A DNA stretch of 64,000 bases, taken from the NCBI GenBank assembly GCA_963721435.1, contig CAVRJC010000007.1, forward strand, positions 11,843 through 75,842. The letters run 5' to 3'. Positions 1-64,000 of this stretch are shown here, piece after piece (the stretch's first letter is position 1; every line of letters starts with the position of its first letter). The DNA comes from an uncultured Actinomycetes bacterium. Its GTDB lineage: Bacteria > Actinomycetota > Acidimicrobiia > IMCC26256 > DASPTH01. A program made the translations under genes and the position numbers. The notes under the pieces were generated by a model, which saw only the letters and a list, made by a program, of their open reading frames with translations, was not told where the DNA came from and did no database searches.

Positions 1-3
1 CGC

Positions 4-2262
4 GTGCTGCCACGCCGCGGGATCGCCGGGTTCTGGACGATCGACGGTCGCCAGCAGTCGTACAACGTGTTCGTCGCGCCCGGGACGACCGCAGCACTCG
101 CGGCGAGCGGTGGCAGCGCGCTGAGCGAACCGCCGCAGGCACTGCTCGCGTTCTCGAACACCGGCGGCGTCGAAGCGGGCGCCGACCGGTCGACGACCGC
201 GGTGGCTGCGATCGACCGTCGTCTCTCGACGATCACCGCGAGGGCGCGACCGGTGAAGCGCGACCTTCTCGACCTCGCGAACGCCGCCGGCGAATCGCTG
301 ACGCAGCTCTACTTCACCGTCGGGATGTTCGCAGTCGCAGCCGGGATACTCCTGCTCGTCAATGTCTTCGTGATGCTCGCCGACGAGCGCCGTTCGGAGC
401 TCGGCATGCTCCGCGCAGTTGGCATGCGGCGGTCGCTGCTCGTCGGCGGTCTCGCCACGGAGGGCTGGCTCTACGCCGTGATCGCCAGCGCGCTCGGCGC
501 CGCGCTCGGGATTGCCTTCGGGTGGCTCATCGCCTGGCGGGCGGACCAGATCCTCAGCACCGGTCGCGAGGTGAGAGCGTTGCACCTCACGTTCACCTTC
601 GACACGTCGACGGTGATCACAGGATTCGCGATAGGGCTCGCGATCTCGACCGTGACCATCGTGGCGTCGAGCATTCGGATCGCGCGCTTCAACGTGATCC
701 AGGCCATCCGCGACATTCACGCGCCGCCGCGGCCGCGTCCTCGTCGGCGCTGGGCGCGGGTGGGGCTCGTCTCGGTGCTGATCGGCATCGGTGCGACGAT
801 GCTCGGATTCGCCGGACCGGATCCGTACAGCCTCATGCTCGGGCCGATGCTGATTGCGGTCGGCTTGGCGCCGATGCTCGCGCGGCGGTATTCGTCCCGT
901 GCGGTCAACACCGGGGTGTGCGTCGCGGTGCTCGCGTGGGCGATCGGCTGCTTCGGTGTGCTGGCCGCGCTCGACACGACGATCGAGATCCCACTCTTCC
1001 TGCTCCAGGGCCTCGCGATGGCGGCGGCGTCCGTGTATCTCGTGACTGCCTACCTCGGAGGTATCGGGAACGCCCTGGAGCGCCAGGGCGGCCGCGCGCT
1101 GTCCGCTCGCCTCGGCATCGCGTACCCACTCGCTCGACGGTCCCGCACCGCGATGACCCTCGCGATGTTCGCCATCATCGTGCTCACGCTCGTGTACATG
1201 AGCGAGATCTCGTTCATGTTCCGGGGTCGTACCGATGCGATCGCGAAGAACCTCTCCGGCGGCTTCGGCGTGGAGCTCCTCTCGAACCCGAACGATCCCG
1301 TCGCGGCTCACGACCTCGCCGCACTCCCGGGCGTGCGACGAGTTGCGCCCCTCGGCTACGCGACCGCGGATTTCACGGCACCCGGGCGGACCCGCACCTT
1401 GTGGCCCGCCACCGGCATCGGGCCCGAGCTCGTCGCGGCACCGCCGAAGCTGCGCGACCGCGGCAGTTACCCGACGGACCGGGCGGCGTGGCAAGCGGTC
1501 CTCGGCGATCCGGATCTTGCGATCGTCGACGACTACTTCCTCCAGAACGCCGGCGGGCCGTCGGGCAAGGCAGCAGTCATCGGTGACCGGATCGTGATGT
1601 ACGACCCGGTGACGGGGCGATCGCACGCTTTCGTGGTTGCCGCAATGGCCGAGGGCGACGTTCTCGGTAACGGCGCGTTCGTCAGCCAACAGGCACTGTC
1701 CGAGGTGTTCCAGGAGCGCGCGGTCCCGTCTCGCTTCTTCGTGTCGGCTCGCGACGAGGACGCGACCGTCCGCCGGATCCGGTCGGCCTTCATCGCGAAC
1801 GGTGCGGACGCCGACACGGTGCACAGTGTCGTCGCCACCGCGGTCTCCCAGAACAGCGGGTTCTTCACGCTGATGCAGCAGTTCGTCGGGGCGGGGCTGA
1901 TCGTCGGCGTGGCCGGCATCGGCGTGATCATGTTCCGCGCGGTCAGGGAACGCCGTCGGGAGATCGGCGTGCTCCGCTCGCTTGGCTTCCAGGCGCCGGC
2001 AGTCGCGCGTGCGTTCATGTTCGAAGCCGGTTTCATTGCGACCCTCGGTGTCGTGATCGGCGTTCTCATCGCACTCGTCGCGTCGTACGTGCTCGCGGTA
2101 TCGGGCGCCGACTTCGCGACGGGATTCCAGTTCGGGGTACCGGTCGGCGAGATCGTGGTGATCATGGCCGTGGCACTGGTGCCGGCGACGATCGCAGCGC
2201 TGCTGCCGGCGCGGCAGGCTTCGCACATCAAGCCCGCAGTGTCGCTCCGAGTGAACGACTGA
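4..2262 (+). CDS. ABC transporter permease, FtsX/MacB-like with two FtsX domains. The 5' end lies outside the window.
   Basis: 752-aa ORF open to the window edge. It has multiple TM segments and the FtsX-type motif LADERRSELGMLRAVGMRRSLL, and the C-terminal segment VPATIAALLPARQASHIKPAVSLRVND is typical of FtsX permeases. Confidence 0.8.
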   Translation: MLPRRGIAGFWTIDGRQQSYNVFVAPGTTAALAASGGSALSEPPQALLAFSNTGGVEAGADRSTTAVAAIDRRLSTITARARPVKRDLLDLANAAGESLTQLYFTVGMFAVAAGILLLVNVFVMLADERRSELGMLRAVGMRRSLLVGGLATEGWLYAVIASALGAALGIAFGWLIAWRADQILSTGREVRALHLTFTFDTSTVITGFAIGLAISTVTIVASSIRIARFNVIQAIRDIHAPPRPRPRRRWARVGLVSVLIGIGATMLGFAGPDPYSLMLGPMLIAVGLAPMLARRYSSRAVNTGVCVAVLAWAIGCFGVLAALDTTIEIPLFLLQGLAMAAASVYLVTAYLGGIGNALERQGGRALSARLGIAYPLARRSRTAMTLAMFAIIVLTLVYMSEISFMFRGRTDAIAKNLSGGFGVELLSNPNDPVAAHDLAALPGVRRVAPLGYATADFTAPGRTRTLWPATGIGPELVAAPPKLRDRGSYPTDRAAWQAVLGDPDLAIVDDYFLQNAGGPSGKAAVIGDRIVMYDPVTGRSHAFVVAAMAEGDVLGNGAFVSQQALSEVFQERAVPSRFFVSARDEDATVRRIRSAFIANGADADTVHSVVATAVSQNSGFFTLMQQFVGAGLIVGVAGIGVIMFRAVRERRREIGVLRSLGFQAPAVARAFMFEAGFIATLGVVIGVLIALVASYVLAVSGADFATGFQFGVPVGEIVVIMAVALVPATIAALLPARQASHIKPAVSLRVND

Positions 2263-2276
2263 GCCGGAGGGTCCGG

Positions 2277-3137
2277 ATGGACGACTTCTACACGACGTTC
2301 CTCCGCACGCTCGACCGGGACGAATGGGGTCACCCCGTGCTCCCGACGCCCGAGCGGGTCAAGCGACGTGCGTACGCCGGAGAGCTGCTCGACCTGCAGA
2401 TCGAGCTGGTGAAGATGCAGTCGTGGGTGCGCACGACCGGCCAGCGCGTGTTGTTGCTGTTCGAGGGGCGGGACACCGCGGGCAAGGGCGGCACGATCCA
2501 GCGCATGCGCGAGCACATGAACCCGCGCTTCGCCCGTCACGTCGCGCTCCCCGTGCCGAACGAGACCGAAAGCGGTCAGTGGTACTTCCAGCGCTACGTG
2601 GAGCAGCTCCCGACGCGCGGCGAGATCGCGTTCTTCGACCGCTCGTGGTACAACCGCGTGGGCGTCGAACGGGTCATGCAGTTCGCGACCGAGGCGCAGG
2701 TCGAGCGCTTCTTCGAGCAGGTGGTGCCGTTCGAGCACTTCCTCGTCGACGATGGCATCCATCTCGTGAAGATCTGGCTGTCGGTCGGACGGGACGAGCA
2801 AGAGCGTCGTCTCGAAGCGCGACGCCACGATCCGCTCAAGCACTGGAAGCTCAGCTCGTTGGACAAGCGAGCGCCCGCGCTGTGGGAGGAGTACACGCTC
2901 GCCGCGTTGGAGCTCTTCAGCCGCACCGACACGGTGCGCACACCGTGGTGGTTCGTGAACAACAACGACAAGCGCGTGGGCCGCCTGAACGTGATTCGGC
3001 ACATCCTGAGCCTGGTGCCCTATGACGACAAGAACACTGGCGTCGTCGGCGATGCCGCGCCGGAGATCGTCGCGCCGGTGCGCGCGTTGCTCCCGACCAT
3101 CGCGCCCGAGCGCGACCGTCAGCCGTTGGAGGAGTGA
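2277..3137 (+). CDS. ppk2: polyphosphate kinase 2 (PPK2 family polyphosphate:nucleotide phosphotransferase)
   Basis: Conserved PPK2 blocks FEGRDTAGKGGTI (Walker A-like), WYFQRYV, FDRSWYNRVGVE and KIWLSVGRDEQERRL. A GGAGGG Shine-Dalgarno precedes the ATG at 2277. Confidence 0.9.
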   Translation: MDDFYTTFLRTLDRDEWGHPVLPTPERVKRRAYAGELLDLQIELVKMQSWVRTTGQRVLLLFEGRDTAGKGGTIQRMREHMNPRFARHVALPVPNETESGQWYFQRYVEQLPTRGEIAFFDRSWYNRVGVERVMQFATEAQVERFFEQVVPFEHFLVDDGIHLVKIWLSVGRDEQERRLEARRHDPLKHWKLSSLDKRAPALWEEYTLAALELFSRTDTVRTPWWFVNNNDKRVGRLNVIRHILSLVPYDDKNTGVVGDAAPEIVAPVRALLPTIAPERDRQPLEE

Positions 3138-3441
3138 CGTCGGCGAGGGTCGTCATGGTGCTGCTGCCTCCCGGGTGCTCCCGTCGGGTTGCTCCAGCCC
3201 GTCCGGCTTCCTTCGACCTTGCCGGTGGTTCCGCTTCCCGAGAATCGATACGTCATGCCCGGACCGACTTCGGTGACGGTCGACTGCGTCACGAACCCGC
3301 GCTTCCCCGACTGCAGGACCTCCCGGGCTCCTCAATGATCAGTGCACAGGGCCATCGAGCCAGCTCCGGGTGCGCGGACGACAACAGGCATGGCTGCGGG
3401 CCGGGCAGCCCGAGGCACGACCGACGTGCGAGAATCCGACC

Positions 3442-3735
3442 ATGCTTGCTGCGTTCTCGATCAGTCCGCTCGGTGTCGGCGACTCGGTCAGTGGCTCGGT
3501 GGCCGAGGCCGTTCGCATCGTCCGTGACAGCGGTCTCCCGAACGAGACCAACGCGATGTTCACGAACGTGGAAGGCGAATGGGACGACGTCATGGCGCTC
3601 ATCAAGGAATGCGTGATGAAGGTGGGAGAATCGGCCCCGCGCGTCAGTGTCGTCATCAAGATCGACCATCGACCCGGTGTCACCGACGCCCTGCACACGA
3701 AGGTCGCCGCCGTCGAGCAACGACTCGGCGAGTGA
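3442..3735 (+). CDS. MTH1187/YkoF-family (DUF77) small protein, possibly thiamin/ligand binding
   Basis: About 97 aa from the internal ATG at 3442; the upstream part of the 3370 ORF looks like noncoding high-GC sequence. The SISPLGVGDSVSGSVAEAV and EGEWDDVMALIKEC motifs resemble the MTH1187/YkoF fold family. Confidence 0.7.
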   Translation: MLAAFSISPLGVGDSVSGSVAEAVRIVRDSGLPNETNAMFTNVEGEWDDVMALIKECVMKVGESAPRVSVVIKIDHRPGVTDALHTKVAAVEQRLGE

Positions 3736-3760
3736 TGACGCTCGCGGGTCGCAGGATCCG

Positions 3761-5059
<1,299 letters not shown>

Positions 5060-5107
5060 GGGGGACTCCTGGTGTGAAGGGGGGTATGCGGGCCCAGGTT
5101 ACCGCTC

Positions 5108-5129
5108 GCCGCGAGGGGTCTCTCGCGGC
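5108..5129. promoter_or_regulatory. 8-bp inverted repeat (GCCGCGAG / CTCGCGGC) with a 6-nt spacer in the divergent gltA / mannosyltransferase intergenic region
   Basis: Read directly from the sequence at 5108-5129. It sits between the divergent starts at 5059 (minus strand) and 5185 (plus strand). Confidence 0.2.
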
Positions 5130-5184
5130 CGGGCCCGGCGCGTGGCGGCACGGTGACGCGTGACTGCTGGCCTACCGTTGCGCA

Positions 5185-6276
5185 GTGACCGTGGGTGAAC
5201 AGGACGTGACGACGCGACCGGCACCCCGGGGCGCGGGTCGGATCGCGGGCGTTCGCTCCCTGTTCCCGCTCGGTGCGGTGGTGGCGCCCTGGTTGATCTC
5301 GCGGATGATCTCGGTGACGGTGCTGCTCGCGGCGATGGACTCGCCGCAGCTCGGCTCGCGGTTCACGCAGCTCGCGATCAAGTGGGACGGCTCGTACTAC
5401 ATGGTGATCGCGCGCCAGGGCTACGGCGCGGTCGACGTCGTGTTCCCTCGGTGGCCGTTCTTCCCGGGTCTTCCCGCGTTGATCCGCCTGCTCGGGGAGC
5501 TCGGACGCGACGACGTGCTGATCTTCGTGGTCAATCAGCTCGCGTTCCTCGTCGCGCTCGCGGGGTTGTACCGGCTCGCTCGCCGTCACGCGAGCACGCG
5601 CGCCGCCGGCCTCGCGGTGTGGTCGCTCGCGCTGTTCCCGGCCTCGTTCGTGTTCTCGATGACGTACCCGTCGGCGATCTTCCTTGCTGCGTCGGTGTGG
5701 GCCTTCATGCTCGTCGAAGACCACCTGGATCTCGTCGCCGGGCTGCTGGCGGCAGCCGCGGCCATCGTGCGCCCGAACGGGATCGTCGTCGCGATCGCGC
5801 TCGTGTTCGCGGTGCGCAGCGCGCGTCGCGCGGTGGTCGTCGCCGGCCCGGCCGTCATCGTCCTCGCCGCGTGGTGCTGGTACTGCTACGACCGCACAGG
5901 GGACGCATTCGTGTTCCTCACGACCAAAGCCCGGTGGGAGGAGATCAGCGCGATCGGGCTCGTCGACGGCCACGCCAAGCTGTCGGTGCTGCCTCACGGC
6001 CTCCTCGCGCTCGGCGCCATCGTCGTGGTGCTGCTCCAACGCCGGAAGATCCCCGGCGTGTGGATCCTGCTGACCGCGCTGTCGCTCCTGCCGTCGCTCC
6101 TCACCGGCATGGTCGGGCTCGCGCGCTACACCAACGAGTGCTTCCCGCCGTTCGTCGCCGCGGGGCAGATCCTCGATCGGTGGGCGCGCGGCGTGCAATA
6201 CGCACTGCTCACGTCGTCGGCGTGCGGGCTGGTGGTGTTCGCCTGGGTCGTCGGGCGCTATCAGCTCGTGCCCTGA
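5185..6276 (+). CDS. integral-membrane glycosyltransferase, PIG-V/Mannosyl_trans2-like (GT76-like) mannosyltransferase
   Basis: Polytopic membrane protein with the motif block IKWDGSYYMVIARQGYGAVDVVFPRWPFFPGLP, matching the WD..Y..IA..GY...FFP signature of the PIG-V family. The start could be the GTG at 5185, 5194 or 5212. Confidence 0.55.
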   Translation: MTVGEQDVTTRPAPRGAGRIAGVRSLFPLGAVVAPWLISRMISVTVLLAAMDSPQLGSRFTQLAIKWDGSYYMVIARQGYGAVDVVFPRWPFFPGLPALIRLLGELGRDDVLIFVVNQLAFLVALAGLYRLARRHASTRAAGLAVWSLALFPASFVFSMTYPSAIFLAASVWAFMLVEDHLDLVAGLLAAAAAIVRPNGIVVAIALVFAVRSARRAVVVAGPAVIVLAAWCWYCYDRTGDAFVFLTTKARWEEISAIGLVDGHAKLSVLPHGLLALGAIVVVLLQRRKIPGVWILLTALSLLPSLLTGMVGLARYTNECFPPFVAAGQILDRWARGVQYALLTSSACGLVVFAWVVGRYQLVP

Positions 6277-6737
6277 GCCGCGGGGACGTCGAGCACCTTC
6301 TCGAAGCACCGCGACATCGGCGACACGCGGTAGTGCCCGTAGCGCTCGATGGCCACGTAACCACACGACTCGTAGAGCGCGATCGCCTCGGGCTGGCGCA
6401 CGCCGGTCTCGAGCCGGACGCGCGCGTACGCGAGGGCAACCGCGCGGCGTTCGAGCTCCGCGAGCAGGCTGCGCGCGATCCCGAGTCGGCGTGCCGCGGG
6501 CACCACGTACATGCGCTTGAGCTCGGCGATGTCGCCGGTGTGCTCGCGGATGCCGCCGCACCCGACCGGGCCGTCGTCGGTGCACGCGACGAGGAACACA
6601 CCGCGCGGCGGCGCGAGATCGACGGGCGCGGGCTCGTCGGGGTCTTCCATGCCGTAACGGTCGAGGAGGTCTGCGAGCAACTCGGCGATGAGCGGTGCGC
6701 CGAGCTCGTCGTCGATCCGCGCAACCTCGAAGCGCAC
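6261..6737 (-). CDS. GNAT family N-acetyltransferase
   Basis: The C-terminal 158 aa of the 6261..6986 ORF carry acetyl-CoA binding motifs VGCGGIREH, ELKRMYVVPAARRLGIARSLLAELE and SCGYV. I propose the GTG start at 6737, 4 nt after the stop of the upstream L,D-transpeptidase gene. The N-terminal part of the ORF is low-complexity and probably not coding. Confidence 0.7.
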   Translation of the reverse strand: MRFEVARIDDELGAPLIAELLADLLDRYGMEDPDEPAPVDLAPPRGVFLVACTDDGPVGCGGIREHTGDIAELKRMYVVPAARRLGIARSLLAELERRAVALAYARVRLETGVRQPEAIALYESCGYVAIERYGHYRVSPMSRCFEKVLDVPAAQGTS

Positions 6738-6741
6738 GGCG

Positions 6742-7533
6742 CTACGCGACGATGTCGACGGGTGTGCCGAGCGGCAGCTGCTTCGAGAGCGTGGTGATGG
6801 CGTCGTTGTCCATGCGCACACAACCGTGGGTGACGTTGCTCCCGAGCACCGACGCGTCGTTGTTGCCGTGGATGCCGATCTCGGCGTCACCGCCGTTGAA
6901 GGTGGCGAGCGCCTCGGAGTGACTCGACAGCCCGTACGCGTACGGCCCGTACACCGTGTTGGGGTCGATCGCCTTGGCGAGGACACGGATGTAGTACTGC
7001 CCGGTCGGCGTGGGCGTCTCCGGTGCGCCGACCGCGACGGTGCCCGTGTACACGAGCTTGTCGAGCTGCGTCACGGTGATCCGGTGCGCGCCGAGCTCGA
7101 CCTTCACGTGGAAGGGGTTGTCGAGGATGTTGACGTCGGTGGCGCGCACCCACCCGGTGGTGCCGTTCGGTCGGACCGGCAGCAACACCTGGACCCAGCC
7201 CTTGGTCTGTGCCTGCACGAGGAAGACCTGCGGCACCGTCTGGGTCGGGTAGTCGGGGTCGACGACCCACGGGTTGGGAAGTGTCATCGTGGGCGCGCTG
7301 GCGTTGGCCGACGCGTAGACCGCGAGTTGCGGGACCTTCGCGCTCGCGGTCTGCGAGTAGCCGGGCGGCGGCGCCTGTCCGGGCCCGGTGGTCGCGACCG
7401 TGGTGGTGGGAAGCGTCGTGGGGCCGATCTGCTTGCCCAGCGTGGCGTCGCCACTGCCCCCGCCGCACGCGGTGGCGACGAGCACCAGTGCGCACACGAG
7501 CGCTCCCCACGCCCACGCCCGGATCCGTTTCAC
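6742..7533 (-). CDS. L,D-transpeptidase (YkuD domain) lipoprotein
   Basis: Catalytic HGCVRM motif near the C-terminus and a lipoprotein-type signal VKRIRAWAWGALVCALVLVATAC. I placed the start at the GTG at 7533 (V20 of the listed ORF) so that it does not overlap the marR stop at 7544. The ORF-track start at 7590 is an alternative. Confidence 0.8.
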   Translation of the reverse strand: MKRIRAWAWGALVCALVLVATACGGGSGDATLGKQIGPTTLPTTTVATTGPGQAPPPGYSQTASAKVPQLAVYASANASAPTMTLPNPWVVDPDYPTQTVPQVFLVQAQTKGWVQVLLPVRPNGTTGWVRATDVNILDNPFHVKVELGAHRITVTQLDKLVYTGTVAVGAPETPTPTGQYYIRVLAKAIDPNTVYGPYAYGLSSHSEALATFNGGDAEIGIHGNNDASVLGSNVTHGCVRMDNDAITTLSKQLPLGTPVDIVA

Positions 7534-7543
7534 CGACACGATC

Positions 7544-8125
7544 CTACTTTTCGGGTTCTGCTCCTCCGGCGTCACGAGCCACGTCGCCATAGGTGCCGAG
7601 CAGCGTGCGGAGGGAGTCGACGATGGTGCGCCGTTGGCCGGCGGAGACCGTCGTGAGCTGTTCCTCGAGCCCGCCGAGCAGCTCGGCGAGGAGCGCGCGA
7701 CCGGTGCGCACCCCGGGCAGGGTCAGCCGCACGAGCACCCCCCGGCCGTCGGAGGGATCCGCCCGGCGCTCGACCAGCGCGAGCGTCTCGAGGCGGCTCA
7801 CGGCTTTGGTCATGCCCCCCGAGGTCAGGACGACGATTGCGTTCAGCTGGGTGGGGGAGAGCTCGTAGGGCGGGCCGTCGAGGAGCAGCGTGCCGAGGAC
7901 GCGGAACTCCGACGGCACGAGGCCGTAGCGTCGCACGAGGGCGTCGAGGCGCACCTCGAAGAGCCGTCCCAGCCGGTTCAGCCAGAGCCCGACCAGCAGC
8001 ACGGACGGGTCGGTGGCCGTCGGCACCTCGGCGCGCCAGGCGGCGGGGATGCCGCCCTCCGCCCAGGCGGCGTCGACGAGCCCTGCGTCGACCGGTGCGT
8101 CGACCGGCGTCGGAACTGTGTCCAT
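7544..8125 (-). CDS. MarR family transcriptional regulator
   Basis: Winged-helix region LSPTQLNAIVVLTSGGMTKAVSRLETLALVERRADPSDGRGVLVRLT. The start is taken at the internal ATG at 8125 (MDTVPTPVD). It is divergent from the TauD-like gene. Confidence 0.8.
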   Translation of the reverse strand: MDTVPTPVDAPVDAGLVDAAWAEGGIPAAWRAEVPTATDPSVLLVGLWLNRLGRLFEVRLDALVRRYGLVPSEFRVLGTLLLDGPPYELSPTQLNAIVVLTSGGMTKAVSRLETLALVERRADPSDGRGVLVRLTLPGVRTGRALLAELLGGLEEQLTTVSAGQRRTIVDSLRTLLGTYGDVARDAGGAEPEK

Positions 8126-8147
8126 TGCGATGCGCCACCCTCCGTGA

Positions 8148-8165
8148 TACCTTCCTAGGAAGGTA
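8148..8165. promoter_or_regulatory. perfect 18-bp palindrome TACCTTCCTAGGAAGGTA, candidate MarR operator
   Basis: Read directly from the sequence in the 58-bp gap between the marR start (8125) and the tauD-like start (8184). Confidence 0.5.
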
Positions 8166-8183
8166 CTACGAACGGAGCGGCGA

Positions 8184-9044
8184 ATGCAGACAGATCTCAA
8201 GATCTCGGGCACCCTCACGATCGAGCGGGTCAACGCCGCCCTCGGTGCTGTGGTGTCGGGCGTCGACCTGCGCGAGCCGCTCACCGACGACGACTTCGCA
8301 ACCATCCACGACGCGCTGGTCGAGCATCAGGTGTTGTTCTTCCGCGACCAGGATCTCGACGACGACCAACAACGCGCGTTCGCGTCGCGCTTCGGCGCGC
8401 TCGGTGTGTTCCCCGTCGCGCGGATGATGGGCTCCGACCGCGACATGAGCTACATCGAGGACACCGCCGACAGCCCGCCCGACGCCGACGGGTGGCACAC
8501 CGACATCAGCTGGGTCGTCGAGCCGCCCAAGATCGCGGTGCTCAACGCGCGGATCATCCCCGAGTACGGCGGCGACACGATGTGGGCCAGCCTCTTCGGC
8601 GCCTACGACGCGCTCTCGCCGTCGATGCAGGCGATCTGCAACGAGTTGACGGTGCTCCATCACGCCGGTCCGGCGTTCCTCGAGGCGATCGGTCGGTCCA
8701 CCGGCCCCGAGGTCGCGGCGCGCGTCGAGCGTGAGTTCCCGCCGGCCGAGCATCCGCTCGTGCGCACGCACCCGGTCAGTGGCCGACGCGCGCTTTACCT
8801 GTCCGGGTTCATGGACTGCATCGTCGGCATGCATCGCGACGAGAGTGACGCGCTCCTCGGCTACCTCGACTCGCTGATCGAGAACCCGAACATCCAGGTG
8901 CGCTGGCACTGGCGGGCGTTCGATCTCGCGGTGTGGGACGAAGCGAGCACCAACCACCGCGCGCTCTCCGACCACTTTCCCCAGCACCGGATGATGCGAC
9001 GCTGCACGATCGACGGCGACCGCCCGTTCTTCCGCGCGACCTGA
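8184..9044 (+). CDS. TauD/TfdA family Fe(II)/2-oxoglutarate-dependent dioxygenase
   Basis: 286 aa with the HTDISW (HxD) iron-binding motif and a TauD-like fold signature. Confidence 0.85.
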   Translation: MQTDLKISGTLTIERVNAALGAVVSGVDLREPLTDDDFATIHDALVEHQVLFFRDQDLDDDQQRAFASRFGALGVFPVARMMGSDRDMSYIEDTADSPPDADGWHTDISWVVEPPKIAVLNARIIPEYGGDTMWASLFGAYDALSPSMQAICNELTVLHHAGPAFLEAIGRSTGPEVAARVEREFPPAEHPLVRTHPVSGRRALYLSGFMDCIVGMHRDESDALLGYLDSLIENPNIQVRWHWRAFDLAVWDEASTNHRALSDHFPQHRMMRRCTIDGDRPFFRAT

Positions 9045-9066
9045 CGTCGGCCGCTACGTTGCTCCG

Positions 9067-9693
9067 ATGCCACGTCGGGCGTTGGTCGAAGCAAGCGAAG
9101 CGCTCGCGAGTCGTGACCCGCAGCTGGCCTCGGTCATCGCGACCGTCGGGCCCTGCGACATCAGATCGAGTCGCCCGAAGCGCACCCACTTCGCGGAGCT
9201 CGTGCGCGCGATCTGCTACCAACAGCTCGCGGGCGCGGCCGCGAGCACGATCCACGGTCGCGTCGAAGCGCTGTTCGACGCGCCGCCCACGCCGGAGGCG
9301 ATGCTCGCGCTGCCCGTCGAGTCGCTGCGCGGTGCCGGGCTCTCCGGCAACAAGACCGCGTCCGTGCGTGACCTCGCCGAGCGGGTGCTCGCCGGTGACG
9401 TCGAGCTCGACCGTGTGAGCCGGCTCCCCGACGACGAGGTCGTGCGTGAGCTCACGCTCGTCCGTGGTATCGGCCGCTGGACCGCCGAGATGTTCCTCAT
9501 CTTTCAACTCGGTCGCCTCGACGTGTGGCCGGTCGACGACTTCGGCGTGCGCAAGGGCTACGGCCGCATCTACGCGCTGCCCGAAGCACCGAAGCCACGC
9601 GCGCTCGAGGAGCTCGGTGAGCCGTTCCGGCCCCTGCGATCGGTCGTGGCCTGGTACTGCTGGCGCGCCGCGGAGCTGCCCGAGCTCGGGTGA
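9067..9693 (+). CDS. DNA-3-methyladenine glycosylase II / HhH-GPD base-excision glycosylase (AlkA-like)
   Basis: HhH-GPD motif LTLVRGIGRWTAEMFLIFQLGRLDVWPVDDFGVRKG. Confidence 0.8.
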   Translation: MPRRALVEASEALASRDPQLASVIATVGPCDIRSSRPKRTHFAELVRAICYQQLAGAAASTIHGRVEALFDAPPTPEAMLALPVESLRGAGLSGNKTASVRDLAERVLAGDVELDRVSRLPDDEVVRELTLVRGIGRWTAEMFLIFQLGRLDVWPVDDFGVRKGYGRIYALPEAPKPRALEELGEPFRPLRSVVAWYCWRAAELPELG

Positions 9694-9695
9694 GC

Positions 9696-10232
9696 TCAGC
9701 GGTCCGGCGCGGGCGACGAGCGTTGCCGCCAGCGTTCGTGCATCGCCGCGGCATGCTCGGCGAACGGCGGGAGCCCGACCTTGCGCCGCCGTTCCTCGAC
9801 CGCCCCGAGGTCGTCGATCGGCCAGGGCTCGAGGTCGCCGCTGCGCCCGACCACGAACTGCGACCCGTAGAGCTGCGGGAGACCGTCGGCCATGCGGACG
9901 CGATCGAGCAGGAGCGCGTAGTGCTGCGGATCGGCGTCGCCGGAGTCGACGGCCACCTCGAGCAGCTCGAGGCAGCGGTGCTGCAGACCCGGGTCTTCGA
10001 TGGCCTCCTGCACGATGATCCACGCCGCCCGGGCGCCGTCGTCGCCCACCAGCCGGCGACCGGGCCACACCTCGTAGTCGTCGAGCACGGTCCAGATGCG
10101 GTCGGCGTGGCGACGGTCGACGACCCGTCGCGCGTCGAGGAGCGCGGGGTCGTCGTGGGCGAGCGCCGCGGCTTCGCGATGTTCCGCGAGCATCGCCACG
10201 AGCTCGGCGCGCAATGCACCGTCGACCGGCAT
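9696..10232 (-). CDS. hypothetical protein
   Basis: GC3-biased ORF. The start is taken at the internal ATG (MPVDGALRAEL) to leave a promoter gap before the divergent ABC-F gene. I did not recognise any domain. Confidence 0.4.
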   Translation of the reverse strand: MPVDGALRAELVAMLAEHREAAALAHDDPALLDARRVVDRRHADRIWTVLDDYEVWPGRRLVGDDGARAAWIIVQEAIEDPGLQHRCLELLEVAVDSGDADPQHYALLLDRVRMADGLPQLYGSQFVVGRSGDLEPWPIDDLGAVEERRRKVGLPPFAEHAAAMHERWRQRSSPAPDR

Positions 10233-10310
10233 CGGGCTCAGGGTACGCTCGCACTCGTGTAGCACGCCGGTCCCCGCTCCGACCCTCCTCATCACGCTCC
10301 GGGATCGCTC

Positions 10311-11966
10311 ATGCCTGCTGACACCAGCTCTTCGTTTTCGCTCGTCGGTCGTGACCTCGCGCGCGAGTACGGCACGTTCACCGTGCTCGACGGCGTCGAC
10401 GTGACGGTCGGCCCCCGCACGCGGCTCGGGGTCATCGGCCCGAACGGCATCGGGAAGACGACGCTGCTACGGATCCTGGCGGGCGTCGAGCGCGCCGATC
10501 GGGGTGCGGTCACGTGCACACCGCCGACCCTGCGGGTCGGCTACCTCCCGCAGGAGCCGGACCGGAGTGACGAGGAAACGCTTGCGGAGTTCCTCGCTCG
10601 CCGTGCGGGGGTCGCAGGTGCCGAGCAGGAGCTCGAGCGCACCGCGGCGGCGCTCGCGGCCGGTGAGGCGGGTGCGGACGACGCGTACACCGCGGCGCTC
10701 GAGGGGTATCTCGCCGCAGGCGGCCCCGACTTCGACGCCCGCATGCGCGCGGTGTGCGACGACCTCGGGCTCCCGCAATCGCGGCTCGACCTGCCGACCC
10801 GGGCGCTGTCCGGTGGCCAGGCTGCGCGTGCGTCACTCGCGGCGATCCTGCTCGCGCGCTTCGACGTGTTCCTGCTCGACGAGCCCACCAACGACCTCGA
10901 CTTCGCGGGCCTTGCGCGTCTCGAGCAGTTCCTTGCCGAGCTCCCCGGTGGTGTGGTGCTGGTGAGTCACGACCGTGCCTTCCTCGACCACACCGTCACG
11001 CGTGTGCTCGAGCTCGACGAGCACACGCGACGAGGGACGGAGTACGGCGGCGGCTGGCAGGGCTATCTCGACGCGCGCGCGACCGCGCGTCGTCATGCCG
11101 AAGAGCAGTACGAGGGATATCAGTCGGAGCGGGCGCGCCTCGAGGCTCGCGCGCGTACGCAACGCGAGTGGGCGGTTCAAGGCGCACGGGCCGAGAAGCG
11201 CAACCCACGCGACAACGACAAGGCGCAACGCGACTTCCGCGTCAACCGCACCGAGAAGCAGGCGGGGAAGGCGAAGGCAACCGAGCGCGCGATCGCGCGG
11301 CTCGACGTGGTGGAGAAGCCGTGGGAAGGGTGGGACCTGCGGTTCCAGCTCGCGGACGCCGCCCGCAGCGGTGACGTCGTGCTGCGCCTGGAGCAGGCGG
11401 TGATCGAACGCGGCACGTTCCGGCTCGGGCCCGTCGATCTCGAGATCGGCTGGGGCGAGCGCGTCGCCATCGTCGGCCCCAATGGCTCGGGCAAGACGAC
11501 GTTGCTCCTCGCGCTCCTCGGCCGCCTCCCGCTCGCCGCCGGCCACCGGTACATCGGGCCGGGCGTCATCGTGGGCGAGATGGACCAGGCGCGCGTGGCC
11601 TTCGACGTCGACGCGACGCTGCTCGACGCGTTTCTCGCCGCGACCCGGCTTCCGATCTCCGAGGCCCGATCGCAGCTGGCCAAGTTCGGGTTGAGCGCCG
11701 AGCACGTGCTCCGGCCCGCGGCCACGTTGTCGCCCGGCGAGCGCACGCGCGCCGTCCTCGCCCGCTTCGCCGCCCAGGGCGTGAACTGCCTCGTGCTCGA
11801 CGAGCCCACGAATCACCTCGATCTCCCGGCGATCGAGCAGCTCGAGGCCGCCCTCGATGGGTTCGAGGGCACGCTGCTCCTCGTGAGCCACGACCGCCGT
11901 CTGCTCGAGGTGGTGCGCACGACCCGGGCGCTCACGCCCGAGGGGGCGATCGTCGCGGCGCAGTAG
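10311..11966 (+). CDS. ABC-F family ATPase with two ABC domains and no TM segment; translation factor or ARE type
   Basis: Two Walker A sites (GPNGIGKTTLL and GPNGSGKTTLL), two signature motifs (LSGGQAARASLA and LSPGERTRAVLA), and a charged interdomain linker with no membrane domain. Confidence 0.9.
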   Translation: MPADTSSSFSLVGRDLAREYGTFTVLDGVDVTVGPRTRLGVIGPNGIGKTTLLRILAGVERADRGAVTCTPPTLRVGYLPQEPDRSDEETLAEFLARRAGVAGAEQELERTAAALAAGEAGADDAYTAALEGYLAAGGPDFDARMRAVCDDLGLPQSRLDLPTRALSGGQAARASLAAILLARFDVFLLDEPTNDLDFAGLARLEQFLAELPGGVVLVSHDRAFLDHTVTRVLELDEHTRRGTEYGGGWQGYLDARATARRHAEEQYEGYQSERARLEARARTQREWAVQGARAEKRNPRDNDKAQRDFRVNRTEKQAGKAKATERAIARLDVVEKPWEGWDLRFQLADAARSGDVVLRLEQAVIERGTFRLGPVDLEIGWGERVAIVGPNGSGKTTLLLALLGRLPLAAGHRYIGPGVIVGEMDQARVAFDVDATLLDAFLAATRLPISEARSQLAKFGLSAEHVLRPAATLSPGERTRAVLARFAAQGVNCLVLDEPTNHLDLPAIEQLEAALDGFEGTLLLVSHDRRLLEVVRTTRALTPEGAIVAAQ

Positions 11967-11967
11967 G

Positions 11968-12852
11968 TTGCCGCTCGTGGACACGTTCAGCGGCAAGAAC
12001 GTCCTGATCACGGGGTCGAGCTACGGGATCGGCGCCGCCACCGCCGAGCGCCTCGTCGCGAGCGGCGCCAACGTCGTGATCTCGGGACGCACGATGACGC
12101 CCGACCAGCGGTCGCAGTACCAGCCGATCAGCCTGGAAGAGACGACGGCGCGACTCCGCGAATACGGCACGACCGTGGTGCCGATCCGCGCCGACATGGC
12201 CGACGAGGAGTCGCGGTTGGCGCTGGTCCCGGCCGCCGTCGACGCGCTCGGTGGCCCACTCGACATCCTGATCAACAACGCGGCCGCGGGCATCTACAAG
12301 CCGAATCTCGGCTACACGCTCAAGCACCGTCGACTCATGATGGACGTCAACTTCGACGCGCCTGTCGACCTCACGCAACAGGTCGTACCGGGAATGATCG
12401 AGCGGGGTGAGGGATGGATCGTGAACGTGTCGTCAGGAGTCGCGCGCTATCGCTACGGGCCGCCCGACCTCAGCGCGCAACGCGCGCAATCGCGCGGTCC
12501 CTTCGGTGCGAACCAGGGCGTGTACGGCGCGAGCAAGGCGGCACTCAACCGCATCACCGTCGCGTTCGCGGCCGAGCTCGCAGGCAGCGGTGTGCGCGTG
12601 AACACGATCGAGCCGACGGGCGCGGTGATGAGTGACGGCGCGGTCGCTCGCGGCATGGACGGCATCCCCGAGTCTGCGGTGCAGTCGATGGAGGCGATGG
12701 TCGAGTCGATCGTCTACCTGTGTGCGTGCCCGGAGGAGCGAACCGGAGGTGTGCACACCAGCCTCGACCTGCTCGACGAGGTCGGGCTCACGGTGATGAC
12801 CATCGATGGCTCCGAGCCCTTCGCCGGCGGCTACCGCCGAGTGCTCGACTGA
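11968..12852 (+). CDS. SDR family oxidoreductase
   Basis: TGSSYGIGAATAERL Rossmann motif, NNAA, and the YGASKAAL catalytic YxxxK. TTG start at 11968 or GTG at 11977. Confidence 0.85.
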   Translation: MPLVDTFSGKNVLITGSSYGIGAATAERLVASGANVVISGRTMTPDQRSQYQPISLEETTARLREYGTTVVPIRADMADEESRLALVPAAVDALGGPLDILINNAAAGIYKPNLGYTLKHRRLMMDVNFDAPVDLTQQVVPGMIERGEGWIVNVSSGVARYRYGPPDLSAQRAQSRGPFGANQGVYGASKAALNRITVAFAAELAGSGVRVNTIEPTGAVMSDGAVARGMDGIPESAVQSMEAMVESIVYLCACPEERTGGVHTSLDLLDEVGLTVMTIDGSEPFAGGYRRVLD

Positions 12853-12856
12853 GCTG

Positions 12857-13852
12857 CTAGCCGCAGCTGCCGCCCCACGGGCCGGCGCCCTGCCACTGGT
12901 AGAGCGACCACGCGACGTCGTCCTGGTCGTAGGGCGACGCGAGGTTCGCGGGCACTCCGATCAGATCCGTCCGTCCCGCGTGGTTGGCGGCGCCGTTCCA
13001 GGTCGATTGGTAGAACTGGTAGGCGCCGAGATACGGGCCCGCGGGGTTGACCGCGCCGTAGTTTCCACCCGATTCCCGGGCCCGTACGCAGTTGAGGAAC
13101 GGATCGTCGTGATGCGGGTGCGTGCCCGGCGTGCCGACGTAGTTCGGGGGCACGCTCGGGGTCGTCGGCTTCGACGGCGTCGTCGTGGTGGTCGGCTTGA
13201 CCGTCGTGGTCGTGGCGGTGACCGCCACGGCCGCTCGCGCGGCCTGGTCGGCGGCCGCCTGCGCGGCGGCGTCGGCCTGCTGGCGCTGCTCGGCCTCCGC
13301 GAGCTTGGCGTCCATCGCGCGTGCCTGATCCTGGAGCTGTGCGAGCACCGTTGCCTGCTCGGCTCGGGAAGCCTCGAGATCCTTGCGCTTGGCGCGCAGC
13401 TCTTCCGTTGTCGCGCGCAGCTTCGTGTAGACCGCGTTGTCGCGCGCGTTCACGTTGTCGATCAGCTGTGCGCGTCGCGCGGTGGCAAGCACACTGCGAC
13501 CTGCGATCAGGGTGGCGAGGTGATCACCCGACGTCGTGTAGGCGAGCAACGCACGCGCCTTCGCGTCGTCCTTCGCGCGCTTCGCCTTCGTCGAGAGGTC
13601 GTCGACGAGTTGCGCGTTGCGCGTGATCTCGGCTTCGAGATCGTTGGAGCGAGCGAGCGCGCGAAAGTACTGGTTCGCGATGTCGTCGGCCTGGGCGCGC
13701 AATGTGGCGACGTCCGCGCTCGTGCTGGAGCTCGATTGCGCAGCTGCCGGTGCCGTGAGCAGCGCGGGCAGGGCGACGGCCGCGAGCAGCATGACGGTGA
13801 GAGTGGCCCCAGCCGAACGCCGCGCGCGAGCCGTCCGTACGGGCGTGCGCAT
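12857..13852 (-). CDS. secreted coiled-coil protein with a C-terminal Rpf-like transglycosylase domain
   Basis: Signal peptide, a long Ala/Gln/Glu/Arg-rich coiled-coil region, a Thr/Pro linker, then CVRARESGGNYGAVNPAGPYLGAYQFYQSTWN, which matches the transglycosylase-like domain of resuscitation-promoting factors. Confidence 0.65.
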   Translation of the reverse strand: MRTPVRTARARRSAGATLTVMLLAAVALPALLTAPAAAQSSSSTSADVATLRAQADDIANQYFRALARSNDLEAEITRNAQLVDDLSTKAKRAKDDAKARALLAYTTSGDHLATLIAGRSVLATARRAQLIDNVNARDNAVYTKLRATTEELRAKRKDLEASRAEQATVLAQLQDQARAMDAKLAEAEQRQQADAAAQAAADQAARAAVAVTATTTTVKPTTTTTPSKPTTPSVPPNYVGTPGTHPHHDDPFLNCVRARESGGNYGAVNPAGPYLGAYQFYQSTWNGAANHAGRTDLIGVPANLASPYDQDDVAWSLYQWQGAGPWGGSCG

Positions 13853-13886
13853 GGCCTCAAGCTAGCGAAGAGCCCCATTCGCGTGC

Positions 13887-14570
13887 ATGATCGGCCCGAT
13901 GCCGGTCGAGCCGCCTCCGTGTCGCTGGGCGCTGCCCGTTGCGGCAGATGCGGTGTCGGAGGTCGCGGGGATCGGGGCCGACCTCGAGCCCGGGACGCTG
14001 CTGGCCGCGTATCGGGCCGGGCTGTTCCCGATGCGCCTCCATGCGGGTGGTCCGATCGCGTGGTGGTCGCCCGACCCACGCGGCATCATCCCGCTGGACG
14101 CGCTGCACGTTGGTCGGTCGCTCCGCCGCGCGCAACGGACGTTCGAAGTGCGGATCGACACCGCGTTCGAAGCGGTCGTGCGCGGCTGTGCCGATCCCCG
14201 ACGCCCGCACGGATGGATCGACGACGAGTTCGTCGCGGCGTACACCGAGTTGCACCGTCTCGGTTGGGTGCACAGCGTCGAGACGTGGCGCGACGACGAG
14301 CTTGCCGGCGGCCTGTACGGCATCGCGATCGGTGGGCTGTTCGCGGCGGAGTCGAAGTTCCACCGGGAACGGGACGCGTCCAAGGTCGCCGTCGTCGCGC
14401 TCGTCGAGGTGCTGCGCGCCGGCGGCGCCGCGTTGCTCGACGTGCAGTGGAACACGCCGCACCTGTCGTCACTGGGCGCGATCGACGTGCCGCGCGCCGA
14501 GTACCAGCGATTGCTGGCCGCGGCCTTGGCGCGTCCGCTGCCTGCGCTCTTCGCGTCCGTCCCGGAGTAG
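13887..14570 (+). CDS. aat: leucyl/phenylalanyl-tRNA--protein transferase
   Basis: Motifs AAYRAGLFPM, WWSPDPRGIIPLD and WVHSVETWRDDELAGGLYGIAIGGLFAAESKFH are typical of Aat. Confidence 0.85.
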   Translation: MIGPMPVEPPPCRWALPVAADAVSEVAGIGADLEPGTLLAAYRAGLFPMRLHAGGPIAWWSPDPRGIIPLDALHVGRSLRRAQRTFEVRIDTAFEAVVRGCADPRRPHGWIDDEFVAAYTELHRLGWVHSVETWRDDELAGGLYGIAIGGLFAAESKFHRERDASKVAVVALVEVLRAGGAALLDVQWNTPHLSSLGAIDVPRAEYQRLLAAALARPLPALFASVPE

Positions 14571-14580
14571 CGTCGCCGGC

Positions 14581-14934
14581 ATGGATGCAATGGTCGTGTA
14601 CCACAACCCCGTCTGCAGCAAGTCCCGCGGTGCGCTCGAGATCCTCGGCGACAAGGACGTCGACGTCGAGGTCATCGAGTACCTCGTGGTGAAGCCTTCA
14701 CGCGCTGATCTCGAGCGGATCGTCGACGCGATCCCCGACCCGCCGTCGGCGCTGGTGCGCAAGGACAAGCGGTTCGCCGAGCTCGGCCTCGACGCCGCGG
14801 CCTACGAGACCAAGGAGCAGGTTGTCGACCTGCTGCTCGAGCACCCGGAGCTCATGGAGCGCCCGGTCGTGTTCAAGGGTGACCGTGCGCTGATCTGCCG
14901 TCCGAGCGAGAAGGTGCTCGAGCTCCTCGACTGA
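14581..14934 (+). CDS. ArsC/Spx/YffB family thioredoxin-fold protein
   Basis: 117 aa with MVVYHNPVCSKSRGALEIL (N-terminal Cys in the ArsC-family context). The ATG at 14581 was verified in the sequence. Confidence 0.8.
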   Translation: MDAMVVYHNPVCSKSRGALEILGDKDVDVEVIEYLVVKPSRADLERIVDAIPDPPSALVRKDKRFAELGLDAAAYETKEQVVDLLLEHPELMERPVVFKGDRALICRPSEKVLELLD

Positions 14935-14939
14935 GGGAG

Positions 14940-17171
14940 CTACACGCCCACGGGCTCGGGTGTCCGCTCGATCGCCGCCGGTTCCTGCGGTGTCGGCGAT
15001 GCCGAGTCGATGTCGAGCCGCGGGAGCCATCCGAGCCACTTCGGGAACCACCAGTTCGCGTCGCCCAGGATCTCCATGACGGACGGCACGAGCATCATGC
15101 GCACGATGGTGGAGTCGATGAGCACCGCGAACGCGAGCCCGAGCCCGAACATCTTCACCTCGGGCGACTCGTTCAGGACGAACGCGCCGAACACGAAGAT
15201 CATGATCAAGGCGGCCGACGTGATCACGCGCGCGGTGCGCGAGAGCCCACGCACGACGGCTTGTCGCGTGTTGTGCGAGCCGTCGTACTCCTCGCGGACA
15301 CGCGTGAGCAGGAACACCTGGTAGTCCATCGACAGCCCGAACAGCACCGCGAACATCATCATCGGCACGAACGAGACGATGGGGACCGTGCTCTCGAGGC
15401 CGATGAGGTCCTTCGCCCAACCCCACTGGAACACCGCCACGATGACGCCGTACGCGGCCGCCACCGAGAGCAGGTTCATCACTGCCGCGGTGAGCGGCAC
15501 GAGGACCGAGTGGAAGACGAGCATCAACAGCAGGAACGAGAGCAGCACGACCGCGAAGATGAACAGCGGCAACCGTGACGCGATCTGGTCGGAGATGTCG
15601 ATGAACGTCGCCGTCACGCCACCGACGTATGCCTGCACGCCGGTGGCGCCACTGGCCGAGATCGCCTTCGGGATCTCGTCGCGCAGCGTCTGCACGAGGT
15701 TGTTGGTCGCGTCGCTCTCGGGTGCGCTCGTCGGGTACACGCCGAGCAGCGCCACCGTCTTGTCCGTGTTGAAGTTCGCGGGCAGGACCCCTGAGACGCC
15801 CGGCGTCTGCCTGATCGCCGCCGCGATGTCGTCGACGACTGCCTCATCGGCGTCGGGCGGGAGCGAGACGACGACGAGCAGCGGCCCGTTCGCGCCGGGC
15901 CCGAAACCTTGTGCGATCAGGTCGTAGGCCTGGCGCTGGGTCGTGGAGGTGGGCAGGTTGCCGTCGTCGGACTCGCCGAGCCGCATGCTCAGGAACGGCG
16001 ACGCGATCACCAGCATGATGAGCGTCCCGACGATCGCGAACACCCACTTGTGCTCGGCGACTCGCACGGCCCAACGCTCCCAGAACGTGGGGCCCGCGGG
16101 TGCTGCACCCGCGTCGCGGTTCGGATGGTGCATGAAGCTGGGTACTCGCCACTTGTCGATGTTGTGGCCGACGATCCCGATGATCGCGGGCAGGAACGTG
16201 ATCGCCGCCAGCATCATCACCGCGACGACCATCGCCGACATGTAGCCGAGGCGCGCGACGTAGGGGATTCCCGAGACCGCGAGCCCGGAGATCGCGATCA
16301 CCACGGTGCAGCCGGCGAAGATCACCGCGGAGCCGGCGGTGGCAACCGAGTGCCCCACCGCGGCTTCGACGGGCATCCCCGCGGCGAGGTTCTCGCGGTA
16401 GCGCGTCACGATGAACAGCGAGTAGTCGATCCCGACGCCCAGGCCGATCATCGTCGCGAGGGTCGGAGCGAGGGTGCCGATGTCGGTGATCGCGGCGACG
16501 ATGTTGATGAGCGAGATCCCGATCCCGAGGCCGAAGAGCGCGGTCAGGATGGGGAGGCCCATCGCGACGACCGATCCGAACACGAACAGCAGGATCACGA
16601 CCGCCGCAAGCAGCCCGATGAGGTCGGCGTTGCCTTCCGGCGGTTGGTCCGAGAAGTCGACGACCGCGCCGCCGTACGCGAGGCGGACGCCCGCCTGCTC
16701 CGCAGGCGCGGTGGCTGCAGTGATCTGGTCGAACGCGCCGAGCCCGACCTGCTGCGCGAGCTCGTCGTACTGCACGGTCACGAGCGCGATGTCGCCGGAC
16801 TTCGAGACGATCGCCGCGCCGAGGGGACCGTACGGGTCGGTCACCGACGTGACGTGCGGGATCTTCGAGAGGTTGGCGACGCTCTCGCTGATGGCGGCCT
16901 TCACCGCCGGGTCGTTGATGCCGTCGTTGCTCTGGAACACGACGGTGGCGGTGCTCCCGCTCTGTGACGGGAACTGTGACTGCAGCAGGTCGAGCGCTTC
17001 CTGCGACTGGCTGCCATCGATCCGGAAGTTGTCGCTCGTCTGGCCGTCGAGGCCCTTCGAGAGCAGGCCGATCCCGACTGCGGCGATCACCCACACCGCG
17101 ACGAACCACCAGCGATGCCGAACCGCGCTTCGCCCGAGACGGTCGAGCCACCTCGACACAGATCCTCCCAT
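14940..17171 (-). CDS. MMPL family RND-type transporter
   Basis: 743 aa with 12 predicted TM segments in two blocks, each followed by a large loop. Typical MmpL architecture. Confidence 0.9.
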   Translation of the reverse strand: MGGSVSRWLDRLGRSAVRHRWWFVAVWVIAAVGIGLLSKGLDGQTSDNFRIDGSQSQEALDLLQSQFPSQSGSTATVVFQSNDGINDPAVKAAISESVANLSKIPHVTSVTDPYGPLGAAIVSKSGDIALVTVQYDELAQQVGLGAFDQITAATAPAEQAGVRLAYGGAVVDFSDQPPEGNADLIGLLAAVVILLFVFGSVVAMGLPILTALFGLGIGISLINIVAAITDIGTLAPTLATMIGLGVGIDYSLFIVTRYRENLAAGMPVEAAVGHSVATAGSAVIFAGCTVVIAISGLAVSGIPYVARLGYMSAMVVAVMMLAAITFLPAIIGIVGHNIDKWRVPSFMHHPNRDAGAAPAGPTFWERWAVRVAEHKWVFAIVGTLIMLVIASPFLSMRLGESDDGNLPTSTTQRQAYDLIAQGFGPGANGPLLVVVSLPPDADEAVVDDIAAAIRQTPGVSGVLPANFNTDKTVALLGVYPTSAPESDATNNLVQTLRDEIPKAISASGATGVQAYVGGVTATFIDISDQIASRLPLFIFAVVLLSFLLLMLVFHSVLVPLTAAVMNLLSVAAAYGVIVAVFQWGWAKDLIGLESTVPIVSFVPMMMFAVLFGLSMDYQVFLLTRVREEYDGSHNTRQAVVRGLSRTARVITSAALIMIFVFGAFVLNESPEVKMFGLGLAFAVLIDSTIVRMMLVPSVMEILGDANWWFPKWLGWLPRLDIDSASPTPQEPAAIERTPEPVGV

Positions 17172-17258
17172 GGTCGTGCCTGCTGTGCCCCGTTGCCTCT
17201 CGGTTGTCGACTCGGAGCAGCTCCGCCTTGATGTCCGAATCGCCCGATCACGATACGC

Positions 17259-18071
17259 ATGCGCGACGATGAAGCGGCGGGATCACCGGGATCGGGAAGG
17301 GGAGGGGCGGTCGTGAGCGAGGAGTTCGTGCCCCGTCCGCCCGAGGGTCGTGTCTACCGCGCGCGGCGGCGCGTGCACCTGGGCGATGTCGGCAGCAACG
17401 CCAAGCTGCGCCTCGAGGCGCTGGTGCGCTACCTGCAGGATGTCGCCACCGACGACGCCGACGATTCAGGTCTCGACCAGTACAAGGGGGTGTGGGTCGT
17501 CCGCAAGCTCGCGGTCGAAGTGAGATCACTGCCGCGCTATCACGACGAGGTCGAATTGGCGACGTTCTGCAGCGGGGTCGGTCCGTGCTGGGCCGAGCGC
17601 CGCACCACGATGACCGCGGGTGACCGCGTGCTCGCCGAGTCCGCCGCGGTGTGGGTCTACATCGAGAGCGCGGGCGGCAGGCCGCAGCCCCTGGAGCCCG
17701 ACTTTTTCGAGATCTACGGCCGGGCCGCGCAGGACCGGCGAGTGAGCGGCCGCCTGCGCCACCGGCGCCCGGAGCCGGGCGCCGCATCCCGCCCGTGGCC
17801 CCTGCGGGACAGTGACTTCGACGTGCTCGACCACGTGAACAACGCGCGCTACTTCGAAGCGGTGGAAGACGAGCTCGCGTCCCGTCTGCCGGGCCTGGTC
17901 GTGGGGCGAGCCGAGATGGAGTTCCGTGGCGCGGTCGAGCGCGGCGTGGCCGTCGACCTCGTCAGCGAGGCCCGGCAGGGTGAGGAAGCGCCGGCGCAGC
18001 TCGCCGCGTGGCTCCTGGCCGACGGCGAGGTGCGCGCATCGGCGCTGGTCACCGCACGGGCGCGGGACTGA
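17259..18071 (+). CDS. acyl-ACP thioesterase-like hotdog-fold protein
   Basis: Double hotdog pattern with DVGSNAKLRLEALVRYLQDVA and DVLDHVNNARYFE. The start may be the GTG at VSEEF. Confidence 0.65.
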   Translation: MRDDEAAGSPGSGRGGAVVSEEFVPRPPEGRVYRARRRVHLGDVGSNAKLRLEALVRYLQDVATDDADDSGLDQYKGVWVVRKLAVEVRSLPRYHDEVELATFCSGVGPCWAERRTTMTAGDRVLAESAAVWVYIESAGGRPQPLEPDFFEIYGRAAQDRRVSGRLRHRRPEPGAASRPWPLRDSDFDVLDHVNNARYFEAVEDELASRLPGLVVGRAEMEFRGAVERGVAVDLVSEARQGEEAPAQLAAWLLADGEVRASALVTARARD

Positions 18072-19114
18072 TCGTCGCGTACACTCGCCGCGCTCTGGAA
18101 CCCATCGCCCGTCATGTCGCTGCGGGGCGCCGGTGCCTTGTCACCGGTGGGCTCGGCTTCATCGGCTCCAACCTTGCCCTGGCGCTCCAGCGCGAAGGTG
18201 CCGAGGTCACGGTGCTCGATGCGCTCGTGCCGCGCCACGGCGCAAATCCTCACAATCTCGTGGCCGACGGCGCGACCGAAGCCGACCCTGCGATCACGGT
18301 GATCCACGCCGATCTCGGTGAAGTCGGCCGTGACGACGTGCGCGCGGCCGCGGTCGAAGCCGACATCGTGTTCAACCTCGCGGGTCAGGTCAGCCACGTC
18401 GACTCGATGGACGATCCCGTGTTCGACCTGCAGGTGAACACGACGAGCCAGTTCGCGTTCCTCGACCTGGTGCGGCGCGAGAACGCCGATGCGGTCGTGA
18501 TCTACACCTCGACCCGCCAGATCTTCGGCAAGCCGCGGTACCTCCCCGTCGACGAGGAGCATCCGGTCGCGCCGGTCGACGTGAACGGCATCACCAAGTA
18601 CGCGTCCGAGCAGCTCCACATGCTGTACCACGAGGTCTACGGCCTGCGGGCGACCGCAGTGCGACTCACGAACGTCTACGGGCCGCGTCAACGACTCCGC
18701 GACGACTACCAGGGGTTCCTGCCGATCTTCGTGCGCCGCGCCCTCGACGACGAGGCGATCAGCGTGTTCGGTGACGGCGCGCAGCAGCGCGACTGTCTCC
18801 ACGTCGACGACGTCGTCGAATGCCTGATGCTCGCGGCGACAACCCCCGCGGCGCACGGCGAGATCTTCAACGTCGGGAACGACGAGCACCTGTCGCTGCG
18901 CGAGATCGCGGAGGCCGTCGTCGCGGCGGCAGGGTCGGGACGCGTCGAGAGCGTGCCGTGGCCCGCCGATCGCGATGCGATCGACATCGGGTCGTACTTC
19001 GGCGATTCGTCGAAGGCGAAGCGCGTGATGGGCTGGGAGCCGTCGACGCCGTTCGCGGCAGGGATCGCGCGCACGATCGAGTTCTTCCGCGCGCGACGCG
19101 AGTGGTACCGATGA
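18008..19114 (+). CDS. NAD-dependent epimerase/dehydratase family protein; the start codon is unresolved
   Basis: Rossmann motif CLVTGGLGFIGSNLALAL with an extended SDR fold. There is no in-frame ATG/GTG/TTG between the upstream stop (18069-71) and the GxxGxxG motif, so the gene either starts at the GTG at 18008, overlapping the thioesterase gene by 64 nt, or uses a rare start such as the CTG at 18095. Its stop overlaps the next start (ATGA at 19111-19114). Confidence 0.75.
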   Translation: MAPGRRRGARIGAGHRTGAGLIVAYTRRALEPIARHVAAGRRCLVTGGLGFIGSNLALALQREGAEVTVLDALVPRHGANPHNLVADGATEADPAITVIHADLGEVGRDDVRAAAVEADIVFNLAGQVSHVDSMDDPVFDLQVNTTSQFAFLDLVRRENADAVVIYTSTRQIFGKPRYLPVDEEHPVAPVDVNGITKYASEQLHMLYHEVYGLRATAVRLTNVYGPRQRLRDDYQGFLPIFVRRALDDEAISVFGDGAQQRDCLHVDDVVECLMLAATTPAAHGEIFNVGNDEHLSLREIAEAVVAAAGSGRVESVPWPADRDAIDIGSYFGDSSKAKRVMGWEPSTPFAAGIARTIEFFRARREWYR

Positions 19115-20154
19115 CGGAGGTGGTCGACCCGATCCCGTTCCTCGACCTCGCTCGGCGGGCCGCCTCGCTCGAGCCCGACCTCTCCGAGGCAGTCGATCGA
19201 GTGGTGCGGTCGGGCAATTACCTGCTCGGGCCGGAGCTGGAGGCGTTCGAGCTCGAATTCGCGGCGTTCGCGGGCCGCCGGCACGCGGTCGGGGTCGCGT
19301 CGGGCACCGAGGCGCTCCGCCTCGTCCTCGTGTCCCTGCGGCTGGAACCGGGCGACGAGGTGATCGTTCCGGCCATGACCGCGGTGCCGACGGCCGCGGC
19401 GGTGTGCGCGGCAGGTGGAGTACCGGTGTTCGTCGATGTCGACGCGGCGACGGCCGGCATCGACGTGACGGCCGCGGCCGCGGCGGTCACCGACCGCACG
19501 AGGGCCGTCATCCCCGTGCACCTGTACGGCCGACCGGCGGAGCTGCCCGATCTGGGTGTGCCGGTCGTCGAGGACGCCGCCCAGGCGCACGGCGCGCTCG
19601 ACCCGACCGCGCCGTCACTCGCCGCCACGTACAGCTTCTATCCCACGAAGAACCTCGGCGGCATCGGTGACGGCGGCGCGGTGGTCACCGACGACGATGA
19701 TCTCGCGGCGAGGCTCCGCTTGTTGCGCGCCCACGGCCTGACCGACGGCTACGTGCACACCGTGATTGCCACCAACGCGCGCATGTCGGAGATCGAGGCG
19801 GCGGCTCTTCGCGTCGGGTTGCAGGTGCTCGAATCCGGGAACCTCCGCCGCCGCGAGACTGCGCTGCGCTATCGGGAGGCGGCACCCGACCTGCACTGGC
19901 AGGCTCCGCATCCGCGGCACGTGTATCACCTCTGTGTCGCCCGCATGGCCGATCGGGACGACTTCCGTGCGCGTGTGCCGTTCGGCACCGCGCTGCACTA
20001 TCAGCGGGCGCTCACCCAGCAGCCCGCGTACAAGAAATTTGTGCGGGCTCCGTGCCCGGAAGCGGAGCGATGGGCGGCGGAGTGCGTCTCGCTGCCATGC
20101 TTTCCCGAACTCACCGACGAAGAGATCGAGGCAGTGTGCCGAGCGCTCCCGTGA
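19111..20154 (+). CDS. DegT/DnrJ/EryC1/StrS family PLP-dependent sugar aminotransferase
   Basis: SFYPTKNLGGIGDGGAVVT contains the PLP lysine, in a fold-type I sugar aminotransferase pattern. It is translationally coupled upstream (ATGA) and downstream (GTGA). Confidence 0.9.
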   Translation: MTEVVDPIPFLDLARRAASLEPDLSEAVDRVVRSGNYLLGPELEAFELEFAAFAGRRHAVGVASGTEALRLVLVSLRLEPGDEVIVPAMTAVPTAAAVCAAGGVPVFVDVDAATAGIDVTAAAAAVTDRTRAVIPVHLYGRPAELPDLGVPVVEDAAQAHGALDPTAPSLAATYSFYPTKNLGGIGDGGAVVTDDDDLAARLRLLRAHGLTDGYVHTVIATNARMSEIEAAALRVGLQVLESGNLRRRETALRYREAAPDLHWQAPHPRHVYHLCVARMADRDDFRARVPFGTALHYQRALTQQPAYKKFVRAPCPEAERWAAECVSLPCFPELTDEEIEAVCRALP

Positions 20155-20886
20155 ACCCGGCCGTCGAGGCGGTGTCGGCATTCTTCCCGTGTTTCAACGA
20201 CGAGGCCACCATCGGGTCGATGGTGAACCTCGTCGTCACCACGATGGAGACGCTCGGCGTCGACGGCTGAGGTCATCGTGATCAACGACGGCTCCACCGA
20301 CGGCTCGGCCAAGGTGCTCGACGACCTGGTGCTGACCCAGCCACTGCTGCGCATCATCACGCACGAGCACAACTCGGGGTACGGCGCGGTGCTGCTGTCG
20401 GGATTCGCGAACGCCGGTCGCCAATGGGTCTTCTACACCGATGGTGACGCGCAGTACGACCCCACTGAGCTCGAGCTGCTCGTGCAGCACGCGAGCGACG
20501 ACGTCGACGTCGTGCAGGGGTACAAGCTGCGCCGCGCCGACGGCGTGCTGCGGAGTGTGGTGGGCCGCGTGTACCACCGGTTCGTGGCGGTGTTCTTCGG
20601 GTTGAAGATCCGCGACACCGACTGCGACTTCCGGCTGATCCGGCGCGCCATGCTCGACAAGATCGAGCTCGAGCACACGACCGGTGCGATCACGGTGGAG
20701 CTCGTCCGCAAGCTGCAGGACGCGGGCGCGGTGTTCACCGAGGTCGGGGTGCACCACTACCGCCGGGTGTACGGAAGCTCGGAGTTCTTCACCATCCCCG
20801 CCGTCGCGCGCACGCTCTGGGATCTCGCCGGGCTCTGGATCGGGCTGGTGGTGCTGCGCCGCGGCCGCTCGCACGGCGCCCGCTGA
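20151..20886 (+). pseudogene. GT2 polyprenol-phosphate glycosyltransferase (DPM1/ArnC/GtrB-like), split by a +1 frameshift near 20264-20268
   Basis: The N-terminal part (VSAFFPCFNDEATIGSMVNLV...TLGVDG, then stop) and the remainder (EVIVINDGSTDGS...YTDGDAQYDP...) are in adjacent frames. Removing one G from GACGGCTGAGGTC restores the typical GT2 junction LGVDAEVIVINDGS. This is either an authentic pseudogene or a sequencing indel. Confidence 0.7.
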
Positions 20887-20887
20887 C

Positions 20888-21610
20888 TCAGTCCTTCGTC
20901 GCGAGCACCAGCGCGGAGGTGCCGATGGGGAGATCGCGCGTCGCGAGAACCTTGCGCTCGGCTCGTGCCATGGGAGCGAACACCGAGTCGAGGGTGCGCC
21001 GCTCGACGTCGGACTCGGTCGGCGGCGCGGGCCGCACCCGGTCGAGCGCACCGAGCGCAGCGGCGGGCGGCGCGAGGAACGAGTAGGCGTAGGTGCAGCG
21101 GCGGGGCGTGAGCCCGGCCGCTCGCGCGAGGTCGGCGAGCTCGGCGCGGCGGTAGCGGCGCCGGGAGTGCACCGTCGAGTCGTGCGCGCGGCGGAACGCC
21201 TCGAACGCGGGCTCGACGAGCACCACGGCGCCACCACGACGCAGGACGCGCGCGAGCTCGCGCAGCGCGCGCGCGTCGTCGGGCACCGTGTAGAGCACGG
21301 TGATCGCGACGATCTGATCGAACGTCGCGTCGGCGAACGGCAGGGCCTCGAGGTCGGCACGTGCCGGCAGGGTGTCGGGCCGGTTGTCGCGCACGAACTG
21401 CAGCGCGTCGGGGGAGATGTCCACGCCGATCACGGTCCCGTGCGCTGCGAGCCACGCGCCGTTGCCGCCGGGCCCGCACCCCGCGTCCAGGGTGCGCTGC
21501 CCGCGCCCGAGCCACGGTGCCAGCAGCTCGCGCACGAGCGCGCGGGTGTTGCGGTACCACCAGTGGTCGTCTTCGACCGCGGCGATGCGCGCGTACTCCT
21601 CAGTCTCCAC
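20888..21610 (-). CDS. class I SAM-dependent methyltransferase
   Basis: SAM-binding motif I (TLDAGCGPGGNGAWLA) and VDISPDAL. Convergent with the GT2 gene. Confidence 0.85.
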   Translation of the reverse strand: METEEYARIAAVEDDHWWYRNTRALVRELLAPWLGRGQRTLDAGCGPGGNGAWLAAHGTVIGVDISPDALQFVRDNRPDTLPARADLEALPFADATFDQIVAITVLYTVPDDARALRELARVLRRGGAVVLVEPAFEAFRRAHDSTVHSRRRYRRAELADLARAAGLTPRRCTYAYSFLAPPAAALGALDRVRPAPPTESDVERRTLDSVFAPMARAERKVLATRDLPIGTSALVLATKD

Positions 21611-21715
21611 ATTCCCGCTCTCGGCCTGCGGCCGGGCCGCACGACGCCCCGCCTGCGCAACGGCTCGCGCTGGGCCAGCGTACCTGCGCCGCGGGTGCTC
21701 GCCTCGGGTTGAGAG

Positions 21716-23932
21716 TTATCGGTCGGCGACGCGGAGGGTCTCGATGACGAGGTCCGACGACGACCACGCCTGCACGCCCACCCGCTGACCCGCGGGTGCG
21801 TTGCGACCGCGCTCGACCGAGCCCTGCTCGAGGTCGTCGATGGTCATCACGACGGTGTCGTTCACCGATGCGACGAGGCGCTGGCCCACGATGTCGAGGC
21901 GCACGGTGAGGTTGCCGTACATCGTGCTCGGGTCGTCGGCGGCGACGTGTGCGATCGGGTTCCAGAGCTCGCGGTCGGCCTGCCACTGGCGCACGAGGTA
22001 CCCGCCGCCTTCGTACACCGGGTCGACGTCGAACGAGTACGCCGACATGCGGCCCTCGTCGTCGACGTCGGCGCGGAACAGCACACCGAAGCCAGGCCCG
22101 GCGCGGAACTCGAGATCGACTTCCACGAGGTAGCGATCGGACACGGTGAGGTTGGCGAGCGCCCACCGCTCGTCGGCCCGTCGCATGACCAGCGCACCCT
22201 GGCCGCGTACTTCGACCAGCGGCAGCGCGTTGCCGAGCTCCCAGTCGTCGTCGGCCCTGATCCACGCCTCGGGTTCCGGGTCGCCACTGCGGTCGAGCCG
22301 GTTGGCGGCATCGGTGACGGGCTCGGCGGTGTCCGAAGTCTCGTCAGTCTCGTCAGTCTCGTCAGTCTCGTCAGTCTCGTCAGTCTCTGCGGGCGCGGGC
22401 TCGATCGCCGCTTCCTCGGGCCGCCAGGAGATCGGCGAGAGGGCGTCACCCTCGTCCGGTGCGTCGACCTGGTCGGGACTCTTCAGGGGCTCAGTCGGCT
22501 CCCACGTCGGCGGCTCGTCGACCGCGACGAGCTTGTCGAGCAGGTCGGTGGCGCCATGGGCGTCGACATCGTCCGCCACGTCGACGTCGGCAATCTCGTC
22601 GTCGATCGTCTCGGTCTCGTCGACCGTTGTCTCGAACCTGCCGCGGGTGCGCCGCTCCGGGCGGGGTGCCGCCGGTGCGTCGGGGTCGCCCCAATCGACG
22701 AGGAACCCGGTGCTCGTGGCCTCGGGGTCGGGCTCGTGCGCCCACGGTGCGGGCGCGGGCTCGGCGAGCGGTGCGGCCTGCAGCGGCGGCAGATCGCGGA
22801 GGTCCTCGTAGCTCGTGAGCGCGATGACCTCGACGGCCGCCTCGTCGGCATGGCCGTCGACCCCGGGCTGGAGGTCGAACGCCTCGGCCGGGCTCCATGC
22901 GTCGGGCACCTCGGTGGTGCCTGCGTCACCCGGCCACTCCGGCGCGCCCGACGTCGTGTCCGGCTCGTTCCAGACACCCGACGTCGCGGTCTCCCAGTCG
23001 GGCGTCTCCCACGCGGGCCGCGCGTCGGGATCCCAGTCGGTGGTCCACGCCGGCGGCGTGAAGGTCTCGCCGCGGAGGGCGACGTCGATCGGCGGCGCAT
23101 CGGCCGGCGACCACGAACGGTCGACGGTCTCCGATGCGGCTTCGACGACGGTGGGAGCATCGAAGTCGGTGTGCCCGGGCGCCTGCACGTCGGCGACGGA
23201 TGCCGCGCCCGGCAGCACGAACGGCTCGTCGTCGACGAGCTCGAAGGTCCCGGACGGTGGTGCGATCGCCGAGTCGATCATGCCGGACTCGCCTATGGCG
23301 GCGAACGGCACGGCTTCCGCCATCCCCGATTCGACCGGCGCGTCGGCGGTGAGGAACGCGGGTGGCGCGAGCATGTCGGGGTAGTCGTGCGGGTCATCGG
23401 TCAGCGCTACCGGCTCGGGCAGCCGCGCGAGCTCTTCGAACACGTCGACGGGCGCCGCGGTCGTCGGCTCGGTGGAGGCGGATGCGGGCGCGAACGGCTC
23501 CGGCGCGAAGAACGGCTCCGGCGGTTCGGGCAGCGCCGTTGGAGCGGGCGCGGCCTGCGGACCGGAGTAGACCGGCGTGGGCTGGTCGGCCGCTTCGAGC
23601 GCGAGGACTGCACGGCCACCCGCACCGTTCTGCTGCCCGCGGCGCAGGAACGCGATCGTGTCGCCGATGCTCTCGGGGCCGGCTTCGAGCTCGAGCGCGC
23701 CCTGGTCGGGCACCAGCTCGCTGACGTCGACGCCGCAGGATCCGGCGAGCACCCAGAGGTCGCTCTCGGGGATCGGCACCTTGCCCCGCTCGTACGCGAC
23801 GAGCTCGCGGCGGCTCAGCCCGGCGCCGCGCGCGACCTCGGAGAGCGAGAGGCCCTTCCGTCGCCGCACTGCGCGCAATTGCTTGCCGAGTTGCTTCGGA
23901 TTGGTCGTCGGGATGGTCGCCGCCTCGGCCAT
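21716..23932 (-). CDS. HTH_XRE DNA-binding protein with a long acidic Pro-rich disordered linker and a C-terminal DUF1080/LamG-like jelly-roll domain
   Basis: The start is taken at the ATG at 23932 (MAEAATIPTTNPKQLGKQLRAVRRRKGLSLSEVARGAGLSRRELVAYERGKVPIPESDLWVLAGSCGVDVSELV, an XRE-type HTH); sequence upstream of it in the 1207-aa ORF is low-complexity. About 500 aa of D/E/P/A/T-rich low-complexity sequence follow, including an ETDETDETDETDETDET repeat. The C-terminal roughly 180 aa (LTVSDRYLVEVDLEFRAGPGFGVLFRA...GQRVGVQAWSSSDLVIETLRV) match the DUF1080 / 3-keto-disaccharide-hydrolase-like beta-sandwich pattern. I see no TM helix. Confidence 0.7.
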   Translation of the reverse strand: MAEAATIPTTNPKQLGKQLRAVRRRKGLSLSEVARGAGLSRRELVAYERGKVPIPESDLWVLAGSCGVDVSELVPDQGALELEAGPESIGDTIAFLRRGQQNGAGGRAVLALEAADQPTPVYSGPQAAPAPTALPEPPEPFFAPEPFAPASASTEPTTAAPVDVFEELARLPEPVALTDDPHDYPDMLAPPAFLTADAPVESGMAEAVPFAAIGESGMIDSAIAPPSGTFELVDDEPFVLPGAASVADVQAPGHTDFDAPTVVEAASETVDRSWSPADAPPIDVALRGETFTPPAWTTDWDPDARPAWETPDWETATSGVWNEPDTTSGAPEWPGDAGTTEVPDAWSPAEAFDLQPGVDGHADEAAVEVIALTSYEDLRDLPPLQAAPLAEPAPAPWAHEPDPEATSTGFLVDWGDPDAPAAPRPERRTRGRFETTVDETETIDDEIADVDVADDVDAHGATDLLDKLVAVDEPPTWEPTEPLKSPDQVDAPDEGDALSPISWRPEEAAIEPAPAETDETDETDETDETDETSDTAEPVTDAANRLDRSGDPEPEAWIRADDDWELGNALPLVEVRGQGALVMRRADERWALANLTVSDRYLVEVDLEFRAGPGFGVLFRADVDDEGRMSAYSFDVDPVYEGGGYLVRQWQADRELWNPIAHVAADDPSTMYGNLTVRLDIVGQRLVASVNDTVVMTIDDLEQGSVERGRNAPAGQRVGVQAWSSSDLVIETLRVADR
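22338..22387. repeat. 9-bp microsatellite GTCTCGTCA, 5 full copies plus a partial copy, inside the coding sequence; encodes (ETD)n on the minus strand
   Basis: Read directly: the unit GTCTCGTCA tiles 22338-22382 and ends in a truncated copy. The unit length is a multiple of 3, so copy-number changes stay in frame. Confidence 0.9.
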
Positions 23933-24010
23933 GATCTTTGGTATCGGCTGCTCACCCGTCTGCCTGAAGGGTGAGCTGCACGGGTCTGGTCGGGGTAGGT
24001 TCGCGGCTTC

Positions 24011-24571
24011 ATGGCCATCTACGCCCTCGGCGACTCCGCACCGCAGATCCATCCCGCGGCATACGTGCACCCCGACGCCACCGTCATCGGCAACGTCACG
24101 ATCGGCCCGCAGTCGACGGTGTGGCCCCAGACCGTCCTCCGGGGTGACTACGGCCGGATCGAGATCGGTGCCCGCACGTCGATCCAGGACGGCAGCGTGG
24201 TACACACCACCGCGTTGCTCCCGACGATCATCGGCGACGACTGCGTGATCGGGCACCTGGTGCACCTCGAGTGCTGCACGGTGCAGGACCGCGCGCTCGT
24301 CGGCACGGGCGCGATCGTGCTGCACTCGGCGGTGATCGAGTCGGGTGCGTGGGTCGGCGCCGGGGCGGTGGTCCCGAACCGCATGATCGTGCCCACCGGG
24401 GCGATGGCCCTCGGTGTGCCGGCGAAACTGCGCGAAGGCGTGGTCGATCCCGACGAGATCCAGCGGATGGCCGACCTCTATATCGGCAACGCCACGCGCT
24501 ACCAGCGCCGAGCTGCGCCGCATCGACTGACGCGCGGCGCGCGCGTCAGTCGATGCGCGGTCGATGCGTGA
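24011..24571 (+). CDS. gamma-class carbonic anhydrase family protein (hexapeptide-repeat left-handed beta-helix, YrdA/PaaY-like)
   Basis: Repeating [LIV]GxxxxIxxxxVIG hexapeptides, with PQIHPAAYVHPDATVIGNVTIG and the metal-ligand His context. Confidence 0.9.
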   Translation: MAIYALGDSAPQIHPAAYVHPDATVIGNVTIGPQSTVWPQTVLRGDYGRIEIGARTSIQDGSVVHTTALLPTIIGDDCVIGHLVHLECCTVQDRALVGTGAIVLHSAVIESGAWVGAGAVVPNRMIVPTGAMALGVPAKLREGVVDPDEIQRMADLYIGNATRYQRRAAPHRLTRGARVSRCAVDA

Positions 24572-24606
24572 CCGTCGATGCCTGACCGTTGACGCCTGAC
24601 CCTTGA

Positions 24607-25905
24607 CTAACCCTTGACGTACGCGAACTTCTCGGCGACCTTGCCGTCGCGCACGCGGATGACATCGACGCCGCGGATGTGTGCGGTCGTGCCGTCGTCG
24701 TTCTCCCACGAGTAGACCCACTGCACGACACACCGGTCGCCCGTCACGATCACGTCTTCGGCATCGAAGTGCGCGGTCGGTGACGCGGCGAAGAATTCCT
24801 GCCACGCACCGCGCACCGCGGCTGCCCCCTCGAATCGTCGGCCCTCGGGTGGCGACGTGTTCTCGAACACACAGTCGTCGGTCATCGCGGCCATCACGCC
24901 GTCGACATCGTGGCGGTTGAACGCGTCGTTGAACCGGTCGACCGCTTCGGCCGTCGCCGACTCGCTGGATGCCATGGTCACTCCTGTCTCGTCGCCGTCC
25001 GGTCGGTACAGGTCGGGTTCCACGAACATCAGCCGCGCCTCGGGCACCGAGGTTCGCACGCGCGCTTCCACCGTGTCGATCGCGCGCGCGACCTCGGGCA
25101 CGGTCGACACGCTGAATTCGAGCTTGGTCGCGACGAGCACGTCGTCGGGGCCGAGGTGCATCGTGCGCAGGTGTATCACGCGCGACACCTCGTCGCCGTC
25201 GTGGATCGCGGTCCGGATCCGCGCCTCCAGTGTCGGGGACGCCGACTCGCCGATCAGCAGGCTCTTCATCTCGATCGCGAGCACGATGGCGATCACGCCG
25301 AGGAGCAGGCCGATCGCGAGGCTCCCGACCGCGTCCCAACGGTCATTGCCGGTGACCTCGGCGAGGGTGATGCCGACGAGGGCCATGAACAGGCCGGCGA
25401 GCGCGCCCGTGTCTTCGAGCAGCACGACGGGGAGCTCGGGGTTCTTGGTCGTGTGGATGAACTGCCACCACGAGCGGCCGTCACGCGACGGGTTCGCTTC
25501 GCGACGCGCGGTGCGGAGTGACAGTCCTTCGAGCACGATCGCGACGCCGAGCACCACGTACGCGACGATCGGTGATTCGATGTGCTCCGGAGTGATGAGC
25601 TTCTGGATGCCCTCGTACAGCGCGAACATCGAGCCGAGCGTGAACAGCACCAGCGCGACGACGAACGCCCAGAAGTAGCGCTCGGCGCTGTACCCGAAGG
25701 GATGTTGCACGCTCGGCGCGCGCTTGCTCCGCCGGCCGCCGAGGAAGAGCAATCCCTGGTTGCCGGTGTCGGCCACCGAGTGGATCGCCTCCGCGAGCAT
25801 CGACGCCGAGCCCGTGATCGCGAACGCAAAGAACTTCGATGCCGCGATCCCGAGGTTGGCGAGGAACGCGGCGACGATGGCCCGGCGAGTCGCCTGGTCA
25901 GTCAT
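24607..25905 (-). CDS. cation diffusion facilitator (CDF) transporter with an in-frame C-terminal SnoaL/NTF2-like domain
   Basis: Starts MTDQATRRAIVAAFLANLGIAASKFFAFAITGSASMLAEAIHSVADTGNQ, with CDF TM helices carrying the HS.AD and DxxxH metal-site context, then the cytoplasmic CTD (...EARLMFVEPD). With no stop in between, a 120-aa SnoaL-like domain follows (AVDRFNDAFNRHDVDGVMAAMTDDCVFE...GVDVIRVRDGKVAEKFAYVKG). Confidence 0.8.
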   Translation of the reverse strand: MTDQATRRAIVAAFLANLGIAASKFFAFAITGSASMLAEAIHSVADTGNQGLLFLGGRRSKRAPSVQHPFGYSAERYFWAFVVALVLFTLGSMFALYEGIQKLITPEHIESPIVAYVVLGVAIVLEGLSLRTARREANPSRDGRSWWQFIHTTKNPELPVVLLEDTGALAGLFMALVGITLAEVTGNDRWDAVGSLAIGLLLGVIAIVLAIEMKSLLIGESASPTLEARIRTAIHDGDEVSRVIHLRTMHLGPDDVLVATKLEFSVSTVPEVARAIDTVEARVRTSVPEARLMFVEPDLYRPDGDETGVTMASSESATAEAVDRFNDAFNRHDVDGVMAAMTDDCVFENTSPPEGRRFEGAAAVRGAWQEFFAASPTAHFDAEDVIVTGDRCVVQWVYSWENDDGTTAHIRGVDVIRVRDGKVAEKFAYVKG

Positions 25906-26608
25906 CCCGTACGTCCCACACGGTGCTCGTCGCCAACCGCACGGTGTCGCCGTCGGCACTCGAGAGGCGCAGCACCGAGGTGCCGCGCTCGTAGCCGTCG
26001 AACCGCGCCGTGACCGTGTCGGCGGTGCCGTCGACGGCAGTGTGCGCGACGGTGAGCACGCGGCCTTTCCCGAGCCGGAGGCGTTCGTCCCATCCGTAGC
26101 GGAGGCACCCGTCGGGCCCACGTCGCGGTGGCTTGCCGACGTGCACGCGCTGCTCGCGGTACGACGCCGCCAGGACCGCGGCGTGCTCGGGGCCCCAGAA
26201 CTCGGCGGTGGCGTCGAGCAGCACGCGTGCGAACGTGCGGCCGTGATGCGGGAGCCCGGAGTCGATCCCGAGTGCCCAGTGGGTCATCTCGTGGAGGACG
26301 ACGCCCTTCGTGCGGTACCGCCGCGGCAGCGTGATCGTCGGGCCGGTGTCTTCCACTCGGAAGAACGCCTGGCGCGCGCCGTTCCCCGGACGCAAGCGGG
26401 GAACCGACGCGAGATCGTGGTCGGGGAACCGCTCGTGCCACCAGAGCGTGCCGACCACACGGTCGATGAAGCGTGCACAGGCCTCGAGGCCGGGGAGGGG
26501 GCTCGTGGGCAGCGGGGTCTCCGCGAGGTACACCCGGCTGCGTTGCGCGTCCCGTGGTCGCCGCCGCGGCGGCGTCGCAGGCTGGCGGCCGGCCGCAGAG
26601 GGATCCAT
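25898..26608 (-). CDS. putative HExxH zinc metallohydrolase (TIGR04338-like) with a C-terminal extension
   Basis: HEMTHW zinc-binding motif within VVLHEMTHWALGIDSGLPHHGRTFARVLLD. It overlaps the downstream CDF gene start by 8 nt, so the two are probably co-transcribed. Confidence 0.55.
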   Translation of the reverse strand: MDPSAAGRQPATPPRRRPRDAQRSRVYLAETPLPTSPLPGLEACARFIDRVVGTLWWHERFPDHDLASVPRLRPGNGARQAFFRVEDTGPTITLPRRYRTKGVVLHEMTHWALGIDSGLPHHGRTFARVLLDATAEFWGPEHAAVLAASYREQRVHVGKPPRRGPDGCLRYGWDERLRLGKGRVLTVAHTAVDGTADTVTARFDGYERGTSVLRLSSADGDTVRLATSTVWDVRDD

Positions 26609-26673
26609 TCGTCGTCAAGCTAGGCTCCGCCCGTGGCGTCCACGGGCAACTTCTCGGTGTTGCAAGGGCCTTC

Positions 26674-27582
26674 GTGACCGAACCCGTCGTCCGGATCGCA
26701 GGCCTCTCGAAGCAGTTCGGCGAGGTGGTACTCGCCGTCGACGACCTCAGCTTCGAGGTCGAGCGCGGGCAGGTGTGCGGGCTGCTCGGCCCCAACGGCG
26801 CAGGCAAGACCACGTGCCTGCGGATGCTGCTCGGGCTGATCAAGCCGACGCGCGGCGACACGTACCTGTTCGGCGAGAAGGTCGCGCCGGGTACGGAGTC
26901 GCTCCGGCGGGTCGGCGCGCTGATCGAGACCGCCGCGTTCGTGCCGCACCTGTCGGGCCAGAAGAACCTCGAGCTGTGGTGGAAGGCAGGCGGCGCGCGC
27001 CTCGCCGACGCCGATTTCGAGCAGGCGCTCGCGATCGCCGATCTCGGTGACGCGGTCAAGCGCAAGGTCAAGACGTACTCGCAAGGCATGAAGCAGCGCC
27101 TCGGGCTCGCGCGAGTGCTGCTCGGCCGTCCTGAGGTGCTCGTGCTCGACGAACCGACCAATGGCCTCGATCCCGGTGAGATGCGAGAGGTCCGGCTGCT
27201 CGTGCACCGCCTCGCCGACGCCGGGGCGACGGTGCTCTTCTCGAGCCACGTGCTCGCGGAGGTCGAGCAGATCTGCTCGCACGCCGTCGTGATGGACCGT
27301 GGTCACCTCGTGGCCTCGGGCTCCGTCGCCACCCTCATCGGGAGCGCGGGATCGGTCTACCTCGAGGTCGACGACGTCGAACGCGCCCGTGCCGTCCTCG
27401 AGCCGATGCCGAACGTGAAGCGGGTCGACTCCGAGCCGCCCGGCCTCGCGGTCGCGATCACCGGCGGCTCACGCGCCGAACTGGTCGCGGCACTGGTGCG
27501 AGCGGAGATCGGCGTCGAGACCGTCACCGCGCGCCGCCGGCTCGAAGAGGCGTTCCTCGGGCTGGTGGAGGCTGATCGCTGA
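26674..27582 (+). CDS. ABC transporter ATP-binding protein (ABC-2 exporter type)
   Basis: Walker A (GPNGAGKTT), signature YSQGMKQRLGLA and Walker B (VLVLDEPTNGLD). GTG start at 26674. Its stop overlaps the permease start (TGATG). Confidence 0.85.
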   Translation: MTEPVVRIAGLSKQFGEVVLAVDDLSFEVERGQVCGLLGPNGAGKTTCLRMLLGLIKPTRGDTYLFGEKVAPGTESLRRVGALIETAAFVPHLSGQKNLELWWKAGGARLADADFEQALAIADLGDAVKRKVKTYSQGMKQRLGLARVLLGRPEVLVLDEPTNGLDPGEMREVRLLVHRLADAGATVLFSSHVLAEVEQICSHAVVMDRGHLVASGSVATLIGSAGSVYLEVDDVERARAVLEPMPNVKRVDSEPPGLAVAITGGSRAELVAALVRAEIGVETVTARRRLEEAFLGLVEADR

Positions 27583-28454
27583 TGGCTGCGGTCACGACCC
27601 CCCCGGCGACCCGATCGGCTGCCGGACACCCGAGCACACCCGCGGTGGTGCGCGCCGAGCTCTCCAAGGCCGGTCGTCGCCTCCGTACCTACGTCGCGTA
27701 CGGCATCGTCGCCGCGATCCCGATCATCATCACGTTCGTCCTCAAGGCGAACCCGCCCGACAACGTGCAGGACGGCCCTCGCCTCGCGTTCCTCGGTTCC
27801 CTTTCGGGGTTGCTGATTCCCGCGTTCGCGTTGCGGATCACGAGCGAGTTCCTCCTCGTCGTGGTGGTGTCACTGTTCGCCGGCGATGCGATCGCGGGGG
27901 AGGCGTCGTGGGGGAACCTGCGGTACCTGCTCATGCGCCCGATCGGGCGCGGCCGCCTGTTCGCGGCCAAGTTCATCGTGTCGGTCGTCTACGGGTGGAT
28001 CGCGGTCGTGATCGTGGTGGTGGTCGGCACGATCGTCGGTGGCATCGTGTTCGGGTTCCACGGCATCAATCTCGGATTCGGCCCGTTCGGGATCGTCGAG
28101 TCGGCGTCGAGCATCGTCGGCCATCTCGCGATCGCGACGGTCTACGTGTCGTGGTTCCTCACGACGATCATCGCGTTCTCGTTCATGCTCGGGTGCATGA
28201 CCGACTCGCCGGGCGGTGCGATCCTCGGCGGGATCGGGCTGTGGATCACCTTCGCCATCCTCGACGCCATCGACTCGCTCGGGCAGATCCGATACTTCTT
28301 CCCGACGCACTGGTCGGGCGCGTGGGTCGACATGTTCACGAGAAACAGCGTGAGCGACGACATGATCCGGGGCGCCCTGCTCACGCTGGGATACGTGATC
28401 GTGTTCGTGGGCATCGCGGCGTGGTGGTTCCGCCGCAAGGACATCCTCAGCTGA
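27582..28454 (+). CDS. ABC-2 family transporter permease
   Basis: 290 aa with 6 TM segments, translationally coupled to the ATPase gene. Confidence 0.8.
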   Translation: MAAVTTPPATRSAAGHPSTPAVVRAELSKAGRRLRTYVAYGIVAAIPIIITFVLKANPPDNVQDGPRLAFLGSLSGLLIPAFALRITSEFLLVVVVSLFAGDAIAGEASWGNLRYLLMRPIGRGRLFAAKFIVSVVYGWIAVVIVVVVGTIVGGIVFGFHGINLGFGPFGIVESASSIVGHLAIATVYVSWFLTTIIAFSFMLGCMTDSPGGAILGGIGLWITFAILDAIDSLGQIRYFFPTHWSGAWVDMFTRNSVSDDMIRGALLTLGYVIVFVGIAAWWFRRKDILS

Positions 28455-29391
28455 GCTCAGGGAGCTCCTGGTCCTCCGCGAGGCTGCCCGAGTAGGCGTC
28501 GCCCAGGTCTTCGACGCGCGCGAGCACTGCGTCGGGCTCGAACTGCAGCGTCGTGATGTCATCGGTGTCGACGGCCGCTGCCACTTCGTCCCACGTCAGT
28601 GGCGTCGACACCTGCGGGCGCAGGGTCGCGCGCAACGAGTACGCGCACACGGTCGTCTTGTGGCGGTCGTTCTGGCTCCAGTCGACGAACACGCGCCCGG
28701 CGCGCTGGTCGCGCGCCATGTTGACGGTGACCCGCTTCGGGTCGCGCGACTCGAGAATGCGACCGAGTGCGAGCGCGAAGGCCTTGGTCTGGTCGGCATC
28801 GACCGACGGGCGCAGCCCCACCGACACGTGCAGTCCCTTCGAGCCCGACGTCTTCACGACTGCGTGCAGCCCGAGCTGCCCGAGCACCTCGCGGAGGTCG
28901 AGGGCGACGCGCGCGCAATCACGCACGTCGGCGGGCGCGCCGGGGTCGAGGTCGAACACCATCGCGGTCGGCCGGAGCGGGTCGTCGGCCCGCGCTTGCG
29001 GCGTGTGCAGCTCGAGCGCGGCCAGGTTGGCGACCCAGACCAGCCCGGGCAGGTCGTCGACCGCGCACGACGCGATGTCGGAACCGGCGTCGAGCGGCAC
29101 GGTGTGCAGCCAGTCGGGCCGATGGCCCGGGCAGCGCTTCTCGAAGAACCGCTCACCCTCGACGCCGTCGGGCAGGCGCACCATCGTGAGCGGGCGGCCG
29201 TGCAGGTGGGGGAGCAGCACGGGCGCGATCCGGGCGTAGTAGTCGACGACCTGGCCTTTGGTGAAGCCCACGGCCGGGTACAACACCTTCTCCAGGTTCG
29301 AGAGTCGGAGCCGGCGGCCGCCGACCTCTACCCTCGTGGCCGTGTTGCGGCCCGCGGGCTCGGGATCTGGGATCTTGGACCCGGCTGCCAC
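28447..29391 (-). CDS. NHEJ polymerase/primase domain protein (LigD-type polymerase domain, standalone)
   Basis: AEP primase-polymerase motifs LSNLEKVLYPAVGFTKGQVVDYY, DLDPGAPADVRDCARV, VKTSGSKGLHVSVGL and FVDWSQNDRHKTTVCAYSLRA. The proposed GTG start at 29391 avoids overlap with the divergent ku gene. The ORF-track start at 29481 is a TTG. Confidence 0.8.
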   Translation of the reverse strand: MAAGSKIPDPEPAGRNTATRVEVGGRRLRLSNLEKVLYPAVGFTKGQVVDYYARIAPVLLPHLHGRPLTMVRLPDGVEGERFFEKRCPGHRPDWLHTVPLDAGSDIASCAVDDLPGLVWVANLAALELHTPQARADDPLRPTAMVFDLDPGAPADVRDCARVALDLREVLGQLGLHAVVKTSGSKGLHVSVGLRPSVDADQTKAFALALGRILESRDPKRVTVNMARDQRAGRVFVDWSQNDRHKTTVCAYSLRATLRPQVSTPLTWDEVAAAVDTDDITTLQFEPDAVLARVEDLGDAYSGSLAEDQELPELS

Positions 29392-29468
29392 GACCTGCGA
29401 AGGTAGTAGGGCACAGGGCCGGGAGAACCAGAAGAAGCAAGAGCCGAAGCAGGAGAGGAGGCTCGGGC

Positions 29469-30395
29469 GTGCCGAGCGCAATCTGGACGGGTTCGATCAG
29501 CTTCGGCCTCGTGACGGTACCGGTACGCCTGGTGTCGGCCACGAAGTCGCTCGACGTGCGCTTCAACCAGCTCGACGCCGACACCGGAGCCCGGATCCGC
29601 TACCGACGGGTCTCCGACGCCACGGGCGAGGAGGTGCCGAGCGAGAAGATCGTCAAGGGCTACGAGATCGAGCCCGGCCAGTACGTGATCGTCGAGCCCG
29701 ACGAGCTCGCCGCGCTGCAGCCCAAGAAGAGCCGTGCGATCGACATCGAGGACTTCGTCGACCTCTCCGACATCGACCCCGTCTACTTCGAGCAGCCCTA
29801 CTACCTGATCCCCGACAAGGACGCCGCGAAGCCTTACCGGTTGCTCGTCGACGTGATGTCCGAGCTCGGCAAGGTCGCGGTCGGGCGCTTCGTGCTCCGG
29901 TCGAAGGAGGCGCTGGTCGCCATCCGCCCGGTCGACGGCGTCCTGCTGCTCGAGACCATGCGTTACGCCGACGAAGTGCTCGCGGCCGATCGGGATGCGC
30001 CGATCACGGAGCTCGAGACCGAGCCCAGCGAGCGCGAGCTGGCGATGGCGCGTCAGCTCGTGCAGGCGCTCGCGGGGACGTTCGATCCCGACAAGTACCA
30101 CGACGAGTACCGCGAAGAGCTGATGGCGCTCATCGAGCGCAAGGCGGCCGGCGAGGAGATCGTCGCGTCGGCCGCGCCCGAGGAGCCCGCCAAGGTGCTC
30201 GACCTCATGGCCGCCCTCGAAGCCAGCCTTGCCCGCACGGGTTCGAAGAGCAGCGCGAGCGGCGACGGGGCCGCCGCGAAGCCGGCCCCGGCACGCAAGG
30301 CCGCGAAGCGCGCGCCGGCCAAGAAGGCCGCGGCGCCGCGCAAGGCCGCAAGCGAGAAGAAGGCGCCCGCGAAGCGCACCCGGAAGTCCGCCTGA
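29469..30395 (+). CDS. ku: Ku protein (non-homologous end joining)
   Basis: IWTGSISFGLVTVPVRLVSAT Ku core plus a Lys/Ala-rich C-terminal tail. GTG start at 29469. Confidence 0.95.
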   Translation: MPSAIWTGSISFGLVTVPVRLVSATKSLDVRFNQLDADTGARIRYRRVSDATGEEVPSEKIVKGYEIEPGQYVIVEPDELAALQPKKSRAIDIEDFVDLSDIDPVYFEQPYYLIPDKDAAKPYRLLVDVMSELGKVAVGRFVLRSKEALVAIRPVDGVLLLETMRYADEVLAADRDAPITELETEPSERELAMARQLVQALAGTFDPDKYHDEYREELMALIERKAAGEEIVASAAPEEPAKVLDLMAALEASLARTGSKSSASGDGAAAKPAPARKAAKRAPAKKAAAPRKAASEKKAPAKRTRKSA

Positions 30396-30598
30396 CCGGA
30401 GCCCGCGTGAACCGCGTCGCGGTGTCAGGGAGCCATGCGGGCGAAGGCATACTCGGTGTCGAGGTACTCTCACACCTCGGCGATGCGCTGGCCAACCAGG
30501 CGGTCGAGCACGAGGTACTGGTTCAGGTAGACGACGACTCGGCGTTGTGGACGCCCTCACGTCCGCGGACGCTGACGCGCGCCGGCGTACACGTGGGG

Positions 30599-30793
30599 TC
30601 AGGAGGCGCGGCGCTCGGGCAGCGTGATCTGCGGCGGGCGCCGGCGCACCGGCGTGACGACCGCGAGCGCTTCGATCACGTGGTCGTCCTCGAGCCATCC
30701 GCACGAGCACACGAGGAGATCCTCGTGGCCGGGCCGGAACGCCGGGCACGCCTCGAAGTTGACCGTCATGTTCGTGCTCTGGGACTCGCCCAT
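30599..30793 (-). CDS. small hypothetical protein (64 aa) with Cys/His cluster
   Basis: The C-terminal part of the 30599..31129 ORF (MGESQSTNMTVNFEACPAFRPGHEDLLVCSCGWLEDDH...) has normal codon bias. The upstream part of that ORF is Pro/Arg-rich and unlikely to be coding. Alternative start at the ATG at 30769. Confidence 0.35.
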   Translation of the reverse strand: MGESQSTNMTVNFEACPAFRPGHEDLLVCSCGWLEDDHVIEALAVVTPVRRRPPQITLPERRAS

Positions 30794-30920
30794 GATCGCC
30801 TCCCGGGGGTGAATCACACCCGTGTGATTCAGGATAACTCCTGGGGCCCGAGTGGCCTCGGACCTGACAGGACCACCTTCACACAGGGGTGTGACAGTCA
30901 TCCCCGGGGCGACCGCGGAG

Positions 30921-33080
30921 CTAACGGGCGGGCGGGTCGCCGGGCATGTCCTCGCGCAGGTCGTCGTCGATGTCCGCGTCGGTGTCGGTGACCCGGATCT
31001 CCTCGGGCTGGTCGGCCTGGAGGGCGTCGAGGGCTTCGGCGGCCGGTGACGTGCGGGCGTCGATCGCCGGGCCCGTGGGTTCCTTCGGGGTGCCGGCGCC
31101 GTTCCCCGAGCCGTTGCCGCCGGCGCCACCGCTGGTGAGGTATCGCATCAGCGTCGCGGCCAGGCCGTCGATCGGGCCGCCGCCTCCGCCTCCGGTCACG
31201 AGCACCTCGGGCACGACGGTGATGTGGCCCTCGGCGACCGCGTTGGCCACGGCGACCATCGCGGTGGCCGCGCCGCCCAGCGCCTCCTTCTGGGCCTCGA
31301 ACCCGACCGCACGCGCGAGCCCGAGGGCTTCGGCGGCCTTGGCCTCCGCGAGCCCGATCGCCTGGCGCTTGGCGGCCTCCGCTTCGCCGGTGAGCTGCAC
31401 GTATGCGGCCTCGCCTCGGGCTTCCGCCTGACGGGCTTCGGCCTCGTTGGTCTTGATCTGCACCCCCACCTGCGCGCTCGCGAGCTGCGACTGCATGTTG
31501 GCGGTGCCCTTCGCCTTCTCCATCTCGATGCGCGACGTCTCGGCGCGTTGCTGCTCCTCGAACGTCGCCTTCTCCTGGTTGGCGATCTCGCGTTGCGTGA
31601 GCACCTTCACCAGCTCGGTCGGGAACACGACGTCCTGGATGTAGACGCCCTTCGTCTCGACCTCGTACTGGCTCAGGTAGCGCGTGATCGCGTCGAACGC
31701 CGCTGCCTGCACCTCCTGGCGGGTCTCGATGAACTTCACCGCCTCGAGTGCCTGCAGCGTGTTGCGGAAGTGGTTGCCGACCGCGGACTGCAGCACCTCG
31801 CTCACGAGGTTGCGCATCGTGCCGACCATCGAGATGACCTTCGGGGCCTTCGTGTCGGGCACGTGGATCTGCACCTGGAGGTCGATCTGGAACACGAAGC
31901 CCTCGCGGCTCTTCCCGACGATGGACGACAGCTGCGCGTCGAGGTCGTGCGCCTCCGACGTCGCGTCGGCCCAGTTGAGCGTGAGGATGAACGTCGGCAC
32001 GATCTCTGCCGCGTACACGCGTGGGTTGATCGCGTACTTCCCGGTGCGCAGCGGCTCCTGCCAGATCCCGCGGTGGCCGGGGCGCACGATCGAGCCGAAC
32101 TTGAACTCGGCTCCCGACGTGTCGTCGGTGGGGAGCCCCACGAACCCCTTCATCACCGCGACCTCGCCCTGGTTGACGACGAGCATGGGCACGAGGTCGA
32201 CGCGGATGAGGAACGGGTTCAGCAGGTACGCGCCGTAGAGCAGCGGGTCGTGCTGGAGCCCGATCTTGCCGCCGGCGTCCAGGAACGCCTGGAAGTCCTG
32301 GTAGTTGTTGTGCAGCGTGTTCTTGCTGCCGAGCAGCAGATCGATGAGCTCGGCGTCGGTCGTGGCGGTGCTGCCGCCGGCGTTGGTCGCCTCGATCGCG
32401 GCGACGTCCTCGAAGCCCCCGAGGCGGCTGGCGATGTCGCCCGACGGGAGCGGCTCGCCCTCGAGCGCGGTGACGACACCCACGAGGTCGACGTTGCCGT
32501 CCGGCGCGATCACCACCACGCGGAGCTGATCGGGCGAGAGGCCGAACGACTCGGGCGTGAGCATGCCGTTGTCGGACTGGCTCACGAGCTCGGGCGAGAC
32601 GGGCATCCCGTAGACGGTCTGCGTCGTGATGACCAGGAACGCGACCGGGTGCATCGGCACCAGAGTGCCCGGGGGCAGCACCGGCCGCTGCACGCCCTTC
32701 TGGCCGCCCTGCTCGATGAAGTTGGCGAGATGGGAGAAGTTGGCGAACTCGGGCTTGTACACCGCGCTCTTGGCGCCGATCGGGAGAGGCGCGCCGACCT
32801 GCGCGATGACGACGCCGATCTCACCGGCGGGCACCTGCACCCACGGGAACTTCCTGACCGAGAACATCGGCCAGAACTTGAAGCGCAAGCCCGGCATCAG
32901 CATCGTCGCCTGATACCCGGCCTCGCCGCGGAAGGCGATCGGGTTGTCCTCGGTCAGCTTGCGGAAGGCGAACGCCTTCGAGACGAGGCCGACCTCCGCC
33001 GCGCCGATCGAGTGGAACGACTTCAAGATCACGAACAGCACGATCACTGCGATCGCGACACCGACGATGAGACCCACCAT
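30921..33080 (-). CDS. flotillin-like SPFH/Band-7 domain protein
   Basis: N-terminal TM anchor, SPFH domain, and a long Ala/Glu/Gln-rich flotillin coiled-coil region (EAEARQAEARGEAAYVQLTGEAEAAKRQAIGLAEAKAAEALGLARAVGFEAQKEALGG) with a Gly-rich tail. Confidence 0.9.
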   Translation of the reverse strand: MVGLIVGVAIAVIVLFVILKSFHSIGAAEVGLVSKAFAFRKLTEDNPIAFRGEAGYQATMLMPGLRFKFWPMFSVRKFPWVQVPAGEIGVVIAQVGAPLPIGAKSAVYKPEFANFSHLANFIEQGGQKGVQRPVLPPGTLVPMHPVAFLVITTQTVYGMPVSPELVSQSDNGMLTPESFGLSPDQLRVVVIAPDGNVDLVGVVTALEGEPLPSGDIASRLGGFEDVAAIEATNAGGSTATTDAELIDLLLGSKNTLHNNYQDFQAFLDAGGKIGLQHDPLLYGAYLLNPFLIRVDLVPMLVVNQGEVAVMKGFVGLPTDDTSGAEFKFGSIVRPGHRGIWQEPLRTGKYAINPRVYAAEIVPTFILTLNWADATSEAHDLDAQLSSIVGKSREGFVFQIDLQVQIHVPDTKAPKVISMVGTMRNLVSEVLQSAVGNHFRNTLQALEAVKFIETRQEVQAAAFDAITRYLSQYEVETKGVYIQDVVFPTELVKVLTQREIANQEKATFEEQQRAETSRIEMEKAKGTANMQSQLASAQVGVQIKTNEAEARQAEARGEAAYVQLTGEAEAAKRQAIGLAEAKAAEALGLARAVGFEAQKEALGGAATAMVAVANAVAEGHITVVPEVLVTGGGGGGPIDGLAATLMRYLTSGGAGGNGSGNGAGTPKEPTGPAIDARTSPAAEALDALQADQPEEIRVTDTDADIDDDLREDMPGDPPAR

Positions 33081-33095
33081 GGGAACGGTTCCTTC

Positions 33096-33434
33096 CTACA
33101 ACGTGCGTGTGTACTCGACGACGAGACTGATCTCGTTCGCCGACAGGCTCTTGCCGAACGCGGGCATCCCGCCGCGTCCGTTGGTGACGACGCTGATCTC
33201 GCCGGCCGCGTCGGGGAACGAGGTCGCGACCTTGCCGTCGGAGAGTTGCGGCCCGATGCCACCACCGCCGTCGCTCCCGTGGCACGACGCGCAGCTCGCG
33301 GCGAACAGCGACGCGCCGGGCGCGGCGGGCGCGCTGCTTCCGGAACCGGGCTCGTTGGCGAAGAGCAGCACGAAGAACACCGCCGCGCCCGCGAGCACGA
33401 CGATCTCGATCGCAGTGACGATGCGCTTGAACAT
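33096..33434 (-). CDS. membrane-anchored monoheme cytochrome c (class I)
   Basis: N-terminal TM helix, CASCHG heme-binding CxxCH, and GGMPAF providing the distal Met ligand context. Confidence 0.8.
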   Translation of the reverse strand: MFKRIVTAIEIVVLAGAAVFFVLLFANEPGSGSSAPAAPGASLFAASCASCHGSDGGGGIGPQLSDGKVATSFPDAAGEISVVTNGRGGMPAFGKSLSANEISLVVEYTRTL

Positions 33435-33450
33435 CAGAAGAAAGAGGTCA

Positions 33451-34032
33451 TCAGAAGAGCGGAAGGCCCGCAGGACGCGACGTGAAATACCACACGCTGC
33501 TCGTGAGCCAGATCCCGACGAGCACTGCGAACACGAGGCCGCCGATCACCGGAAGGGTCCAGCCGGGAAGCCCGTGGACGCGGACCGCGAGCACCTTGAC
33601 CGTGAACGCGCCGTAGAACACGCAGCCGAGCAACGAGTGCAGGAGCACCCGCGTGTCGGTGGACTGGAAGCCGAGTGCCCACAGGCACTGGTAGGCGACC
33701 GGCAGCGTGAGCGCGAACGCGACCGTCCCGACGAGGCGGTGGGCATCACCGAGCCACGAGGGTGCGGCGCGCGGCACGAGCAGCTTCCCGTACATGCGGA
33801 GCGCGAGGAGGATCTGCACGACCGCGAGCGTCATGGCCGCGGTCGCGAACCACACCTTGAGCTGCAGGGTGGTGGTGAAGACGAGGGAGTAGGGAGCTTC
33901 GTGCGTCGGGTCGTGCACGTTGGCGTACACGCCGAGCGCGACCGACACCGCCGCGCCCGCGAGCACGATCCACGCCAGACGGGTGGAACCGCGCGTCCGC
34001 GGAATCACGGCCGCACTCGTGGCTTCGGTCAT
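33451..34032 (-). CDS. small integral membrane protein (4-5 TM), hypothetical; co-operonic with the cytochrome c and flotillin genes
   Basis: 193 aa, hydrophobic with periodic TM segments and conserved His/Cys residues. The three genes have 16-nt and 15-nt gaps. Confidence 0.55.
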   Translation of the reverse strand: MTEATSAAVIPRTRGSTRLAWIVLAGAAVSVALGVYANVHDPTHEAPYSLVFTTTLQLKVWFATAAMTLAVVQILLALRMYGKLLVPRAAPSWLGDAHRLVGTVAFALTLPVAYQCLWALGFQSTDTRVLLHSLLGCVFYGAFTVKVLAVRVHGLPGWTLPVIGGLVFAVLVGIWLTSSVWYFTSRPAGLPLF

Positions 34033-34117
34033 GTCAGCCCCTTCCGGCGCGCATCGTAGGGCGTGCGGATCGGAACGCGCTCGGGCCGATCGCTCACTCG
34101 ATGGTTACGCTCCGAAC

Positions 34118-34768
34118 GTGCCCGCGTTCCTCGACCCTGCGCGTCTCGCCGCCAACGACGCCCTGCTCGCGGGATGGGAGCGCTTCGTCCGGCGCGCGAC
34201 GATCGGCCCACGCAGCGCGCGGGCCCGACGGTTCCGCGCGTTCGGCGAGGGCTCTGCGGTCTGCGTGCCGATCGCCACGCTGTACGGGGAGGAGTACATC
34301 GAGCTCGGGGCCGATTGCATCGTCGGTCCGTACTCGACCCTCTCCGCGGGCGTCATGCCCGGGCACGTCCCCGATCACATTCCGGTCGTGACCATCGGCG
34401 ACCGGTGCCTCATCGGGAAGGGGAGCGGCATCGTCGGGCACTTCTCGATCGAGATCGGCGACGACGTGTTCACGGGCCATCACGTCTACGTCACCGACGC
34501 CAACCACGGCTACGAAGACGTCACGCTCCCGATCGGCAAGCAGTTCGCAGCACCTCGCCCCGTGAGCATCGGCGCGGGCTCGTGGCTCGGGCACGGCACG
34601 GTGGTGCTCCCGGGCTCGATGATCGGCGAGCACGTGGTCGTGGGGGCCGGCTCCGTGGTCACGGGCAAGCTGCCGTCGTTCAGCGTCGCCGTCGGCAACC
34701 CCGCTCGGGTCATCCGCCAGTACGAGGATGGCGCCTGGGCACGGGCTCAGCGCGCCGGCGAGGGATAG
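34118..34768 (+). CDS. hexapeptide-repeat acyltransferase (left-handed beta-helix, sugar/maltose O-acetyltransferase-like)
   Basis: Hexapeptide repeats IGDRCLIGKGSGIVGH, IGAGSWLGHGTVVLPGSMIGEHVVVGAGSVV and VGNPARVIRQY. I propose the GTG start at 34118. The upstream part of the ORF overlaps the divergent membrane gene. Confidence 0.65.
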   Translation: MPAFLDPARLAANDALLAGWERFVRRATIGPRSARARRFRAFGEGSAVCVPIATLYGEEYIELGADCIVGPYSTLSAGVMPGHVPDHIPVVTIGDRCLIGKGSGIVGHFSIEIGDDVFTGHHVYVTDANHGYEDVTLPIGKQFAAPRPVSIGAGSWLGHGTVVLPGSMIGEHVVVGAGSVVTGKLPSFSVAVGNPARVIRQYEDGAWARAQRAGEG

Positions 34769-36398
34769 CTCGGGGCGCGGCCGTCGACGGGATGGTCGTG
34801 AGCACCGTCGTCGAGGTGGCGTCGTCGTAGAGGCCCACCTTGGTCGACGGCCATCCTTTCGGGAGGTAGCGGGCACCGCCGTCCGCGTAGCGGTAGAGGC
34901 CGGTGCCGACGTTGCCGACCTCGTCGGGGCCGGTCGCGTTCGCGTCCCACCAGATCACGGTGGCGTCGTCGCCCGCGGTGAGGTCGACGCCCTTCCACAC
35001 CTTGTGGCGTCCCCACGAGAAGTGCATCCGGGTGGGCACGGTCCCGGGTGGCGATGGGTATCGGAAGAGCCCGGCCTGGAAGGTCTTGGGGGTGAGGTCG
35101 GGCCCCGCGAGGTGCACGCCGGTGAAGAAGAGGAGCGGTGCCTGCGCGAGCTCACGGTACGTCGACGCGATCGGGGGACGGCCGGTCTGCCACGTGATGA
35201 CGTTCGCGAGCTCGTCCGCGCTCTCCGAGGTGCGCGCCGGGAGCAACGAGACGCCGAAGGCGTGAGACCATTGCTTCTGGTCGTACTGCCTCCCGAAGAC
35301 CGCCGTGTCGGTGAAGGCAAATCCGAGCACGACCCATTCAGGGAAATACCCCTGCACCGTTGCCTCCCGGGTCAGGAATGTCGGGAACACCGGGTCGCCG
35401 GCGAGGATCACACTCGTGACGCCGGAGCTCTTCAACTTCGCGATGACATTGCGGGCGTTCTGCTGCGCGGTCGTGAGGTCGAGCGCGTAGGGCACGGTGA
35501 CCGCGGGCTTGACGTGGTAGTGGGCCAGGCGCTGCTTGAAGTGCGCGACGCTCTCGGCGAACGTCCCCGCGTCGTCGTCGTAGTGGACGATGCCGAACAC
35601 GCGCGTCTTCGACGCAAGCGCCGGATCACCGGCGTGCTCTGCGGCACCACCTGCGAGCTGGGTACCGACGAATGCCGCCCAGTGCTCGCTCGCCTGTTCC
35701 GGTGACGCGATCGTCGGCCATACGAACGGCGCGTGCTGCTCGAGGAAGGACTGCGGCTCGGCGATGACGCAATCGCCGACGCAGAGCACGCCGCGCGCCG
35801 CGAGCTCCTCGGCGTACGCCGTGGTCTGGCCGGGACCACCGAACGAGGCGAACGCGTGCAACTCCGTCGCCGCCTTGATCGCGTCGGCCTTCGCGGCGAT
35901 GTCGTCGTCCGGCGCCCCACTCGCCTTCAGCGTGACCATCTTGACCTTGCGGCCGTAGAGCTCGTAGTGCGCGGAGAAGTAGTCGATGTACTGCTGCGTG
36001 GTGTCGCGCTCCTTCGCGAGGCTCTCGTCGCTCCCGCTGTTCTCGAAGAACGCCTGTTGCAGCAGATCCGGCTGCGCCTGGTACAGCACCACCGTGATGG
36101 TGTCCTTCGTGACGCCCGGGGAGGTCGCACCGCCGTTGCTCCCGCCGGTCCACGGCTCGACGCACGGGGGCGCGTACCCGCTCGGCACGGCGAGCTTGCC
36201 GGTGGAAGTGTCACAACTCGGCCCCCAGTCGACCTGCTTTCCCTGCGCCCGAGCCTCGTCGAACGTGAGCGGCAGCGCAGTGGCCGGTCGCGTCACCGCT
36301 CGGGCGGAGATCGGGGCGACGGCGAGCACCGAGGTCGTCACGGCGATCGCGGTCAGCAGGAAGAGCAGTCGACTGCCGCGGTGGTGGGTCACAGGCAC
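34710..36398 (-). CDS. ABC transporter substrate-binding protein (periplasmic binding protein type I, branched-chain amino acid/amide type)
   Basis: Signal peptide (LLFLLTAIAVTTSVLAVAPISARA), 562 aa. It is the last gene of the Liv-type operon. Confidence 0.7.
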   Translation of the reverse strand: MPVTHHRGSRLLFLLTAIAVTTSVLAVAPISARAVTRPATALPLTFDEARAQGKQVDWGPSCDTSTGKLAVPSGYAPPCVEPWTGGSNGGATSPGVTKDTITVVLYQAQPDLLQQAFFENSGSDESLAKERDTTQQYIDYFSAHYELYGRKVKMVTLKASGAPDDDIAAKADAIKAATELHAFASFGGPGQTTAYAEELAARGVLCVGDCVIAEPQSFLEQHAPFVWPTIASPEQASEHWAAFVGTQLAGGAAEHAGDPALASKTRVFGIVHYDDDAGTFAESVAHFKQRLAHYHVKPAVTVPYALDLTTAQQNARNVIAKLKSSGVTSVILAGDPVFPTFLTREATVQGYFPEWVVLGFAFTDTAVFGRQYDQKQWSHAFGVSLLPARTSESADELANVITWQTGRPPIASTYRELAQAPLLFFTGVHLAGPDLTPKTFQAGLFRYPSPPGTVPTRMHFSWGRHKVWKGVDLTAGDDATVIWWDANATGPDEVGNVGTGLYRYADGGARYLPKGWPSTKVGLYDDATSTTVLTTIPSTAAPRAIPRRRAEPVPRRHPRTGG

Positions 36399-36430
36399 AG
36401 ATGGTCGCGCGTGGAATTGGCTCGGCTCGG

Positions 36431-37525
36431 TCAGTGCCCCAGGTAGGAACGCACGACGTCGGGGTGCTCGAGGACACTTGGCGGGTCCCCGATTGCAACC
36501 ACGCGTCCAAGATCGAGCGCGAGCAAGCGGTCCGAGATTGCGCGCAACAGGGTGAGGTCGTGCTCGATGACGAGCAGGCTCGCGCCGAGAGAGTCACGCA
36601 CGTTCCGGAGCATCGGCGCGAGTGCTTCGGCTTCACGTTGCGCGATCCCGCTCGACGGCTCGTCGAGGAGCAGCATGGTTGGTTCGTGCGCGAGGACGCA
36701 GGCGAGGTCCACGATCCGGCGGGTTCCGGTCGACAGCTCGTGCACGAACTTGTCGGCGAAGGCGCCCAGCCCGAGCATTTCGATCAACTCGTCGACTCGC
36801 CTGAGCACCGCTGCTTCGGAGCGTCGGACGGCCGGTACGTGGAGCGCGGCGAGGATGGGATCACGCACGGCGACGGCGTGCTCCCTTGCGACTGCGATCG
36901 CCTCGGTCACGGTGAGTGCGGGGAACAGACGACCGTCCTGGAACGATCGGCCAAGACCCAACCGCGCCCGTGCGGGCGCCGAGAGCGCGGTGAGCTCGCG
37001 AGCCCCAGACGTTCCGAGAAGCGCCACCCTTCCGCCGTCCGGGGTCAGGAAGCCGGAGATCACGTCGAACAGGGTCGTCTTGCCCGCCCCGTTGGGCCCG
37101 AGCACGCCGAGGATCTCACCGGCCTCCACCGCGAACGACACTTCGTCGAGCGCGACGACACCTCCGAAGTGCTTGGAGACCGTGTCCACCCTGAGGCGGG
37201 TGCCGGTCGTGATGCCGGGCGCGACCGCGGTGCCCGCCGAGGCGGGGCCGAGGAACACGGCGCGCACGAGCTCGGGATGGTCGAGGAGCTCCTGTGCCGG
37301 GCCGGCGAATCGAACCTCGCCCTTCTCGAGGAAGTACGCACGGTCGGCGACGCCGAGCGCGAGGTCGACCGACTGTTCGACCACGACGATGGTCGTGCCG
37401 GCGTCGCGGAGCTCGGCGAGCAGCTCGCGGAGCCGCGTGACGAGAGCCGGCGAGAGCCCGAGCGACATCTCGTCGACGAGCAGGAGGCGAGGGCGTGTGA
37501 TCAGCGCCATCGCGAGCGTGAGCAT
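36431..37525 (-). CDS. ABC ATPase segment: C-terminal half of a LivF-like ATPase fused in frame to a complete LivG-like ATPase
   Basis: Begins inside the ABC signature (LSGGEQQ)MLTLAMALITRPRLLLVDEMSLGLSP (Walker B), then continues without a stop into a second full ABC domain (GPNGAGKTTLF, RSFQDGRLFPALTV, LSTGTRRIVDLACVLAHEPTMLLLDEPSSG). Confidence 0.7.
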   Translation of the reverse strand: MLTLAMALITRPRLLLVDEMSLGLSPALVTRLRELLAELRDAGTTIVVVEQSVDLALGVADRAYFLEKGEVRFAGPAQELLDHPELVRAVFLGPASAGTAVAPGITTGTRLRVDTVSKHFGGVVALDEVSFAVEAGEILGVLGPNGAGKTTLFDVISGFLTPDGGRVALLGTSGARELTALSAPARARLGLGRSFQDGRLFPALTVTEAIAVAREHAVAVRDPILAALHVPAVRRSEAAVLRRVDELIEMLGLGAFADKFVHELSTGTRRIVDLACVLAHEPTMLLLDEPSSGIAQREAEALAPMLRNVRDSLGASLLVIEHDLTLLRAISDRLLALDLGRVVAIGDPPSVLEHPDVVRSYLGH

Positions 37526-40047
37526 CTGCTGCTCGCCCCCCGAAAGGTCTCCCGCGCGTCGCGTCGACGAGTCGCGAGCGCGGGGAACACATCGAGGGCA
37601 TCGCGGGTCGCGACGGTTGCGGCTGCGGCGTCGTCAGCAAGCCAACCGGCGAGGCGCAGGTTGTCGTCGACGCGAAGTGACGGGAAGACGCCCTGCCCGC
37701 CGGGCGCCTGCACGATCCCACGCGCCACGATCTGCTCCGGTGCGGCGTGGGTCGTGTCGACACCGTCGAACACGATCGTTCCCCGACTGGGTGACAGGAG
37801 GCCGGAGATCGTGCGGAGCAGCGTCGACTTCCCGGAGCCGTTCGTTCCGAGCAGGGCGACGATCTCTCCCCGTCCCACGTCGAGATCCACGCCGAACAGC
37901 ACTTGGATGCCCTCGTATGCCACATCGAGGTCGCGCACGGTGAGCAGGGCACCCGGCGAGGGCGCGACTGCCGGGCGCACCGCGCCGGCCCGCGACGTGG
38001 CAGGAGCCTGCGCGCGATCCGCGACGAGGCTCGGCGCGGAGATGCCACGTCGCACCGCGACCCGCCGAAGCCAGATGTCGCGGAGGTCGGCGAACACCGC
38101 GCCGAGCCCGCCGCGGAAGAGGAGGAGCACGAGGAGCATCGCCGACCCGGTCGCGAGGATCTGCCACTCGACGGGGAGCCACCACGTCACGCCGCGGACG
38201 AGAAAGGCTCCGAACAGGGCGCCCGGGATGGATCCCAGGCCACCGATCACGACCATTGCGAACACGACCAGGCTCTCACCGGCGGTGTACGAGTCGAGCT
38301 GGAGCCCGTTCTGGTGGTGCACGAAGAGCGCTCCCGCGAACGCGGCGAGAAACCCGGACATCGCGAACGCGCCGAGCGTCGTCCGCCGCGTGTTCACCCC
38401 GTAGGAGCTCGCGGCCTGCTCGTTCTCTCGAATCGCGACGAGAACGCGGCCGGTGCGACTGCGCCGGATCCCGTAGACGGCGACGACCGCGAGCGCGAGC
38501 GCGATGAGGCACAAGAAGTAGTAGCTGCGCTCCGAGCTGACGTTGATCACGCCGAACAGATCGGTTCGTTCGATCCTCGGCGGAGGGAGCCAGTCGAGCT
38601 CCTTGCCGGGCCCGAACACCTGCGGATTGAGCAACCAGGCAGTCGTCGCGAGGGAGAAGGCGAGGGTCACGACCGCGATCGTGAGGCCGCGCCGCCGGAG
38701 CACCGGAAGGCCGATCACGACGGCGACGCCCGCACCGACGGCTCCGGCAGCCAGCATCCCGATGCTGAGATCCCAACCCCACCGTGCGGTGATCGACCCG
38801 GCGACCGCTGCCCCGACGCCCACGAAGGCCATCTGCCCCAGGCTCACTTCTCCCGCCCAGCCGGTGAGAACGACGAGCGACAGCGCGATCACCCCGTAGA
38901 TCAGAGCGACCGACGCCAGGTTCGTCCGGCTCTCGCTGAACACGAAGGGGACGGCTGTGAGCGCGGCCGCGACGAGCGCGACCAGGCCGATGCCCGCACC
39001 GCGCACTTCGGGGAGACGCGCGAGCTCGCGTGGCACGGGTCGGGGCTCTCGCACCGCGCGCCATGCCGAGGGTTCGATGCGGCCGCGCAGCCCCGTACCC
39101 GCGGGCGTGCACCACAACGCGACGACCACGACCACGAAGAGCACGGGCTGGACGTATTGCGGCTGGTTCCAGCCCCACACGACCGACTGCTCGATGATCC
39201 CCAATGCGATCGCGGCGATCGCGATCGTCGGGAGCCGTTCCATGCGCCCGATGACCGCCGCCGCGAGCGCGGGCAGCAGGAGCGACGGACCGAGCACGGT
39301 CCCGATCGACAGTCCCACGATGCCGGCACGGAGGAAGACGGCGAGGAATCCGAGCGAACCGGCGATCATCCACACGACCATGTGCACCCGCCGCACCGGG
39401 ATGCCGAGCAGTGCCGCGCGGTCGGCGTCGTCGGCGCACGCGCGCATGGCGACTCCGACACGGGTACGCAGGAAGAGCGCGAGCCCGATGAACGCGAGGG
39501 GGATCAGGATCACGGCGATGACGTCGTTGCCGCTGAAGCGCAGTGGCTCGATCGTGAACGATGCGTCGAACGGGGCAGGGAAGCTCTGCGGTGGAGTGGA
39601 GACGTCGAACCATCTGGGGAGGAGGAGGCCGAGCCCGGCGAGCACCTGGGCGAGACCGATCGTCGCGACGGTGAGTATGAGGCGCGGTGAGCGGAAGAAC
39701 CTTCTGATCACGACGAGCTCGACGATCGCTCCGAGCGCGGCCGCGGCGGCGAGCCCGACCGTGAACGCGACCAGCCAGCTCGCGCCGCTGCTCACCACCA
39801 GCAACACTGCCAGCGACGCGGGTGCCGCGCCGAGGTCGCCCTGCGCGAAGTTGAGGATGCGGTTCGCGCGGTAGACGAGCGCGAGCCCCAACGCGAGAAG
39901 CGCGCTCAACCCGCCGAGCAGCGCTCCTTGGACCACGATTCCCGCCGGCGGCGCCCACAGCCATTGCACGACCGCGAGGAACACGCCCGCGCCCGCGACC
40001 AACGCGAGCGCTCGGAGGGCCAGCACCGCCGCCGGCCGGGCAACCAC
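37501..40047 (-). CDS. fused LivH-like and LivM-like permeases plus the N-terminal half of a LivF-like ATPase; the frame breaks near 37545-37560
   Basis: Two branched-chain-amino-acid-type permease domains, a roughly 50-aa linker, then LLTVRDLDVAYEGIQVLFGVDLDVGRGEIVALLGTNGSGKSTLL. The frame ends at ...ALATRRRDARETFRG, while the adjacent frame reads AGDLSGGEQQM. A 1-nt deletion relative to an intact gene is implied. The GTG start at 40047 is proposed to avoid the divergent secreted-protein gene. Confidence 0.7.
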   Translation of the reverse strand: MVARPAAVLALRALALVAGAGVFLAVVQWLWAPPAGIVVQGALLGGLSALLALGLALVYRANRILNFAQGDLGAAPASLAVLLVVSSGASWLVAFTVGLAAAAALGAIVELVVIRRFFRSPRLILTVATIGLAQVLAGLGLLLPRWFDVSTPPQSFPAPFDASFTIEPLRFSGNDVIAVILIPLAFIGLALFLRTRVGVAMRACADDADRAALLGIPVRRVHMVVWMIAGSLGFLAVFLRAGIVGLSIGTVLGPSLLLPALAAAVIGRMERLPTIAIAAIALGIIEQSVVWGWNQPQYVQPVLFVVVVVALWCTPAGTGLRGRIEPSAWRAVREPRPVPRELARLPEVRGAGIGLVALVAAALTAVPFVFSESRTNLASVALIYGVIALSLVVLTGWAGEVSLGQMAFVGVGAAVAGSITARWGWDLSIGMLAAGAVGAGVAVVIGLPVLRRRGLTIAVVTLAFSLATTAWLLNPQVFGPGKELDWLPPPRIERTDLFGVINVSSERSYYFLCLIALALAVVAVYGIRRSRTGRVLVAIRENEQAASSYGVNTRRTTLGAFAMSGFLAAFAGALFVHHQNGLQLDSYTAGESLVVFAMVVIGGLGSIPGALFGAFLVRGVTWWLPVEWQILATGSAMLLVLLLFRGGLGAVFADLRDIWLRRVAVRRGISAPSLVADRAQAPATSRAGAVRPAVAPSPGALLTVRDLDVAYEGIQVLFGVDLDVGRGEIVALLGTNGSGKSTLLRTISGLLSPSRGTIVFDGVDTTHAAPEQIVARGIVQAPGGQGVFPSLRVDDNLRLAGWLADDAAAATVATRDALDVFPALATRRRDARETFRGASSRCSRSRWR

Positions 40048-40131
40048 CCGCGCATCGCGACGTCGGGACGCGTGCTCCAAGGACGCCAGTATGGGCGAAG
40101 CCGTGCCGCGCCGCTCGTACACTGCCGCCGC

Positions 40132-40851
40132 ATGACGAACCTCGCTCGCAAATTCAGTGCGCCCGTCTTGCTGGTTGCGGTCGCCGCCGGAGCACTGTCG
40201 GTCGCGCCCGCGGCGAGCGCCGCGAGCAGCAACGACGCGAAGATCGCCCAGGCGGGCGTGCTGGTCTCGTCCGACCTGCCCACCACGTGGTCGCAACACA
40301 AGCGGGACACGTCCTCGGACAAGGCGACGGCCGCGGCGGCGGCGAAGATCCCGAGCTGCAAGGCCTACCGGTCGTTCCGTCAGTCTCTCGACTCGGTGAA
40401 GCGATCACGGGCCGAGTCGCCCGATTTCGAGCTCGGACAGTCGAGCTTCAACAACACCGTGAATGTGTTCGCGAACGAGAAGTCGGCCAGTCGAGCGCTT
40501 GCAATGTTCGGCAGCTCGTCGATCGCGACCTGCACCGACAAGCTGTTCACGGTGTTGTTCCAGAAGCAGGTCGCGTCGGACAAGAAGACGGCGGCGCAGG
40601 TGCAGGGCATCGAAGTCGACGTGCAGCCCTACGACATCACGAACTACGGCGACGACACCGTCGCGTACGAAGGCAGCGCCACCGTCACGTTCAAGGACGG
40701 CACGACGCTCCAGATCGGGCTCGGCAACACGGCGGTGCGAGTCGGGCGTGCGGTGAGCGACTACAGCTACACGCTGTTCGAGCAGGACGCGGTCGACGCG
40801 CTTTCACCCGCCGTCGAGAAGTCGATCGCGCGGCTCCAAGCGGCTCTCTGA
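40132..40851 (+). CDS. secreted hypothetical protein
   Basis: ATG at 40132 with Sec signal MTNLARKFSAPVLLVAVAAGALSVAPAASAASS. The upstream part of the listed ORF looks like spurious high-GC sequence. Confidence 0.6.
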   Translation: MTNLARKFSAPVLLVAVAAGALSVAPAASAASSNDAKIAQAGVLVSSDLPTTWSQHKRDTSSDKATAAAAAKIPSCKAYRSFRQSLDSVKRSRAESPDFELGQSSFNNTVNVFANEKSASRALAMFGSSSIATCTDKLFTVLFQKQVASDKKTAAQVQGIEVDVQPYDITNYGDDTVAYEGSATVTFKDGTTLQIGLGNTAVRVGRAVSDYSYTLFEQDAVDALSPAVEKSIARLQAAL

Positions 40852-41640
40852 GCGTCGGGTACCCAGACCTTCCCTTCGATGCGGGCGACCGCATCGTCGA
40901 CGACAGGGAGTGCGGCGAGCTCGGTGGCCGCGCGCGACATCGCGCGCGCGCTGAGCAACGCGTCGAAGGCGTCCTCACTCGCGATCGCCGCGTCCCGGAA
41001 CTGCTCGTCGAGCTCGGGAGCGTTCGCCTGCAGGAACGCGCGTCGTGCGTCGGCGCGTGCCTTCACGACCGGACCGGTGAACACCCGCGGGTAGATCTCG
41101 ACGACGGCCGGGAGGCTCGGCTGGTCGTGGAACGGCCAGATGCGGAACCCGGCGGCGCGGAGCCGGGCCAGCACCGGGAAGCCGCGGATCGACCCGGTAC
41201 CGACACTGCCCGCCCCGCCGACCTGGAACGTGGACTTCACCCGGGTCCCGCCGATCGCCGGCAGCTGCGTCTCCGTCTGCCGGAAGTGCGCAGGGAGCTC
41301 GGGACGGCGGGCGCCGGCACGGCCCCAGAACGGCGGCGCGCACTCGGAGAGCCACGTCTCACCGGAACGTGGTCGCCTCGTCCCACAGCACGTCGGCCGA
41401 CGAGAGCCCGCGTTCCGCCAGGAACCAGGTGGGGAATGAGAAGGAGAAGTCGAGCCCGACCGCGAGCGCCGAGTCGTCATCGGCGATCTCGATGACGTGT
41501 TGCGCGACCTCCTCGCGCGTGCGCCCGCACTCGAGCCGATGGATGGCCCCGTCCCGCGCTTCGGCGATCCAGATGGCGTGGCGCTCACCGGCCCGGCGCC
41601 CGGACCAGTCGACCGCGAGCACCCTCACGCCGTGGCCCAT
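40767..41640 (-). pseudogene. conserved hypothetical protein (possibly DUF429 / RNase-H-like fold) split across two frames
   Basis: The N-terminal part (MGHGVRVLAVDWSGRRAGERHAIWIAEARDG...LDFSFSFPTWFLAERGLSSADVLWDEATTFR, then stop at 41359) and the C-terminal part (...RIWPFHDQPSLPAVVEIYPRVFTGPVVKARADARRAFLQANAPELDEQFRDAAIASEDAFDALLSARAM...) are in different frames, implying a frameshift near 41355-41362. The ATG at 41640 or the GTG at 41628 overlaps the pirin stop (GTGA). Confidence 0.45.
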
Positions 41641-42329
41641 ACCAGGATCTCGGTGACCTCGTCGCCGGCCGCCAGCGCGATCGCGTTCGCATCGGTGATG
41701 CGCGCCGCGTCGCCGGTACCCAGCTCGTGGGCTCCCGCGAGCACGGCCGAACCGATCGGCACGTAGACATGCAGGTGTGGCGAGTCGGGCAGCGTGATCT
41801 CCCCGCCCGCGGCGAGGCGCGCCGCGAAGAGGGTCGCGTCGCGCTGGTGGATCGTGATCGCGCCCTCGTGGCCCTGACCGGAGGCGACGGGCACGAGCCC
41901 CCCGCGTGCGAGGGCGTCGTTCACGTCGAGCTGCTCGTAGCTCGGGTCGATGCCGGTGGTGTCGGGGAGCACCCACATCTGCACGAGGTGCACGTCGGCG
42001 GTGCGGCTCGCGTTCATCTCGGAATGGGTGATGCCCGATCCCGCACTCATGCGCTGCGCCAGGCCCGGGTAGATCACGCCCACGGTGCCGATGCTGTCGC
42101 GGTGCTCGAGCTCGCCGTCGAGCACCCAGGTGACGATCTCCATGTCGCGGTGGGGATGCGTGCCGAAGCCGCCGCCTGCGCGCACGATGTCGTCGTTGTT
42201 CACGATGAGGAGCCCGTGCCCGGTGTTCGCGGGGTCGCGGTGCGGCCCGAAGCTGAAGCTGTGCCAGGAATCCAGCCAGTCGAGCTGCGTGTGGAACCGG
42301 TCACCGGCCTTGCGGATGTCGACGTCCAT
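41625..42329 (-). CDS. pirin family cupin protein
   Basis: GFGTHPHRDMEIVTWVLDGELEHRDSIG is the pirin N-terminal cupin metal-site motif. Confidence 0.9.
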   Translation of the reverse strand: MDVDIRKAGDRFHTQLDWLDSWHSFSFGPHRDPANTGHGLLIVNNDDIVRAGGGFGTHPHRDMEIVTWVLDGELEHRDSIGTVGVIYPGLAQRMSAGSGITHSEMNASRTADVHLVQMWVLPDTTGIDPSYEQLDVNDALARGGLVPVASGQGHEGAITIHQRDATLFAARLAAGGEITLPDSPHLHVYVPIGSAVLAGAHELGTGDAARITDANAIALAAGDEVTEILVWATA

Positions 42330-42383
42330 GCCCCCATCGTCGCGCGCGACCGACCGCAGTTTCCCTGTGACCCATCCTCATCT

Positions 42384-42585
42384 GGGTCGTTCAGGCTCGC
42401 GGGTCGTGATGGACCGCGTGACACCGGAGGCGCTCGCCTTCGCTCTGCTCTTTGGGTCGTTCAGGCTCGCGGGTCGTGATGGACCGCGTGACACCGGAGG
42501 CGCTCGCCTTCGCTCTGCTCTTTGGGTTGCTCAGGCTCGCGGGTCGTGATGGACCGCGTGACACCGGAGGCGCTCGCCTTCGCTC
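42384..42585. repeat. tandem direct repeat: three copies of a 70-bp unit (MIRU-like) in the pirin / LMW-PTP divergent intergenic region
   Basis: Copies 42384-42453 and 42454-42523 are identical (GGGTCGTTCAGGCTCGCGGGTCGTGATGGACCGCGTGACACCGGAGGCGCTCGCCTTCGCTCTGCTCTTT). The third copy, 42524-42585, has 2 substitutions and is truncated. Each unit contains an ATG. The one in copy 3 (42549) is in frame with the PTP gene. Confidence 0.95.
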
Positions 42586-42599
42586 CTAGTCTCTTCCGG

Positions 42600-43127
42600 A
42601 TGCCGAACGTGATCACTTTGTGCACGGGCAACGCCGCGCGTTCGGTGATGGCCGGTGCGATCCTCGTCGACCGGGTGCCCGGCCTCGACGTCGACACCCG
42701 GGGTACCGCGGTCATCGAAGGCCTGGTCATGAGCTGGCGCACCCGCGCCGCGCTCGAGGCCCTCGGCCTCCGCGCCGACAGCCACCGGAGCCGGCAGCTC
42801 ACGAGCGACGATCTCGCGCGTGCCGACCTCGTCATCGCGATGGCCGGTGAGCACGTCGAGTACATCCGCCGGGTCGAGCCGGCCGCCGCCGACCGCACCG
42901 GCACGCTGCGCCGGCTCGCGCGCGACCTGCCGCTCACATCCGGAGAGCTCCGAGAGCGCATCGCCGCGCTCCAGCTGCACGAAGCCCACCTCGAGCCGTG
43001 GGAAGACATCGAAGACCCGGTGAGCGGCGATGTCGAGCAGTTCCATCGCTGCGTGCGCGAGATCGCCGCGTTGCTCGACGATCTCGTCCCCCTGCTCGCG
43101 GTCGAGGTCACGGAGGCACGGGGGTGA
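42600..43127 (+). CDS. low-molecular-weight protein-tyrosine phosphatase (LMW-PTP family)
   Basis: P-loop CTGNAARS (CX5R) at residues 8-15 of MPNVITLCTGNAARSVMA, plus a DP-containing general-acid loop (EDIEDPVSG). ATG at 42600. An alternative in-frame start lies inside repeat copy 3 (42549). Confidence 0.85.
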   Translation: MPNVITLCTGNAARSVMAGAILVDRVPGLDVDTRGTAVIEGLVMSWRTRAALEALGLRADSHRSRQLTSDDLARADLVIAMAGEHVEYIRRVEPAAADRTGTLRRLARDLPLTSGELRERIAALQLHEAHLEPWEDIEDPVSGDVEQFHRCVREIAALLDDLVPLLAVEVTEARG

Positions 43128-44389
43128 GAATTCGGGCGTGGCGAGGGGTATCGCGACGTGCCGCCGGTGTCGTGCCAATCGCCGTCCTCGGGGTGCTCAC
43201 GCTGACGGTCACCACCGCCTCGGGCCAGCAGACGACCGCGCCGAGCACGACTGCGCCGGCGTCGACGTCGCCATCGCCGGGATTCACGGCGACGTCCGTG
43301 AAGGTCGGGGGCCTCGGCTGGGCGCTCCAGTACGGCGGTGCCGACGTCGGTGCCCGCGCGCGGTTCGCACGGGCGAACGCGTCGGGAGGCGTGAACGGCC
43401 GCACGATCGACTACGTGGGGTTCCGCGACGACGGCGGTGATCCCGCGGCGAGCGCCAAGGCCGCCGCGCAGCTCGTGCAGCAGGACCACGTCTTCGCGGT
43501 GGTGCCGGCGGTCACGCCGGTCCTCGCGCCGGCTGATCTCGTCGCCGGCAAGGTCCCGTACTTCGGGTGGGCGCTCTCGTCGCAGTTCTGTCAGACCAAG
43601 TTGGGGTTCGGCTTCAACGGCTGTCTGTTTCCTCCGGGCGACTCGGTCACGAGCGGCGCCTGGGGCAACGTCCTCGCGAAGGCGATGGGCGGCGGGGCAC
43701 AGGGGAAGACGGTCGCGCTGCTCACCGAGAACACCGACTCCGGCACCGCGGCGTTCGACTCGCTGTCGGCGTCCCTGAAGGCAGCCGGCTTCGACGTCGT
43801 GATGGGCGAGCGGTCGCTGCCGGTGCCGGCGGTCGGCGATTTCGGCGGCCTGGCGAAGAAGATCATGTCGAGCAGCTCCGGCAAGGCGCCCGACGTCGTG
43901 CTCGCGGTGGGCTCCTACTCCAACATCGCGCTCGTGAAGAGCGCGCTCGCCGATGCGAGCTTCAAGGGTGTCTTCACCGACTCGATCGAATACGACCCGC
44001 AGCTGGTGGTCGCCGCCGAGGGCTCGATGGTCTTCGTGCAGACTGCACCGGTCGAGAGCGCCAGCACGCTCCCGGCGATGCAGCAGCTGATCGACGACGT
44101 CCACAAGGTTGCCCCCACGCAGCCGATCGACCCCGCTGTCATCGCGGGGTACCTGTCGGCCGACCTGTTCCTGCAAGTGCTCGCGCAGCGACCCACTGAT
44201 CTGTCCGTGGCATCGTTCCTGACCGCCGCGAACCGGTACGTGTACGAGGTGCCGGGCCTGGTCGGCCCGACGAAGTTCCCGAAGGCCCGCACGCAGCCGG
44301 CACCGTGCGGCAGCCTCGTGCAGAGCGACGGCACCGCGTTCTCGGTGAAGGTCCCGTACACCTGCAGCAAGAACGCTCAGGTCGGATGA
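43124..44389 (+). CDS. ABC-type substrate-binding protein (periplasmic binding protein type I / Leu-Ile-Val-binding-like), secreted
   Basis: The GTG at 43124 overlaps the PTP stop (GTGA). Signal peptide AAGVVPIAVLGVLTLTVTTASG, then a Thr/Ala/Pro-rich linker and the binding domain. Confidence 0.8.
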   Translation: MRIRAWRGVSRRAAGVVPIAVLGVLTLTVTTASGQQTTAPSTTAPASTSPSPGFTATSVKVGGLGWALQYGGADVGARARFARANASGGVNGRTIDYVGFRDDGGDPAASAKAAAQLVQQDHVFAVVPAVTPVLAPADLVAGKVPYFGWALSSQFCQTKLGFGFNGCLFPPGDSVTSGAWGNVLAKAMGGGAQGKTVALLTENTDSGTAAFDSLSASLKAAGFDVVMGERSLPVPAVGDFGGLAKKIMSSSSGKAPDVVLAVGSYSNIALVKSALADASFKGVFTDSIEYDPQLVVAAEGSMVFVQTAPVESASTLPAMQQLIDDVHKVAPTQPIDPAVIAGYLSADLFLQVLAQRPTDLSVASFLTAANRYVYEVPGLVGPTKFPKARTQPAPCGSLVQSDGTAFSVKVPYTCSKNAQVG

Positions 44390-45618
44390 CGCGGGCGCGA
44401 GTCACGGCCGGGTGGCTGGTCGCGGCACTCGTCGCAGCGTGCGCGTCGGTTCCCGGTGGGCTTGTAGCGGATGCCGACGCCGCGACCACGACACCCGGTG
44501 TCACGCCATCGAGCATCACCGTCGCGGGCATCGTCACCGGTGACCCGACGACGGCCGGCGCCGACGTCGGCGTGCAGGCCCGGTTGTACCGCGAGAACGC
44601 GCGCGGGGGAGTCGGTGGGCGCATCATCGAGTACTTCGGGACGGAAGTCGATCACGGTGTCGCGGCCGAGCACACCGCCGCGATCGCGAAGCTCGCGCCG
44701 TCGGTGTTCGCGCTCGTGCCCGTCCTCACGCCCGCGATCGACACCGCCGCGCTCGACCGTCAGCGCATCCCGTACTTCGGGCCCGCCACGACGACCGCGT
44801 GGCAGGGCAGCACGATCGGCTTCGGGACCACCGGTGCCGAAGCCGTCGAGCATCCCCGCACCGCGAGCCCGGCGTGGGGCCTGCTGCTGCGCGACATGCT
44901 CGGCTCCGCTGCGGGGAAGACGGCCATCGTCGCGGTCGACAACAGCGCGCTCGGCGTCGCGCGCTCCGATCAAGCGCGCGCGTCGCTCCGCGCGGCCGGG
45001 TTCACTGTGCTCGACCCCGTCGTCGTCGCGTCGGCCGCACCGGCTCCGGTCCCCGATCTCGCTCCGTACGCGACCGCGCTCGTCGCGGCCAAGCCCGATG
45101 TCGCGCTCCTCCTGACGCCGCCCGCGATCGCGGCCGGGCTGGCGGCCAAGCTCGCCGCGCTCGGCTACACCGGCACGGTCGGGAGTGACACGCTCTACGA
45201 CCCCGCGACACCGTCGATCTCGAATGGCCTCACCACGCTCACCACGGTGGCACCGGTCGAGCAGGACACCGCCGCGAACCGGCGGATGGCGGTCGACGTC
45301 CGCGCGATCAAGGTCGACCAGGTGATCACTCCCGCGGTCGTGGCGGGGTACTGGGCGGCCGACCTCTTCGTCGCCATCCTGCGCAAGGCCGGCAAGCAGC
45401 TCACGGTGAAGCGGTTCCTCGCGGTCGCCAACGGCGGGTCGTTCCGCCACGCGGTCACGGGCACCGTCGGCCCGACCACCTGGCCGGCGATGCACGAGCA
45501 GGGTGTCCCGTGTGGCGCGTTGGTCCAGAGCGACGGCACGCAGTACTTCCTCGCGCAGCCCTACCGCTGCGGCGCGACGATCAAGCTCCCGAGGCGCACC
45601 GGATCGGGCACGAAGTAA
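44386..45618 (+). CDS. ABC-type substrate-binding protein, paralog of the upstream gene
   Basis: The ATG at 44386 overlaps the previous stop (ATGA). Signal peptide TAGWLVAALVAACASVPG. It shares the fold and motifs of the previous SBP, for example the C-terminal PCGALVQSDGTQYF versus PCGSLVQSDGTAFS. Confidence 0.8.
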   Translation: MTRARVTAGWLVAALVAACASVPGGLVADADAATTTPGVTPSSITVAGIVTGDPTTAGADVGVQARLYRENARGGVGGRIIEYFGTEVDHGVAAEHTAAIAKLAPSVFALVPVLTPAIDTAALDRQRIPYFGPATTTAWQGSTIGFGTTGAEAVEHPRTASPAWGLLLRDMLGSAAGKTAIVAVDNSALGVARSDQARASLRAAGFTVLDPVVVASAAPAPVPDLAPYATALVAAKPDVALLLTPPAIAAGLAAKLAALGYTGTVGSDTLYDPATPSISNGLTTLTTVAPVEQDTAANRRMAVDVRAIKVDQVITPAVVAGYWAADLFVAILRKAGKQLTVKRFLAVANGGSFRHAVTGTVGPTTWPAMHEQGVPCGALVQSDGTQYFLAQPYRCGATIKLPRRTGSGTK

Positions 45619-45628
45619 CGTCCGGCGC

Positions 45629-46798
45629 GTGACGGGGTCGCTGACGTTCGAGCCGTTCCGCATCGCCATCGACGACGCCGCGCTCGAGGACCTCCACGAA
45701 CGCCTCGTGCGGGCGCGGCTCTCGGCCGCGATACCCGATGCCGGTTGGGACTACGGCACCGACCGCGACTACCTCGCCGAGCTCGTCGCGTACTGGCGCG
45801 ACGAGTACGACTGGCGGCGCGCCGAAGCACGCCTGAACGCGCACGAGCAGTTCCTCACCGAGATCGACGGCGCCCGGGTGCACGCGCTCCACGCGCGGTC
45901 ACCGGAGCCCGACGCACTGCCGCTCGTGCTGGTCCACGGCTGGCCCGGCTCGATCGTGGAGTTCCTCGACATCGTCGGGCCATTGTCGGATCCGCGCGCG
46001 CACGGCGGTGACCCGGCCGACGCGTTCCACGTGTTGTGCCCCTCGATCCCGGGTTATGGGTTCTCCGGGCCGACGCGCGACCGCGGGTGGGATCCTCGAC
46101 GAGTCGCGCGTGCGTTCGCCGCGCTCATGGCTGCTCTGGGTTACGACCGGTACGGCGCGCAGGGCGGTGACTGGGGATCGGCGATCGCGACGCAGCTCGC
46201 GTTGCACGACGCGTCGCACATGGTCGGCGTCCACCTGAACCTCGTGCTCGTCCCGCTGCCGCGCGACCTCGACCGTGACCACTTGTCCGACGCGGAACGT
46301 GCGGCGCTCGACGCGCGTGCGCGGTACAGCAACGACGACTCCGGCTACTCCAAGATCCAGGGCACCAAGCCGCAGACGATCGGCTACGCGCTCGACGACT
46401 CGCCCGTCGGGCTCGCGGCATGGATCATCGAGAAGTTCCGGACGTGGAGCGATTGCGACGGCGACATCGAACGGAGCTACACGAAGGATCAACTCCTCGA
46501 CAACGTGATGCTCTACTGGCTCACGGGCACCGCGCACTCCGCTGGCCGCCTCTACTACGAAGCCAGGAGATCGGGCCGAAGCTTCGCGCCCGGCGAGCGG
46601 GTCGAGGTCCCGACGGGGGTCGCGGCCTTCCCCCGGGAGATCGTGGGCACGCCGCGGGCCTGGGCCGAGCCGTACTACAACATCGTGCACTGGTCCGAGA
46701 TGCCCCGAGGTGGGCATTTTGCCGCGATGGAAGAGGGCGAGCTCCTGGTGGCCGACGTCCGAGCGTGCTTCCGGCCGTTGCGGGGTAAGGTCTCGTGA
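45629..46798 (+). CDS. epoxide hydrolase (microsomal EH-like alpha/beta hydrolase with N-terminal EHN domain)
   Basis: EHN region FEPFRIAIDDAALEDLHERL, then HGWPGS and GGDWGSAI nucleophile-elbow context. GTG start at 45629. Confidence 0.85.
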   Translation: MTGSLTFEPFRIAIDDAALEDLHERLVRARLSAAIPDAGWDYGTDRDYLAELVAYWRDEYDWRRAEARLNAHEQFLTEIDGARVHALHARSPEPDALPLVLVHGWPGSIVEFLDIVGPLSDPRAHGGDPADAFHVLCPSIPGYGFSGPTRDRGWDPRRVARAFAALMAALGYDRYGAQGGDWGSAIATQLALHDASHMVGVHLNLVLVPLPRDLDRDHLSDAERAALDARARYSNDDSGYSKIQGTKPQTIGYALDDSPVGLAAWIIEKFRTWSDCDGDIERSYTKDQLLDNVMLYWLTGTAHSAGRLYYEARRSGRSFAPGERVEVPTGVAAFPREIVGTPRAWAEPYYNIVHWSEMPRGGHFAAMEEGELLVADVRACFRPLRGKVS

Positions 46799-46976
46799 CG
46801 CCGTCTCACCAGACGTGGTCACGCACACGCTCCTGGAAGTGAGCTACGGTGCCGCAAGCAATCGGTCGAGCTGTATGTGAAGAGCCGACTCCCTCAGGAG
46901 GCGCGTTGTGGGCAGCATGAAGAAGGTCTTGGCAGTAGCCGCGTCGGTCCGCGGCTAGCAGCGCCGGAGACCGAGA

Positions 46977-47177
46977 GTGACCTGGAAAGTCGTCGTCGAC
47001 TTCGATCTGTGCGAGAGCAACGCCAATTGCATGGGCGCGGCTCCCGAGGTCTTCGAGGTCCGTGACGACAACTTCCTCTACGTGCTGCAGGAGAACCCGC
47101 CCGACGACCTCCGACCCAGCGTCGAGGAAGCCGTGCGGCAGTGCCCGAAGCAAGCCATCAGCATCGCTGAAGACTGA
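46977..47177 (+). CDS. ferredoxin (single-cluster, 3Fe-4S/4Fe-4S type)
   Basis: 66 aa with VVVDFDLCESNANCMGAAPEVF...CPKQAISI, the Cx5C...CP ligand pattern of small actinobacterial ferredoxins. GTG start. Confidence 0.85.
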   Translation: MTWKVVVDFDLCESNANCMGAAPEVFEVRDDNFLYVLQENPPDDLRPSVEEAVRQCPKQAISIAED

Positions 47178-47227
47178 CGTGAGCGTCCCTCGCTGAGCGA
47201 GGGCACGAGAGCGCGGACGCGACGGGG

Positions 47228-47371
47228 CTACCGGTAGCACGCGTCGTCGATCGCGGTGTCGTCGCTGGCGTTCTGCAGGTCGACGATGGTGCCGTCGAGG
47301 ATCGTGAAGATCAGCGCCTGACGGTACGTACCGTTCGTGAGCTCACCGGTGACGTCGGGGTGCTCGGCCAC
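47228..47371 (-). CDS. candidate small protein (47 aa), not in the ORF track
   Basis: GTG start preceded by AGAGGAG 6 nt upstream. Very high GC3 across the ORF (VAEHPDVTGELTNGTYRQALIFTILDGTIVDLQNASDDTAIDDACYR). Convergent with the ferredoxin gene. Confidence 0.35.
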   Translation of the reverse strand: MAEHPDVTGELTNGTYRQALIFTILDGTIVDLQNASDDTAIDDACYR

Positions 47372-47500
47372 CGTGGCTCCTCTGGCGGGGTCGGCGGAAA
47401 CGGTTGGAGAACGCAGGGTGATTCACCACGCGGCGGGAGGCAGATCACCGGGATGGCGTGACCCGGGCCCGTGAGGTTCGGTCGCTACGGTGGCTCGACC

Positions 47501-48634
47501 ATGGCCCGAGCCGAAATCCGCCGACAGCGCCGCCGGCGTCGTCTCGCGGTCACGATCGGCGTCGTCACCGTGCTGGTGGTGGTCGGGGTCGGGATCGGCG
47601 CAGTGGCCCTGCTGCAGAGCGACTCGGGCGAGTCGGGCGACGCGAGCGTCATACACGAGGCGACCGCGCCCGCGACGACTTCTCCCGCCGCGCCGACGAC
47701 GCTCGCGGTGACCGCGCCGCCGGCCACCACTCCCACGAGCACCACGTCACCACGATCGGTCCCGATCGCCGTCGACCGTCGCTACGCGGTCGGTGTGCAC
47801 GAAGTCACCTACGTCGACACCAGCCGCTCCACGTCGGCGAACGGAAGCTTCGCCGGCGCGTCGACGCGCACCCTGCCGACGACGATCTGGTACCCCGCCC
47901 AGGGTGACCCCGACGCCGCCAGCCAACGCGATGCGACGCCCGACCGCGACCACGGGCGCTACCCGCTCATCCTGTTCGCGCACGGGTACGACGTCACCCC
48001 CGACTTCTACCGCCCGATGCTCGAGCGCTGGGCCGCGGCGGGCTACGTCGTCGCCGCGCCGACGTTCCCGATCCTGAGCGGCATTCCCGGCGGTGCCAGT
48101 CACACCGACTACGAGAAGACGTTCGACGACGCGTCGTTCGTGATCACCCGCGTGCTCGATACCGGGTCGACCGACCCGGTGACTGCGCTCGTCGATCCCG
48201 CGCGCATCGCCGCCGCCGGACATTCCGACGGCGAGACGATCGCGTTCGGGATCGGGTTCCTGTCGTGTTGCCGAGACGCGCGCGTGGGGTCCGTCATCCC
48301 GATGGCGGGCGACCTGTCACGCGCGAACAACCCCCATGTGCGTGACACCGGCATCCCGATCCTGCACATCATGGAGACGAACGACGAGTACGACCCCTAC
48401 GACCACTCGATTGCCTGGGATCGCGAGAACCTCACCGCGCCGCGGTGGATGCTCACGCTCGAGGACGCCAGCCACGTCCCGCCCTACACGCGGCCGGGCA
48501 ACCCGTACTTCGAGCTCGTGATGGCCACGACCATCGACTTCCTCGACGGCACCCTCAAGGGCCATCCGGAGCGACTCGACCAGATCAAGACCACGGTCGA
48601 CACCAGCCCGACACTCGCGTCGCTCGAGCGCTGA
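47501..48634 (+). CDS. secreted/membrane-anchored alpha/beta hydrolase (PAF-acetylhydrolase / chlorophyllase / dienelactone-hydrolase-like)
   Basis: The ATG at 47501 gives the signal-anchor ARAEIRRQRRRRRLAVTIGVVTVLVVVGVGIGAVALL. A Thr/Pro-rich linker follows, then the hydrolase core with ILFAHGY and the nucleophile motif AAGHSDGE. Confidence 0.7.
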   Translation: MARAEIRRQRRRRRLAVTIGVVTVLVVVGVGIGAVALLQSDSGESGDASVIHEATAPATTSPAAPTTLAVTAPPATTPTSTTSPRSVPIAVDRRYAVGVHEVTYVDTSRSTSANGSFAGASTRTLPTTIWYPAQGDPDAASQRDATPDRDHGRYPLILFAHGYDVTPDFYRPMLERWAAAGYVVAAPTFPILSGIPGGASHTDYEKTFDDASFVITRVLDTGSTDPVTALVDPARIAAAGHSDGETIAFGIGFLSCCRDARVGSVIPMAGDLSRANNPHVRDTGIPILHIMETNDEYDPYDHSIAWDRENLTAPRWMLTLEDASHVPPYTRPGNPYFELVMATTIDFLDGTLKGHPERLDQIKTTVDTSPTLASLER

Positions 48635-48646
48635 CGCGAACGCAGT

Positions 48647-50095
48647 TCAGCCGTAGAGGGCGAGGAGGTCGTCGCGGACTCGGCGGCGGAGGATTTTGCC
48701 GGTGGCGGTTTGGGGGAGTTCTTCGACGATGTGGATGGTCTCGGGGGTCTTGAGGGTGCCGAGGCGGGTGCGGACCCATTCGCGGACGTGTTCGGTGTCG
48801 ACGGTGTCGACGCCGGGTCGGAGGGTGATCATGGCGGCGATCGTCTCGCCCCATTCTTCGTCGGGGAGGCCGACGACGGCGGCGGTGGAGATGGCGTCGT
48901 GTTGGAGGAGCGCGTCTTCGACTTCGGCGGGGCTGATGTTCTCGCCGCCGCGGATGATGGTGTCGTCGGCGCGGCCTTCGCAGAAGAGGTAGCCCTCGAT
49001 GTCGACCCAGCCGCGGTCGCCGGTGTGGAGCCAGCGCTCGGCGTCGACTTTGGAGTCGGTGCCGACGTAGTCGCCGCTGACCTGGTCGCCGCGGATGAGG
49101 ATCTCGCCGGGGGTGTCGGCGGCGACTTCGGTGCCGTCGGGGTCGATGATGCGGATCTCGATGCCGGGGACGGGGCGCCCGACCGACGCGAGGCGGTTCT
49201 TGAACAGGGGCTCGTCGGAGTACAAGGCGAGGCGGTGGTCGTCGGGGCCCAGGAGCGCGACGGTGCTGCTGGTCTCGGTGAGCCCGTAGGCGTTCACGAA
49301 GTCGGTTTCGGGCATCAGGTGCAGGGCCCGTTCGAGAACCGAGGTGTGCATACGGGCGCCGCCGTAGGCGAGGTGCCGCAGGGTGGGCACACGGGCGTCG
49401 GGATCGGCTTCCATGACCTGGACGATCCGGGCGAGCATCGTCGGCACGACGGTCGCGTGGGTGACACCTTCACGGCGCGCAGTGTCGATCCATTCCTCGG
49501 CGGTGAACCGTGGGAGGGGCACGATCCGGCGTCCGATGTAGGTGGAGCTCAACACCGCGGCGACTCCCGCGATGTGGAACGGCGGCACCGACACGATCGC
49601 GGCTTCGTGCTCGGCGGCACTGGCGAACTCGAGGGTGTTGAACACGTACGCGAGCAACTGGTCGTGACGCAACACCGCAGCCTTCGGCGCCGCCGAGGTG
49701 CCACTCGTGAACAACAACACCGCGGGCGCGTCGGGCGCGCCCGGGAACTCACGCTCGTCCGCGAACTCGGCGTCGACCCAGCCCGGCGCCGCGATCACCG
49801 CCGGCTGCACACGCGCGATGAGCTCGTCGAGCTGCGCGTCCGGCAACCGGAAGTTCAATGGCGCATAGCTCACCCCCGCCCACGCCGCACCGAACAACGC
49901 CGCGGGCACGATCGGCGACAACGCGTCGATCACCGCGACCGTCGTCGCACCACCATGATCCTCGTCGATCCGCCGCGCCACCCCACGCGCCGCCCGACGC
50001 AACTCCGAGTACGTCAACCCGTCGTCACGGCTACCGAACGCGACCCGATCACCCAACGCATCAGCAGCCATCTCGAGGACCAAGGCGATGTTCAC
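48647..50095 (-). CDS. AMP-dependent synthetase/ligase (acyl-CoA synthetase family)
   Basis: AMP-binding motifs LLFTSGTSAAPKAAVLRHDQL, YGLTETSS, TGDRGWVDIEGYLFCEGRADDTIIRGGENISP and PQTATGKILRR. GTG start. Confidence 0.9.
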   Translation of the reverse strand: MNIALVLEMAADALGDRVAFGSRDDGLTYSELRRAARGVARRIDEDHGGATTVAVIDALSPIVPAALFGAAWAGVSYAPLNFRLPDAQLDELIARVQPAVIAAPGWVDAEFADEREFPGAPDAPAVLLFTSGTSAAPKAAVLRHDQLLAYVFNTLEFASAAEHEAAIVSVPPFHIAGVAAVLSSTYIGRRIVPLPRFTAEEWIDTARREGVTHATVVPTMLARIVQVMEADPDARVPTLRHLAYGGARMHTSVLERALHLMPETDFVNAYGLTETSSTVALLGPDDHRLALYSDEPLFKNRLASVGRPVPGIEIRIIDPDGTEVAADTPGEILIRGDQVSGDYVGTDSKVDAERWLHTGDRGWVDIEGYLFCEGRADDTIIRGGENISPAEVEDALLQHDAISTAAVVGLPDEEWGETIAAMITLRPGVDTVDTEHVREWVRTRLGTLKTPETIHIVEELPQTATGKILRRRVRDDLLALYG

Positions 50096-50120
50096 CGGAT
50101 CCTCCTGTGGAGCGCGCTGG

Positions 50121-50264
50121 TCAGTCGGAGGACGGGAGCGGCGCCGCGGCAGGCATCTCCATCACCTGGCCGTGGCACGTGAGCTCCCCGTCGCCCGCCT
50201 TGGTGACGAGCACCGTGGCCTCGCACACCGTGCACGTGTACCGCTTGCCCATCTGGTTCGCCAT
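50121..50264 (-). CDS. small CxxC zinc-ribbon-like protein (47 aa), not in the ORF track
   Basis: MANQMGKRYTCTVCEATVLVTKAGDGELTCHGQVMEMPAAAPLPSSD. A strong AAGGAGGG Shine-Dalgarno lies 8 nt upstream. It is a paralog of the adjacent mini-ORF. Confidence 0.45.
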   Translation of the reverse strand: MANQMGKRYTCTVCEATVLVTKAGDGELTCHGQVMEMPAAAPLPSSD

Positions 50265-50270
50265 CGGGGC

Positions 50271-50393
50271 CTAGCCCTCCTTCGGGGCCAGTGGCTGGCC
50301 GCAACACGAGATCTCGCCATCGGTGCCCTTGACGACCAGCACCTCGGTCTCACACTGCGCGCAGCGCAGGCGGCTTCCCACTGCAATCGGCAT
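50271..50393 (-). CDS. small CxxC zinc-ribbon-like protein (40 aa), paralog of the downstream mini-ORF
   Basis: MPIAVGSRLRCAQCETEVLVVKGTDGEISCCGQPLAPKEG. It aligns with the neighbouring mini-ORF (R..C..CE..VLV.K..DGE..C.GQ). Its last codons encode the Shine-Dalgarno of the next gene. Confidence 0.4.
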   Translation of the reverse strand: MPIAVGSRLRCAQCETEVLVVKGTDGEISCCGQPLAPKEG

Positions 50394-50455
50394 GGTCGTC
50401 AGGATACCGAAACGGTTGCGACGCCGGTCGAGTCGGGCGCTGGCGTGCGCGTAGC

Positions 50456-51316
50456 GTGCCCGGGATGGGCGCGGCGCCGGAGACGATCACGGTCGAGCAC
50501 GACGGGCTTCGGATCGCGGCGCTCGACTGGGGGAGCGACGGCTCTCCGCTGCTGCTGATGCACCCCAACGGGTTCTGCGCGGGGACCTGGGACCCGCTCG
50601 CGCAGCAGCTGCGCGGTGACTACCGGCCGATCGCGATCGACATCCGGGGGCACGGCGCGAGTGATCCGCCGCGCACCGACGCCGAGTACGCGTTCACGTC
50701 GGTGGCATCCGACATCGCGCCGGTGCTCGACGCGCTCGGCGTGCACGAGGTGGTTGCGCTCGGGCACTCGCTCGGTGGGGCGTGCGTGATCCTGCTCGAC
50801 CACCTGCACCCGGGAATTGTGCAGCGAGCGCTCCTGTGCGAGGCCATCGCGTTCCCGCCCGTCCCCGGCGGCACGCCCCCGGACGGCCCGAGCCGGCTCG
50901 TCGTCGCGGCACGTCGTCGGCGCGCGGAGTGGCCCGATCGCGCGACCGTGCGGGAGTCGTACGGGAGCCGTCCACCGTTGAACGTCCTCGAGCCCACGGT
51001 GCTCGATGCCTACGTGCACTGGGGATTCCGCGACCGTCCCGACGGAACCATCGAGCTCGCGTGCGCGCCAGAGGTCGAGGCGCGATTCTTCGAAGCCGCG
51101 GCAACGGGGGAGGGCGCTCGCACCGCGTTCGACCGCCTGCCGTCGCTGCGAGGTCGTGCGACGGTGGTGCGCGGCGACCGGACCGACCTCCCGGCAGTGA
51201 TCTTCGACGCGCAGGCCGCTGCCCTTGGTGCACCGCTGGTCGAGCTCAGCGGTGACCACTTCTTCCTGCAGGAGAACACGGCCCGCGCCGCCGCGCTGGT
51301 ACGCGAGCACCTCTAA
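50456..51316 (+). CDS. alpha/beta hydrolase fold protein
   Basis: LLLMHPNGF, IRGHGASD and the nucleophile elbow ALGHSLGG. Confidence 0.85.
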   Translation: MPGMGAAPETITVEHDGLRIAALDWGSDGSPLLLMHPNGFCAGTWDPLAQQLRGDYRPIAIDIRGHGASDPPRTDAEYAFTSVASDIAPVLDALGVHEVVALGHSLGGACVILLDHLHPGIVQRALLCEAIAFPPVPGGTPPDGPSRLVVAARRRRAEWPDRATVRESYGSRPPLNVLEPTVLDAYVHWGFRDRPDGTIELACAPEVEARFFEAAATGEGARTAFDRLPSLRGRATVVRGDRTDLPAVIFDAQAAALGAPLVELSGDHFFLQENTARAAALVREHL

Positions 51317-52957
51317 CCACGCGCCAACACCTCGCGTGCCCAGTCGAGGTCGACCTTGCTCACCGTCGTTCGACGCACCTCGTCGACGATCGCGACGCGA
51401 CGCGGCCGCTTGTAACCCGCGAGCCGATCCGCCACCCAGTCGCCGATCTCGGTCGTCGCGAGCTCGGGGCCGTCGGTGATGGCGACGACCGCGCCGACCG
51501 CCTCACCCCAGCTCTCGTCCGGCACGCCGACCACCGCCGCGTCGACGACCCGCGGATGCTGCTTGAGGGTCTCCTCCACCTCTTCGGGCCACACCTTCTC
51601 GCCGCCGGTGTTGATGCACCCCGAGCCCCGGCCGAGCAACGTGATCGTGCCGTCGGTCTCGAGCCGACCCCAGTCGCCGTTCACGGAGTACGGACGGCCG
51701 TCGATGGTGCGGAACACCACCGCCGAGCGCTCGGGATCCTTGTAGTACGCGATCGCGATCGGCCCCGCGGTCGCGAGCATCCCGGCTTCGCCGTTCGGCG
51801 CCTCACTGCCGTCGGCACGGAGGACCTTGGTGTGCGGGCCGGGGCGGAACCTCGCCGTGGTGCCCTCGCCGGGCGCGGTCGCGAGCCACGCGCCGTACCC
51901 GGTGCCCTCGCTCGATCCCGAGCGCGTCGTAGAACGTCATGGTGCCGCGCGACAGGAGCGCGTCCTTCACGGGCCCGCTCGCCATCGCACCGGAGTTGTG
52001 GATGCGGCGCAACGAGGAGATGTCGTACGGGCGCCCTTCCGACTCCGCGCGCTCGAGCGCGCGCACGATGCGGCTCGCCACGACATCACCGATCACCGCG
52101 AAGATCGTGACGCGCTCGCGCTCGATGACCTCACACACCTCGTCGCCGTCGAGCGGGTGCCGTTCGAGCATCACGACGCGACCGCCGAGGAGCAGCGCGC
52201 TGTTCGCCTGGTAGATCGCGGTCGCGTGCACGAGGGGCGTCGCCGCGAGTGCGACCGGCGCACGGCCAGAGGCGTGGAGCTCGGCGACGACGGCGCGGAG
52301 CTCGTCGAGGTCGGCGGGCACCGCGACGCCGGCGACGTCGCACTCCATCTTCAACCCCGCGTTGAGCAGCGCTTCCTGGTGCCAGACCACGCCCTTCGGC
52401 AAGCCCGTGGTGCCGCCCGTGTACCAGAGCATGAAGTCGTCACCCGAGCGTTCGACGCGCGGGAGCGGCTCGTGCGCGCCGATGAACGCCTCGTACTCGA
52501 TGGCGCCGTCGAGGCGCGGCGTGCCGGAGCCGTCCTCGATGTCGACGAGCAGCTTCAGGAGGGGCAGGTCGTCGCGCGCTTCCGCGACGCGCTCACCGAG
52601 CCCGCGGTGGTACACGAGCACCTCGGCGTCGGCGTTCTCGAGCAGGTACGCGAGCTCGGCTGCGCGGTAGCGGAAGTTCACCGGCGCGGGGACGGCGCGG
52701 AGCTTCATCGCCCCGAAGTGCGCCTCGAGGTACTCGGGGCAATTCGTGGTGTACAGCGCAACGTGCGTGTTCCGGCCGAAGCCGGCCGCGGCCAGCGCGC
52801 CCGCGAACCGCGCCGCGCGCTCGTCGAACTCGCGCCAGGTGATCGCACGCTTGCCCTGTTGCACCGCGACCGCGTCGGGCGCGACATCTTTCGCCGCTTC
52901 CCAGACGGTCGCGTAGCTCTCGTGCACGGCGGTGAGTATGCCCGCCGCGTCGGGCAC
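51313..52957 (-). pseudogene. acyl-CoA synthetase (AMP-binding) with a +1 frameshift near 51910-51920
   Basis: The N-terminal and central region (YTGGTTGLPKGV...TMTFYDALG) is in one frame. The continuation (SSEGTGYGAWLATAPGEG...GDWGRLETDGTITLLGRGSGCINTGGEKV...) is in the adjacent frame. One extra A in GGGATCGAGCGAG explains the shift. The proposed GTG start at 52957 lies just after the upstream permease stop. Confidence 0.7.
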
Positions 52958-52965
52958 GGGTGAGA

Positions 52966-53799
52966 TCAGGCGCCCATGCCGAGCAGCCGCTCGCGGGACA
53001 CCGCGTACGACGCCCGCCACAAGGCGAAGATCGCACCCAGCCAGGCCAGTGCCCCGATCCCGAAGGCGAGCAGCTCACCCGTGAACAGGGTGTTGCTGGC
53101 GACGCCGTACGAGATGACGATCAACGGGAGCGTCGCCAGCGCGGACGCCTGCTGGGCCGCCGCCGCGCTCGACACCCGGGCCGAGATCGCGAGGATGATC
53201 GCGAGCGCGAGCGCGATGAACGGGGGCAGGACCCAGAGCACCAGCACCCACCAGTTCGCGGTGGGGAAGAACCAGCCGCCGAGCTTCGGTCCGACGATGA
53301 GGTTCACCACGAGCGAGTACATCGCGAAGCCGAGCGCGGCCGTGAAGTACCCGGGGATGAGGCTCGCCATCAACTTGCCGAGGTAGATCTGGCGCTCGGT
53401 GGCGGGGGAGTGGGCGAGGAACTCGCCACTGCCGCGCTCGCGCTCACCGATGATGGTGTGCGCGCCCACTGCCGACGACACCGTCAACGGCACGATGATC
53501 GCGAGTGGCGCGAAGAGATACACCGCGAGCGCGTACGACGCCTGCACCGGTCCCTTGTCGCCCTTCGTCGCCTGCTTGACCTCTTCCGGCAAGCTCCCGA
53601 CCACGCCACTGAGCTGGCGCACGAGATGGACGTCCTTCACCGAGCCGAGCAGGAGCAGGAGGAGCGCCGGGATGATCACGAAGAACAGCAGCGCGACGAT
53701 CGACAACGGCACCCAGAAGTCGCGCGCCTGGCGAAGTTGACGCAGGTCGGTGCGCGCGATCACCCACGCCGGTGACGACGGTCGCTTCGTTCGACTCAC
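52966..53799 (-). CDS. ABC-2 type transporter permease
   Basis: 277 aa with 6 TM segments. The GTG start at 53799 overlaps the ATPase stop (GTGA). Confidence 0.8.
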   Translation of the reverse strand: MSRTKRPSSPAWVIARTDLRQLRQARDFWVPLSIVALLFFVIIPALLLLLLGSVKDVHLVRQLSGVVGSLPEEVKQATKGDKGPVQASYALAVYLFAPLAIIVPLTVSSAVGAHTIIGERERGSGEFLAHSPATERQIYLGKLMASLIPGYFTAALGFAMYSLVVNLIVGPKLGGWFFPTANWWVLVLWVLPPFIALALAIILAISARVSSAAAAQQASALATLPLIVISYGVASNTLFTGELLAFGIGALAWLGAIFALWRASYAVSRERLLGMGA

Positions 53800-54755
53800 G
53801 GAGTTCGTTCCGGCTCTCGGTGCTCGTTCCTGATCGCGAAGTAGAGCTCCTCGAGGCTCGGCGCGCGCGGCTCGACCCGGCGGAGCCGCGCGCCGCCGCG
53901 CACGAGCGCGTCCACAAGCTCCGGCACCGAGCCGTCGTCGGCGAGGTCGACGAGCGCAACACCATTGCGTTGGTACGCGCTCACATACGGAAGGTCGCGT
54001 GCGAGATCGAGCACCGTGGGATCGTCGGCGTCGAGCAGCACCCGCGCCGCGGGCCAGTACCGGTGCGTGAGCTCCGCGGGCGAGCCCGAGACGACCGCGC
54101 GACCGTGGTCCATGACCACGACCTGGTCGGCGAGGCCTTCGGCCTCGAGCAGCAGGTGTGTGCACATCACGACCGTCTTGCCGTCGTCGGCCATCTCGTC
54201 GATGAGCCCGAGCACCGCTCGTGCCGACTCGGGGTCGAGGCCGGCCGTCGGCTCGTCGAGGAGCAGTAGGTCGGGCTCGTGCAGCACCGCACGGGCGAGC
54301 GCGAGGCGAGCCCGCATGCCGGTCGAGTACCCCCCGACGCGCTGGGAGAGCGCGTCGGCAATCTCGAATCGCTCGGCCGCTTCCGCGATACGGGCGTCGA
54401 TCACCGAGTCGTCGACCGCGAAGAGCTCCGCGGCGTAGCGCAGGTTGTCGGTGCCGCTGAGCCGGTCGTAGAGAGCGGGACGCGCCGGCACCACCCCGCA
54501 GTGCCGGCGCACCTCCGTTCCTTCCGACGCGACGTCCGGGTCGAGCCCCAGCGTTCGCACCGCACCCGAGTCGGCGCGCAGCGCGCCGGTGACCAGCCGC
54601 ACGACCGTCGTCTTCCCCGCGCCGTTCGGGCCCAACAGCACGGTGACGCTTCCCCGCGGCACTTCGACCGTCAGCTCGTCGACGGCCACGACCGTGCCGA
54701 AGCACCGGCGGACGTCTGTCAGCGCGACGGCAGGAGCCGAGGAATCGGGCGGCAT
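53796..54755 (-). CDS. ABC transporter ATP-binding protein
   Basis: Walker A (GPNGAGKTT), signature YSTGMRARLALA and Walker B (LLLLDEPTAGLD). Confidence 0.9.
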   Translation of the reverse strand: MPPDSSAPAVALTDVRRCFGTVVAVDELTVEVPRGSVTVLLGPNGAGKTTVVRLVTGALRADSGAVRTLGLDPDVASEGTEVRRHCGVVPARPALYDRLSGTDNLRYAAELFAVDDSVIDARIAEAAERFEIADALSQRVGGYSTGMRARLALARAVLHEPDLLLLDEPTAGLDPESARAVLGLIDEMADDGKTVVMCTHLLLEAEGLADQVVVMDHGRAVVSGSPAELTHRYWPAARVLLDADDPTVLDLARDLPYVSAYQRNGVALVDLADDGSVPELVDALVRGGARLRRVEPRAPSLEELYFAIRNEHREPERTP

Positions 54756-54831
54756 ACCCGTTGATCGGCGTCTGATCGCCGGGGATGAAGGGCTAACCTC
54801 GCACTTCGCCCTGCTCCGTGCGGGGCGGCGC

Positions 54832-54906
54832 GGCGGCGTAGCCGAGTGGCTCAGGCAAGGGTCTGCAAAACCCTGGACGCGGGTTCAATTCCCGCCGCCG
54901 CCTCCA
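54832..54906 (+). tRNA. tRNA-Cys(GCA): tRNA-Cys (anticodon GCA)
   Basis: Manual cloverleaf: acceptor GGCGGCG/CGCCGCC, anticodon stem AGGGT/ACCCT with loop CTGCAAA (anticodon GCA), T-arm GCGGG-TTCAATT-CCCGC, discriminator U, and an encoded CCA. Confidence 0.9.
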
Positions 54907-55360
54907 ACCTGATCCGATGCTGGATGCGTCGCCGGCGGCTGGGTGCTCGCACCCGTGTTCGCCAACGAGCTGCCGACGGCCCCGCCGTTGCCGGTGTTCA
55001 CGACTTCCGGCGGGGCATCGGCGGGGACGCCCTCGGGAACGCTCTCGGGGGAACGCCCTCGGGAACGCCCGTGCTGATCAGCTCGCCCTGGGTGTGCGCG
55101 TTTGCAGAGGGGTCGAGAACACCAGTGAACCGAATCCGGCAATGGTGGCGGCCTCTTCGTGAAGCCCGCCCGGATCGATCACGCCCAGGAGTCCGGAATG
55201 CTTCCGAACGAAGGCAGCCAGAGGATCTGACGCGTGCACGACGGCGAACGCGACAAGTCGGGTGTGCCGAAGATGCAGCCGCTCCTCAGCGTTCGCGCAA
55301 CTCTCCGACCGCGCCTCGATGGGCGAGGACGGGTGGGGAACGAGAGCGCGGGCTCGGGCG

Positions 55361-56548
55361 TCAGACGGGTGCGGGTGCCGCGGTGCCTTCGGTGAACGAC
55401 GACTCCGGCGGGAGGTAGCCCTCGGGGAACCGGTACAGGTCGATCGCGTTGTCCCACATGATCTTGCGCTTCGAGTCGTCGGAGATGAGGTCGGGGCGCA
55501 GCGCGAGGAGGTGGTCGGTCGCGTAGGGGTACTTCGAGTCGGGATGCGGGAAGTCGGTCTCGTAGACGATGTGGTCGTCGCCGAGCCAGCGGATCACGTC
55601 GGCGACGAAGCGGTCTTCACATTCGGTGGAGATCCAGCAGTTCCTCTGGAAGTAGTCGGTGGCCGACATCGTGAGCTCGGGGAACTCGTAGTCACCCGCG
55701 AGCTCGAGATTCTCGTCGATGCGGTGCAGCCACGACGGCAGCCATCCGCACCCGGCCTCCATGTACGCGCAGCGCAAGCGCGGGAACCGCTCGAACACGC
55801 CGTTGCAGATCATCGACACGACTGCGTGCATGCCTTCCATCGGGTGCACGACGACGTGCCACTCCGTGAAGGTCGTGTAGCGGTCGGAGCCGGCCGTCGC
55901 AGCGTTCAGCCCCTGGAACTCGTGCGTGCCGAACGCGCAGTCGAGATCCTCGAGCAGCTCCCACACCGGGTCGTAGTAGCGGTGGCCGAGATTGCGGTGG
56001 TTGAGGTAGTCGGGCCGCGCCCAGAAGCAGCGCACGCCGAGATGGTCGTACGCGTACTGGATCTCCTCGACCGCGCGCGACACGTCGCCGAGCGGGACCG
56101 GCCCCGACACGATGCAGCGCCCTCCCGACGTGTCGTACATCTCCTGGCCCCAGCGGTTGTACGCGCGGCACAGCGCAGCCTGGATCTCGGGATCGATGCC
56201 TTCGACCCATGGATCGAACTCGGGCCCGTAGATCACCATCGTGTCGACGCCCTCGACCTCGAGTGCACGCGCGACGCGGTCACCGGTGAACCCCTTGGTC
56301 ATGAGCTCGCCGAACTGGTCGATCATGTCGTCGGTGGTCCAGTTGACGGCCTTCTGGAAGTTGCCGTAGAGGCTGGTCGGGTGCTGGGTGTAGCGACCGT
56401 CCACCATCGTGGGCTGGTAGTGGTCGAAGCCGGGAGGCGGGCGGCGCTCGACCCGATCGATGAACTTCTTGTCGAGGAACCGGGGCCACAGATCGGCCGG
56501 GTAGATCACGTGCGCGTCGGCGTCGAACACCTTGAACCCGTTCCGCAT
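55361..56548 (-). CDS. amidohydrolase-2 family metal-dependent hydrolase (ACMSD/decarboxylase-like)
   Basis: The ATG at 56548 follows a GGGAGG Shine-Dalgarno. FDADAHVIYP (HxH-type metal-site start), conserved His and Asp residues through the TIM-barrel, and a C-terminal DFPHPD motif. Confidence 0.85.
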   Translation of the reverse strand: MRNGFKVFDADAHVIYPADLWPRFLDKKFIDRVERRPPPGFDHYQPTMVDGRYTQHPTSLYGNFQKAVNWTTDDMIDQFGELMTKGFTGDRVARALEVEGVDTMVIYGPEFDPWVEGIDPEIQAALCRAYNRWGQEMYDTSGGRCIVSGPVPLGDVSRAVEEIQYAYDHLGVRCFWARPDYLNHRNLGHRYYDPVWELLEDLDCAFGTHEFQGLNAATAGSDRYTTFTEWHVVVHPMEGMHAVVSMICNGVFERFPRLRCAYMEAGCGWLPSWLHRIDENLELAGDYEFPELTMSATDYFQRNCWISTECEDRFVADVIRWLGDDHIVYETDFPHPDSKYPYATDHLLALRPDLISDDSKRKIMWDNAIDLYRFPEGYLPPESSFTEGTAAPAPV

Positions 56549-56733
56549 GTCGGCCTCCCTCGAATCGTGACGGTGACTGCACCAACGTACTTCGGTGGCG
56601 ACCTCCCGGTCTCCCGGCGTGGAGTCGCCGGCACGTGCGCGTCGTGACGCGTGCGGTCGCGATCGCGCAGCACGTGCGCGACTTCTGCAACGCCGAGCCG
56701 ACTGCTCTCGCCGATCTCTGACCGCGAGTCGGG

Positions 56734-57726
56734 TCAGCCGACCTCGACGGGCGCCCCGACCGATTCCTTGGCCACGACGTAGGTCTGCGCCGACATGTCG
56801 CCGAGGCGGCGATGGCCTCGCGACGTTGCCGACGTGATGATGCCGCACAGGAACAACGACAGCGGCCCGTCGACCGCGAACAGGAGCCACCGCACGAGCG
56901 ACTTCGGTACTCCCTGCAGTGAGCCGTCTGCCTTCACCACCCTGAGCCCGGTTGCGCGTTTGCCGAGTGCTGCGCCCATCGCGCCCTCGAGGATCCCGAA
57001 GTAGAGGAACGTGAAGAGCACGTCCAGTGCAAGTGTCGGCGCGAGGTCGGCTTCGTACACCGTGTCACCCAGTTGGAGGACGGCGCGGTTGTCGCACTGC
57101 ACGTTCCCCGAGCCGGAAGTGCGCGAGCAGCCGGGGAGTCGAAGGGTCTCGGCTGCCGTGCGTTGCGTGGCGAGCGGGAAGAAGATGATGGTGAACACCG
57201 CGAGCGAGATCGCGGCGTCGATGATGAACGCGCCGTACCGGCGACCCATCACTGCAGTCGGGTCGTGCGGACGGGAGACGGTGGTGGTTCCGGCTCCGGC
57301 CCACGCGGTGCCGGTGTGTGCGGGATAGGAGCCTGGCGGAGGGGCGATCGGCGGGCCGAGTCGCTCCGCCTCGGCCACCGGATCGGCGGCCTGGACGCCG
57401 TGATCGGCCACGTGCGCGGTCCAGATGCTCCCGCTCCAGTAGCGGTACTCGTGCCGGCCGGTGGGGTCGATCGCCCACATGGCAGGTGGGCCCGCGGGGG
57501 TCGACGACTCGCTGCCCGACGCCGGGCGGATCGACGTGACGAGATCGCGGAGACGGGGCTCGTCGGCCTCGGCGACGAACACCGCGACGTCGCCTTCCCA
57601 TCGGATGTCGATCTGCGCGCCGGCCGCGAGTGCCCGCAGCCGACGGCGCTCCTCGGTGTTCCAGCCGTCGAGGGGCACACGCACTCGTGGTTCGTTCAAC
57701 ACCGACTCCCGACGGAGGGTTCGCAA
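56734..57726 (-). CDS. RDD-family membrane protein with an N-terminal DUF2510-like domain
   Basis: WAIDPTGRHEYRYWSGSIWTAHVADHG (DUF2510 signature), followed by the RDD domain (RRYGAFIIDAAISLAVFTIIFFPL...) with 3 TM segments. Confidence 0.65.
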   Translation of the reverse strand: MRTLRRESVLNEPRVRVPLDGWNTEERRRLRALAAGAQIDIRWEGDVAVFVAEADEPRLRDLVTSIRPASGSESSTPAGPPAMWAIDPTGRHEYRYWSGSIWTAHVADHGVQAADPVAEAERLGPPIAPPPGSYPAHTGTAWAGAGTTTVSRPHDPTAVMGRRYGAFIIDAAISLAVFTIIFFPLATQRTAAETLRLPGCSRTSGSGNVQCDNRAVLQLGDTVYEADLAPTLALDVLFTFLYFGILEGAMGAALGKRATGLRVVKADGSLQGVPKSLVRWLLFAVDGPLSLFLCGIITSATSRGHRRLGDMSAQTYVVAKESVGAPVEVG

Positions 57727-57777
57727 CCTCGTGATCTGGGTACCACCACTGCATCATCGTCCAGAGAGGACACGTGC

Positions 57778-57929
57778 ATGATCATCCTCGGAGTCATCCT
57801 CCTGTTGCTCGGGTTGCTGTTCGGCATCCCGATCCTGTGGACCATCGGCTCGTCGTCGCCATCGTCGGCGTCGTGCTCGGATCGCCGGATCGGCCGGTCA
57901 CAAGGTCGGCGGACGCCCCCACATTCTGA
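57778..57929 (+). pseudogene. small hydrophobic membrane protein (about 50 aa) with a -1 frameshift
   Basis: MIILGVILLLLGLLFGIPILWTIG in frame 0, then LVVAIVGVVLGSPDRPVTRSADAPTF and a stop in the +2 frame. One missing C in ATCGGCTCG is implied. Confidence 0.45.
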
Positions 57930-57960
57930 GCGCCCGGCACTCAGTTCCCTCTCGTCGATA

Positions 57961-57987
57961 GGATCCCGGGTTGAACCCCGGGGATCC
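57961..57987. terminator. GC-rich imperfect hairpin (GGATCCCGGG-TTGAA-CCCCGGGGATCC) between the small membrane gene and the nitrobindin-like gene; possible terminator or operator
   Basis: Inverted repeat read directly from the sequence. There is no U-tract. Confidence 0.2.
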
Positions 57988-58010
57988 TCGACGTTCGAAA
58001 GGAATGCCGC

Positions 58011-58565
58011 ATGGCTGACGAATGGGGCCCGCTGGGTCTGCTCGTTGGGGAATGGGCGGAGGAAGGCGGACTCGACACCGCGTTCTCGCACTCACAGGGG
58101 AAGGTCATCGCGACGCCGTACCTCGAGAAGCTCACGTTCAAGCCGTTCGGCCCCGTCGACAACGGCAGCCAGTCGCTCTACGGCCTCGACTACAGGTCGG
58201 CGATGTGGCGTGGCAGTGAGGAGAACCCGTTCCACACCGAGGTCGGCTACTGGCTCTGGGACGGTGCGACCGGCGAGATCATGCGCGGGTTCGTGGTGCC
58301 GCGTGGGATCACGGTGCTCGCCGGCGGCACGTGCGATGCCGACGCGCGGTCGTTCACGTTGAACGCCAAGGCCGGTGACCCGCAGTACTCGATCGGCGAG
58401 AACAAGTACCTCGCGCGAGAACGCGTCGACCCTGAGCTACACCGTCACCGTCACGATCCACGACGACGGGAGCTGGTCATACGACGAGACGACCATGCTC
58501 AAGATGAAGGAGTTCGACGAGCCGTTCGCGCACACCGACCACAACACGTTGCGCAAGGTCAGCTG
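58011..58565 (+). pseudogene. nitrobindin/THAP4-like heme-binding beta-barrel (FABP-like, UPF0678-type) protein with a frameshift near 58420-58430
   Basis: The N-terminal part (MADEWGPLGLLVGEWAEEGGLDTAFSHSQGKVIATPYLEKLTFKPF...HTEVGYWLWD...) continues in the next frame as ...ENASTLSYTVTVTIHDDGSWSYDETTMLKMKEFDEPFAHTDHNTLRKVS. A 1-nt insertion is implied. Confidence 0.6.
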
Positions 58566-58569
58566 AAGC

Positions 58570-59742
58570 TCAACTCGCGCGCAACGGGCGGAAGAAGCCG
58601 CGGACGTCTTCGACGAGGGCGTCGGGCTGCTCCATCGCCGCGAAGTGACCGCCGCTCGACATGTCGGTCCACTGGCGCAGGTCGTACTTGCGCGCCACCG
58701 CTTCACGCGGCACGCGCATGACTTCCGCGGGGAACATCGCCACGCCGGTGGGCACGTCGACGCGCTCCGGGCGCATCGCCACCGGCGGGTGCACGCGGTG
58801 CTCGAAGTAGTAGTGCATCGACGAGCGGATCGTCTGCGTGACCCAGTAGATCGTCGCGTTCGTGAGGAGCTCGTCCTTGGTGAAGCACGACTCGATGTCG
58901 CCATGGCAGTCGCTCCACGCGCGCCACTTCTCGACGATCCACGCGAGCAATCCGACGGGTGAGTCGTTGAGCGCGAACCCGAGCGTCTGCGGGCGCGTCC
59001 CCTGGATCGCGATGTAGCCGCCCTCTTCGACGAACCAGCTCTGCTGGTCGGCGAGCCACCGCCGTTCGGCATCGGTCATCTCGTCGCCGGTGCCCGGGAT
59101 CCCCGTCGCGAGGTTCAGGTGGATGCCGATGACCGAGTCGGCGTGGCGATGGCCGAGCCCGGCCGACACGAACGCGCCACGGTCGCCGCCCTGCGCGCCG
59201 AACGACGGCACACCGAGCGCGTCGACCATGAGTGCGCGCACGACGTCACTGCACTCGTCGGCGCCGAAGCCGGGCTCGAGCACGGCTTCCGAGAGCCCGT
59301 GGCCGGGGAGCGACGGCACGATCACCTCGAACGCGTCGGCGGGATCACCGCCGTGGGCGGCGGGATCCGCGAGCTGCGGCGCGATCTTGTACATCTCGGC
59401 GTACGAGCCGGGCCAGCCGTGCAGGAGCACGAGCGGCATGGGGTCGGGCCCGACGCCCGGGCACCGTGCGTAGTGCACGCGCCGGCCGTCGATCTCGACG
59501 GCCCACCCGGGGAGGCGCTCGTTCAGCACGCCCTCCTGGGCCCGCCAGTCGAACCCGTCGACCCAGTAGGCAGCGAGCTCGCGGAGGTAGGCGATGCTCG
59601 TCCCGTGCGACCAGCCGGCGCCCGCGATGCCGTCGGTCCAGCGGGTGCGGCGGATGCGCTCGTGGAGGTCGGCGAGCGTCTCGTCGTCGACCTCCAGCGG
59701 CCAGGGACGAGACTCGGTTTCGTGCGCTGACACCCGCCCCAC
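58570..59742 (-). CDS. epoxide hydrolase, paralog of the 45629..46798 gene
   Basis: Same architecture: EHN region RPWPLEVDDETLADLHERI, HGWPGS, GGDRGAF and the C-terminal GGHFAAMEQP. Confidence 0.85.
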   Translation of the reverse strand: MGRVSAHETESRPWPLEVDDETLADLHERIRRTRWTDGIAGAGWSHGTSIAYLRELAAYWVDGFDWRAQEGVLNERLPGWAVEIDGRRVHYARCPGVGPDPMPLVLLHGWPGSYAEMYKIAPQLADPAAHGGDPADAFEVIVPSLPGHGLSEAVLEPGFGADECSDVVRALMVDALGVPSFGAQGGDRGAFVSAGLGHRHADSVIGIHLNLATGIPGTGDEMTDAERRWLADQQSWFVEEGGYIAIQGTRPQTLGFALNDSPVGLLAWIVEKWRAWSDCHGDIESCFTKDELLTNATIYWVTQTIRSSMHYYFEHRVHPPVAMRPERVDVPTGVAMFPAEVMRVPREAVARKYDLRQWTDMSSGGHFAAMEQPDALVEDVRGFFRPLRAS

Positions 59743-59829
59743 CTCCTGGTCCCAGCGTAGAGGGGCCGAGCCGGAGGGAGGCGAGGCCCGAGGACCTGAG
59801 GGAGGTGAGGCGGGTGCCGCGATGTCGTG

Positions 59830-60225
59830 CTACCTGCCGGTCTCGATGCTCGCGACGCTGAAGTCCGCGTTCACCTTGACCGTCACGTGGGAGCCGTCGG
59901 CCTTGGTCATGTGCGCTTCGTAGGCCGCACCTTCGGCGTCGTTCTCGACCCGATCGATCGTGCCGTCGGGCACCGCCGCCTTCGCGGCCGCGGTGACCTG
60001 CGTCGCCGTGTCCCCGGTGAGCAGCGTCTCGGTGATGCCGTTGGCGACGTGACCGCCTTGGCTCGGGTCGGGAGCCGCGGTCGAGCTCCCCGACGCGGCA
60101 GTGGTGCTCGAGGTTGCAGTCGTCTCGGCGCCGGCGACGCCGAAGAAGTTCGCCCCGAGCGCGCCGCCGGTGATCGCGGCTGCCGCGAGGAGTGCTCCGA
60201 TTCCCATCTTGCGGGAAGTGTCCAT
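59830..60225 (-). CDS. small secreted PepSY-like protein
   Basis: ATG at 60225 with signal peptide MDTSRKMGIGALLAAAAITGGALGANFFGVAGA, a Thr/Ser linker, and a C-terminal PepSY-like pattern TIDRVENDAEGAAYEAHMTKADGSHVTVKVNADFSV. The rest of the listed 697-aa ORF is antisense to the XDH gene and spurious. Confidence 0.6.
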   Translation of the reverse strand: MDTSRKMGIGALLAAAAITGGALGANFFGVAGAETTATSSTTAASGSSTAAPDPSQGGHVANGITETLLTGDTATQVTAAAKAAVPDGTIDRVENDAEGAAYEAHMTKADGSHVTVKVNADFSVASIETGR

Positions 60226-60372
60226 GATGGTGCTCCTTTGTGTGTGTCGGCTTCGGTGGGGATGCTGTGGTCCTCGATGGGAGGACGGTGACCACGATCG
60301 ACCGCGCGTGGAAGGCGACCGTTCGAGTCGTGCAAGAGGTGTGCAAGAACACGCGTCGATAGGCTCACCCGT

Positions 60373-62685
60373 GTGGATGTGACCGCCGGTGTCGAGGCGA
60401 CGCGCTTCATCGGCGAGCGGGTTCCCAGACGTGAGGACGCTCGTCTCCTGACCGGGCGTGGTCGCTACGTCGACGACGTCACGCTGCCCGGCATGTTGCA
60501 CGCCGCGTTCGTACGCAGCCCGCACGCGTCGGCGGCGATCACCGCGATCGACACCGACGTGGCCGCGGCGCTCGAGGGCGTGCGCGCGGTGCTGACGTTC
60601 GACGAGCTCGTGGCGGTGGGAACCGTCGACGACACCGTGCAACGTCGTCCGCTCGCGCACGGCAGCGTGTGCTTCGTCGGCGACCCCGTCGTGATCGTCG
60701 TCGCCGACTCGCGCGCGCGGGCGGAGGACGCGTGCGAGCTCGTGGACGTCCGCTACGACGCGACGGCCGCGCTCGTCGAGCCGCGTGCCGCGATCGCCGA
60801 CACGGAGCGTCGCGTGCACCAGGAGCTCGAGTCGAACATCGTCGCAATCGGCGCGTCGGCCGACGATCCCGAGCTCGACGACCTGTTCGCGACGGCACCC
60901 CACGTCATCACGGAGACGATCTCCCAGCACCGCTACCTCGCGGTGCCGATGGAGACGCGCGGGATCGTCGCGAGCTGGGATCCCGTGCAACACGCAATGA
61001 CGATCTGGATCTCCACCCAGGGCGCGCACATGGCGCGCGATCACTTCGCGGGCGTCCTGGGTCTCGACCCCCCGAGCGTGCACGTGATCGTCGGTGACGT
61101 CGGCGGCGCGTTCGGGCAGAAGATCAGCGTCGGGCGCGAGGAGACCGCGCTCGCGCTCGCGGCGCGAGCGGTCGCGCGCCCGGTGAAGTGGATCGAAGAC
61201 CGCTGGGAGAACCTCGTGGCGGCACCGCACGCGCGGTGGGAGGACGCCGAGGTGTCGGTCGCGCTCGACGACGACGGGCGCATCCTCGGCGCGCGTGTCG
61301 ACCACGTGTCGGATGCGGGCGCGTATGCCGGTGGCCCCGGTGTGGTGGGCCCTTCCGGGCCGCCCATGATCGTTCGCTTCCTCACCGGGCCGTACCGGAT
61401 CGCGAAGGCGGGTGGCTCGAGCACGACCGCGTCGACGAACACCATGCGGCGCGGTGCGTACCGCGGGCCGTGGATGTTCGAGACCGTCGTGCGCGAGACG
61501 ATCGTCGACATCGCGGCTCGCCGGCTGGGCCTCGACCCGCTCGAGCTGCGCCGACGGAACATCATCCAGGCTGCGGACTTGCCCTACACGACGGCGGCCG
61601 GCATCGACTTCGAACTCATCACGCCTGCCGAGACCCTCGAGCAGGCCGTCGACATCATCGGCTACGACGAGTTCCGCCGGGCGCAGGTGGCGGCGCGCGC
61701 AGCGGGGCGTCTGCTCGGCATCGGCATCGCGTGCTACGTCGAGCCCACGGCGAGCGGGTTCGGGCTCGGGATCACCGAGGCCGCCACCATCCGTATCGAC
61801 ATCAGCGGCAAGGTGCAGATCCTGACCGGCGTGAACTCGCAGGGCCACAGCGTCGAGACCACGCTCGCGCAGGTCGCGGCGGAGCACCTCGGCGTCGACA
61901 TCGACGACATCACCGTGCTGCACGGCGACACCGAGGTGTCACCGCTCGGCGCGACCACCGGCGGGAGCCGCAACGCCGTCTTCGGTGGCGGCGCCGTCCG
62001 CCAGACTGCGCTGGAGATGCGCACCCGCGTGCTCGAGATCGCTGCGCACGCGATGGAGGCCTCGCTCGACGACCTCGACATCGAGCATGGCGTGGTCTCG
62101 GTGCGGGGCACGCCGAGCGCGACGCGATCGTTGGCCGAGATCGCGCAGCTCGCGTACCTCCGGCCGCGCGAGCTCCCCGAGGGCACGCCGCCCGGGCTCG
62201 AGATCGCGACCCGCTTCACGACCGTCGGCCCCACGTTCTCCAATGCCGCGCACATCTGCACGTGCGAGGTCGACCCCAACACCGGCCTGGTCACGCTCCT
62301 GCGCTACGTCGTGAGCGAGGACTGCGGTGTCGTCATCAACCCGATGGTCGTCGAAGGCCAGATCGCGGGCGGCGTCGTGCAGGGCATCGGCGGTGTGCTG
62401 CACGAGCAGTTCGTCTACGACGATGCGGGCAACCCGCTCACCACGACCTTCCTCGACTACCTGTTGCCCACCGCGCCCGACGCGCCGGAGTTCGAGTACG
62501 GCCACATCGTCACGCCGTCCGCGCGTCCCGGTGGCTTCAAGGGGATGGGGGAGGGCGGCGCCATCGGCGCGCCCGCCGCGGTCGTCAACGCAGTGAACGA
62601 TGCGCTCGCCCACCTCGGCATCACCCTGACGAGCCAACCCCTGAGTCCCGACGTCATCCTCGCCGCGCTCCTCGACGCGCGCTGA
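60373..62685 (+). CDS. xanthine dehydrogenase / aldehyde oxidase family molybdopterin-binding large subunit (CoxL-like)
   Basis: 770 aa with the Ald_Xan_dh_C (a/b hammerhead) domain and two MoCo-binding domains. GTG start. Confidence 0.9.
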   Translation: MDVTAGVEATRFIGERVPRREDARLLTGRGRYVDDVTLPGMLHAAFVRSPHASAAITAIDTDVAAALEGVRAVLTFDELVAVGTVDDTVQRRPLAHGSVCFVGDPVVIVVADSRARAEDACELVDVRYDATAALVEPRAAIADTERRVHQELESNIVAIGASADDPELDDLFATAPHVITETISQHRYLAVPMETRGIVASWDPVQHAMTIWISTQGAHMARDHFAGVLGLDPPSVHVIVGDVGGAFGQKISVGREETALALAARAVARPVKWIEDRWENLVAAPHARWEDAEVSVALDDDGRILGARVDHVSDAGAYAGGPGVVGPSGPPMIVRFLTGPYRIAKAGGSSTTASTNTMRRGAYRGPWMFETVVRETIVDIAARRLGLDPLELRRRNIIQAADLPYTTAAGIDFELITPAETLEQAVDIIGYDEFRRAQVAARAAGRLLGIGIACYVEPTASGFGLGITEAATIRIDISGKVQILTGVNSQGHSVETTLAQVAAEHLGVDIDDITVLHGDTEVSPLGATTGGSRNAVFGGGAVRQTALEMRTRVLEIAAHAMEASLDDLDIEHGVVSVRGTPSATRSLAEIAQLAYLRPRELPEGTPPGLEIATRFTTVGPTFSNAAHICTCEVDPNTGLVTLLRYVVSEDCGVVINPMVVEGQIAGGVVQGIGGVLHEQFVYDDAGNPLTTTFLDYLLPTAPDAPEFEYGHIVTPSARPGGFKGMGEGGAIGAPAAVVNAVNDALAHLGITLTSQPLSPDVILAALLDAR

Positions 62686-62696
62686 CGCCGGAATCG

Positions 62697-63665
62697 TCAG
62701 GCGGTGGTCGAGGCGCGGGCGAGGCAGGCGGCGACGATCGCGGTGTCGACGATGTCGTCGGTGGAGCAGCCGCGCGAGAGGTCGATCCAGGGTCGGTGGA
62801 GGCCCATGACCACGGAACCGATTGCAGTGCGGCCGCCGAAGCGCTCGGCCATCTTGTAGCCGATGTTCCCGGCGTCGAGGTCGGGGAAGACGAACACGTT
62901 CGCGCGCCCGCCGACCGACGACCCCGGGTACTTCTGCGCGGCGATGTGCGGCACGACGGCAACGTCGAACTGCATCTCGCCGTCGACGTCGAGGTCGGGC
63001 CGCTGCTCGCGCACCAGTGCGAGCGCCTGCTGCACCTTCTCGACCTTCGCGTGCTTCGCGCTGCCGTTGGTCGAGAACGACAGCAGGGCGACGTGCGCCT
63101 CCTCGCCGGTGACGAGCCGGTGGATGTCGCCGGCGAGCGCGGCGATCTCCGCGAGCTGCTCCGCCGTGGGGTCCGGCACGACCGAGCAGTCGGCGAAGGT
63201 CAGGAGGTCGTCGGTGCCCTGCATGAGGAAGCAGCCCGATGCGAGCCCACCGTGGCGGGCCACGCCGAGGCCGAAGATCGCGGCGCGGACGACGGACGCG
63301 CTGGTGCTGAGGCTCCCGGCAACGCCGGCGTCGGCACCGCCGAGGCGCACGTAGACCGCGCCGAACAACAGGGGATCGCGCAACAGCTCACGCGCTCCCG
63401 CTTCGTCGACCTGGGTGAGGTTGGGGCCCGTGAGGTACGCGTCGACACACCGCTCGATCCACACCGGGTCGTCGACGTGCACCACGTCCACGCCGTCGGG
63501 GATCGGCTCGTGCACTGGAGGGTCGACGAGCACCGGTTGCACCATGCCCTGGTCGAGCAGCAGCGGGAGCGCCTCGTGCACACGAGCGTCGGCCGCGTCG
63601 CCGAACAGCACGCGGGCCGGCGACCGCTCGAGGTTGGCGAGGAGCTCCGGGTCGAGCGACAGCAT
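62697..63665 (-). CDS. phosphate acetyl/butyryl transferase family protein (Pta-like, short form)
   Basis: 322 aa with the phosphotransacetylase fold motifs GGADAGVAGSLSTSASVVRAAIFGLG and a C-terminal SRGCSTDDIVDTAIVAA. Confidence 0.8.
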   Translation of the reverse strand: MLSLDPELLANLERSPARVLFGDAADARVHEALPLLLDQGMVQPVLVDPPVHEPIPDGVDVVHVDDPVWIERCVDAYLTGPNLTQVDEAGARELLRDPLLFGAVYVRLGGADAGVAGSLSTSASVVRAAIFGLGVARHGGLASGCFLMQGTDDLLTFADCSVVPDPTAEQLAEIAALAGDIHRLVTGEEAHVALLSFSTNGSAKHAKVEKVQQALALVREQRPDLDVDGEMQFDVAVVPHIAAQKYPGSSVGGRANVFVFPDLDAGNIGYKMAERFGGRTAIGSVVMGLHRPWIDLSRGCSTDDIVDTAIVAACLARASTTA

Positions 63666-63683
63666 GTGGAGGCGAGCCCCGCG

Positions 63684-64000
63684 TCAGCCGGCGAAGTCGT
63701 CGGGGACTTCGATCTCCATGAAGAGGAGCCCGCGCCCGAAGGTCTTGCCTTGCGCGTCGGTGCGCATGCTGCCGGAGCCGCCGCCGGCGAGTGAGTTGCC
63801 GAGGATGAAGTTGAGTGCCCGCAGGTTGGGGAGCTCGTAGCGCGTCACGCGACCCTCACACACGGCGGCGAAGTGGTCCTTGACGCGGTCGGTGGTGAGC
63901 GCGTCGCGCATCACGGCGTACGCCGCGTCGGACTTCGCCCAGATGCCGACGTTGGCGTCGTCGCCCTTGTCGCCCGAGCGCGCGTACGCGATCTCGTCGA
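63684..64000 (-). CDS. hypothetical protein, C-terminal part only; the gene continues beyond the window end
   Basis: The open frame reaches the window edge (...DEIAYARSGDKGDDANVGIWAKSDAAYAVMRDALTTDRVKDHFAAVCEGRVTRYELPNLRALNFILGNSLAGGGSGSMRTDAQGKTFGRGLLFMEIEVPDDFAG). I could not assign a family. Confidence 0.4.
   Translation of the reverse strand, partial: DEIAYARSGDKGDDANVGIWAKSDAAYAVMRDALTTDRVKDHFAAVCEGRVTRYELPNLRALNFILGNSLAGGGSGSMRTDAQGKTFGRGLLFMEIEVPDDFAG

Follow-up and report, generated by a model that had tools for sequence, protein, structure and literature searches.

The window, that is, the whole stretch of 64,000 nucleotides analyzed here, carries between positions 17259 and 21610 five genes whose products show Pfam domains of a thioesterase, a short-chain dehydrogenase/reductase (SDR), a DegT aminotransferase, a family 2 glycosyltransferase (GT2) and a methyltransferase, in agreement with the initial annotation of this region. 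These genes, a divergent transporter gene and a gene encoding a membrane glycosyltransferase are arranged as follows:

5185-6276, plus strand: membrane glycosyltransferase of the GT-C fold with 363 aa and about 8 TM helices, PMT_2/PIG-V-like (Pfam, AlphaFold, Foldseek)
14940-17171, minus strand: lipid transporter of the MMPL/RND type, its gene divergent to the thioesterase-SDR operon (Pfam MMPL, 307 bits; context only)
17259-18071, plus strand: acyl-ACP thioesterase, at the head of the co-directional genes (PF01643 and PF20791, Acyl-ACP_TE N and C domains)
18104-19114, plus strand: atypical extended SDR, "epimerase/dehydratase" (Pfam and NCBIfam matches, PDB alignments)
19111-20154, plus strand: DegT/DnrJ/EryC1-family PLP sugar aminotransferase, 347 aa (PF01041, 290 bits in Pfam)
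20151-20270, plus strand: N-terminal fragment of GT2, 39 codons and then TGA (sequence)
20268, plus strand: one additional T that disrupts the GT2 frame, absent from the related loci L002, L055, L081 and L084
20269-20886, plus strand: C-terminal part of GT2 with the DxD region, the interface helices and a short hydrophobic tail (PF00535, Glycos_transf_2)
20888-21610, minus strand: class I SAM methyltransferase (PF08241, Methyltransf_11, 79 bits)

The start of the aminotransferase gene overlaps the stop of the SDR gene (ATGA, 19111-19114), and the GTG start of the GT2 gene overlaps the stop of the aminotransferase gene (GTGA, 20151-20154); both overlaps, described previously for this DNA, are read in the sequence. 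The methyltransferase gene is convergent with the GT2 gene, and a single nucleotide separates their stops. The co-conservation of these genes, which the initial annotation had put forward as a test of its reading, was evaluated in loci carrying an orthologous aminotransferase (DegT proteins at least 46% identical), counting a neighbour when it was found within 6 kb. In the 20 orthologous loci the SDR and the GT2 are each present in 18 and the methyltransferase in 15; in contrast, in 60 loci with more distant DegT proteins the SDR is present in 8, and the GT2 and the methyltransferase in 3 each. Given that the arrangement recurs in about 20 independent loci, it goes far beyond chance, and the module is a real gene set conserved in Acidimicrobiia-type actinobacteria. 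Its hosts are mostly monoderm Acidimicrobiia and not mycolate bacteria, one of the two host types considered initially. Outside Actinomycetota, the same gene set with the order GT2-SDR-DegT is found in Chloroflexi (L023, L028) and Acidobacteriota (L059, L071). The link between the parts of the module is also supported by fusion proteins: P0278 (707 aa) joins a complete SDR with the Asn motif described below to a complete DegT protein, and locus L019 encodes a 1193-aa protein in which a YfhO/PMT_2 GT-C is fused to a GT2. The SDR-DegT pairing of P0278 is also present in P0342, P0357, P0243 and P0287, and in P0300 an SDR of the sister clade is fused to a Methyltransf_11 domain. Our literature searches retrieved no published equivalent of the module.

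The SDR matches PF01370 with 158 bits. It had been proposed to resemble the C-terminal domain of ArnA; this is not supported, since the ArnA model of NCBIfam scores only 24.8 bits (cut-off 777) and the motifs T-R-Q and Asn-Gly-Ile-Thr-Lys replace the [ST][DS]E and Tyr-x3-Lys signatures, which in ArnA and UXS read T-S-E and Tyr-x3-Lys. In PDB alignments the position of the catalytic Tyr is occupied by Asn, and this Asn motif is kept in 26 homologues from the loci and in all but one of the 120 best homologues of the database (119); among 150 cluster representatives, about 100 carry it. The protein has neither the catalytic Tyr nor the acid/base pair of any characterised nucleotide-sugar SDR class listed in PMC8987622. 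The sole precedents for active Tyr-less SDRs are PglF and WbpM (PMC8987622).

The aminotransferase carries the motifs EDAAQAHG and SFYPTKNLG, the latter including the PLP-lysine. Its best solved relatives are 7b0d (252 bits), DesV (230), WbpE (206) and QdtB (202), whereas ArnB scores 142-166 bits; among the NCBIfam models ArnB is on top, with 181 bits. Judged from the comparison with solved structures, the enzyme is closer to the C-3 aminotransferases DesV, WbpE and QdtB than to ArnB, and because of these higher scores the 4-amino product suggested previously is not established.

The frameshift reported initially in the GT2 gene corresponds to the extra T at 20268. The two parts of the gene are joined in frame in L002 and L055, and removal of the T yields a protein of 244 aa that aligns without gaps to ArnC residues 7-224. 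The best NCBIfam matches of the repaired protein, all below cut-off, are ArnC (77 bits), PgfS, the processive synthase PgaC/IcaA in third place, AglJ, and dolichyl-P hexose transferase; the PpgS model appears further down (34.8 bits, cut-off 370). Among solved structures ArnC is the best match (75.7 bits), and GtrB scores 42.8 bits. From these named matches the protein would be most like the catalytic domain of an ArnC-like polyprenyl-phosphate glycosyltransferase, as had been proposed; nevertheless, the ArnC-type transmembrane hairpin is missing, and there are no TM helices beyond the short hydrophobic tail.

A strict analogue of the Arn pathway, in which an ArnA-like decarboxylase/4-oxidase and an ArnB-like 4-aminotransferase would produce a UDP-4-amino-4-deoxy pentose or hexose to be transferred to undecaprenyl phosphate by an ArnC orthologue, is consistent with ArnB and ArnC being the top NCBIfam models for the aminotransferase and the GT2 (60-77 bits for the latter), with ArnC as the solved protein closest to the GT2, with a gene order and overlaps like those of arnBC, and with a small EamA/SMR-type protein encoded right after DegT in L023, in a position like that of ArnE/F. 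Nonetheless, the scores fall well short of the equivalog cut-offs (181 vs 631 bits for ArnB, 77 vs 529 for ArnC, besides the ArnA value given above), C-3 aminotransferases score 40-110 bits higher than ArnB, and the SDR motifs are not those of ArnA. In addition, no match to a formyltransferase or a deformylase was found among the roughly 55 ORFs scanned in the window, as the initial annotation had noticed, a methyltransferase being conserved instead, and no match to a UDP-glucose dehydrogenase was seen in the window. We regard this strict version as very improbable; the predicted proteins follow the logic of the Arn pathway, but they are not Arn orthologues, and the GT2 alone is ArnC-like.

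The copy of the module in the window is either damaged or mis-assembled, given that the GT2 gene carries the 1-nt insertion and the SDR start of close relatives has been lost. As stated previously, ATG, GTG and TTG are absent between the stop of the thioesterase gene (18069-18071) and the GxxGxxG motif of the SDR. The ancestral start position, at which 65 of the 120 best SDR homologues begin and which encodes Met in relatives, is ATC in the window (18104-18106); L081, whose nucleotide identity over the module is 88.5% (93% for the SDR protein), carries ATG at this codon. Moreover, the public annotation of an identical SDR protein, P0006 (300 aa), begins downstream of the NAD-binding motif. These features, together with the extra T that is missing in four relatives, would fit a decaying remnant with a pseudogene for the GT2, little or no translation of the SDR, and a pathway that no longer operates. 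In contrast, the remaining catalytic motifs are all intact, and the SDR of L002 is likewise devoid of a canonical nearby start despite an intact GT2; the sole canonical in-frame start for the SDR of the window, the GTG at 18008 that overlaps the thioesterase gene by 64 nt, has a position that is also conserved in L002. Furthermore, frameshifts affect at least two unrelated genes of the window, one near 51915 for an AMP-binding enzyme and one near 37575 for a Liv-type ABC ATPase, repair restores the full domains of both, and a third frameshift is probable near 41375; a rate of about one per 16-20 kb is the pattern of consensus indel errors. Since unrelated genes are affected too, the GT2 frameshift may be an assembly error, and the earlier suggestion that the pathway may be inactive rests on it. 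Decay of the module is possible, although we consider it rather doubtful.

The thioesterase had been included in the module; however, its homologue adjoins the SDR gene only in L002, L081 and L082, this linkage being confined to the closest clade, and it is probably a lineage-specific neighbour rather than a core part. Similarly, the MMPL gene adjoins the thioesterase gene in L081 and L082 and has the same relative position in L083, and it was not found beside the module in more distant loci. That both genes always precede the module in the clade of the window would be expected if the product were an amino-sugar glycolipid or another non-polyprenyl glycoconjugate, made in the cytoplasm by transfer to a lipid or metabolite acceptor of the GT2, with an acyl chain supplied by the thioesterase, export by MMPL and no GT-C; the scarcity of TM helices in the GT2 and the presence of the SDR-DegT pair without GT2 in six loci (L014, L017, L018, L051, L052 and L073) point in the same direction. 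Yet neither gene accompanies the module in the other loci, roughly 20, where GT-C or other polytopic membrane proteins flank it instead, including the GT-C-GT2 fusion, and the named matches of the GT2 are mostly polyprenyl-phosphate glycosyltransferases, which makes this explanation quite improbable.

The initial annotation suggested a search for a GT-C partner and described no ArnT-like GT-C; this holds for 17259-21610 only, given that a candidate is encoded in the same window at 5185-6276. In Pfam this protein matches Mannosyl_trans2 and, with 36 bits against a cut-off of 26.1, PMT_2. Its AlphaFold model (pLDDT 81.8, pTM 0.84) retrieves with Foldseek a PDB ranking led by AglB/STT3, AftB, ALG9, ArnT, PimE, Pmt4 and Emb chains, in which members of the GT-C superfamily outrank unrelated transporters, with a few GPI-transamidase subunit chains interspersed. 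The WDG motif (W67, D68, G69) is invariant among 32 homologues. In L003, L007, L008 and L015 a homologue of this gene immediately precedes the SDR gene; in the window the gene lies 11 kb from the module, and in L082 about 10 kb, and L083 matches the gene order of this clade up to the MMPL gene, a conserved distance that may reflect only shared ancestry. In most loci with enough flanking sequence a polytopic membrane protein is encoded beside the module, and those matched by Pfam are mostly GT-C proteins, for instance the PMT_2 protein encoded between SDR and DegT in L059; the exceptions include a Wzy_C/O-antigen-ligase-like protein in L028 and MurJ, 4.5 kb from the module, in L071, and for two other flanking families GT-C identity was not shown. 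The window yielded no candidate flippase of the GtrA, SMR or MATE type.

We propose, from domain and fold, that the protein at 5185-6276 faces outward and transfers the sugar from its lipid carrier. Its acceptor could be a protein, O- or N-linked, instead of a cell-wall polymer, as suggested by the PMT_2 match (protein O-mannosyltransferase-like), by the AglB and STT3 oligosaccharyltransferases among the top structural matches, and by the AglJ match of the GT2. The pairing of a GT2 with a methyltransferase is reminiscent of archaeal AglJ/AglP. However, the TM-scores of the oligosaccharyltransferases are low (0.45-0.49) and due to the shared GT-C core, ArnT (TMq 0.54) and PimE (0.52) fit equally well or better, and the 363-aa protein lacks the large extracytoplasmic domain typical of PMTs and OSTs; a protein acceptor seems to us unlikely.

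On balance, we slightly favour the interpretation that the SDR, DegT, GT2 and methyltransferase (18.1-21.6 kb) and the GT-C (5.2-6.3 kb) constitute an extracytoplasmic glycosylation pathway of the three-component type with its own amino-sugar supply. From the domain identities, gene overlaps, co-conservation, fusions and GT-C fold, we infer the following steps: the atypical SDR would turn a nucleotide sugar into a keto sugar, which the DegT enzyme would transaminate to an amino sugar, and the methyltransferase would modify the sugar or its amine, a methylation that may render an unfavourable transamination irreversible, as formylation does in the Arn pathway. The short ArnC-like GT2 would then load the sugar on polyprenyl phosphate at the cytoplasmic face, some transporter would flip it, and the GT-C would move it onto an envelope polymer or a secreted protein. 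The Arn logic originally proposed stands insofar as the scheme from amino sugar to lipid carrier to GT-C fits, because relatives have GT-C genes next to the module or fused with it; it does not stand for the SDR, which is not ArnA-like, nor for the DegT enzyme, which is nearer to C-3 enzymes.

Several known systems resemble parts of the module. Like its SDR, PglF and WbpM (T-D-K ... Met-x3-Lys) are Tyr-less nucleotide-sugar SDRs, which oxidise C4 and feed DegT enzymes such as PglE (PMC8987622); in contrast, the module SDR has Asn instead of Met, Thr followed by Arg-Gln instead of the Asp-Lys acid/base pair, and resembles the Epimerase and GDP_Man_Dehyd families, not Polysacc_synt_2. The C-3 aminotransferases of desosamine and Quip3N synthesis (DesV, QdtB, WbpE) count among the solved proteins most closely related to the module enzyme, and its pairing with a methyltransferase is reminiscent of DesV/DesVI. 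However, the cluster lacks a 4,6-dehydratase with the D-E motif and a 3,4-ketoisomerase, the methyltransferase, with conserved motifs HWW and, C-terminally, SD...ER...LPxGxS, has generic solved relatives (RebM, MitM) and no match to DesVI or TylM1 at E < 1e-4, and the product is proposed to go to a polyprenyl-phosphate GT2 instead of a macrolide or O-antigen glycosyltransferase. The mycobacterial decoration of arabinogalactan with GalN (PpgS/Rv3631, Rv3632, Rv3779) is also actinobacterial and uses a short GT2 to supply a polyprenyl-phosphate amino sugar to a GT-C; nonetheless, the GT2 scores far below the PpgS cut-off, and PpgS takes UDP-GalNAc, with no need of SDR or aminotransferase. Arabinogalactan is not known from Acidimicrobiia.

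The Arn system (PmrHFIJKLM) shares the succession SDR, DegT, polyprenyl-phosphate GT2 and GT-C, the translationally coupled genes, the extent of the GT2 alignment with ArnC, and the EamA/SMR-type protein of L023. It differs in that neither motif nor score makes the module SDR a UDP-GlcA decarboxylase, the aminotransferase is nearer to the C-3 type, the GT2 lacks the C-terminal hairpin, a SAM methyltransferase is present and formyltransferase and deformylase were not found, the GT-C is a 363-aa PMT_2/PIG-V-like protein whereas ArnT has 550 aa, and the hosts are mostly monoderm. Three-component systems (GtrA/GtrB/Gtr*, CsbB/GtcA/YfhO, PgfS) are an established mechanism (PMC8035078, PMC11127046); the known ones take a common UDP-sugar directly, whereas the module adds an SDR, an aminotransferase and a methyltransferase, and a GtrA/GtcA-type flippase was not found in the window. 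They share with the module a polyprenyl-phosphate GT2 acting with a GT-C, the YfhO-type GT-C that in L019 is fused to GT2, and the exchange of various GT-C types beside a constant donor-synthesis cassette; we read the module as a variant of the three-component polyprenyl-phosphate-sugar glycosylation systems.

The window has a G+C content of about 70%, and in consequence long spurious ORFs are plentiful; the real genes were selected by their third-position G+C together with profile searches. The genes of the module and its immediate neighbors are the following:

14940-17171, upstream and divergent: MMPL transporter
17259-18071, plus strand: acyl-ACP thioesterase (strong Pfam match)
ending at 19114, plus strand: extended short-chain dehydrogenase/reductase (SDR) of the "NAD-dependent epimerase/dehydratase" family (strong Pfam match)
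19111-20154, plus strand: DegT/DnrJ/EryC1 aminotransferase (strong Pfam match)
GTG start at 20151, frame change at 20268, plus strand: family-2 glycosyltransferase, GT2 (strong Pfam match)
20888-21610, minus (opposite) strand: class I SAM methyltransferase (strong Pfam match)

The overlaps ATGA (19111-19114) and GTGA (20151-20154) are present in the sequence, and the initial annotation had described them correctly, as well as the five genes from the thioesterase to the methyltransferase and their coordinates; however, it missed a gene at 5185-6276 whose product is predicted to have a GT-C fold. A promoter and terminator scan between positions 16900 and 22000 returned no sites. Downstream of the module there is an XRE-type regulator followed by a hexapeptide protein (24011-24571), whose gene adjoins that of the methyltransferase in the related loci L002 and L055. 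The possibility that this protein is a sugar N-acetyltransferase was discarded, since it resembles gamma-carbonic anhydrase/PaaY (146 bits) and not NeuD/PglD. The XRE-type HTH corresponds to residues 483-541 of a 1207-aa open frame (21716-25339, minus strand) that is mostly a high-G+C artefact; only the part from 21716 to approximately 24000 looks coding, and the frame overlaps the real gamma-carbonic-anhydrase-like gene of the other strand. Other features of this region are a CDF cation-efflux transporter (24607-26121, minus strand) with an apparent C-terminal SnoaL-like domain, which is an unusual pairing, and an NHEJ repair pair (28447-30395) formed by the adjoining and divergent genes for a LigD primase-polymerase domain and Ku. 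On the other side of the module, a small coding segment (14568-14934, plus strand) follows the gene encoding the Leu/Phe-tRNA protein transferase; it is included in the spurious ORF 13939-14934 and its position matches that of an ArsC-family gene in L082 and L083.

A scan of species-representative genomes with the aminotransferase yielded 80 loci (numbered L). The closest ones, with 51-68% identity, belong to Acidimicrobiia, Ilumatobacteraceae and "Actinomycetes" MAGs, so that the mycolate-type host contemplated in the initial annotation is wrong. When the DegT protein was at least 46% identical (20 loci), the SDR was found within 6 kb in 18 of them, the GT2 also in 18, and the methyltransferase in 15, the exceptions being mostly truncated contigs; in the remaining 60 loci these numbers were 8, 3 and 3, respectively. 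Candidatus Solincola, two Chloroflexi and two Acidobacteriota (L019, L023, L028, L059, L071) also carry this gene set, arranged as GT2-SDR-DegT. The module is real and conserved, and its parts are linked to each other. In the window, the thioesterase and MMPL genes lie next to it, as they would in a cytoplasmic glycolipid pathway that makes use of both products; nonetheless, outside the clade of the window (L002, L081, L082) no thioesterase accompanies the module, the two genes are regarded as lineage-specific neighbors, and we judge such a pathway to be rather improbable.

The oddest part of the module is the SDR. It is an extended SDR, given that it matches PF01370 with 158 bits (threshold 20.9) and carries the Rossmann motif GxxGxxG as GGLGFIGS, and it falls far from the equivalogs NF005998, ArnA (24.8 bits, cut-off 777) and NF008872 (40.1 bits, cut-off 294). 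Instead of the [ST][DS]E and Tyr-x3-Lys of nucleotide-sugar SDRs it shows the signature S-T-R-Q and N-G-I-T-K, and it also lacks the T-S-E ... Tyr-x3-Lys signature of the UDP-GlcA decarboxylases of the ArnA/UXS type. The Asn residue aligns with the catalytic Tyr of the solved enzymes 7ys8 and 1r6d. The window copy is not defective in this respect, because the signature is shared by all 26 homologues from the loci and by 119 out of the 120 top database homologues, and Asn is found at the Tyr position in around 100 of the 150 best representatives of 50%-identity clusters; the nearest out-group keeps the Tyr together with a [ST]-Arg motif. Furthermore, the database protein P0278 (707 aa) is a fusion of an Asn-type SDR and a DegT aminotransferase in which both domains are complete, and the same pairing appears in several partial ORFs. 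The conservation of Asn in the cluster representatives and the repeated fusion of the protein to an aminotransferase point to a family that would produce a keto-sugar substrate in a non-canonical way. None of the SDR class signatures compiled in a recent review is equal to that of the window protein (PMC8987622); in the same work it is noted that PglF and WbpM, with T-D-K ... Met-x3-Lys, are SDRs devoid of Tyr that can still oxidise C4. Literature searches on Tyr-to-Asn SDRs and on PDB 7B0D gave nothing specific. Two other fusions were observed among the database proteins: P0300 (600 aa), in which a Tyr-type SDR of the sister clade is joined to Methyltransf_11, and P0262 (648 aa), in which an Asn-type SDR is preceded by a 320-aa N-terminal domain.

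The DegT protein is a member of its family (PF01041, 290 bits), and its sequence SFYPTKNLG aligns with the PLP-lysine motif of DesV and 7b0d. DesV, WbpE and QdtB are C-3 aminotransferases. In a ranking by bit score of proteins of known structure, 7b0d (252 bits), DesV (230), WbpE (206) and QdtB (202) were placed ahead of ArnB (142-166), and thus the position of the amination, if anything, leans to C-3; with the ArnB model NF008658 the protein obtained 181 bits, versus a cut-off of 631. The frame-repaired GT2 scored 77.4 bits with the ArnC model NF007986 (cut-off 529), and it is devoid of the two C-terminal transmembrane helices that follow the GT-A catalytic domain in ArnC, since it ends about 20 residues after the ArnC-aligned part (244 aa vs 322-327). 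Among the proteins in PDB its best relative is ArnC (75.7 bits), followed by GtrB (42.8 bits), and its NCBIfam matches, all of them far under the cut-off, are ArnC, PgfS, PgaC/IcaA, AglJ, dolichyl-phosphate hexose transferase and PpgS. Most of these matches are polyprenyl-phosphate glycosyltransferases, with PgaC/IcaA also ranking high, and by similarity the GT2 would be a relative of this group. The comparison with PpgS/Rv3631 that had been proposed found no backing (NF058614, 34.8 bits, cut-off 370). The methyltransferase is generic by sequence, yet it has family-specific motifs. The initial annotation had explained the module by the logic of ArnA, ArnB and ArnC; the outline of this interpretation is maintained, but not the specific assignments. 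A strict analogue of Arn would fit this outline; regarding its formyltransferase (ArnA-N) and deformylase (ArnD), the scanned ORFs of the window included no Formyl_trans or polysaccharide-deacetylase match, and none was seen in the flanks of the related loci. We consider a strict analogue very improbable.

In most module loci with sufficient flank, a polytopic membrane protein adjoins the module. In L003, L007, L008 and L015 it is a member of a GT-C family encoded immediately upstream of the SDR gene; the window homologue is the product of 5185-6276, with 30-40% identity. This protein is above the Pfam PMT_2 threshold and has no NCBIfam matches; its structure was predicted with confidence (pLDDT 81.8, pTM 0.84). 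In a structural ranking against PDB the model was matched first by chains of the GT-C superfamily (AglB/STT3, AftB, ALG9, ArnT, Pmt4, PimE and Emb), interspersed with a few chains of GPI-transamidase subunits, and unrelated transporters came after. The TMq was 0.54 for ArnT (5f15) and 0.52 for PimE; the protein has 363 aa, versus about 550 aa for ArnT, which includes the GT-C fold and a periplasmic C-terminal domain. PimE, AftB and STT3 match equally well. The acceptor of the sugar could be a protein and not a polymer, a variant of the pathway proposed below that we regard as unlikely. The first loop contains a WDG motif that does not vary in the family. A GT-C gene is linked to the GT2: one adjoins the module in L003, L007, L008, L015 and L059 (in the last one it is replaced by another GT-C, a PMT_2 protein encoded between the SDR and DegT genes), that of the window is 11 kb away, and in the window's clade this gene is found approximately 10 kb from the module (L082), with the same gene order in L083 up to the MMPL gene. 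In the Candidatus Solincola MAG, a single ORF of 1193 aa (L019, 3286-6867, plus strand) comprises a GT-C of the YfhO/PMT_2 type and the GT2 domain of the module; judging from its domains, this fusion is a Rosetta-stone link between a putative donor synthase and a putative outward-facing transferase.

Some flanking membrane proteins with a Pfam match are not GT-Cs, namely a Wzy_C/O-antigen-ligase-like protein (L028) and MurJ, located 4.5 kb away (L071). In L023 the DegT gene is followed by that of a small protein of the EamA/SMR type, the family to which ArnE/F belong; no dedicated flippase of the GtrA, SMR or MATE type was found in the window. Two families of flanking membrane proteins, c8 (L004, L011, which is an Ilumatobacter MAG, L013, L020) and c11 (L005, L006, L010), have no meaningful Pfam matches, and in a profile-profile comparison they did not match the GT-C alignment significantly (probability <1%). 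Directly 3' of the GT2 gene, L005 (9783-10115) and L007 (9784-10194, both on the plus strand) encode small membrane proteins with the motif P-N-S-G...G-D-R-G-G and a C-terminal transmembrane helix; the window contains no equivalent.

The GT2 gene of the window is interrupted at the sequence GGC-T-GAG, which is GGC-GAG in the four relatives that are readable at this site (L002, L055, L081, L084); therefore, the break is a single inserted T at 20268. Once it is removed, a protein of 244 residues is obtained that aligns without gaps to residues 7-224 of ArnC. A metagenome scan for this site, with or without the T, recovered only one relative (L084), in which the T is absent; exact-sequence look-ups of the DegT, the C-terminal GT2 fragment, the methyltransferase and the annotated SDR (P0006) gave no record. 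A programmed +1 frameshift was discarded, given that GGC-TGA does not form a slippery site and the T is simply missing in the four relatives. As for the SDR, no ATG, GTG or TTG exists from the thioesterase stop to the GxxGxxG motif. The closest database homologues begin in 65 of 120 cases 11 residues ahead of this motif (MARHV...), and in L081, whose SDR is 93% identical and whose module has 88.5% nucleotide identity, the ATG is located where the window has ATC (18104-18106). At the second start position, used by P0011 and other relatives, the window also has ATC (18071). The SDR of L002 is likewise devoid of a nearby canonical start, although its GT2 is intact. A candidate in-frame GTG at 18008, whose position is kept in L002, overlaps the thioesterase by 64 nt. 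Due to the missing start codon, the public annotation of an identical SDR, P0006, is an artefact: it uses an internal GTG (18212-19114, plus strand, 300 aa) and loses the NAD-binding motif GxxGxxG.

Mapping of the reading frames along the entire window, combined with domain scans, showed that more genes are broken. One of them, an AMP-binding (acyl-CoA synthetase-like) gene (51313-53020, minus strand), is split near 51915 by what looks like an additional G (CTC[G]GGATCG), and the deletion of one G restores a 537-aa protein with complete AMP-binding and AMP-binding_C domains. In a Liv-type branched-chain amino-acid ABC transporter (36431-40299, minus strand), a fused permease and ATPase ORF changes frame near 37575, within the first ATPase, between ...VFPALATRRRDA and GDLSGGEQQML; when the frames are joined, two complete ABC_tran domains are obtained. 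A third extra-base frameshift, near 41375 (TTC[C]GGTGAG), in an ORF of about 276 aa (about 40850-41640, minus strand), was detected only by the codon-position G+C frame map and reading-frame continuity, and it is graded as probable since the repaired ORF has no Pfam match. A frameshift suspected at about 50122 was discarded; this place is occupied by two small tandem ORFs (about 50130-50400, minus strand, approximately 40-50 aa) whose products carry CxxC...C motifs like those of zinc ribbons, and which lie just upstream of an AMP-binding gene that is intact (48647-50095). The window thus has one frameshift for every 16-20 kb, in genes of unrelated function; at the two sites that were pinned down the change resembles a one-base insertion, and similar defects occur in L081-L083, which are ENA "contig_NNNN" assemblies from the same kind of source. 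For these reasons the GT2 frameshift was not accepted as evidence of inactivation, to which the initial annotation gave too much weight; an error of the assembly is no less probable, and the apparent inactivation of the module is unreliable as evidence of biology. The module could still be really decaying in this strain, as the GT2 break and the lost SDR start would suggest; we hold this to be possible though doubtful, and it would be compatible with the proposal made here for the family.

Taking as a model the three-component glycosylation pathway (PMC8035078, PMC11127046), we propose as the most probable mechanism a pathway of this type with its own donor synthesis, each chemical step of which is inferred. 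The SDR would convert a nucleotide sugar into a keto sugar, from which the DegT protein would form an amino sugar; this would be methylated by the methyltransferase, transferred by the GT2 onto polyprenyl phosphate and flipped by some transporter, and finally the GT-C would transfer it onto an envelope polymer or a protein. By analogy, it may be speculated that methylation replaces the "pull" that formylation and deformylation exert in the Arn pathway. We propose, tentatively, that this pathway is widespread in Acidimicrobiia, Chloroflexi and Acidobacteriota and would yield a methylated amino sugar linked to polyprenyl phosphate; that it would rely on a new class of SDR (T-R-Q ... N-x3-K) in which the universal Tyr is replaced by Asn and whose partner, in some cases within one fused protein, is a DesV-like aminotransferase; that the methyltransferase would take over the pulling role of formylation; and that interchangeable GT-Cs would deliver this cationic sugar to polymers of the envelope or to proteins.

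Acidimicrobiia, most of them uncultured, abound in soils as well as in freshwater and marine environments, and their envelopes are, to our knowledge, almost undescribed. In other bacteria, Ara4N and GalN affect charge and the susceptibility to phages and antimicrobial peptides. If true, a conserved cassette for a lipid-linked amino sugar would be the first handle on surface modification in this class, and such a modification could have the same effects. The SDR family is of enzymological interest by virtue of the Asn at the textbook position of the catalytic Tyr, and it is in the coupling of this SDR to the aminotransferase, along with a possible insight into the envelope of a little-known class, that the main interest resides.

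No earlier description of the module was found in the searchable literature, where queries combining DegT, ArnC, GT-C and polyprenyl, or polyprenyl phosphate and aminotransferase in Actinobacteria, gave no specific equivalent. The GT2 falls outside the PpgS family, and the module enzymes fall outside ArnA, ArnB and ArnC; in its proposed way of working, the module is nonetheless like the known Arn, Gtr and CsbB-YfhO systems.

Follow-up and report, generated by a model that had tools for sequence, protein, structure and literature searches.

The window, a 64-kb stretch of DNA, carries on its minus strand an open reading frame of 738 codons that runs from an ATG at 23932 to a stop codon at 21716-21718 (whole coding sequence 21716..23932; 738 aa plus stop). 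In-frame GC3 stays between 0.84 and 0.93 across the entire gene; hence, the gene is one coding frame. An ATG is found 12-17 codons upstream of a conserved LGKxLR in nearly all related loci, and this conserved position supports ATG 23932 as the start. From N- to C-terminus, the product consists of an XRE helix-turn-helix (HTH), a disordered acidic region of ~470 aa and a β-sandwich of 188 residues. The translation has no signal peptide-like N-terminus, and since its highest 19-residue Kyte-Doolittle mean is only 0.99, the protein has no predicted membrane helix. We also found no conserved transmembrane (TM) or hydrophobic segment in ~90 homologues; their hydrophobic peaks fall at positions that do not correspond and consist of Ala/Val-rich runs interspersed with Pro and charged residues. 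As judged from its sequence, the product is a soluble cytoplasmic protein. The earlier note on this DNA had placed the HTH and the C-terminal domain in a single gene, which agrees with the window ORF, its uniform GC3 and at least 88 full-length homologues; it had also held that the protein lacks a TM helix and is not RodZ-like, and we concur, as a protein without such a helix is not RodZ-like.

The HTH occupies residues 14-73 (23714..23893, minus strand; model helices 12-73). HTH_31 (PF13560) matches residues 14-72 with 38.5 bits (Pfam gathering cut-off 27) and HTH_3 (PF01381) matches residues 19-73 with 34.2 bits (cut-off 23), both in line with the XRE HTH recognized in the earlier note. In the AlphaFold2 model, the domain forms five helices with a pLDDT of ~96. 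The top NCBIfam match of the window protein is BldD (NF050110), the Streptomyces master developmental repressor, at 28 bits over model positions 4-78; typical family members reach 32-45 bits over positions 7-157/162 unbroken (E 7e-12 to 9e-8). The equivalog cut-off, which applies to the whole protein, is 250 bits; the window protein misses it, and scores in the family span 28-45 bits. Among PDB entries, the family profile matches the BldD DNA-binding domain best (2ewt/4ob4, E 2e-7; next 5e-6). With 14.2 bits, the RodZ-type HTH_25 stays below its cut-off of 24.6, and Pfam gave no match of DUF4115 (at E <= 1) or DUF3071 to the window protein. These profile matches indicate that the HTH is specifically BldD-like, with other XRE regulators less similar. 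Identity of the HTH across the family is 62-95%, and the recognition helix is almost invariant in all clades. The same MAG also encodes a stand-alone BldD-like paralogue of BldD size, consistent with an origin from a regulator. In three related N-terminal units (P0412, P0417 and P0433), a hydrophobic TM-like segment comes next.

The likeness to BldD extends beyond the XRE domain in most of the family. A helical module colinear with the c-di-GMP-binding C-terminal domain of BldD follows the HTH in 68 of the 89 full-length members and is absent from the other 21 by the module HMM. This second module of the family profile is matched by five BldD C-terminal-domain PDB entries, and Pfam BldD-like_C matches at E 0.018. 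The window protein is one of those without it: sequence comparison and the module HMM indicate that the module was lost by deletion, leaving its flanks GDTIAFLRR ... GRAVLALEA at residues 90-114 (23591..23665, minus strand). The c-di-GMP motifs RGD-X8-RQDD are not kept in the family; the close clade reads QAL...K[DE]RE and the distant clade RNL...R[EQ]xD. We reject c-di-GMP binding through the BldD motifs, since these are unconserved where the module is present and the module itself is deleted in the window protein. BldD (PDB 2ewt, 4oay, 5khd) also differs in having 167 aa with neither a disordered region nor a β-sandwich, whereas the family has both.

The region between the HTH and the β-sandwich (residues 81-550; 22283..23692, minus strand) is rich in Pro, Ala and Thr and strongly acidic, with 106 D+E, 18 K+R, 66 P and 12 W, giving a net charge of about -88. 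Its pLDDT is mostly below 50, and the full-length AlphaFold2 model has 324 residues under this value. Both composition and low pLDDT bear out the D/E/P/A/T-rich acidic linker of the earlier note, at ~470 residues; the WxxP-like spacing that it described is true only loosely, as Trp does stand in acidic and Pro contexts but at irregular intervals. Across the family, the disordered region measures 299-752 aa and is net negative without exception. Its Trp count is clade-specific, with 10-30 in the close clade versus 1-7 in the distant clade. A perfect 9-bp tandem repeat of 5.7 copies (22337..22387, minus strand; Tandem Repeats Finder, 100% matches) codes for (ETD)n.

The 89-sequence full-length alignment indicates that this linker is not featureless and carries at least five conserved motif islands. 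The island VDVFEELARLPEP (residues 162-174; 23411..23449, minus strand) contains a predicted short helix at 164-169, with a pLDDT of ~80 over residues 161-190, and has the variant VVDFFSxPRAxDPF in the distant clade. ADAPPIDVAxR (residues 277-287; 23072..23104, minus strand) opens a Trp-rich acidic stretch at 274-346, as seen from the alignment and the Trp positions. HxPDPxAxxxGFxVDWG (residues 399-415; 22688..22738, minus strand) has a pLDDT of 58-72 and a helix at 403-407. PIxWR (residues 500-505; 22418..22435, minus strand) is found in both clades, and its W503 is invariant in 90 sequences.

The C-terminal domain (residues 551-738; 21719..22282, minus strand) is a concanavalin-like β-sandwich of the CBM66/DUF1080 kind. 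The earlier note had called it a DUF1080-type domain, and this holds for the fold and for the family: the domain superposes on solved DUF1080 structures and resembles the founding CBM66 member 4b1m at 13-15% sequence identity to DUF1080/CBM66 structures, PF06439 is matched at E <= 0.01 by 26 of 29 homologous domains (best 5.2e-8), and ~25 homologues have a precomputed PF06439 match. However, the window's own scores, 13.5 bits for the whole protein and 17.7 bits (E 0.004) for the isolated domain, lie below the gathering cut-off of 26.8. The motifs GPGFGVLFRA, YSFDVDP and GGGYLVRQW are shared, and the N-terminal strand RRADxRWAL (RRADERWAL at 584-592 in the window protein) is family-specific and missing from secreted relatives. 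R585, D587, R589, D635, W650 and W657, all charged or aromatic and invariant, mark a candidate ligand site. Word-indexed and exhaustive searches for the domain in other architectures gave high scores only within the family and then secreted-type relatives; the closest ones outside the family are secreted-type proteins with FN3 repeats, Flp pilin or camelysin-like. Hence, a cytoplasmic sugar ligand is an extrapolation. Known members of DUF1080 (3-keto-disaccharide hydrolase, PF06439) and of CBM66 (4b1m, which binds levan in the B. subtilis levanase) are likewise secreted or periplasmic and serve glycan breakdown, whereas the family domain is predicted to be cytoplasmic, is fused to an HTH and not to an enzyme, and has the extra RRADxRWAL strand. 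The RRAD of this strand is RxxD-like, which is a mere lead for c-di-GMP; the homologue P0192 reads HRAD.

We found 117 homologues, 88 of them full length with both ends conserved and all 88 with the same order of conserved motifs. The family is present in 52 species genomes with one locus each, and all members are, as far as seen, from uncultured Acidimicrobiia; among 1.84 billion representatives, 71 clusters (50% identity) match at E < 1e-30. P0192 is a short-linker form of 279 aa with a linker of 35 residues and no helical module, near the same neighbour genes. Since the module is missing from 21 of 89 members and P0192 has neither the module nor a long linker, the core of the protein is the HTH plus the β-sandwich. 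Public annotations read merely 'helix-turn-helix domain-containing protein', and the literature searched yielded no paper that deals with a DUF1080-HTH fusion or with BldD in Acidimicrobiia. The three-part architecture, which the earlier note had not recognized as a described family, appears to be undescribed.

A SAM-dependent methyltransferase gene (Pfam Methyltransf_11; 20888..21610, minus strand) lies 105 nt downstream and adjoins the family gene on the same strand in ~30 loci. No terminator-like site was found in this interval, and the methyltransferase gene is possibly co-transcribed. Divergently, across the 78 bp given in the earlier note, starts a hexapeptide-repeat gene of the γ-carbonic-anhydrase type (Pfam Hexapep/LbH; 24011..24571, plus strand) that is a neighbour in 34 loci. 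The conserved synteny comprises a CDF transporter, the LbH protein, the family gene, the methyltransferase, GT2/DegT/epimerase genes, an acyl-ACP thioesterase, MMPL, Aat and an Rpf-like gene; in the distant clade, the sugar genes are not adjacent to the family gene. Since this neighbourhood is conserved yet functionally heterogeneous, it gives no clear pathway link, and the strong synteny probably reflects shared ancestry. Rfam matches in the window consist of one tRNA only.

Upstream of the gene, a box pair CCCT[A/T]CAG-N17-GCCGATA[C/T] lies 8 nt before the ATG (23941..23971, minus strand) and is present in 40 of 40 loci with upstream DNA. The published search criterion for WhiG/sigma-28 promoters is TAAA-N(~16)-GCCGATAA with <=2 mismatches within 200 bp of the start codon (PMC8325347), and the WhiG consensus has been described, as has the occurrence of RsiG in Acidimicrobiales (PMC12871210, PMC8325347). 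TAAA-N16-GCCGATAA is matched with <=2 mismatches in 23 of the 40 loci and with 3 mismatches in 16, against a background of 28 such matches per 5.4 million positions; the spacing is 16 in 39 of 40. The window copy, TTCA-N16-GCCGATAC, has 3 mismatches to the WhiG consensus, one beyond the published limit. The box pair appears to be a sigma-28/WhiG-like promoter at a leaderless distance from the ATG. We rejected a structured RNA at this site, as the RNAalifold consensus of 30 loci reached -2.2 kcal/mol with three trivial pairs and zero covariation; hence, a pair of promoter boxes separated by a fixed spacer of non-conserved sequence is preferred. Inspection likewise rules the box pair out as the protein's own operator, because it has no dyad and does not fit the BldD box TNAC-N5-GTNA. 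No conserved palindromic operator was found near the gene, where the sole conserved upstream element is the promoter-like one and no further conserved non-coding motif turned up. In the 64-kb window, the strict box pair occurs once, so that a local regulon is rejected. The window genes surveyed include no sigma-factor or flagellar gene.

The earlier note had suggested a ligand-sensing regulator or a nucleoid-tethering factor. BldD-type heads bind their operator only if two of them are coupled, which in BldD is brought about by a c-di-GMP tetramer that bridges the C-terminal domains. Since in the family the c-di-GMP motifs are not kept, the helical module is dispensable and the β-sandwich is always present, we propose the β-sandwich as the sensing or coupling module of a one-component transcription regulator. 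We hold this reading tentatively, at a little less than even confidence. In such a regulator, the β-sandwich would either bind a ligand in the cytoplasm, sugar-type or anionic, or self-associate, and its state would set the joint action of two heads on DNA. The acidic region may autoinhibit the HTH by occupying its basic surface in competition with DNA, and may offer docking motifs to partners, and a sigma-28/WhiG-type promoter would drive a leaderless mRNA. Acidic tails are known to autoinhibit DNA-binding domains, e.g. in HMGB1, and acidic/aromatic activation domains occur in eukaryotic transcription factors; the polyanionic chain beside a basic head and the 12 Trp in acidic sequence are functional analogies to these, with no homology. 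A tether of 300-750 residues far exceeds the needs of simple sensor-output coupling, which speaks against the one-component model. So do the failure to find a conserved palindromic operator near the gene, the secreted-type relatives of the β-sandwich, the sub-threshold PF06439 score of the window protein, the functionally mixed neighbourhood and the third mismatch to the WhiG consensus in the window copy. The conserved motifs in the tether suggest extra partners.

A more ambitious form of the one-component reading is distinctly improbable as a whole. It would make the protein a BldD-derived developmental or lifestyle regulator whose input has moved from the c-di-GMP domain to a cytoplasmic lectin-fold domain with an invariant RxDxR strand (RRADxRW), whose eukaryote-like, aromatic-studded polyanionic region of 300-750 residues serves as DNA-mimicking autoinhibitor and docking hub, and which sits in a WhiG (sigma-28)-controlled circuit. 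If true, it would describe a one-component regulator that depends on a very long disordered region, with a CBM-type fold reading an intracellular nucleotide or glycan signal.

Uncultured Acidimicrobiia are abundant in soils and waters, with their biology little known, and the BldD-like head together with the WhiG-like promoter suggests in them a differently wired relative of the Streptomyces developmental circuitry. Among one-component systems, a CBM66/DUF1080-type fold on a DNA-binding head would be a sensor domain of a new kind. To our knowledge, hundreds of disordered residues almost never occur in bacterial transcription regulators, and we know of no bacterial XRE regulator for which a disordered region of such length is established. 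A polyanionic region of 300-750 residues with conserved motifs, maintained lineage-wide, is a natural system for the role of long disorder in bacterial gene regulation.

The same parts may act differently. It is rather unlikely that the β-sandwich anchors the protein to a cytoplasmic glycan that is polymeric or membrane-bound, such as a storage glucan or a lipid-linked envelope precursor, while the HTH reaches the nucleoid on the long acidic chain; the protein would then be a nucleoid-to-glycan tether, or a regulator titrated off DNA by an abundant polymer, with no ligand-switched dimer. In favour of this stand the lectin/CBM-type fold, the very long, highly charged, Pro-rich chain (299-752 aa in nearly all members) and an Arn-like sugar-modification set that lies downstream in many loci (methyltransferase, GT2, DegT aminotransferase and epimerase, with PMT_2 at locus L053). 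However, this set is not adjacent in the distant clade, and since the linker of P0192 is 35 residues, linker length is inessential to core function. There is a smaller chance still that the protein is a scaffold or hub and no transcription factor, in which the HTH binds a protein, as those of RodZ (MreB) and SepH (FtsZ) do, the disordered region recruits partners through its conserved motifs and the β-sandwich is a SPRY/LamG-like interaction module. The motif islands (at least five, two with raised pLDDT), the unusually conserved HTH (62-95% identity) and the single-copy gene in a conserved position would suit a hub. The HTH, however, is nearest to a bona fide DNA-binding domain, that of BldD, its HTH_25 match is weak at 14 bits, there is no TM helix and no DUF4115/DUF3071 match, and the BldD-sized paralogue in the same MAG fits a regulator origin.

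Two further readings are contradicted by the data. A membrane-spanning sensor of the RsgI/ToxR/RodZ type, with its HTH in the cytoplasm and a carbohydrate-binding module outside the cell, is highly improbable. Its part order is similar: RsgI-type anti-sigma factors of Clostridia join an anti-sigma domain through a TM helix to an extracellular CBM and, like the window protein, have their regulatory head in the cytoplasm, then a long Pro/Thr-rich region that is disordered, and a CBM-type sensor at the C-terminus; RodZ shares the N-terminal XRE-type HTH, the long Pro-rich region and the C-terminal β-rich domain. Outside the family, the C-terminal domain moreover has secreted-type proteins as its nearest relatives, and a TM-like segment follows the related N-terminal units P0412, P0417 and P0433. 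The window protein, however, has no TM segment (hydropathy maximum 0.99), no conserved one exists in ~90 homologues, and its N-terminus is not signal peptide-like. It differs from RsgI also in having no anti-sigma domain and a CBM-type domain that is not extracellular, and from RodZ in its sub-threshold HTH_25 and lack of DUF4115. The least credible reading is that separate HTH and DUF1080-like genes, or a pseudogene, are being read as one ORF. Split gene calls do occur on several long contigs, e.g. 156-aa proteins that begin at the internal Met of MRRADERW. Against this stand the uninterrupted ORF with uniform in-frame GC3 and the 88 full-length homologues with one motif order, and the split calls stem for the most part from short contigs, or else from long ones on which the repetitive linker is probably frameshifted.

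We established the anatomy of the 738-aa protein and its conservation in relatives. The gene is one open reading frame of 738 codons on the reverse strand (21716-23932), from an ATG at 23932 to a TAA stop at 21716-21718, and this start is supported by an equivalent ATG 12-17 codons ahead of the conserved LGKxLR in nearly all related loci. We found GC3 of this frame to be 0.84-0.93 from end to end; hence, the disordered middle is translated in the frame of both ends. A search of 5.8 billion proteins gave 117 homologues, of which 88 are full-length proteins that contain the HTH as well as the C-terminal motif ...RVGVQAWSSSDL.... One ORF, steady GC3 and these full-length homologues bear out the earlier note's proposal of a single three-part protein. 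Separate short gene calls exist in relatives (e.g. 156-aa proteins beginning MRRADERW); these trace to fragmentary sequences or to assemblies that are probably frameshifted, so they are no argument for two genes.

Residues 14-73 match Pfam HTH_31 (38.5 bits) and HTH_3 (34.2 bits), both above cut-off, which confirms the N-terminal XRE helix-turn-helix read previously. The linker (residues 81-550) holds 106 Asp+Glu, 18 Lys+Arg, 66 Pro and 12 Trp, and 324 residues, nearly all within it, have pLDDT <50 in the full-length AlphaFold2 model, in which the HTH and the last 188 residues reach pLDDT ~96. Its description as long, acidic and disordered thus stands, as does the claim that it lacks a TM helix, since the peak hydropathy of the protein (19-residue mean) is only 0.99. 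The absence of export signals or TM segments suggests that the protein is cytoplasmic.

Named sources of homologues were all Acidimicrobiia metagenome-assembled genomes. Scanning one genome per GTDB species gave 52 loci in 52 assemblies, all uncultured, using two peptide patterns that divergent forms would escape. An exhaustive search with the family profile through 1.84 billion representatives of protein clusters gave 71 clusters with E < 1e-30. Family linkers span 299-752 residues, and each carries a net negative charge, between -0.06 and -0.21 per residue. One related locus (L001, CAZDJK010000052.1) is titled 'uncultured Bifidobacteriaceae bacterium' versus 72.5% G+C and synteny with Acidimicrobiia loci; the taxon label of this MAG looks wrong.

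The earlier note had assigned the C-terminus to a DUF1080-type beta-sandwich. Against PF06439 (DUF1080 / 3-keto-disaccharide hydrolase) the protein scores 13.5 bits whole and 17.7 bits as the domain alone, below the Pfam cut-off of 26.8 bits. This shortfall is made up by family-level and structural evidence: among 29 homologous domains, 26 reach E <= 0.01 against PF06439 (the best 5e-8), and the isolated domain, modelled with AlphaFold2 from the 29-sequence alignment, has pLDDT 89 and pTM 0.87. Hence, the last 188 residues are, by profile and predicted fold, a concanavalin-like, CBM66/DUF1080-type beta-sandwich, and the assignment is upheld. Second-tier matches (E 1e-20 to 1e-11) are proteins of secreted type, namely FN3 repeats, a Flp-pilin fusion and a camelysin-like protein. 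The family and these secreted-type relatives have the core motifs G[FY]GxxFRA, GY[ST]F[DQ]xDP, GGxFxxRxW and PIA in common, whereas the N-terminal strand RRADxRWAL is invariant in the HTH-fused family and absent from the secreted-type relatives. Since the nearest non-family relatives are of this kind, the cytoplasmic protein seems to have acquired this domain from an extracytoplasmic module of lectin type. One second-tier relative (P0257) is fused to a Flp/Fap pilin N-terminus, a pilin-lectin-type fusion.

The top NCBIfam match of the protein is the BldD model (28 bits), and the best solved XRE structure for the family N-terminal profile is the BldD DNA-binding domain (2ewt/4ob4, E 2e-7). Directly after the HTH, 68 of the 89 full-length members carry a helical module of ~70 residues (LxxYLxxxxxLxxLPPGxRxPxxxRxLxxxAxALGxxPxxIExRL...EAxRLRxMILP) that is colinear in alignment with the c-di-GMP-binding C-terminal domain of BldD. 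In module-bearing members a single alignment spans 7-157 of the 162 positions of the BldD model (E 7e-12 to 9e-8); five PDB entries of the BldD C-terminal domain match the module, each weakly (E 0.09-0.9), and Pfam BldD-like_C matches it at E 0.018. The equivalog cut-off for BldD, 250 bits, is far above all of these scores, and the BldD c-di-GMP motifs RGD-X8-RQDD are not retained. By these alignments, the family is remotely BldD-like and its members are not orthologues of BldD.

The helical module is missing from the window protein, which retains its flanks alone (GDTIAFLRR ... GRAVLALEA), and from 20 other full-length members. A short form (P0192, 279 aa), encoded near the same neighbour genes as family members, consists of the HTH, ~35 residues and the beta-sandwich. 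Because the module is lost in some members and P0192 also lacks the long linker, HTH and beta-sandwich are, on alignment, the invariant core of the family. There are also stand-alone relatives of BldD size (153-182 aa), and one, P0423, shares its MAG (DASPTH01) with family locus L023; hence, the long proteins are a paralogous line that gained the tail. In three further relatives (P0412, P0417 of locus L057, and P0433), the HTH and helical module lead into a hydrophobic, TM-like stretch with an acidic tail, so the same head also occurs in apparently membrane-anchored forms. Two genes downstream in the locus of P0192 (L053) is a PAS-GGDEF diguanylate-cyclase-type gene (9670-10935), which may be relevant to a c-di-GMP link, in this one locus only.

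The linker is not featureless, as judged from conserved islands in the 89-sequence alignment: VDVFEELARLPEP (residues 162-174), ADAPPIDVAxR (277-287), HxPDPxAxxxGFxVDWG (399-415) and PIxWR (500-505, W503 invariant). Two of the islands stand out by higher confidence in the full-length model: residues 161-190 (pLDDT ~80, with a short helix) and 400-420 (pLDDT 58-72). Trp enrichment is limited to the close clade. A perfect 9-bp tandem repeat of 5.7 copies (22337-22387), encoding (Glu-Thr-Asp)n, is a likely site of length variation.

Upstream of the gene, we found a box pair, CCCT[A/T]CAG-N17-(G)CCGATA[C/T] with the spacer not conserved, in all 40 loci with upstream DNA; in the window it occupies 23941-23971 (reverse strand), with the equivalent position in L001-L051. 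Its downstream end lies 6-9 nt from the start codon in the 40 loci, and this fixed short distance from the ATG suggests a leaderless mRNA. Relative to the flagellar/WhiG consensus TAAA-N16-GCCGATAA and its search criterion (PMC8325347, PMC12871210), mismatches number <=2 in 23 loci, 3 in 16 and 4 in 1; the window copy, TTCA-N16-GCCGATAC, has 3. Spacing is 16 in 39/40 loci, and 5.4 million background positions of the same loci hold only 28 matches with <=2 mismatches, the 23 promoter matches included. The WhiG anti-sigma RsiG is reported in Acidimicrobiales (PMC8325347). The resemblance to a sigma-28/WhiG promoter is a lead to a candidate assignment. Another WhiG-like element, TCAA-N16-GCCGAAAC, is conserved ~50 nt ahead of the gene for the MMPL transporter in ten loci (L004-L012, L018, L024, near position 14,950), with a degenerate copy, TCAA-N16-GTCGACAA, in the window (17204-17231, reverse strand), ~45 nt upstream of the MMPL start (GTG at 17159). 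No conserved RNA structure was found in the upstream element across related loci. A 14-nt inverted repeat (GCTGCTCACCCGTC / GAAGGGTGAGCTGC, 86% complementary, 5-nt gap) at 23947-23979 covers part of the -35-like box and of the promoter-like spacer; its sequence is not conserved in other loci, although GC-rich palindromes occur in many of the spacers there as well.

BldD heads bind DNA only when coupled in pairs, and Tschowri et al. reportedly described in 2014 a c-di-GMP tetramer that couples them through the C-terminal domains. Since the BldD-like module of the family has lost its motifs and is dispensable and the beta-sandwich is always kept, we propose that the sandwich, which retains invariant Arg, Asp and Trp residues, would be the sensing and coupling module of a one-component regulator, through ligand binding and/or self-association. 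The polyanionic region would vie with DNA for binding to the basic surface of the HTH and may also present docking motifs. Taken jointly, and by analogy to BldD, this inferred mechanism is the leading, though tentative, reading.

The same parts might instead serve as a tether (to a glycan or the nucleoid) or in sequestration, which we consider rather unlikely; a scaffolding role, with the HTH contacting a protein as it does in RodZ and SepH, appears improbable. A membrane sensor is very hard to support: the hydropathy comparison found no convincing or positionally conserved hydrophobic segment in any family member. An artefact is scarcely credible. For the regulator reading, the kind of protein, an XRE/BldD-type one-component regulator, is already known. 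In the literature searched we found no description of a DUF1080-HTH fusion or of BldD-like proteins in Acidimicrobiia, and database names of homologues are generic; within that scope the three-part architecture matches no described family, as previously thought. Three features are new: the predicted CBM66/DUF1080-type domain as a cytoplasmic module, the polyanionic, predicted disordered region (300-750 residues) in which motifs are conserved, and the putative WhiG-like promoter.

Synteny around the gene is strong in both clades. At 24011 lies the start of the divergent gene for a hexapeptide-repeat protein of gamma-carbonic-anhydrase type, in agreement with the 78-bp gap noted earlier, and the CDF (Cation_efflux) transporter with a C-terminal SnoaL-like fusion (24607-26121, reverse strand) is an upstream neighbour kept in 38 loci. 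A SAM methyltransferase gene follows 105 nt downstream on the same strand, and no terminator-like site was found between the two. Beyond it, convergent, lie genes for GT2/DegT/epimerase, acyl-ACP thioesterase, MMPL, Leu/Phe-tRNA-protein transferase and an Rpf-like transglycosylase. Because these neighbours are of mixed function and, in the distant clade, the sugar genes do not adjoin the target, we read the conservation as shared ancestry, not pathway. The GT2 glycosyltransferase gene (forward strand) appears frameshifted at about 20170-20290, by sequencing error or as a pseudogene: its N-terminal part (...VSAFFPCFNDEATIGSMVNLV...) is in one frame with a stop near 20268, and the remainder (EVIVINDGSTDGS...) runs on in the next frame to 20886.

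What the first reader, a model, noticed from the sequence alone, without database searches (positions are those of the whole stretch)
42330..42599. Three tandem 70-bp MIRU-like repeats in the divergent pirin / LMW-PTP promoter region, each carrying an ATG
Two copies are identical and the third nearly so. 70 bp is not a multiple of 3, so successive copies shift frame. The ATG in copy 3 (42549) is in frame with the phosphatase gene and would add a 17-aa N-terminal extension. Copy-number changes would move the -35/-10 regions and the alternative starts relative to both divergent genes. That gives a possible phase-variation or VNTR mechanism, like mycobacterial MIRUs.
Basis: seen in the sequence. 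Interest (0 to 1): 0.6.

Follow-up and report, generated by a model that had tools for sequence, protein, structure and literature searches.

The report
Variable 70-bp promoter tandem repeat
A real 70-bp tandem repeat (three copies) lies between two divergently transcribed genes of an uncultured high-GC actinobacterium; related lineages carry 0, 1 or about 2.7 copies at the same spot, so it is an ordinary single-locus promoter minisatellite, not a dispersed MIRU-type element, and it does not extend the phosphatase protein.

Summary
The repeat is real. Units lie at 42383-42452 and 42453-42522 (identical) and at 42523-42585 (2 mismatches). The reported span 42330-42599 is the whole pirin/LMW-PTP intergenic region, and 42330-42382 is unique sequence.

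Orthologous loci from other metagenomes give a copy-number series at this site. Seven have no unit (intergenic 56-67 bp), one has one unit (123 bp), one has 2.7 units (198 bp), and this window has 3 (270 bp). Units are 97-100% identical within a locus and 79-85% identical between loci. Expansion was therefore recent and lineage-specific, or the copies are being homogenised.

No other copy exists in the 64-kb window or in the public collections scanned. There is no Rfam match and no unusual folding.

The phosphatase starts at ATG 42600. All close orthologs are 175 aa, and two have an in-frame stop two codons upstream. A TANNNT hexamer sits 6-7 nt before this ATG in all nine orthologous regions, which suggests a leaderless mRNA. 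ATG 42549, used by the public annotation, is a by-product of the repeat.

The array lies between two likely core promoters, so copy number changes their separation and not the -35/-10 geometry.

The closest known kind is the promoter tandem repeats of M. tuberculosis. Interest is low to moderate.

The parts
42383..42452 (.). Repeat unit 1 (70 bp); carries ATG 42409
   Evidence: identical to unit 2
42453..42522 (.). Repeat unit 2 (70 bp); carries ATG 42479
42523..42585 (.). Repeat unit 3 (63 nt in register, 2 mismatches at 42528 and 42530); carries ATG 42549. At position 8 it has C, the same base as the units of L002 and L006
42330..42382 (.). Unique pirin-proximal segment. It is homologous to the first half of the L006 intergenic region and is not significantly similar to the unit
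   Evidence: z 7.7 against L006; z 0.1 against the unit
42587..42592 (+). TAGTCT, a -10-like TANNNT hexamer 7 nt upstream of ATG 42600. It is the only TANNNT in the intergenic region and is positionally conserved in all 9 orthologous regions
   Evidence: window background 0.41 per kb
42336..42341 (-). GACGAT on the pirin strand, a weaker -10-like NANNNT hexamer 6 nt upstream of the pirin ATG. Orthologs have GACGAT, GACCAT, CATGAT or CATACT at the same place
   Evidence: read directly from the sequences and not tested statistically
42600..43127 (+). LMW phosphotyrosine phosphatase CDS (175 aa, MPNVITLCTGNAARS...). The start is fixed by the orthologs
41625..42329 (-). Pirin CDS (234 aa)
43124..44389 (+). 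Peripla_BP_6 solute-binding protein gene. Its GTG overlaps the phosphatase stop (GTGA), so the promoter probably drives an operon

Best explanation
This is a single-locus minisatellite (VNTR) in a promoter region.

A 67-70-bp segment just upstream of the phosphatase core promoter has been amplified head-to-tail. The likely mechanism is replication slippage or unequal recombination between copies (inferred). It happened recently and separately in different lineages of an uncultured high-GC actinobacterial group.

The phosphatase is most likely made from a leaderless mRNA that starts at ATG 42600. Its -10 element would be TAGTCT (42587-42592), which lies outside the array (inferred from conservation). 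The pirin core promoter probably lies in the unique 53 bp next to its own ATG (inferred).

The array therefore fills the space between two back-to-back promoters. In unit-free relatives these promoters share only 56-67 bp. Changing the copy number changes the separation of the promoters and the number of upstream sites a unit may carry. It leaves both core promoters and both proteins intact.

The ATGs inside the units are incidental, and the 192-aa public annotation is a start-codon miscall. Any effect on expression is likely modest and graded, not an on/off switch.
For: The repeat is real and far beyond chance.

Copy-number series at the orthologous site. Intergenic lengths are 56, 56, 61, 63, 64 and 67 bp (L007, L009, L004, L008, L001, L005) and 58 bp (the P0005 locus, from gene coordinates), all with no unit. 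L006 has 123 bp (1 unit), L002 has 198 bp (2 full units plus a 47-nt partial copy, z 10.9) and the window has 270 bp (3 units). The P0010 locus spacing of 65 bp is also too short for a unit, but its pirin call is 10 aa longer than the others, so the true spacing there is uncertain.

Units are 97-100% identical within a locus and 79-85% between loci, which is about the divergence of the flanking gene.

The array occurs only here. nhmmer with a six-unit profile gives a best other hit of E 0.51 in 64 kb. All 23 relaxed-pattern metagenome hits have random flanks and no pirin or phosphatase gene.

Start codon and -10. The close orthologs are 175 aa. In-frame stops lie upstream of the shared ATG in L002, L003, L007 and L009. 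Each of the 9 intergenic regions has exactly one TANNNT, always 6-7 nt before that ATG, against 0.41 per kb in the window.

The units contain no TANNNT on either strand. They show no Rfam family and no folding beyond shuffles.
Against: No transcription start, expression or read-level data exist, so the leaderless promoters and any effect of copy number are inferred.

The relatives are different species-level lineages (81-86% protein identity for the clade that holds the unit-bearing loci). Variation within one population is not shown.

In the NJ tree of the phosphatase gene the unit-bearing loci are not one clade: L001 and L008, which lack units, nest among them. This needs either losses or a poorly resolved tree.

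Units 1 and 2 are 100% identical in what is probably a short-read MAG, so the exact copy number cannot be verified.

Only 64 kb of the genome was available for the dispersal test.
Confidence: 0.7

Rival explanations
1. An adaptive, phase-variable promoter tandem repeat, as proposed for M. tuberculosis dop, lpdA and cysG. Frequent gain and loss of units inside a population would tune or switch expression of the phosphatase/solute-binding operon, of pirin, or of both, and the copy number would be under selection.
For: The architecture matches those loci. The units are of similar size and the array ends 14 nt upstream of a probably leaderless start (PMC12817950). Expansion was recent in two lineages and the distribution on the tree is patchy. 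In M. tuberculosis a four-copy lpdA repeat is reported to give 12.5-fold more expression than one copy.
Against: There are no population-level data. The internal units lack any TANNNT, so they do not multiply complete promoters. Most relatives manage with no unit at all.
Confidence: 0.2
2. A dispersed, mobile or REP/MITE/MIRU-type element that inserted here and was then amplified.
For: Relative to L001, L006 carries about 59 extra bp bounded by the short direct repeat TCGCGCG, which could be read as a target-site duplication (read directly). The unit is not significantly similar to the unit-free intergenic regions under strict scoring.
Against: There is no second copy in 64 kb. None was found in the genome or metagenome scans. 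Homologous units occur only at this orthologous locus. There are no terminal inverted repeats and no folding signal. The 5' part of the unit weakly resembles the locus's own phosphatase-proximal end (z 2.6-2.9).
Confidence: 0.06
3. An assembly artefact: the repeat, or its copy number, was produced by the assembler.
For: Units 1 and 2 are identical. A related contig (L003) breaks inside the repeat, which shows that assemblers struggle at this site.
Against: Homologous arrays appear in independent assemblies from different samples and pipelines (L002 JGI, L006 Logan). Unit 3 differs from units 1 and 2 at two sites, one of which matches the base seen in L002 and L006. The longest exact self-overlap at a shift of 70 is 75 nt, short enough to be resolved by long k-mers or reads.
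Confidence: 0.04

Closest known systems
Promoter tandem repeats (promoter VNTRs) of Mycobacterium tuberculosis: dop (57 bp), lpdA-glpD2 (58 bp, 12 bp upstream of the gene) and cysG-efpA (54-56 bp, 29 bp upstream) (PMC12817950). Also the variable repeat upstream of fpg1 (PMC2734929).
   Same: An actinobacterial, 50-70-bp, single-locus tandem repeat immediately upstream of a (probably) leaderless gene start. Copy number differs between related genomes and is patchily distributed on the tree.
   Different: In M. tuberculosis the variation is shown within lineages and within isogenic cultures, and for lpdA and fpg1 it is linked to expression. Here only between-lineage differences are shown and expression is unknown. 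Here the array lies between two divergent genes, and the internal units lack a -10-like hexamer.
MIRU (mycobacterial interspersed repetitive units)
   Same: Unit size falls in the 46-101-bp range, the repeat is intergenic and tandem, and copy number varies (for the definition).
   Different: MIRUs are one sequence family scattered at 41 loci in the genome. From my own knowledge (Supply et al. 1997), they typically lie between co-directional genes of operons. This unit was found at one locus only, between divergent genes.
Short-repeat promoter phase variation, for example the TA repeats in the overlapping divergent hifA/hifB promoters of Haemophilus influenzae (own knowledge, not checked here)
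   Same: A repeat tract inside a divergent promoter region that can affect both genes.
   Different: In those systems units of 1-7 bp lie between -35 and -10, and single-unit changes alter the spacer and switch the promoter. Here the period is 70 bp and the tract lies upstream of the -10, so the core geometry is unchanged.

Membership tests
Single-locus VNTR / minisatellite | Head-to-tail copies of a unit of 10 bp or more | tested here: met
   Period 70, 2.9 copies, 98% matches
Single-locus VNTR / minisatellite | Copy number differs between related genomes at the orthologous locus | tested here: met
   0, 1, 2.7 and 3 units; intergenic lengths 56-67, 123, 198 and 270 bp
Single-locus VNTR / minisatellite | Copy number varies between strains of one species or within a population | not testable with these tools
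   The closest relative in the databases has 86% protein identity, and no reads are available
MIRU | Tandem units of 46-101 bp | tested here: met
   70 bp; definition from PMC3914561
MIRU | The same unit family scattered at many loci of the genome | tested here: not met
   No other copy in the 64-kb window. Nothing beyond chance in the genome and metagenome scans. Caveat: the rest of this genome could not be searched
MIRU | Sequence similarity to the MIRU consensus | not tested
Promoter tandem repeat (M. tuberculosis type) | Array directly upstream (about 10-30 bp) of a leaderless gene start | tested here: inconclusive
   The array ends 14 nt before ATG 42600. A conserved TANNNT lies 7 nt before the ATG. 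The leaderless start is inferred and was not mapped
Promoter tandem repeat (M. tuberculosis type) | Copy-number changes recur independently (polyphyletic) | tested here: inconclusive
   Units cluster by locus and unit-bearing loci are not monophyletic in an NJ tree of a 528-nt gene. The tree is weak
Promoter tandem repeat (M. tuberculosis type) | Copy number changes expression | not testable with these tools
   Needs reporter or transcript data
Short-repeat spacer phase variation | Repeat lies between -35 and -10, so unit changes alter the spacer length | tested here: not met
   The array ends upstream of the only -10-like hexamer, and the last unit always abuts it

The most novel reading that the evidence does not exclude
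Promoter tandem-repeat copy-number switching, recently proposed as a phase-variation mechanism in M. tuberculosis, may also operate in free-living, uncultured Actinomycetota. Here it would act on a shared bidirectional leaderless promoter. Unit gain and loss would uncouple two overlapping divergent promoters (pirin against the LMW-PTP/solute-binding operon) and retune both.
Probability: 0.15. Interest if true: 0.45.

Novelty: new member of a known kind. Interest (0 to 1): 0.25.

Why it matters
The main result is corrective. The repeat is real, but it is a local promoter minisatellite and not a new mobile or MIRU-like family, and it has caused a start-codon miscall in the public annotation (192 aa instead of 175 aa).

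It is also a clean natural series (0, 1, 2.7 and 3 units) at one bidirectional, probably leaderless promoter. That series could be used directly in reporter constructs to test how promoter tandem repeats and promoter spacing affect divergent transcription in high-GC Gram-positive bacteria. It also shows that such repeats break short-read metagenome assemblies.

Tried and rejected
- Rfam scan of 41500-43500 at a permissive threshold: only chance-level hits (E above 2).
- Folding of single units (DNA, both strands) and of the whole array as RNA: z between -1.8 and +0.9, so no structure signal.
- Sigma-70 consensus and terminator scan of the region: nothing found. This scan is not informative for high-GC promoters.
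- Exact look-ups of the window's own pirin and phosphatase proteins and of P0001: not on record. The source contig could not be retrieved.
- Exact 29-mer scan of the species-representative genomes: 0 hits. Protein-guided scan of the same collection: only one distant ortholog, L005.
- Strict gapped pattern against the metagenomes: 0 hits. Relaxed pattern: 23 hits, all chance.
- My own idea that the unit is a duplication of the entire ancestral intergenic region. The unit is not significantly similar to the unit-free intergenic regions (z about 0). There is only weak support that its 5' part is a decayed copy of the phosphatase-proximal end, with TCGCTC--AGGCTC against TCGCTCCTAGGCTC (z 2.6-2.9), and that the two halves of L006 are related (z 2.2). 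I keep it as a suggestion only.
- A coding reading (small ORFs or an N-terminal extension): rejected because the ATGs are absent from the L002 and L006 units and because of the in-frame stops in the orthologs.

Full report
**Observation.** The intergenic region 42330-42599 contains a 70-bp tandem repeat. Tandem Repeats Finder reports 42383-42585, period 70, 2.9 copies, 98% matches, score 392, the strongest array in the window by a wide margin. In register, the copies are 42383-42452 and 42453-42522 (identical) and 42523-42592. The third copy has two mismatches (42528, 42530) in its first 63 nt and then diverges into unique sequence. A 44-nt core occurs exactly three times against zero expected. 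Each copy carries an ATG (42409, 42479, 42549), and 42549 is in frame with the downstream gene, 17 codons before ATG 42600. The first 53 nt of the reported span (42330-42382) are not repeat.

**Context.** The - strand gene 41625-42329 is a pirin (PF02678 and PF17954). The + strand gene is an LMW phosphotyrosine phosphatase (PF01451, active-site motif CTGNAARS). Its stop overlaps the GTG of a Peripla_BP_6 solute-binding protein gene (43124-44389), and a second such gene follows, so the promoter probably serves an operon. The DNA is about 70% G+C. More distant homologs are labelled Acidimicrobiia MAGs, and the one genome-collection ortholog is an 'uncultured Actinomycetes bacterium' MAG. The source is therefore an uncultured member of the Actinomycetota.

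**True start of the phosphatase.** The only database entry identical to this protein is a 192-aa annotation that starts at ATG 42549, inside repeat copy 3. The next twelve homologs (74-86% identity) are 175 aa, or 179 aa in one case. In L002 and L003 an in-frame TGA lies two codons upstream of the shared MPNV start. In L007 and L009 an in-frame stop lies 13 codons upstream with no start codon in between. The start is therefore 42600, and the 17-aa extension is an annotation artefact created by the repeat.

**Comparative series.**
- I retrieved eight orthologous pirin|phosphatase loci with DNA, plus one contig that begins inside the repeat, and gene coordinates only for two more.
- Intergenic lengths without any unit are 56 bp (L007, L009), 58 bp (P0005 locus), 61 bp (L004), 63 bp (L008), 64 bp (L001) and 67 bp (L005).
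- The P0010 locus has 65 bp between its called genes, also too short for a unit. Its pirin call is 10 aa longer than the rest, so its true spacing is uncertain.
- L006 has 123 bp with one unit. L002 has 198 bp with two full 67-bp units and a 47-nt partial copy next to pirin (z 10.9). The window has 270 bp with three units.
- The window's unique 42330-42382 is homologous to the pirin-proximal half of L006 (z 7.7). The window is therefore essentially the L006 arrangement plus two more units.
- L003, from another sample but with the same protein as L002, is a contig that begins inside the repeat.

**Timing of expansion.** Units are 97-100% identical within a locus but 79-85% identical between loci. 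The phosphatase genes of the unit-bearing loci are 83-92% identical at the nucleotide level. The amplification therefore post-dates the split of these lineages, or the copies are homogenised within each array. Either way the array is dynamic. In an NJ tree of the phosphatase gene, the unit-free loci L001 and L008 nest between the window and the L006/L002 pair. This implies contraction back to zero in some lineages, or a weakly resolved tree. I do not lean on the tree.

**What it is not.**
- A profile HMM built from six units finds only the three known copies in the 64-kb window; the next hit has E 0.51.
- An exact 29-mer scan of the species-representative genomes found nothing. A strict gapped pattern found nothing in the metagenome collection.
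- A relaxed pattern found 23 places, all with random-level flanks and no pirin or phosphatase gene nearby.
- There is no Rfam family. Neither the unit nor the array folds better than shuffled controls. The unit ATG is absent from the L002 and L006 units.
- A dispersed MIRU/REP/MITE-type element, a structured leader RNA and a coding function are therefore all unsupported. The caveat is that the rest of this genome could not be searched.

**Promoter anatomy (inferred).**
- In each of the nine orthologous intergenic regions there is exactly one TANNNT on the + strand (TAGTCT, TAGGCT, TATTGT or TAGACT). It always ends 6-7 nt before the phosphatase ATG. The window-wide frequency of TANNNT is 0.41 per kb. 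This hexamer is conserved even in L005, whose intergenic sequence otherwise scores no better than shuffled controls against the others.
- This is the arrangement expected for a -10 element driving a leaderless mRNA, which is common in Actinobacteria (established knowledge). The M. tuberculosis repeat loci are described in the same way.
- On the other side, an NANNNT hexamer (GACGAT, GACCAT, CATGAT or CATACT) lies 5-6 nt before the pirin ATG in all loci. This evidence is weaker and was not tested statistically.
- The array (42383-42585) contains no TANNNT on either strand. It lies between about -54 of pirin and about -15 of the phosphatase.
- Three things follow. The last unit always supplies the same sequence upstream of the -10, so copy number does not change the -35/-10 geometry. 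The pirin-proximal 53 bp are untouched. What does change is the distance between two promoters that share only 56-67 bp in unit-free relatives, and so probably compete for RNA polymerase, together with the number of any unit-borne binding sites.

**Origin of the unit.** By eye, the unit boundary in L002 looks like the phosphatase-proximal end of the region joined to the pirin-proximal start. Formal tests give only weak support. The 5' part of the unit matches the locus's own phosphatase-proximal end (TCGCTC--AGGCTC against TCGCTCCTAGGCTC) at z 2.6-2.9. The two halves of the L006 region match at z 2.2. The unit against the unit-free regions of other lineages is at chance. If the weak match is real, the internal copies carry a -10 element inactivated by a 2-nt deletion. 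I treat this as a suggestion only.

**Comparison with known systems.** MIRUs are defined as 46-101-bp tandem repeats of one family scattered at 41 loci of M. tuberculosis. This element meets the size and tandem criteria but not the dispersal criterion. The closest match is the class of promoter tandem repeats described in M. tuberculosis. These are 54-58-bp units 12-29 bp upstream of dop, lpdA and cysG, the last two next to leaderless promoters. Their copy-number variation is polyphyletic, and for lpdA expression depends on copy number. A length-variable repeat upstream of fpg1 is also linked to expression. The present locus is a new member of that kind in an uncultured environmental actinobacterium. 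Its particular feature is that it sits between divergent genes.

**Caveats.** No reads are available, so the exact copy number (two of the three units are identical) and any within-population variation are unverified. Independent assemblies carrying homologous arrays (L002, L006), and the fact that unit 3 differs from units 1 and 2 at two sites, argue against a pure artefact. The promoter model rests on conservation alone.

**Verdict.** It is VNTR-like, but it is not MIRU-like or dispersed, there is no N-terminal extension, and copy number does not shift the -35/-10 spacing. It is an ordinary but well-documented promoter minisatellite, of low to moderate interest.

Noticed in passing
window 22337-22387: A perfect 9-bp repeat, 5.7 copies (AGTCTCGTC), lies inside the long - strand ORF 21716-25339. 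It encodes an (ETD)n run, 'ETDETDETDETDETDETSD'. It is a possible in-frame coding VNTR.
   Followed up: partly
window 42549-43127: The only identical database protein (P0001, 192 aa, NCBI/ENA) starts at ATG 42549 inside repeat copy 3. The orthologs show that the start is 42600 (175 aa), so the public annotation is probably 17 aa too long.
   Followed up: yes
L003 1-67: This contig, from a second sample of the L002 lineage, begins inside the last repeat unit. Short-read assemblers break at this array, so copy numbers in such assemblies are unreliable.
   Followed up: partly
window 9231-9330: ARAGORN calls a tRNA-Ala (GGC) that is 100 nt long, which is unusually long for a bacterial tRNA. It could contain an insertion or be a miscall.
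   Followed up: no
window 55018-55070: An imperfect 12-, 14- or 26-bp tandem repeat (GGGAACGCCC-like) lies about 110 nt downstream of tRNA-Cys at 54832-54906.
   Followed up: no
window 40767-41588: A 273-aa ORF sits immediately downstream of pirin on the - strand. An ORF of the same length occupies the same position in L004. It has no Pfam match.
   Followed up: partly
window 42330-42341 and orthologs: Both divergent genes appear to be leaderless. Each has a -10-like hexamer 5-7 nt before its ATG, and in unit-free relatives the two hexamers are only about 35-45 bp apart, which implies overlapping back-to-back promoters.
   Followed up: partly
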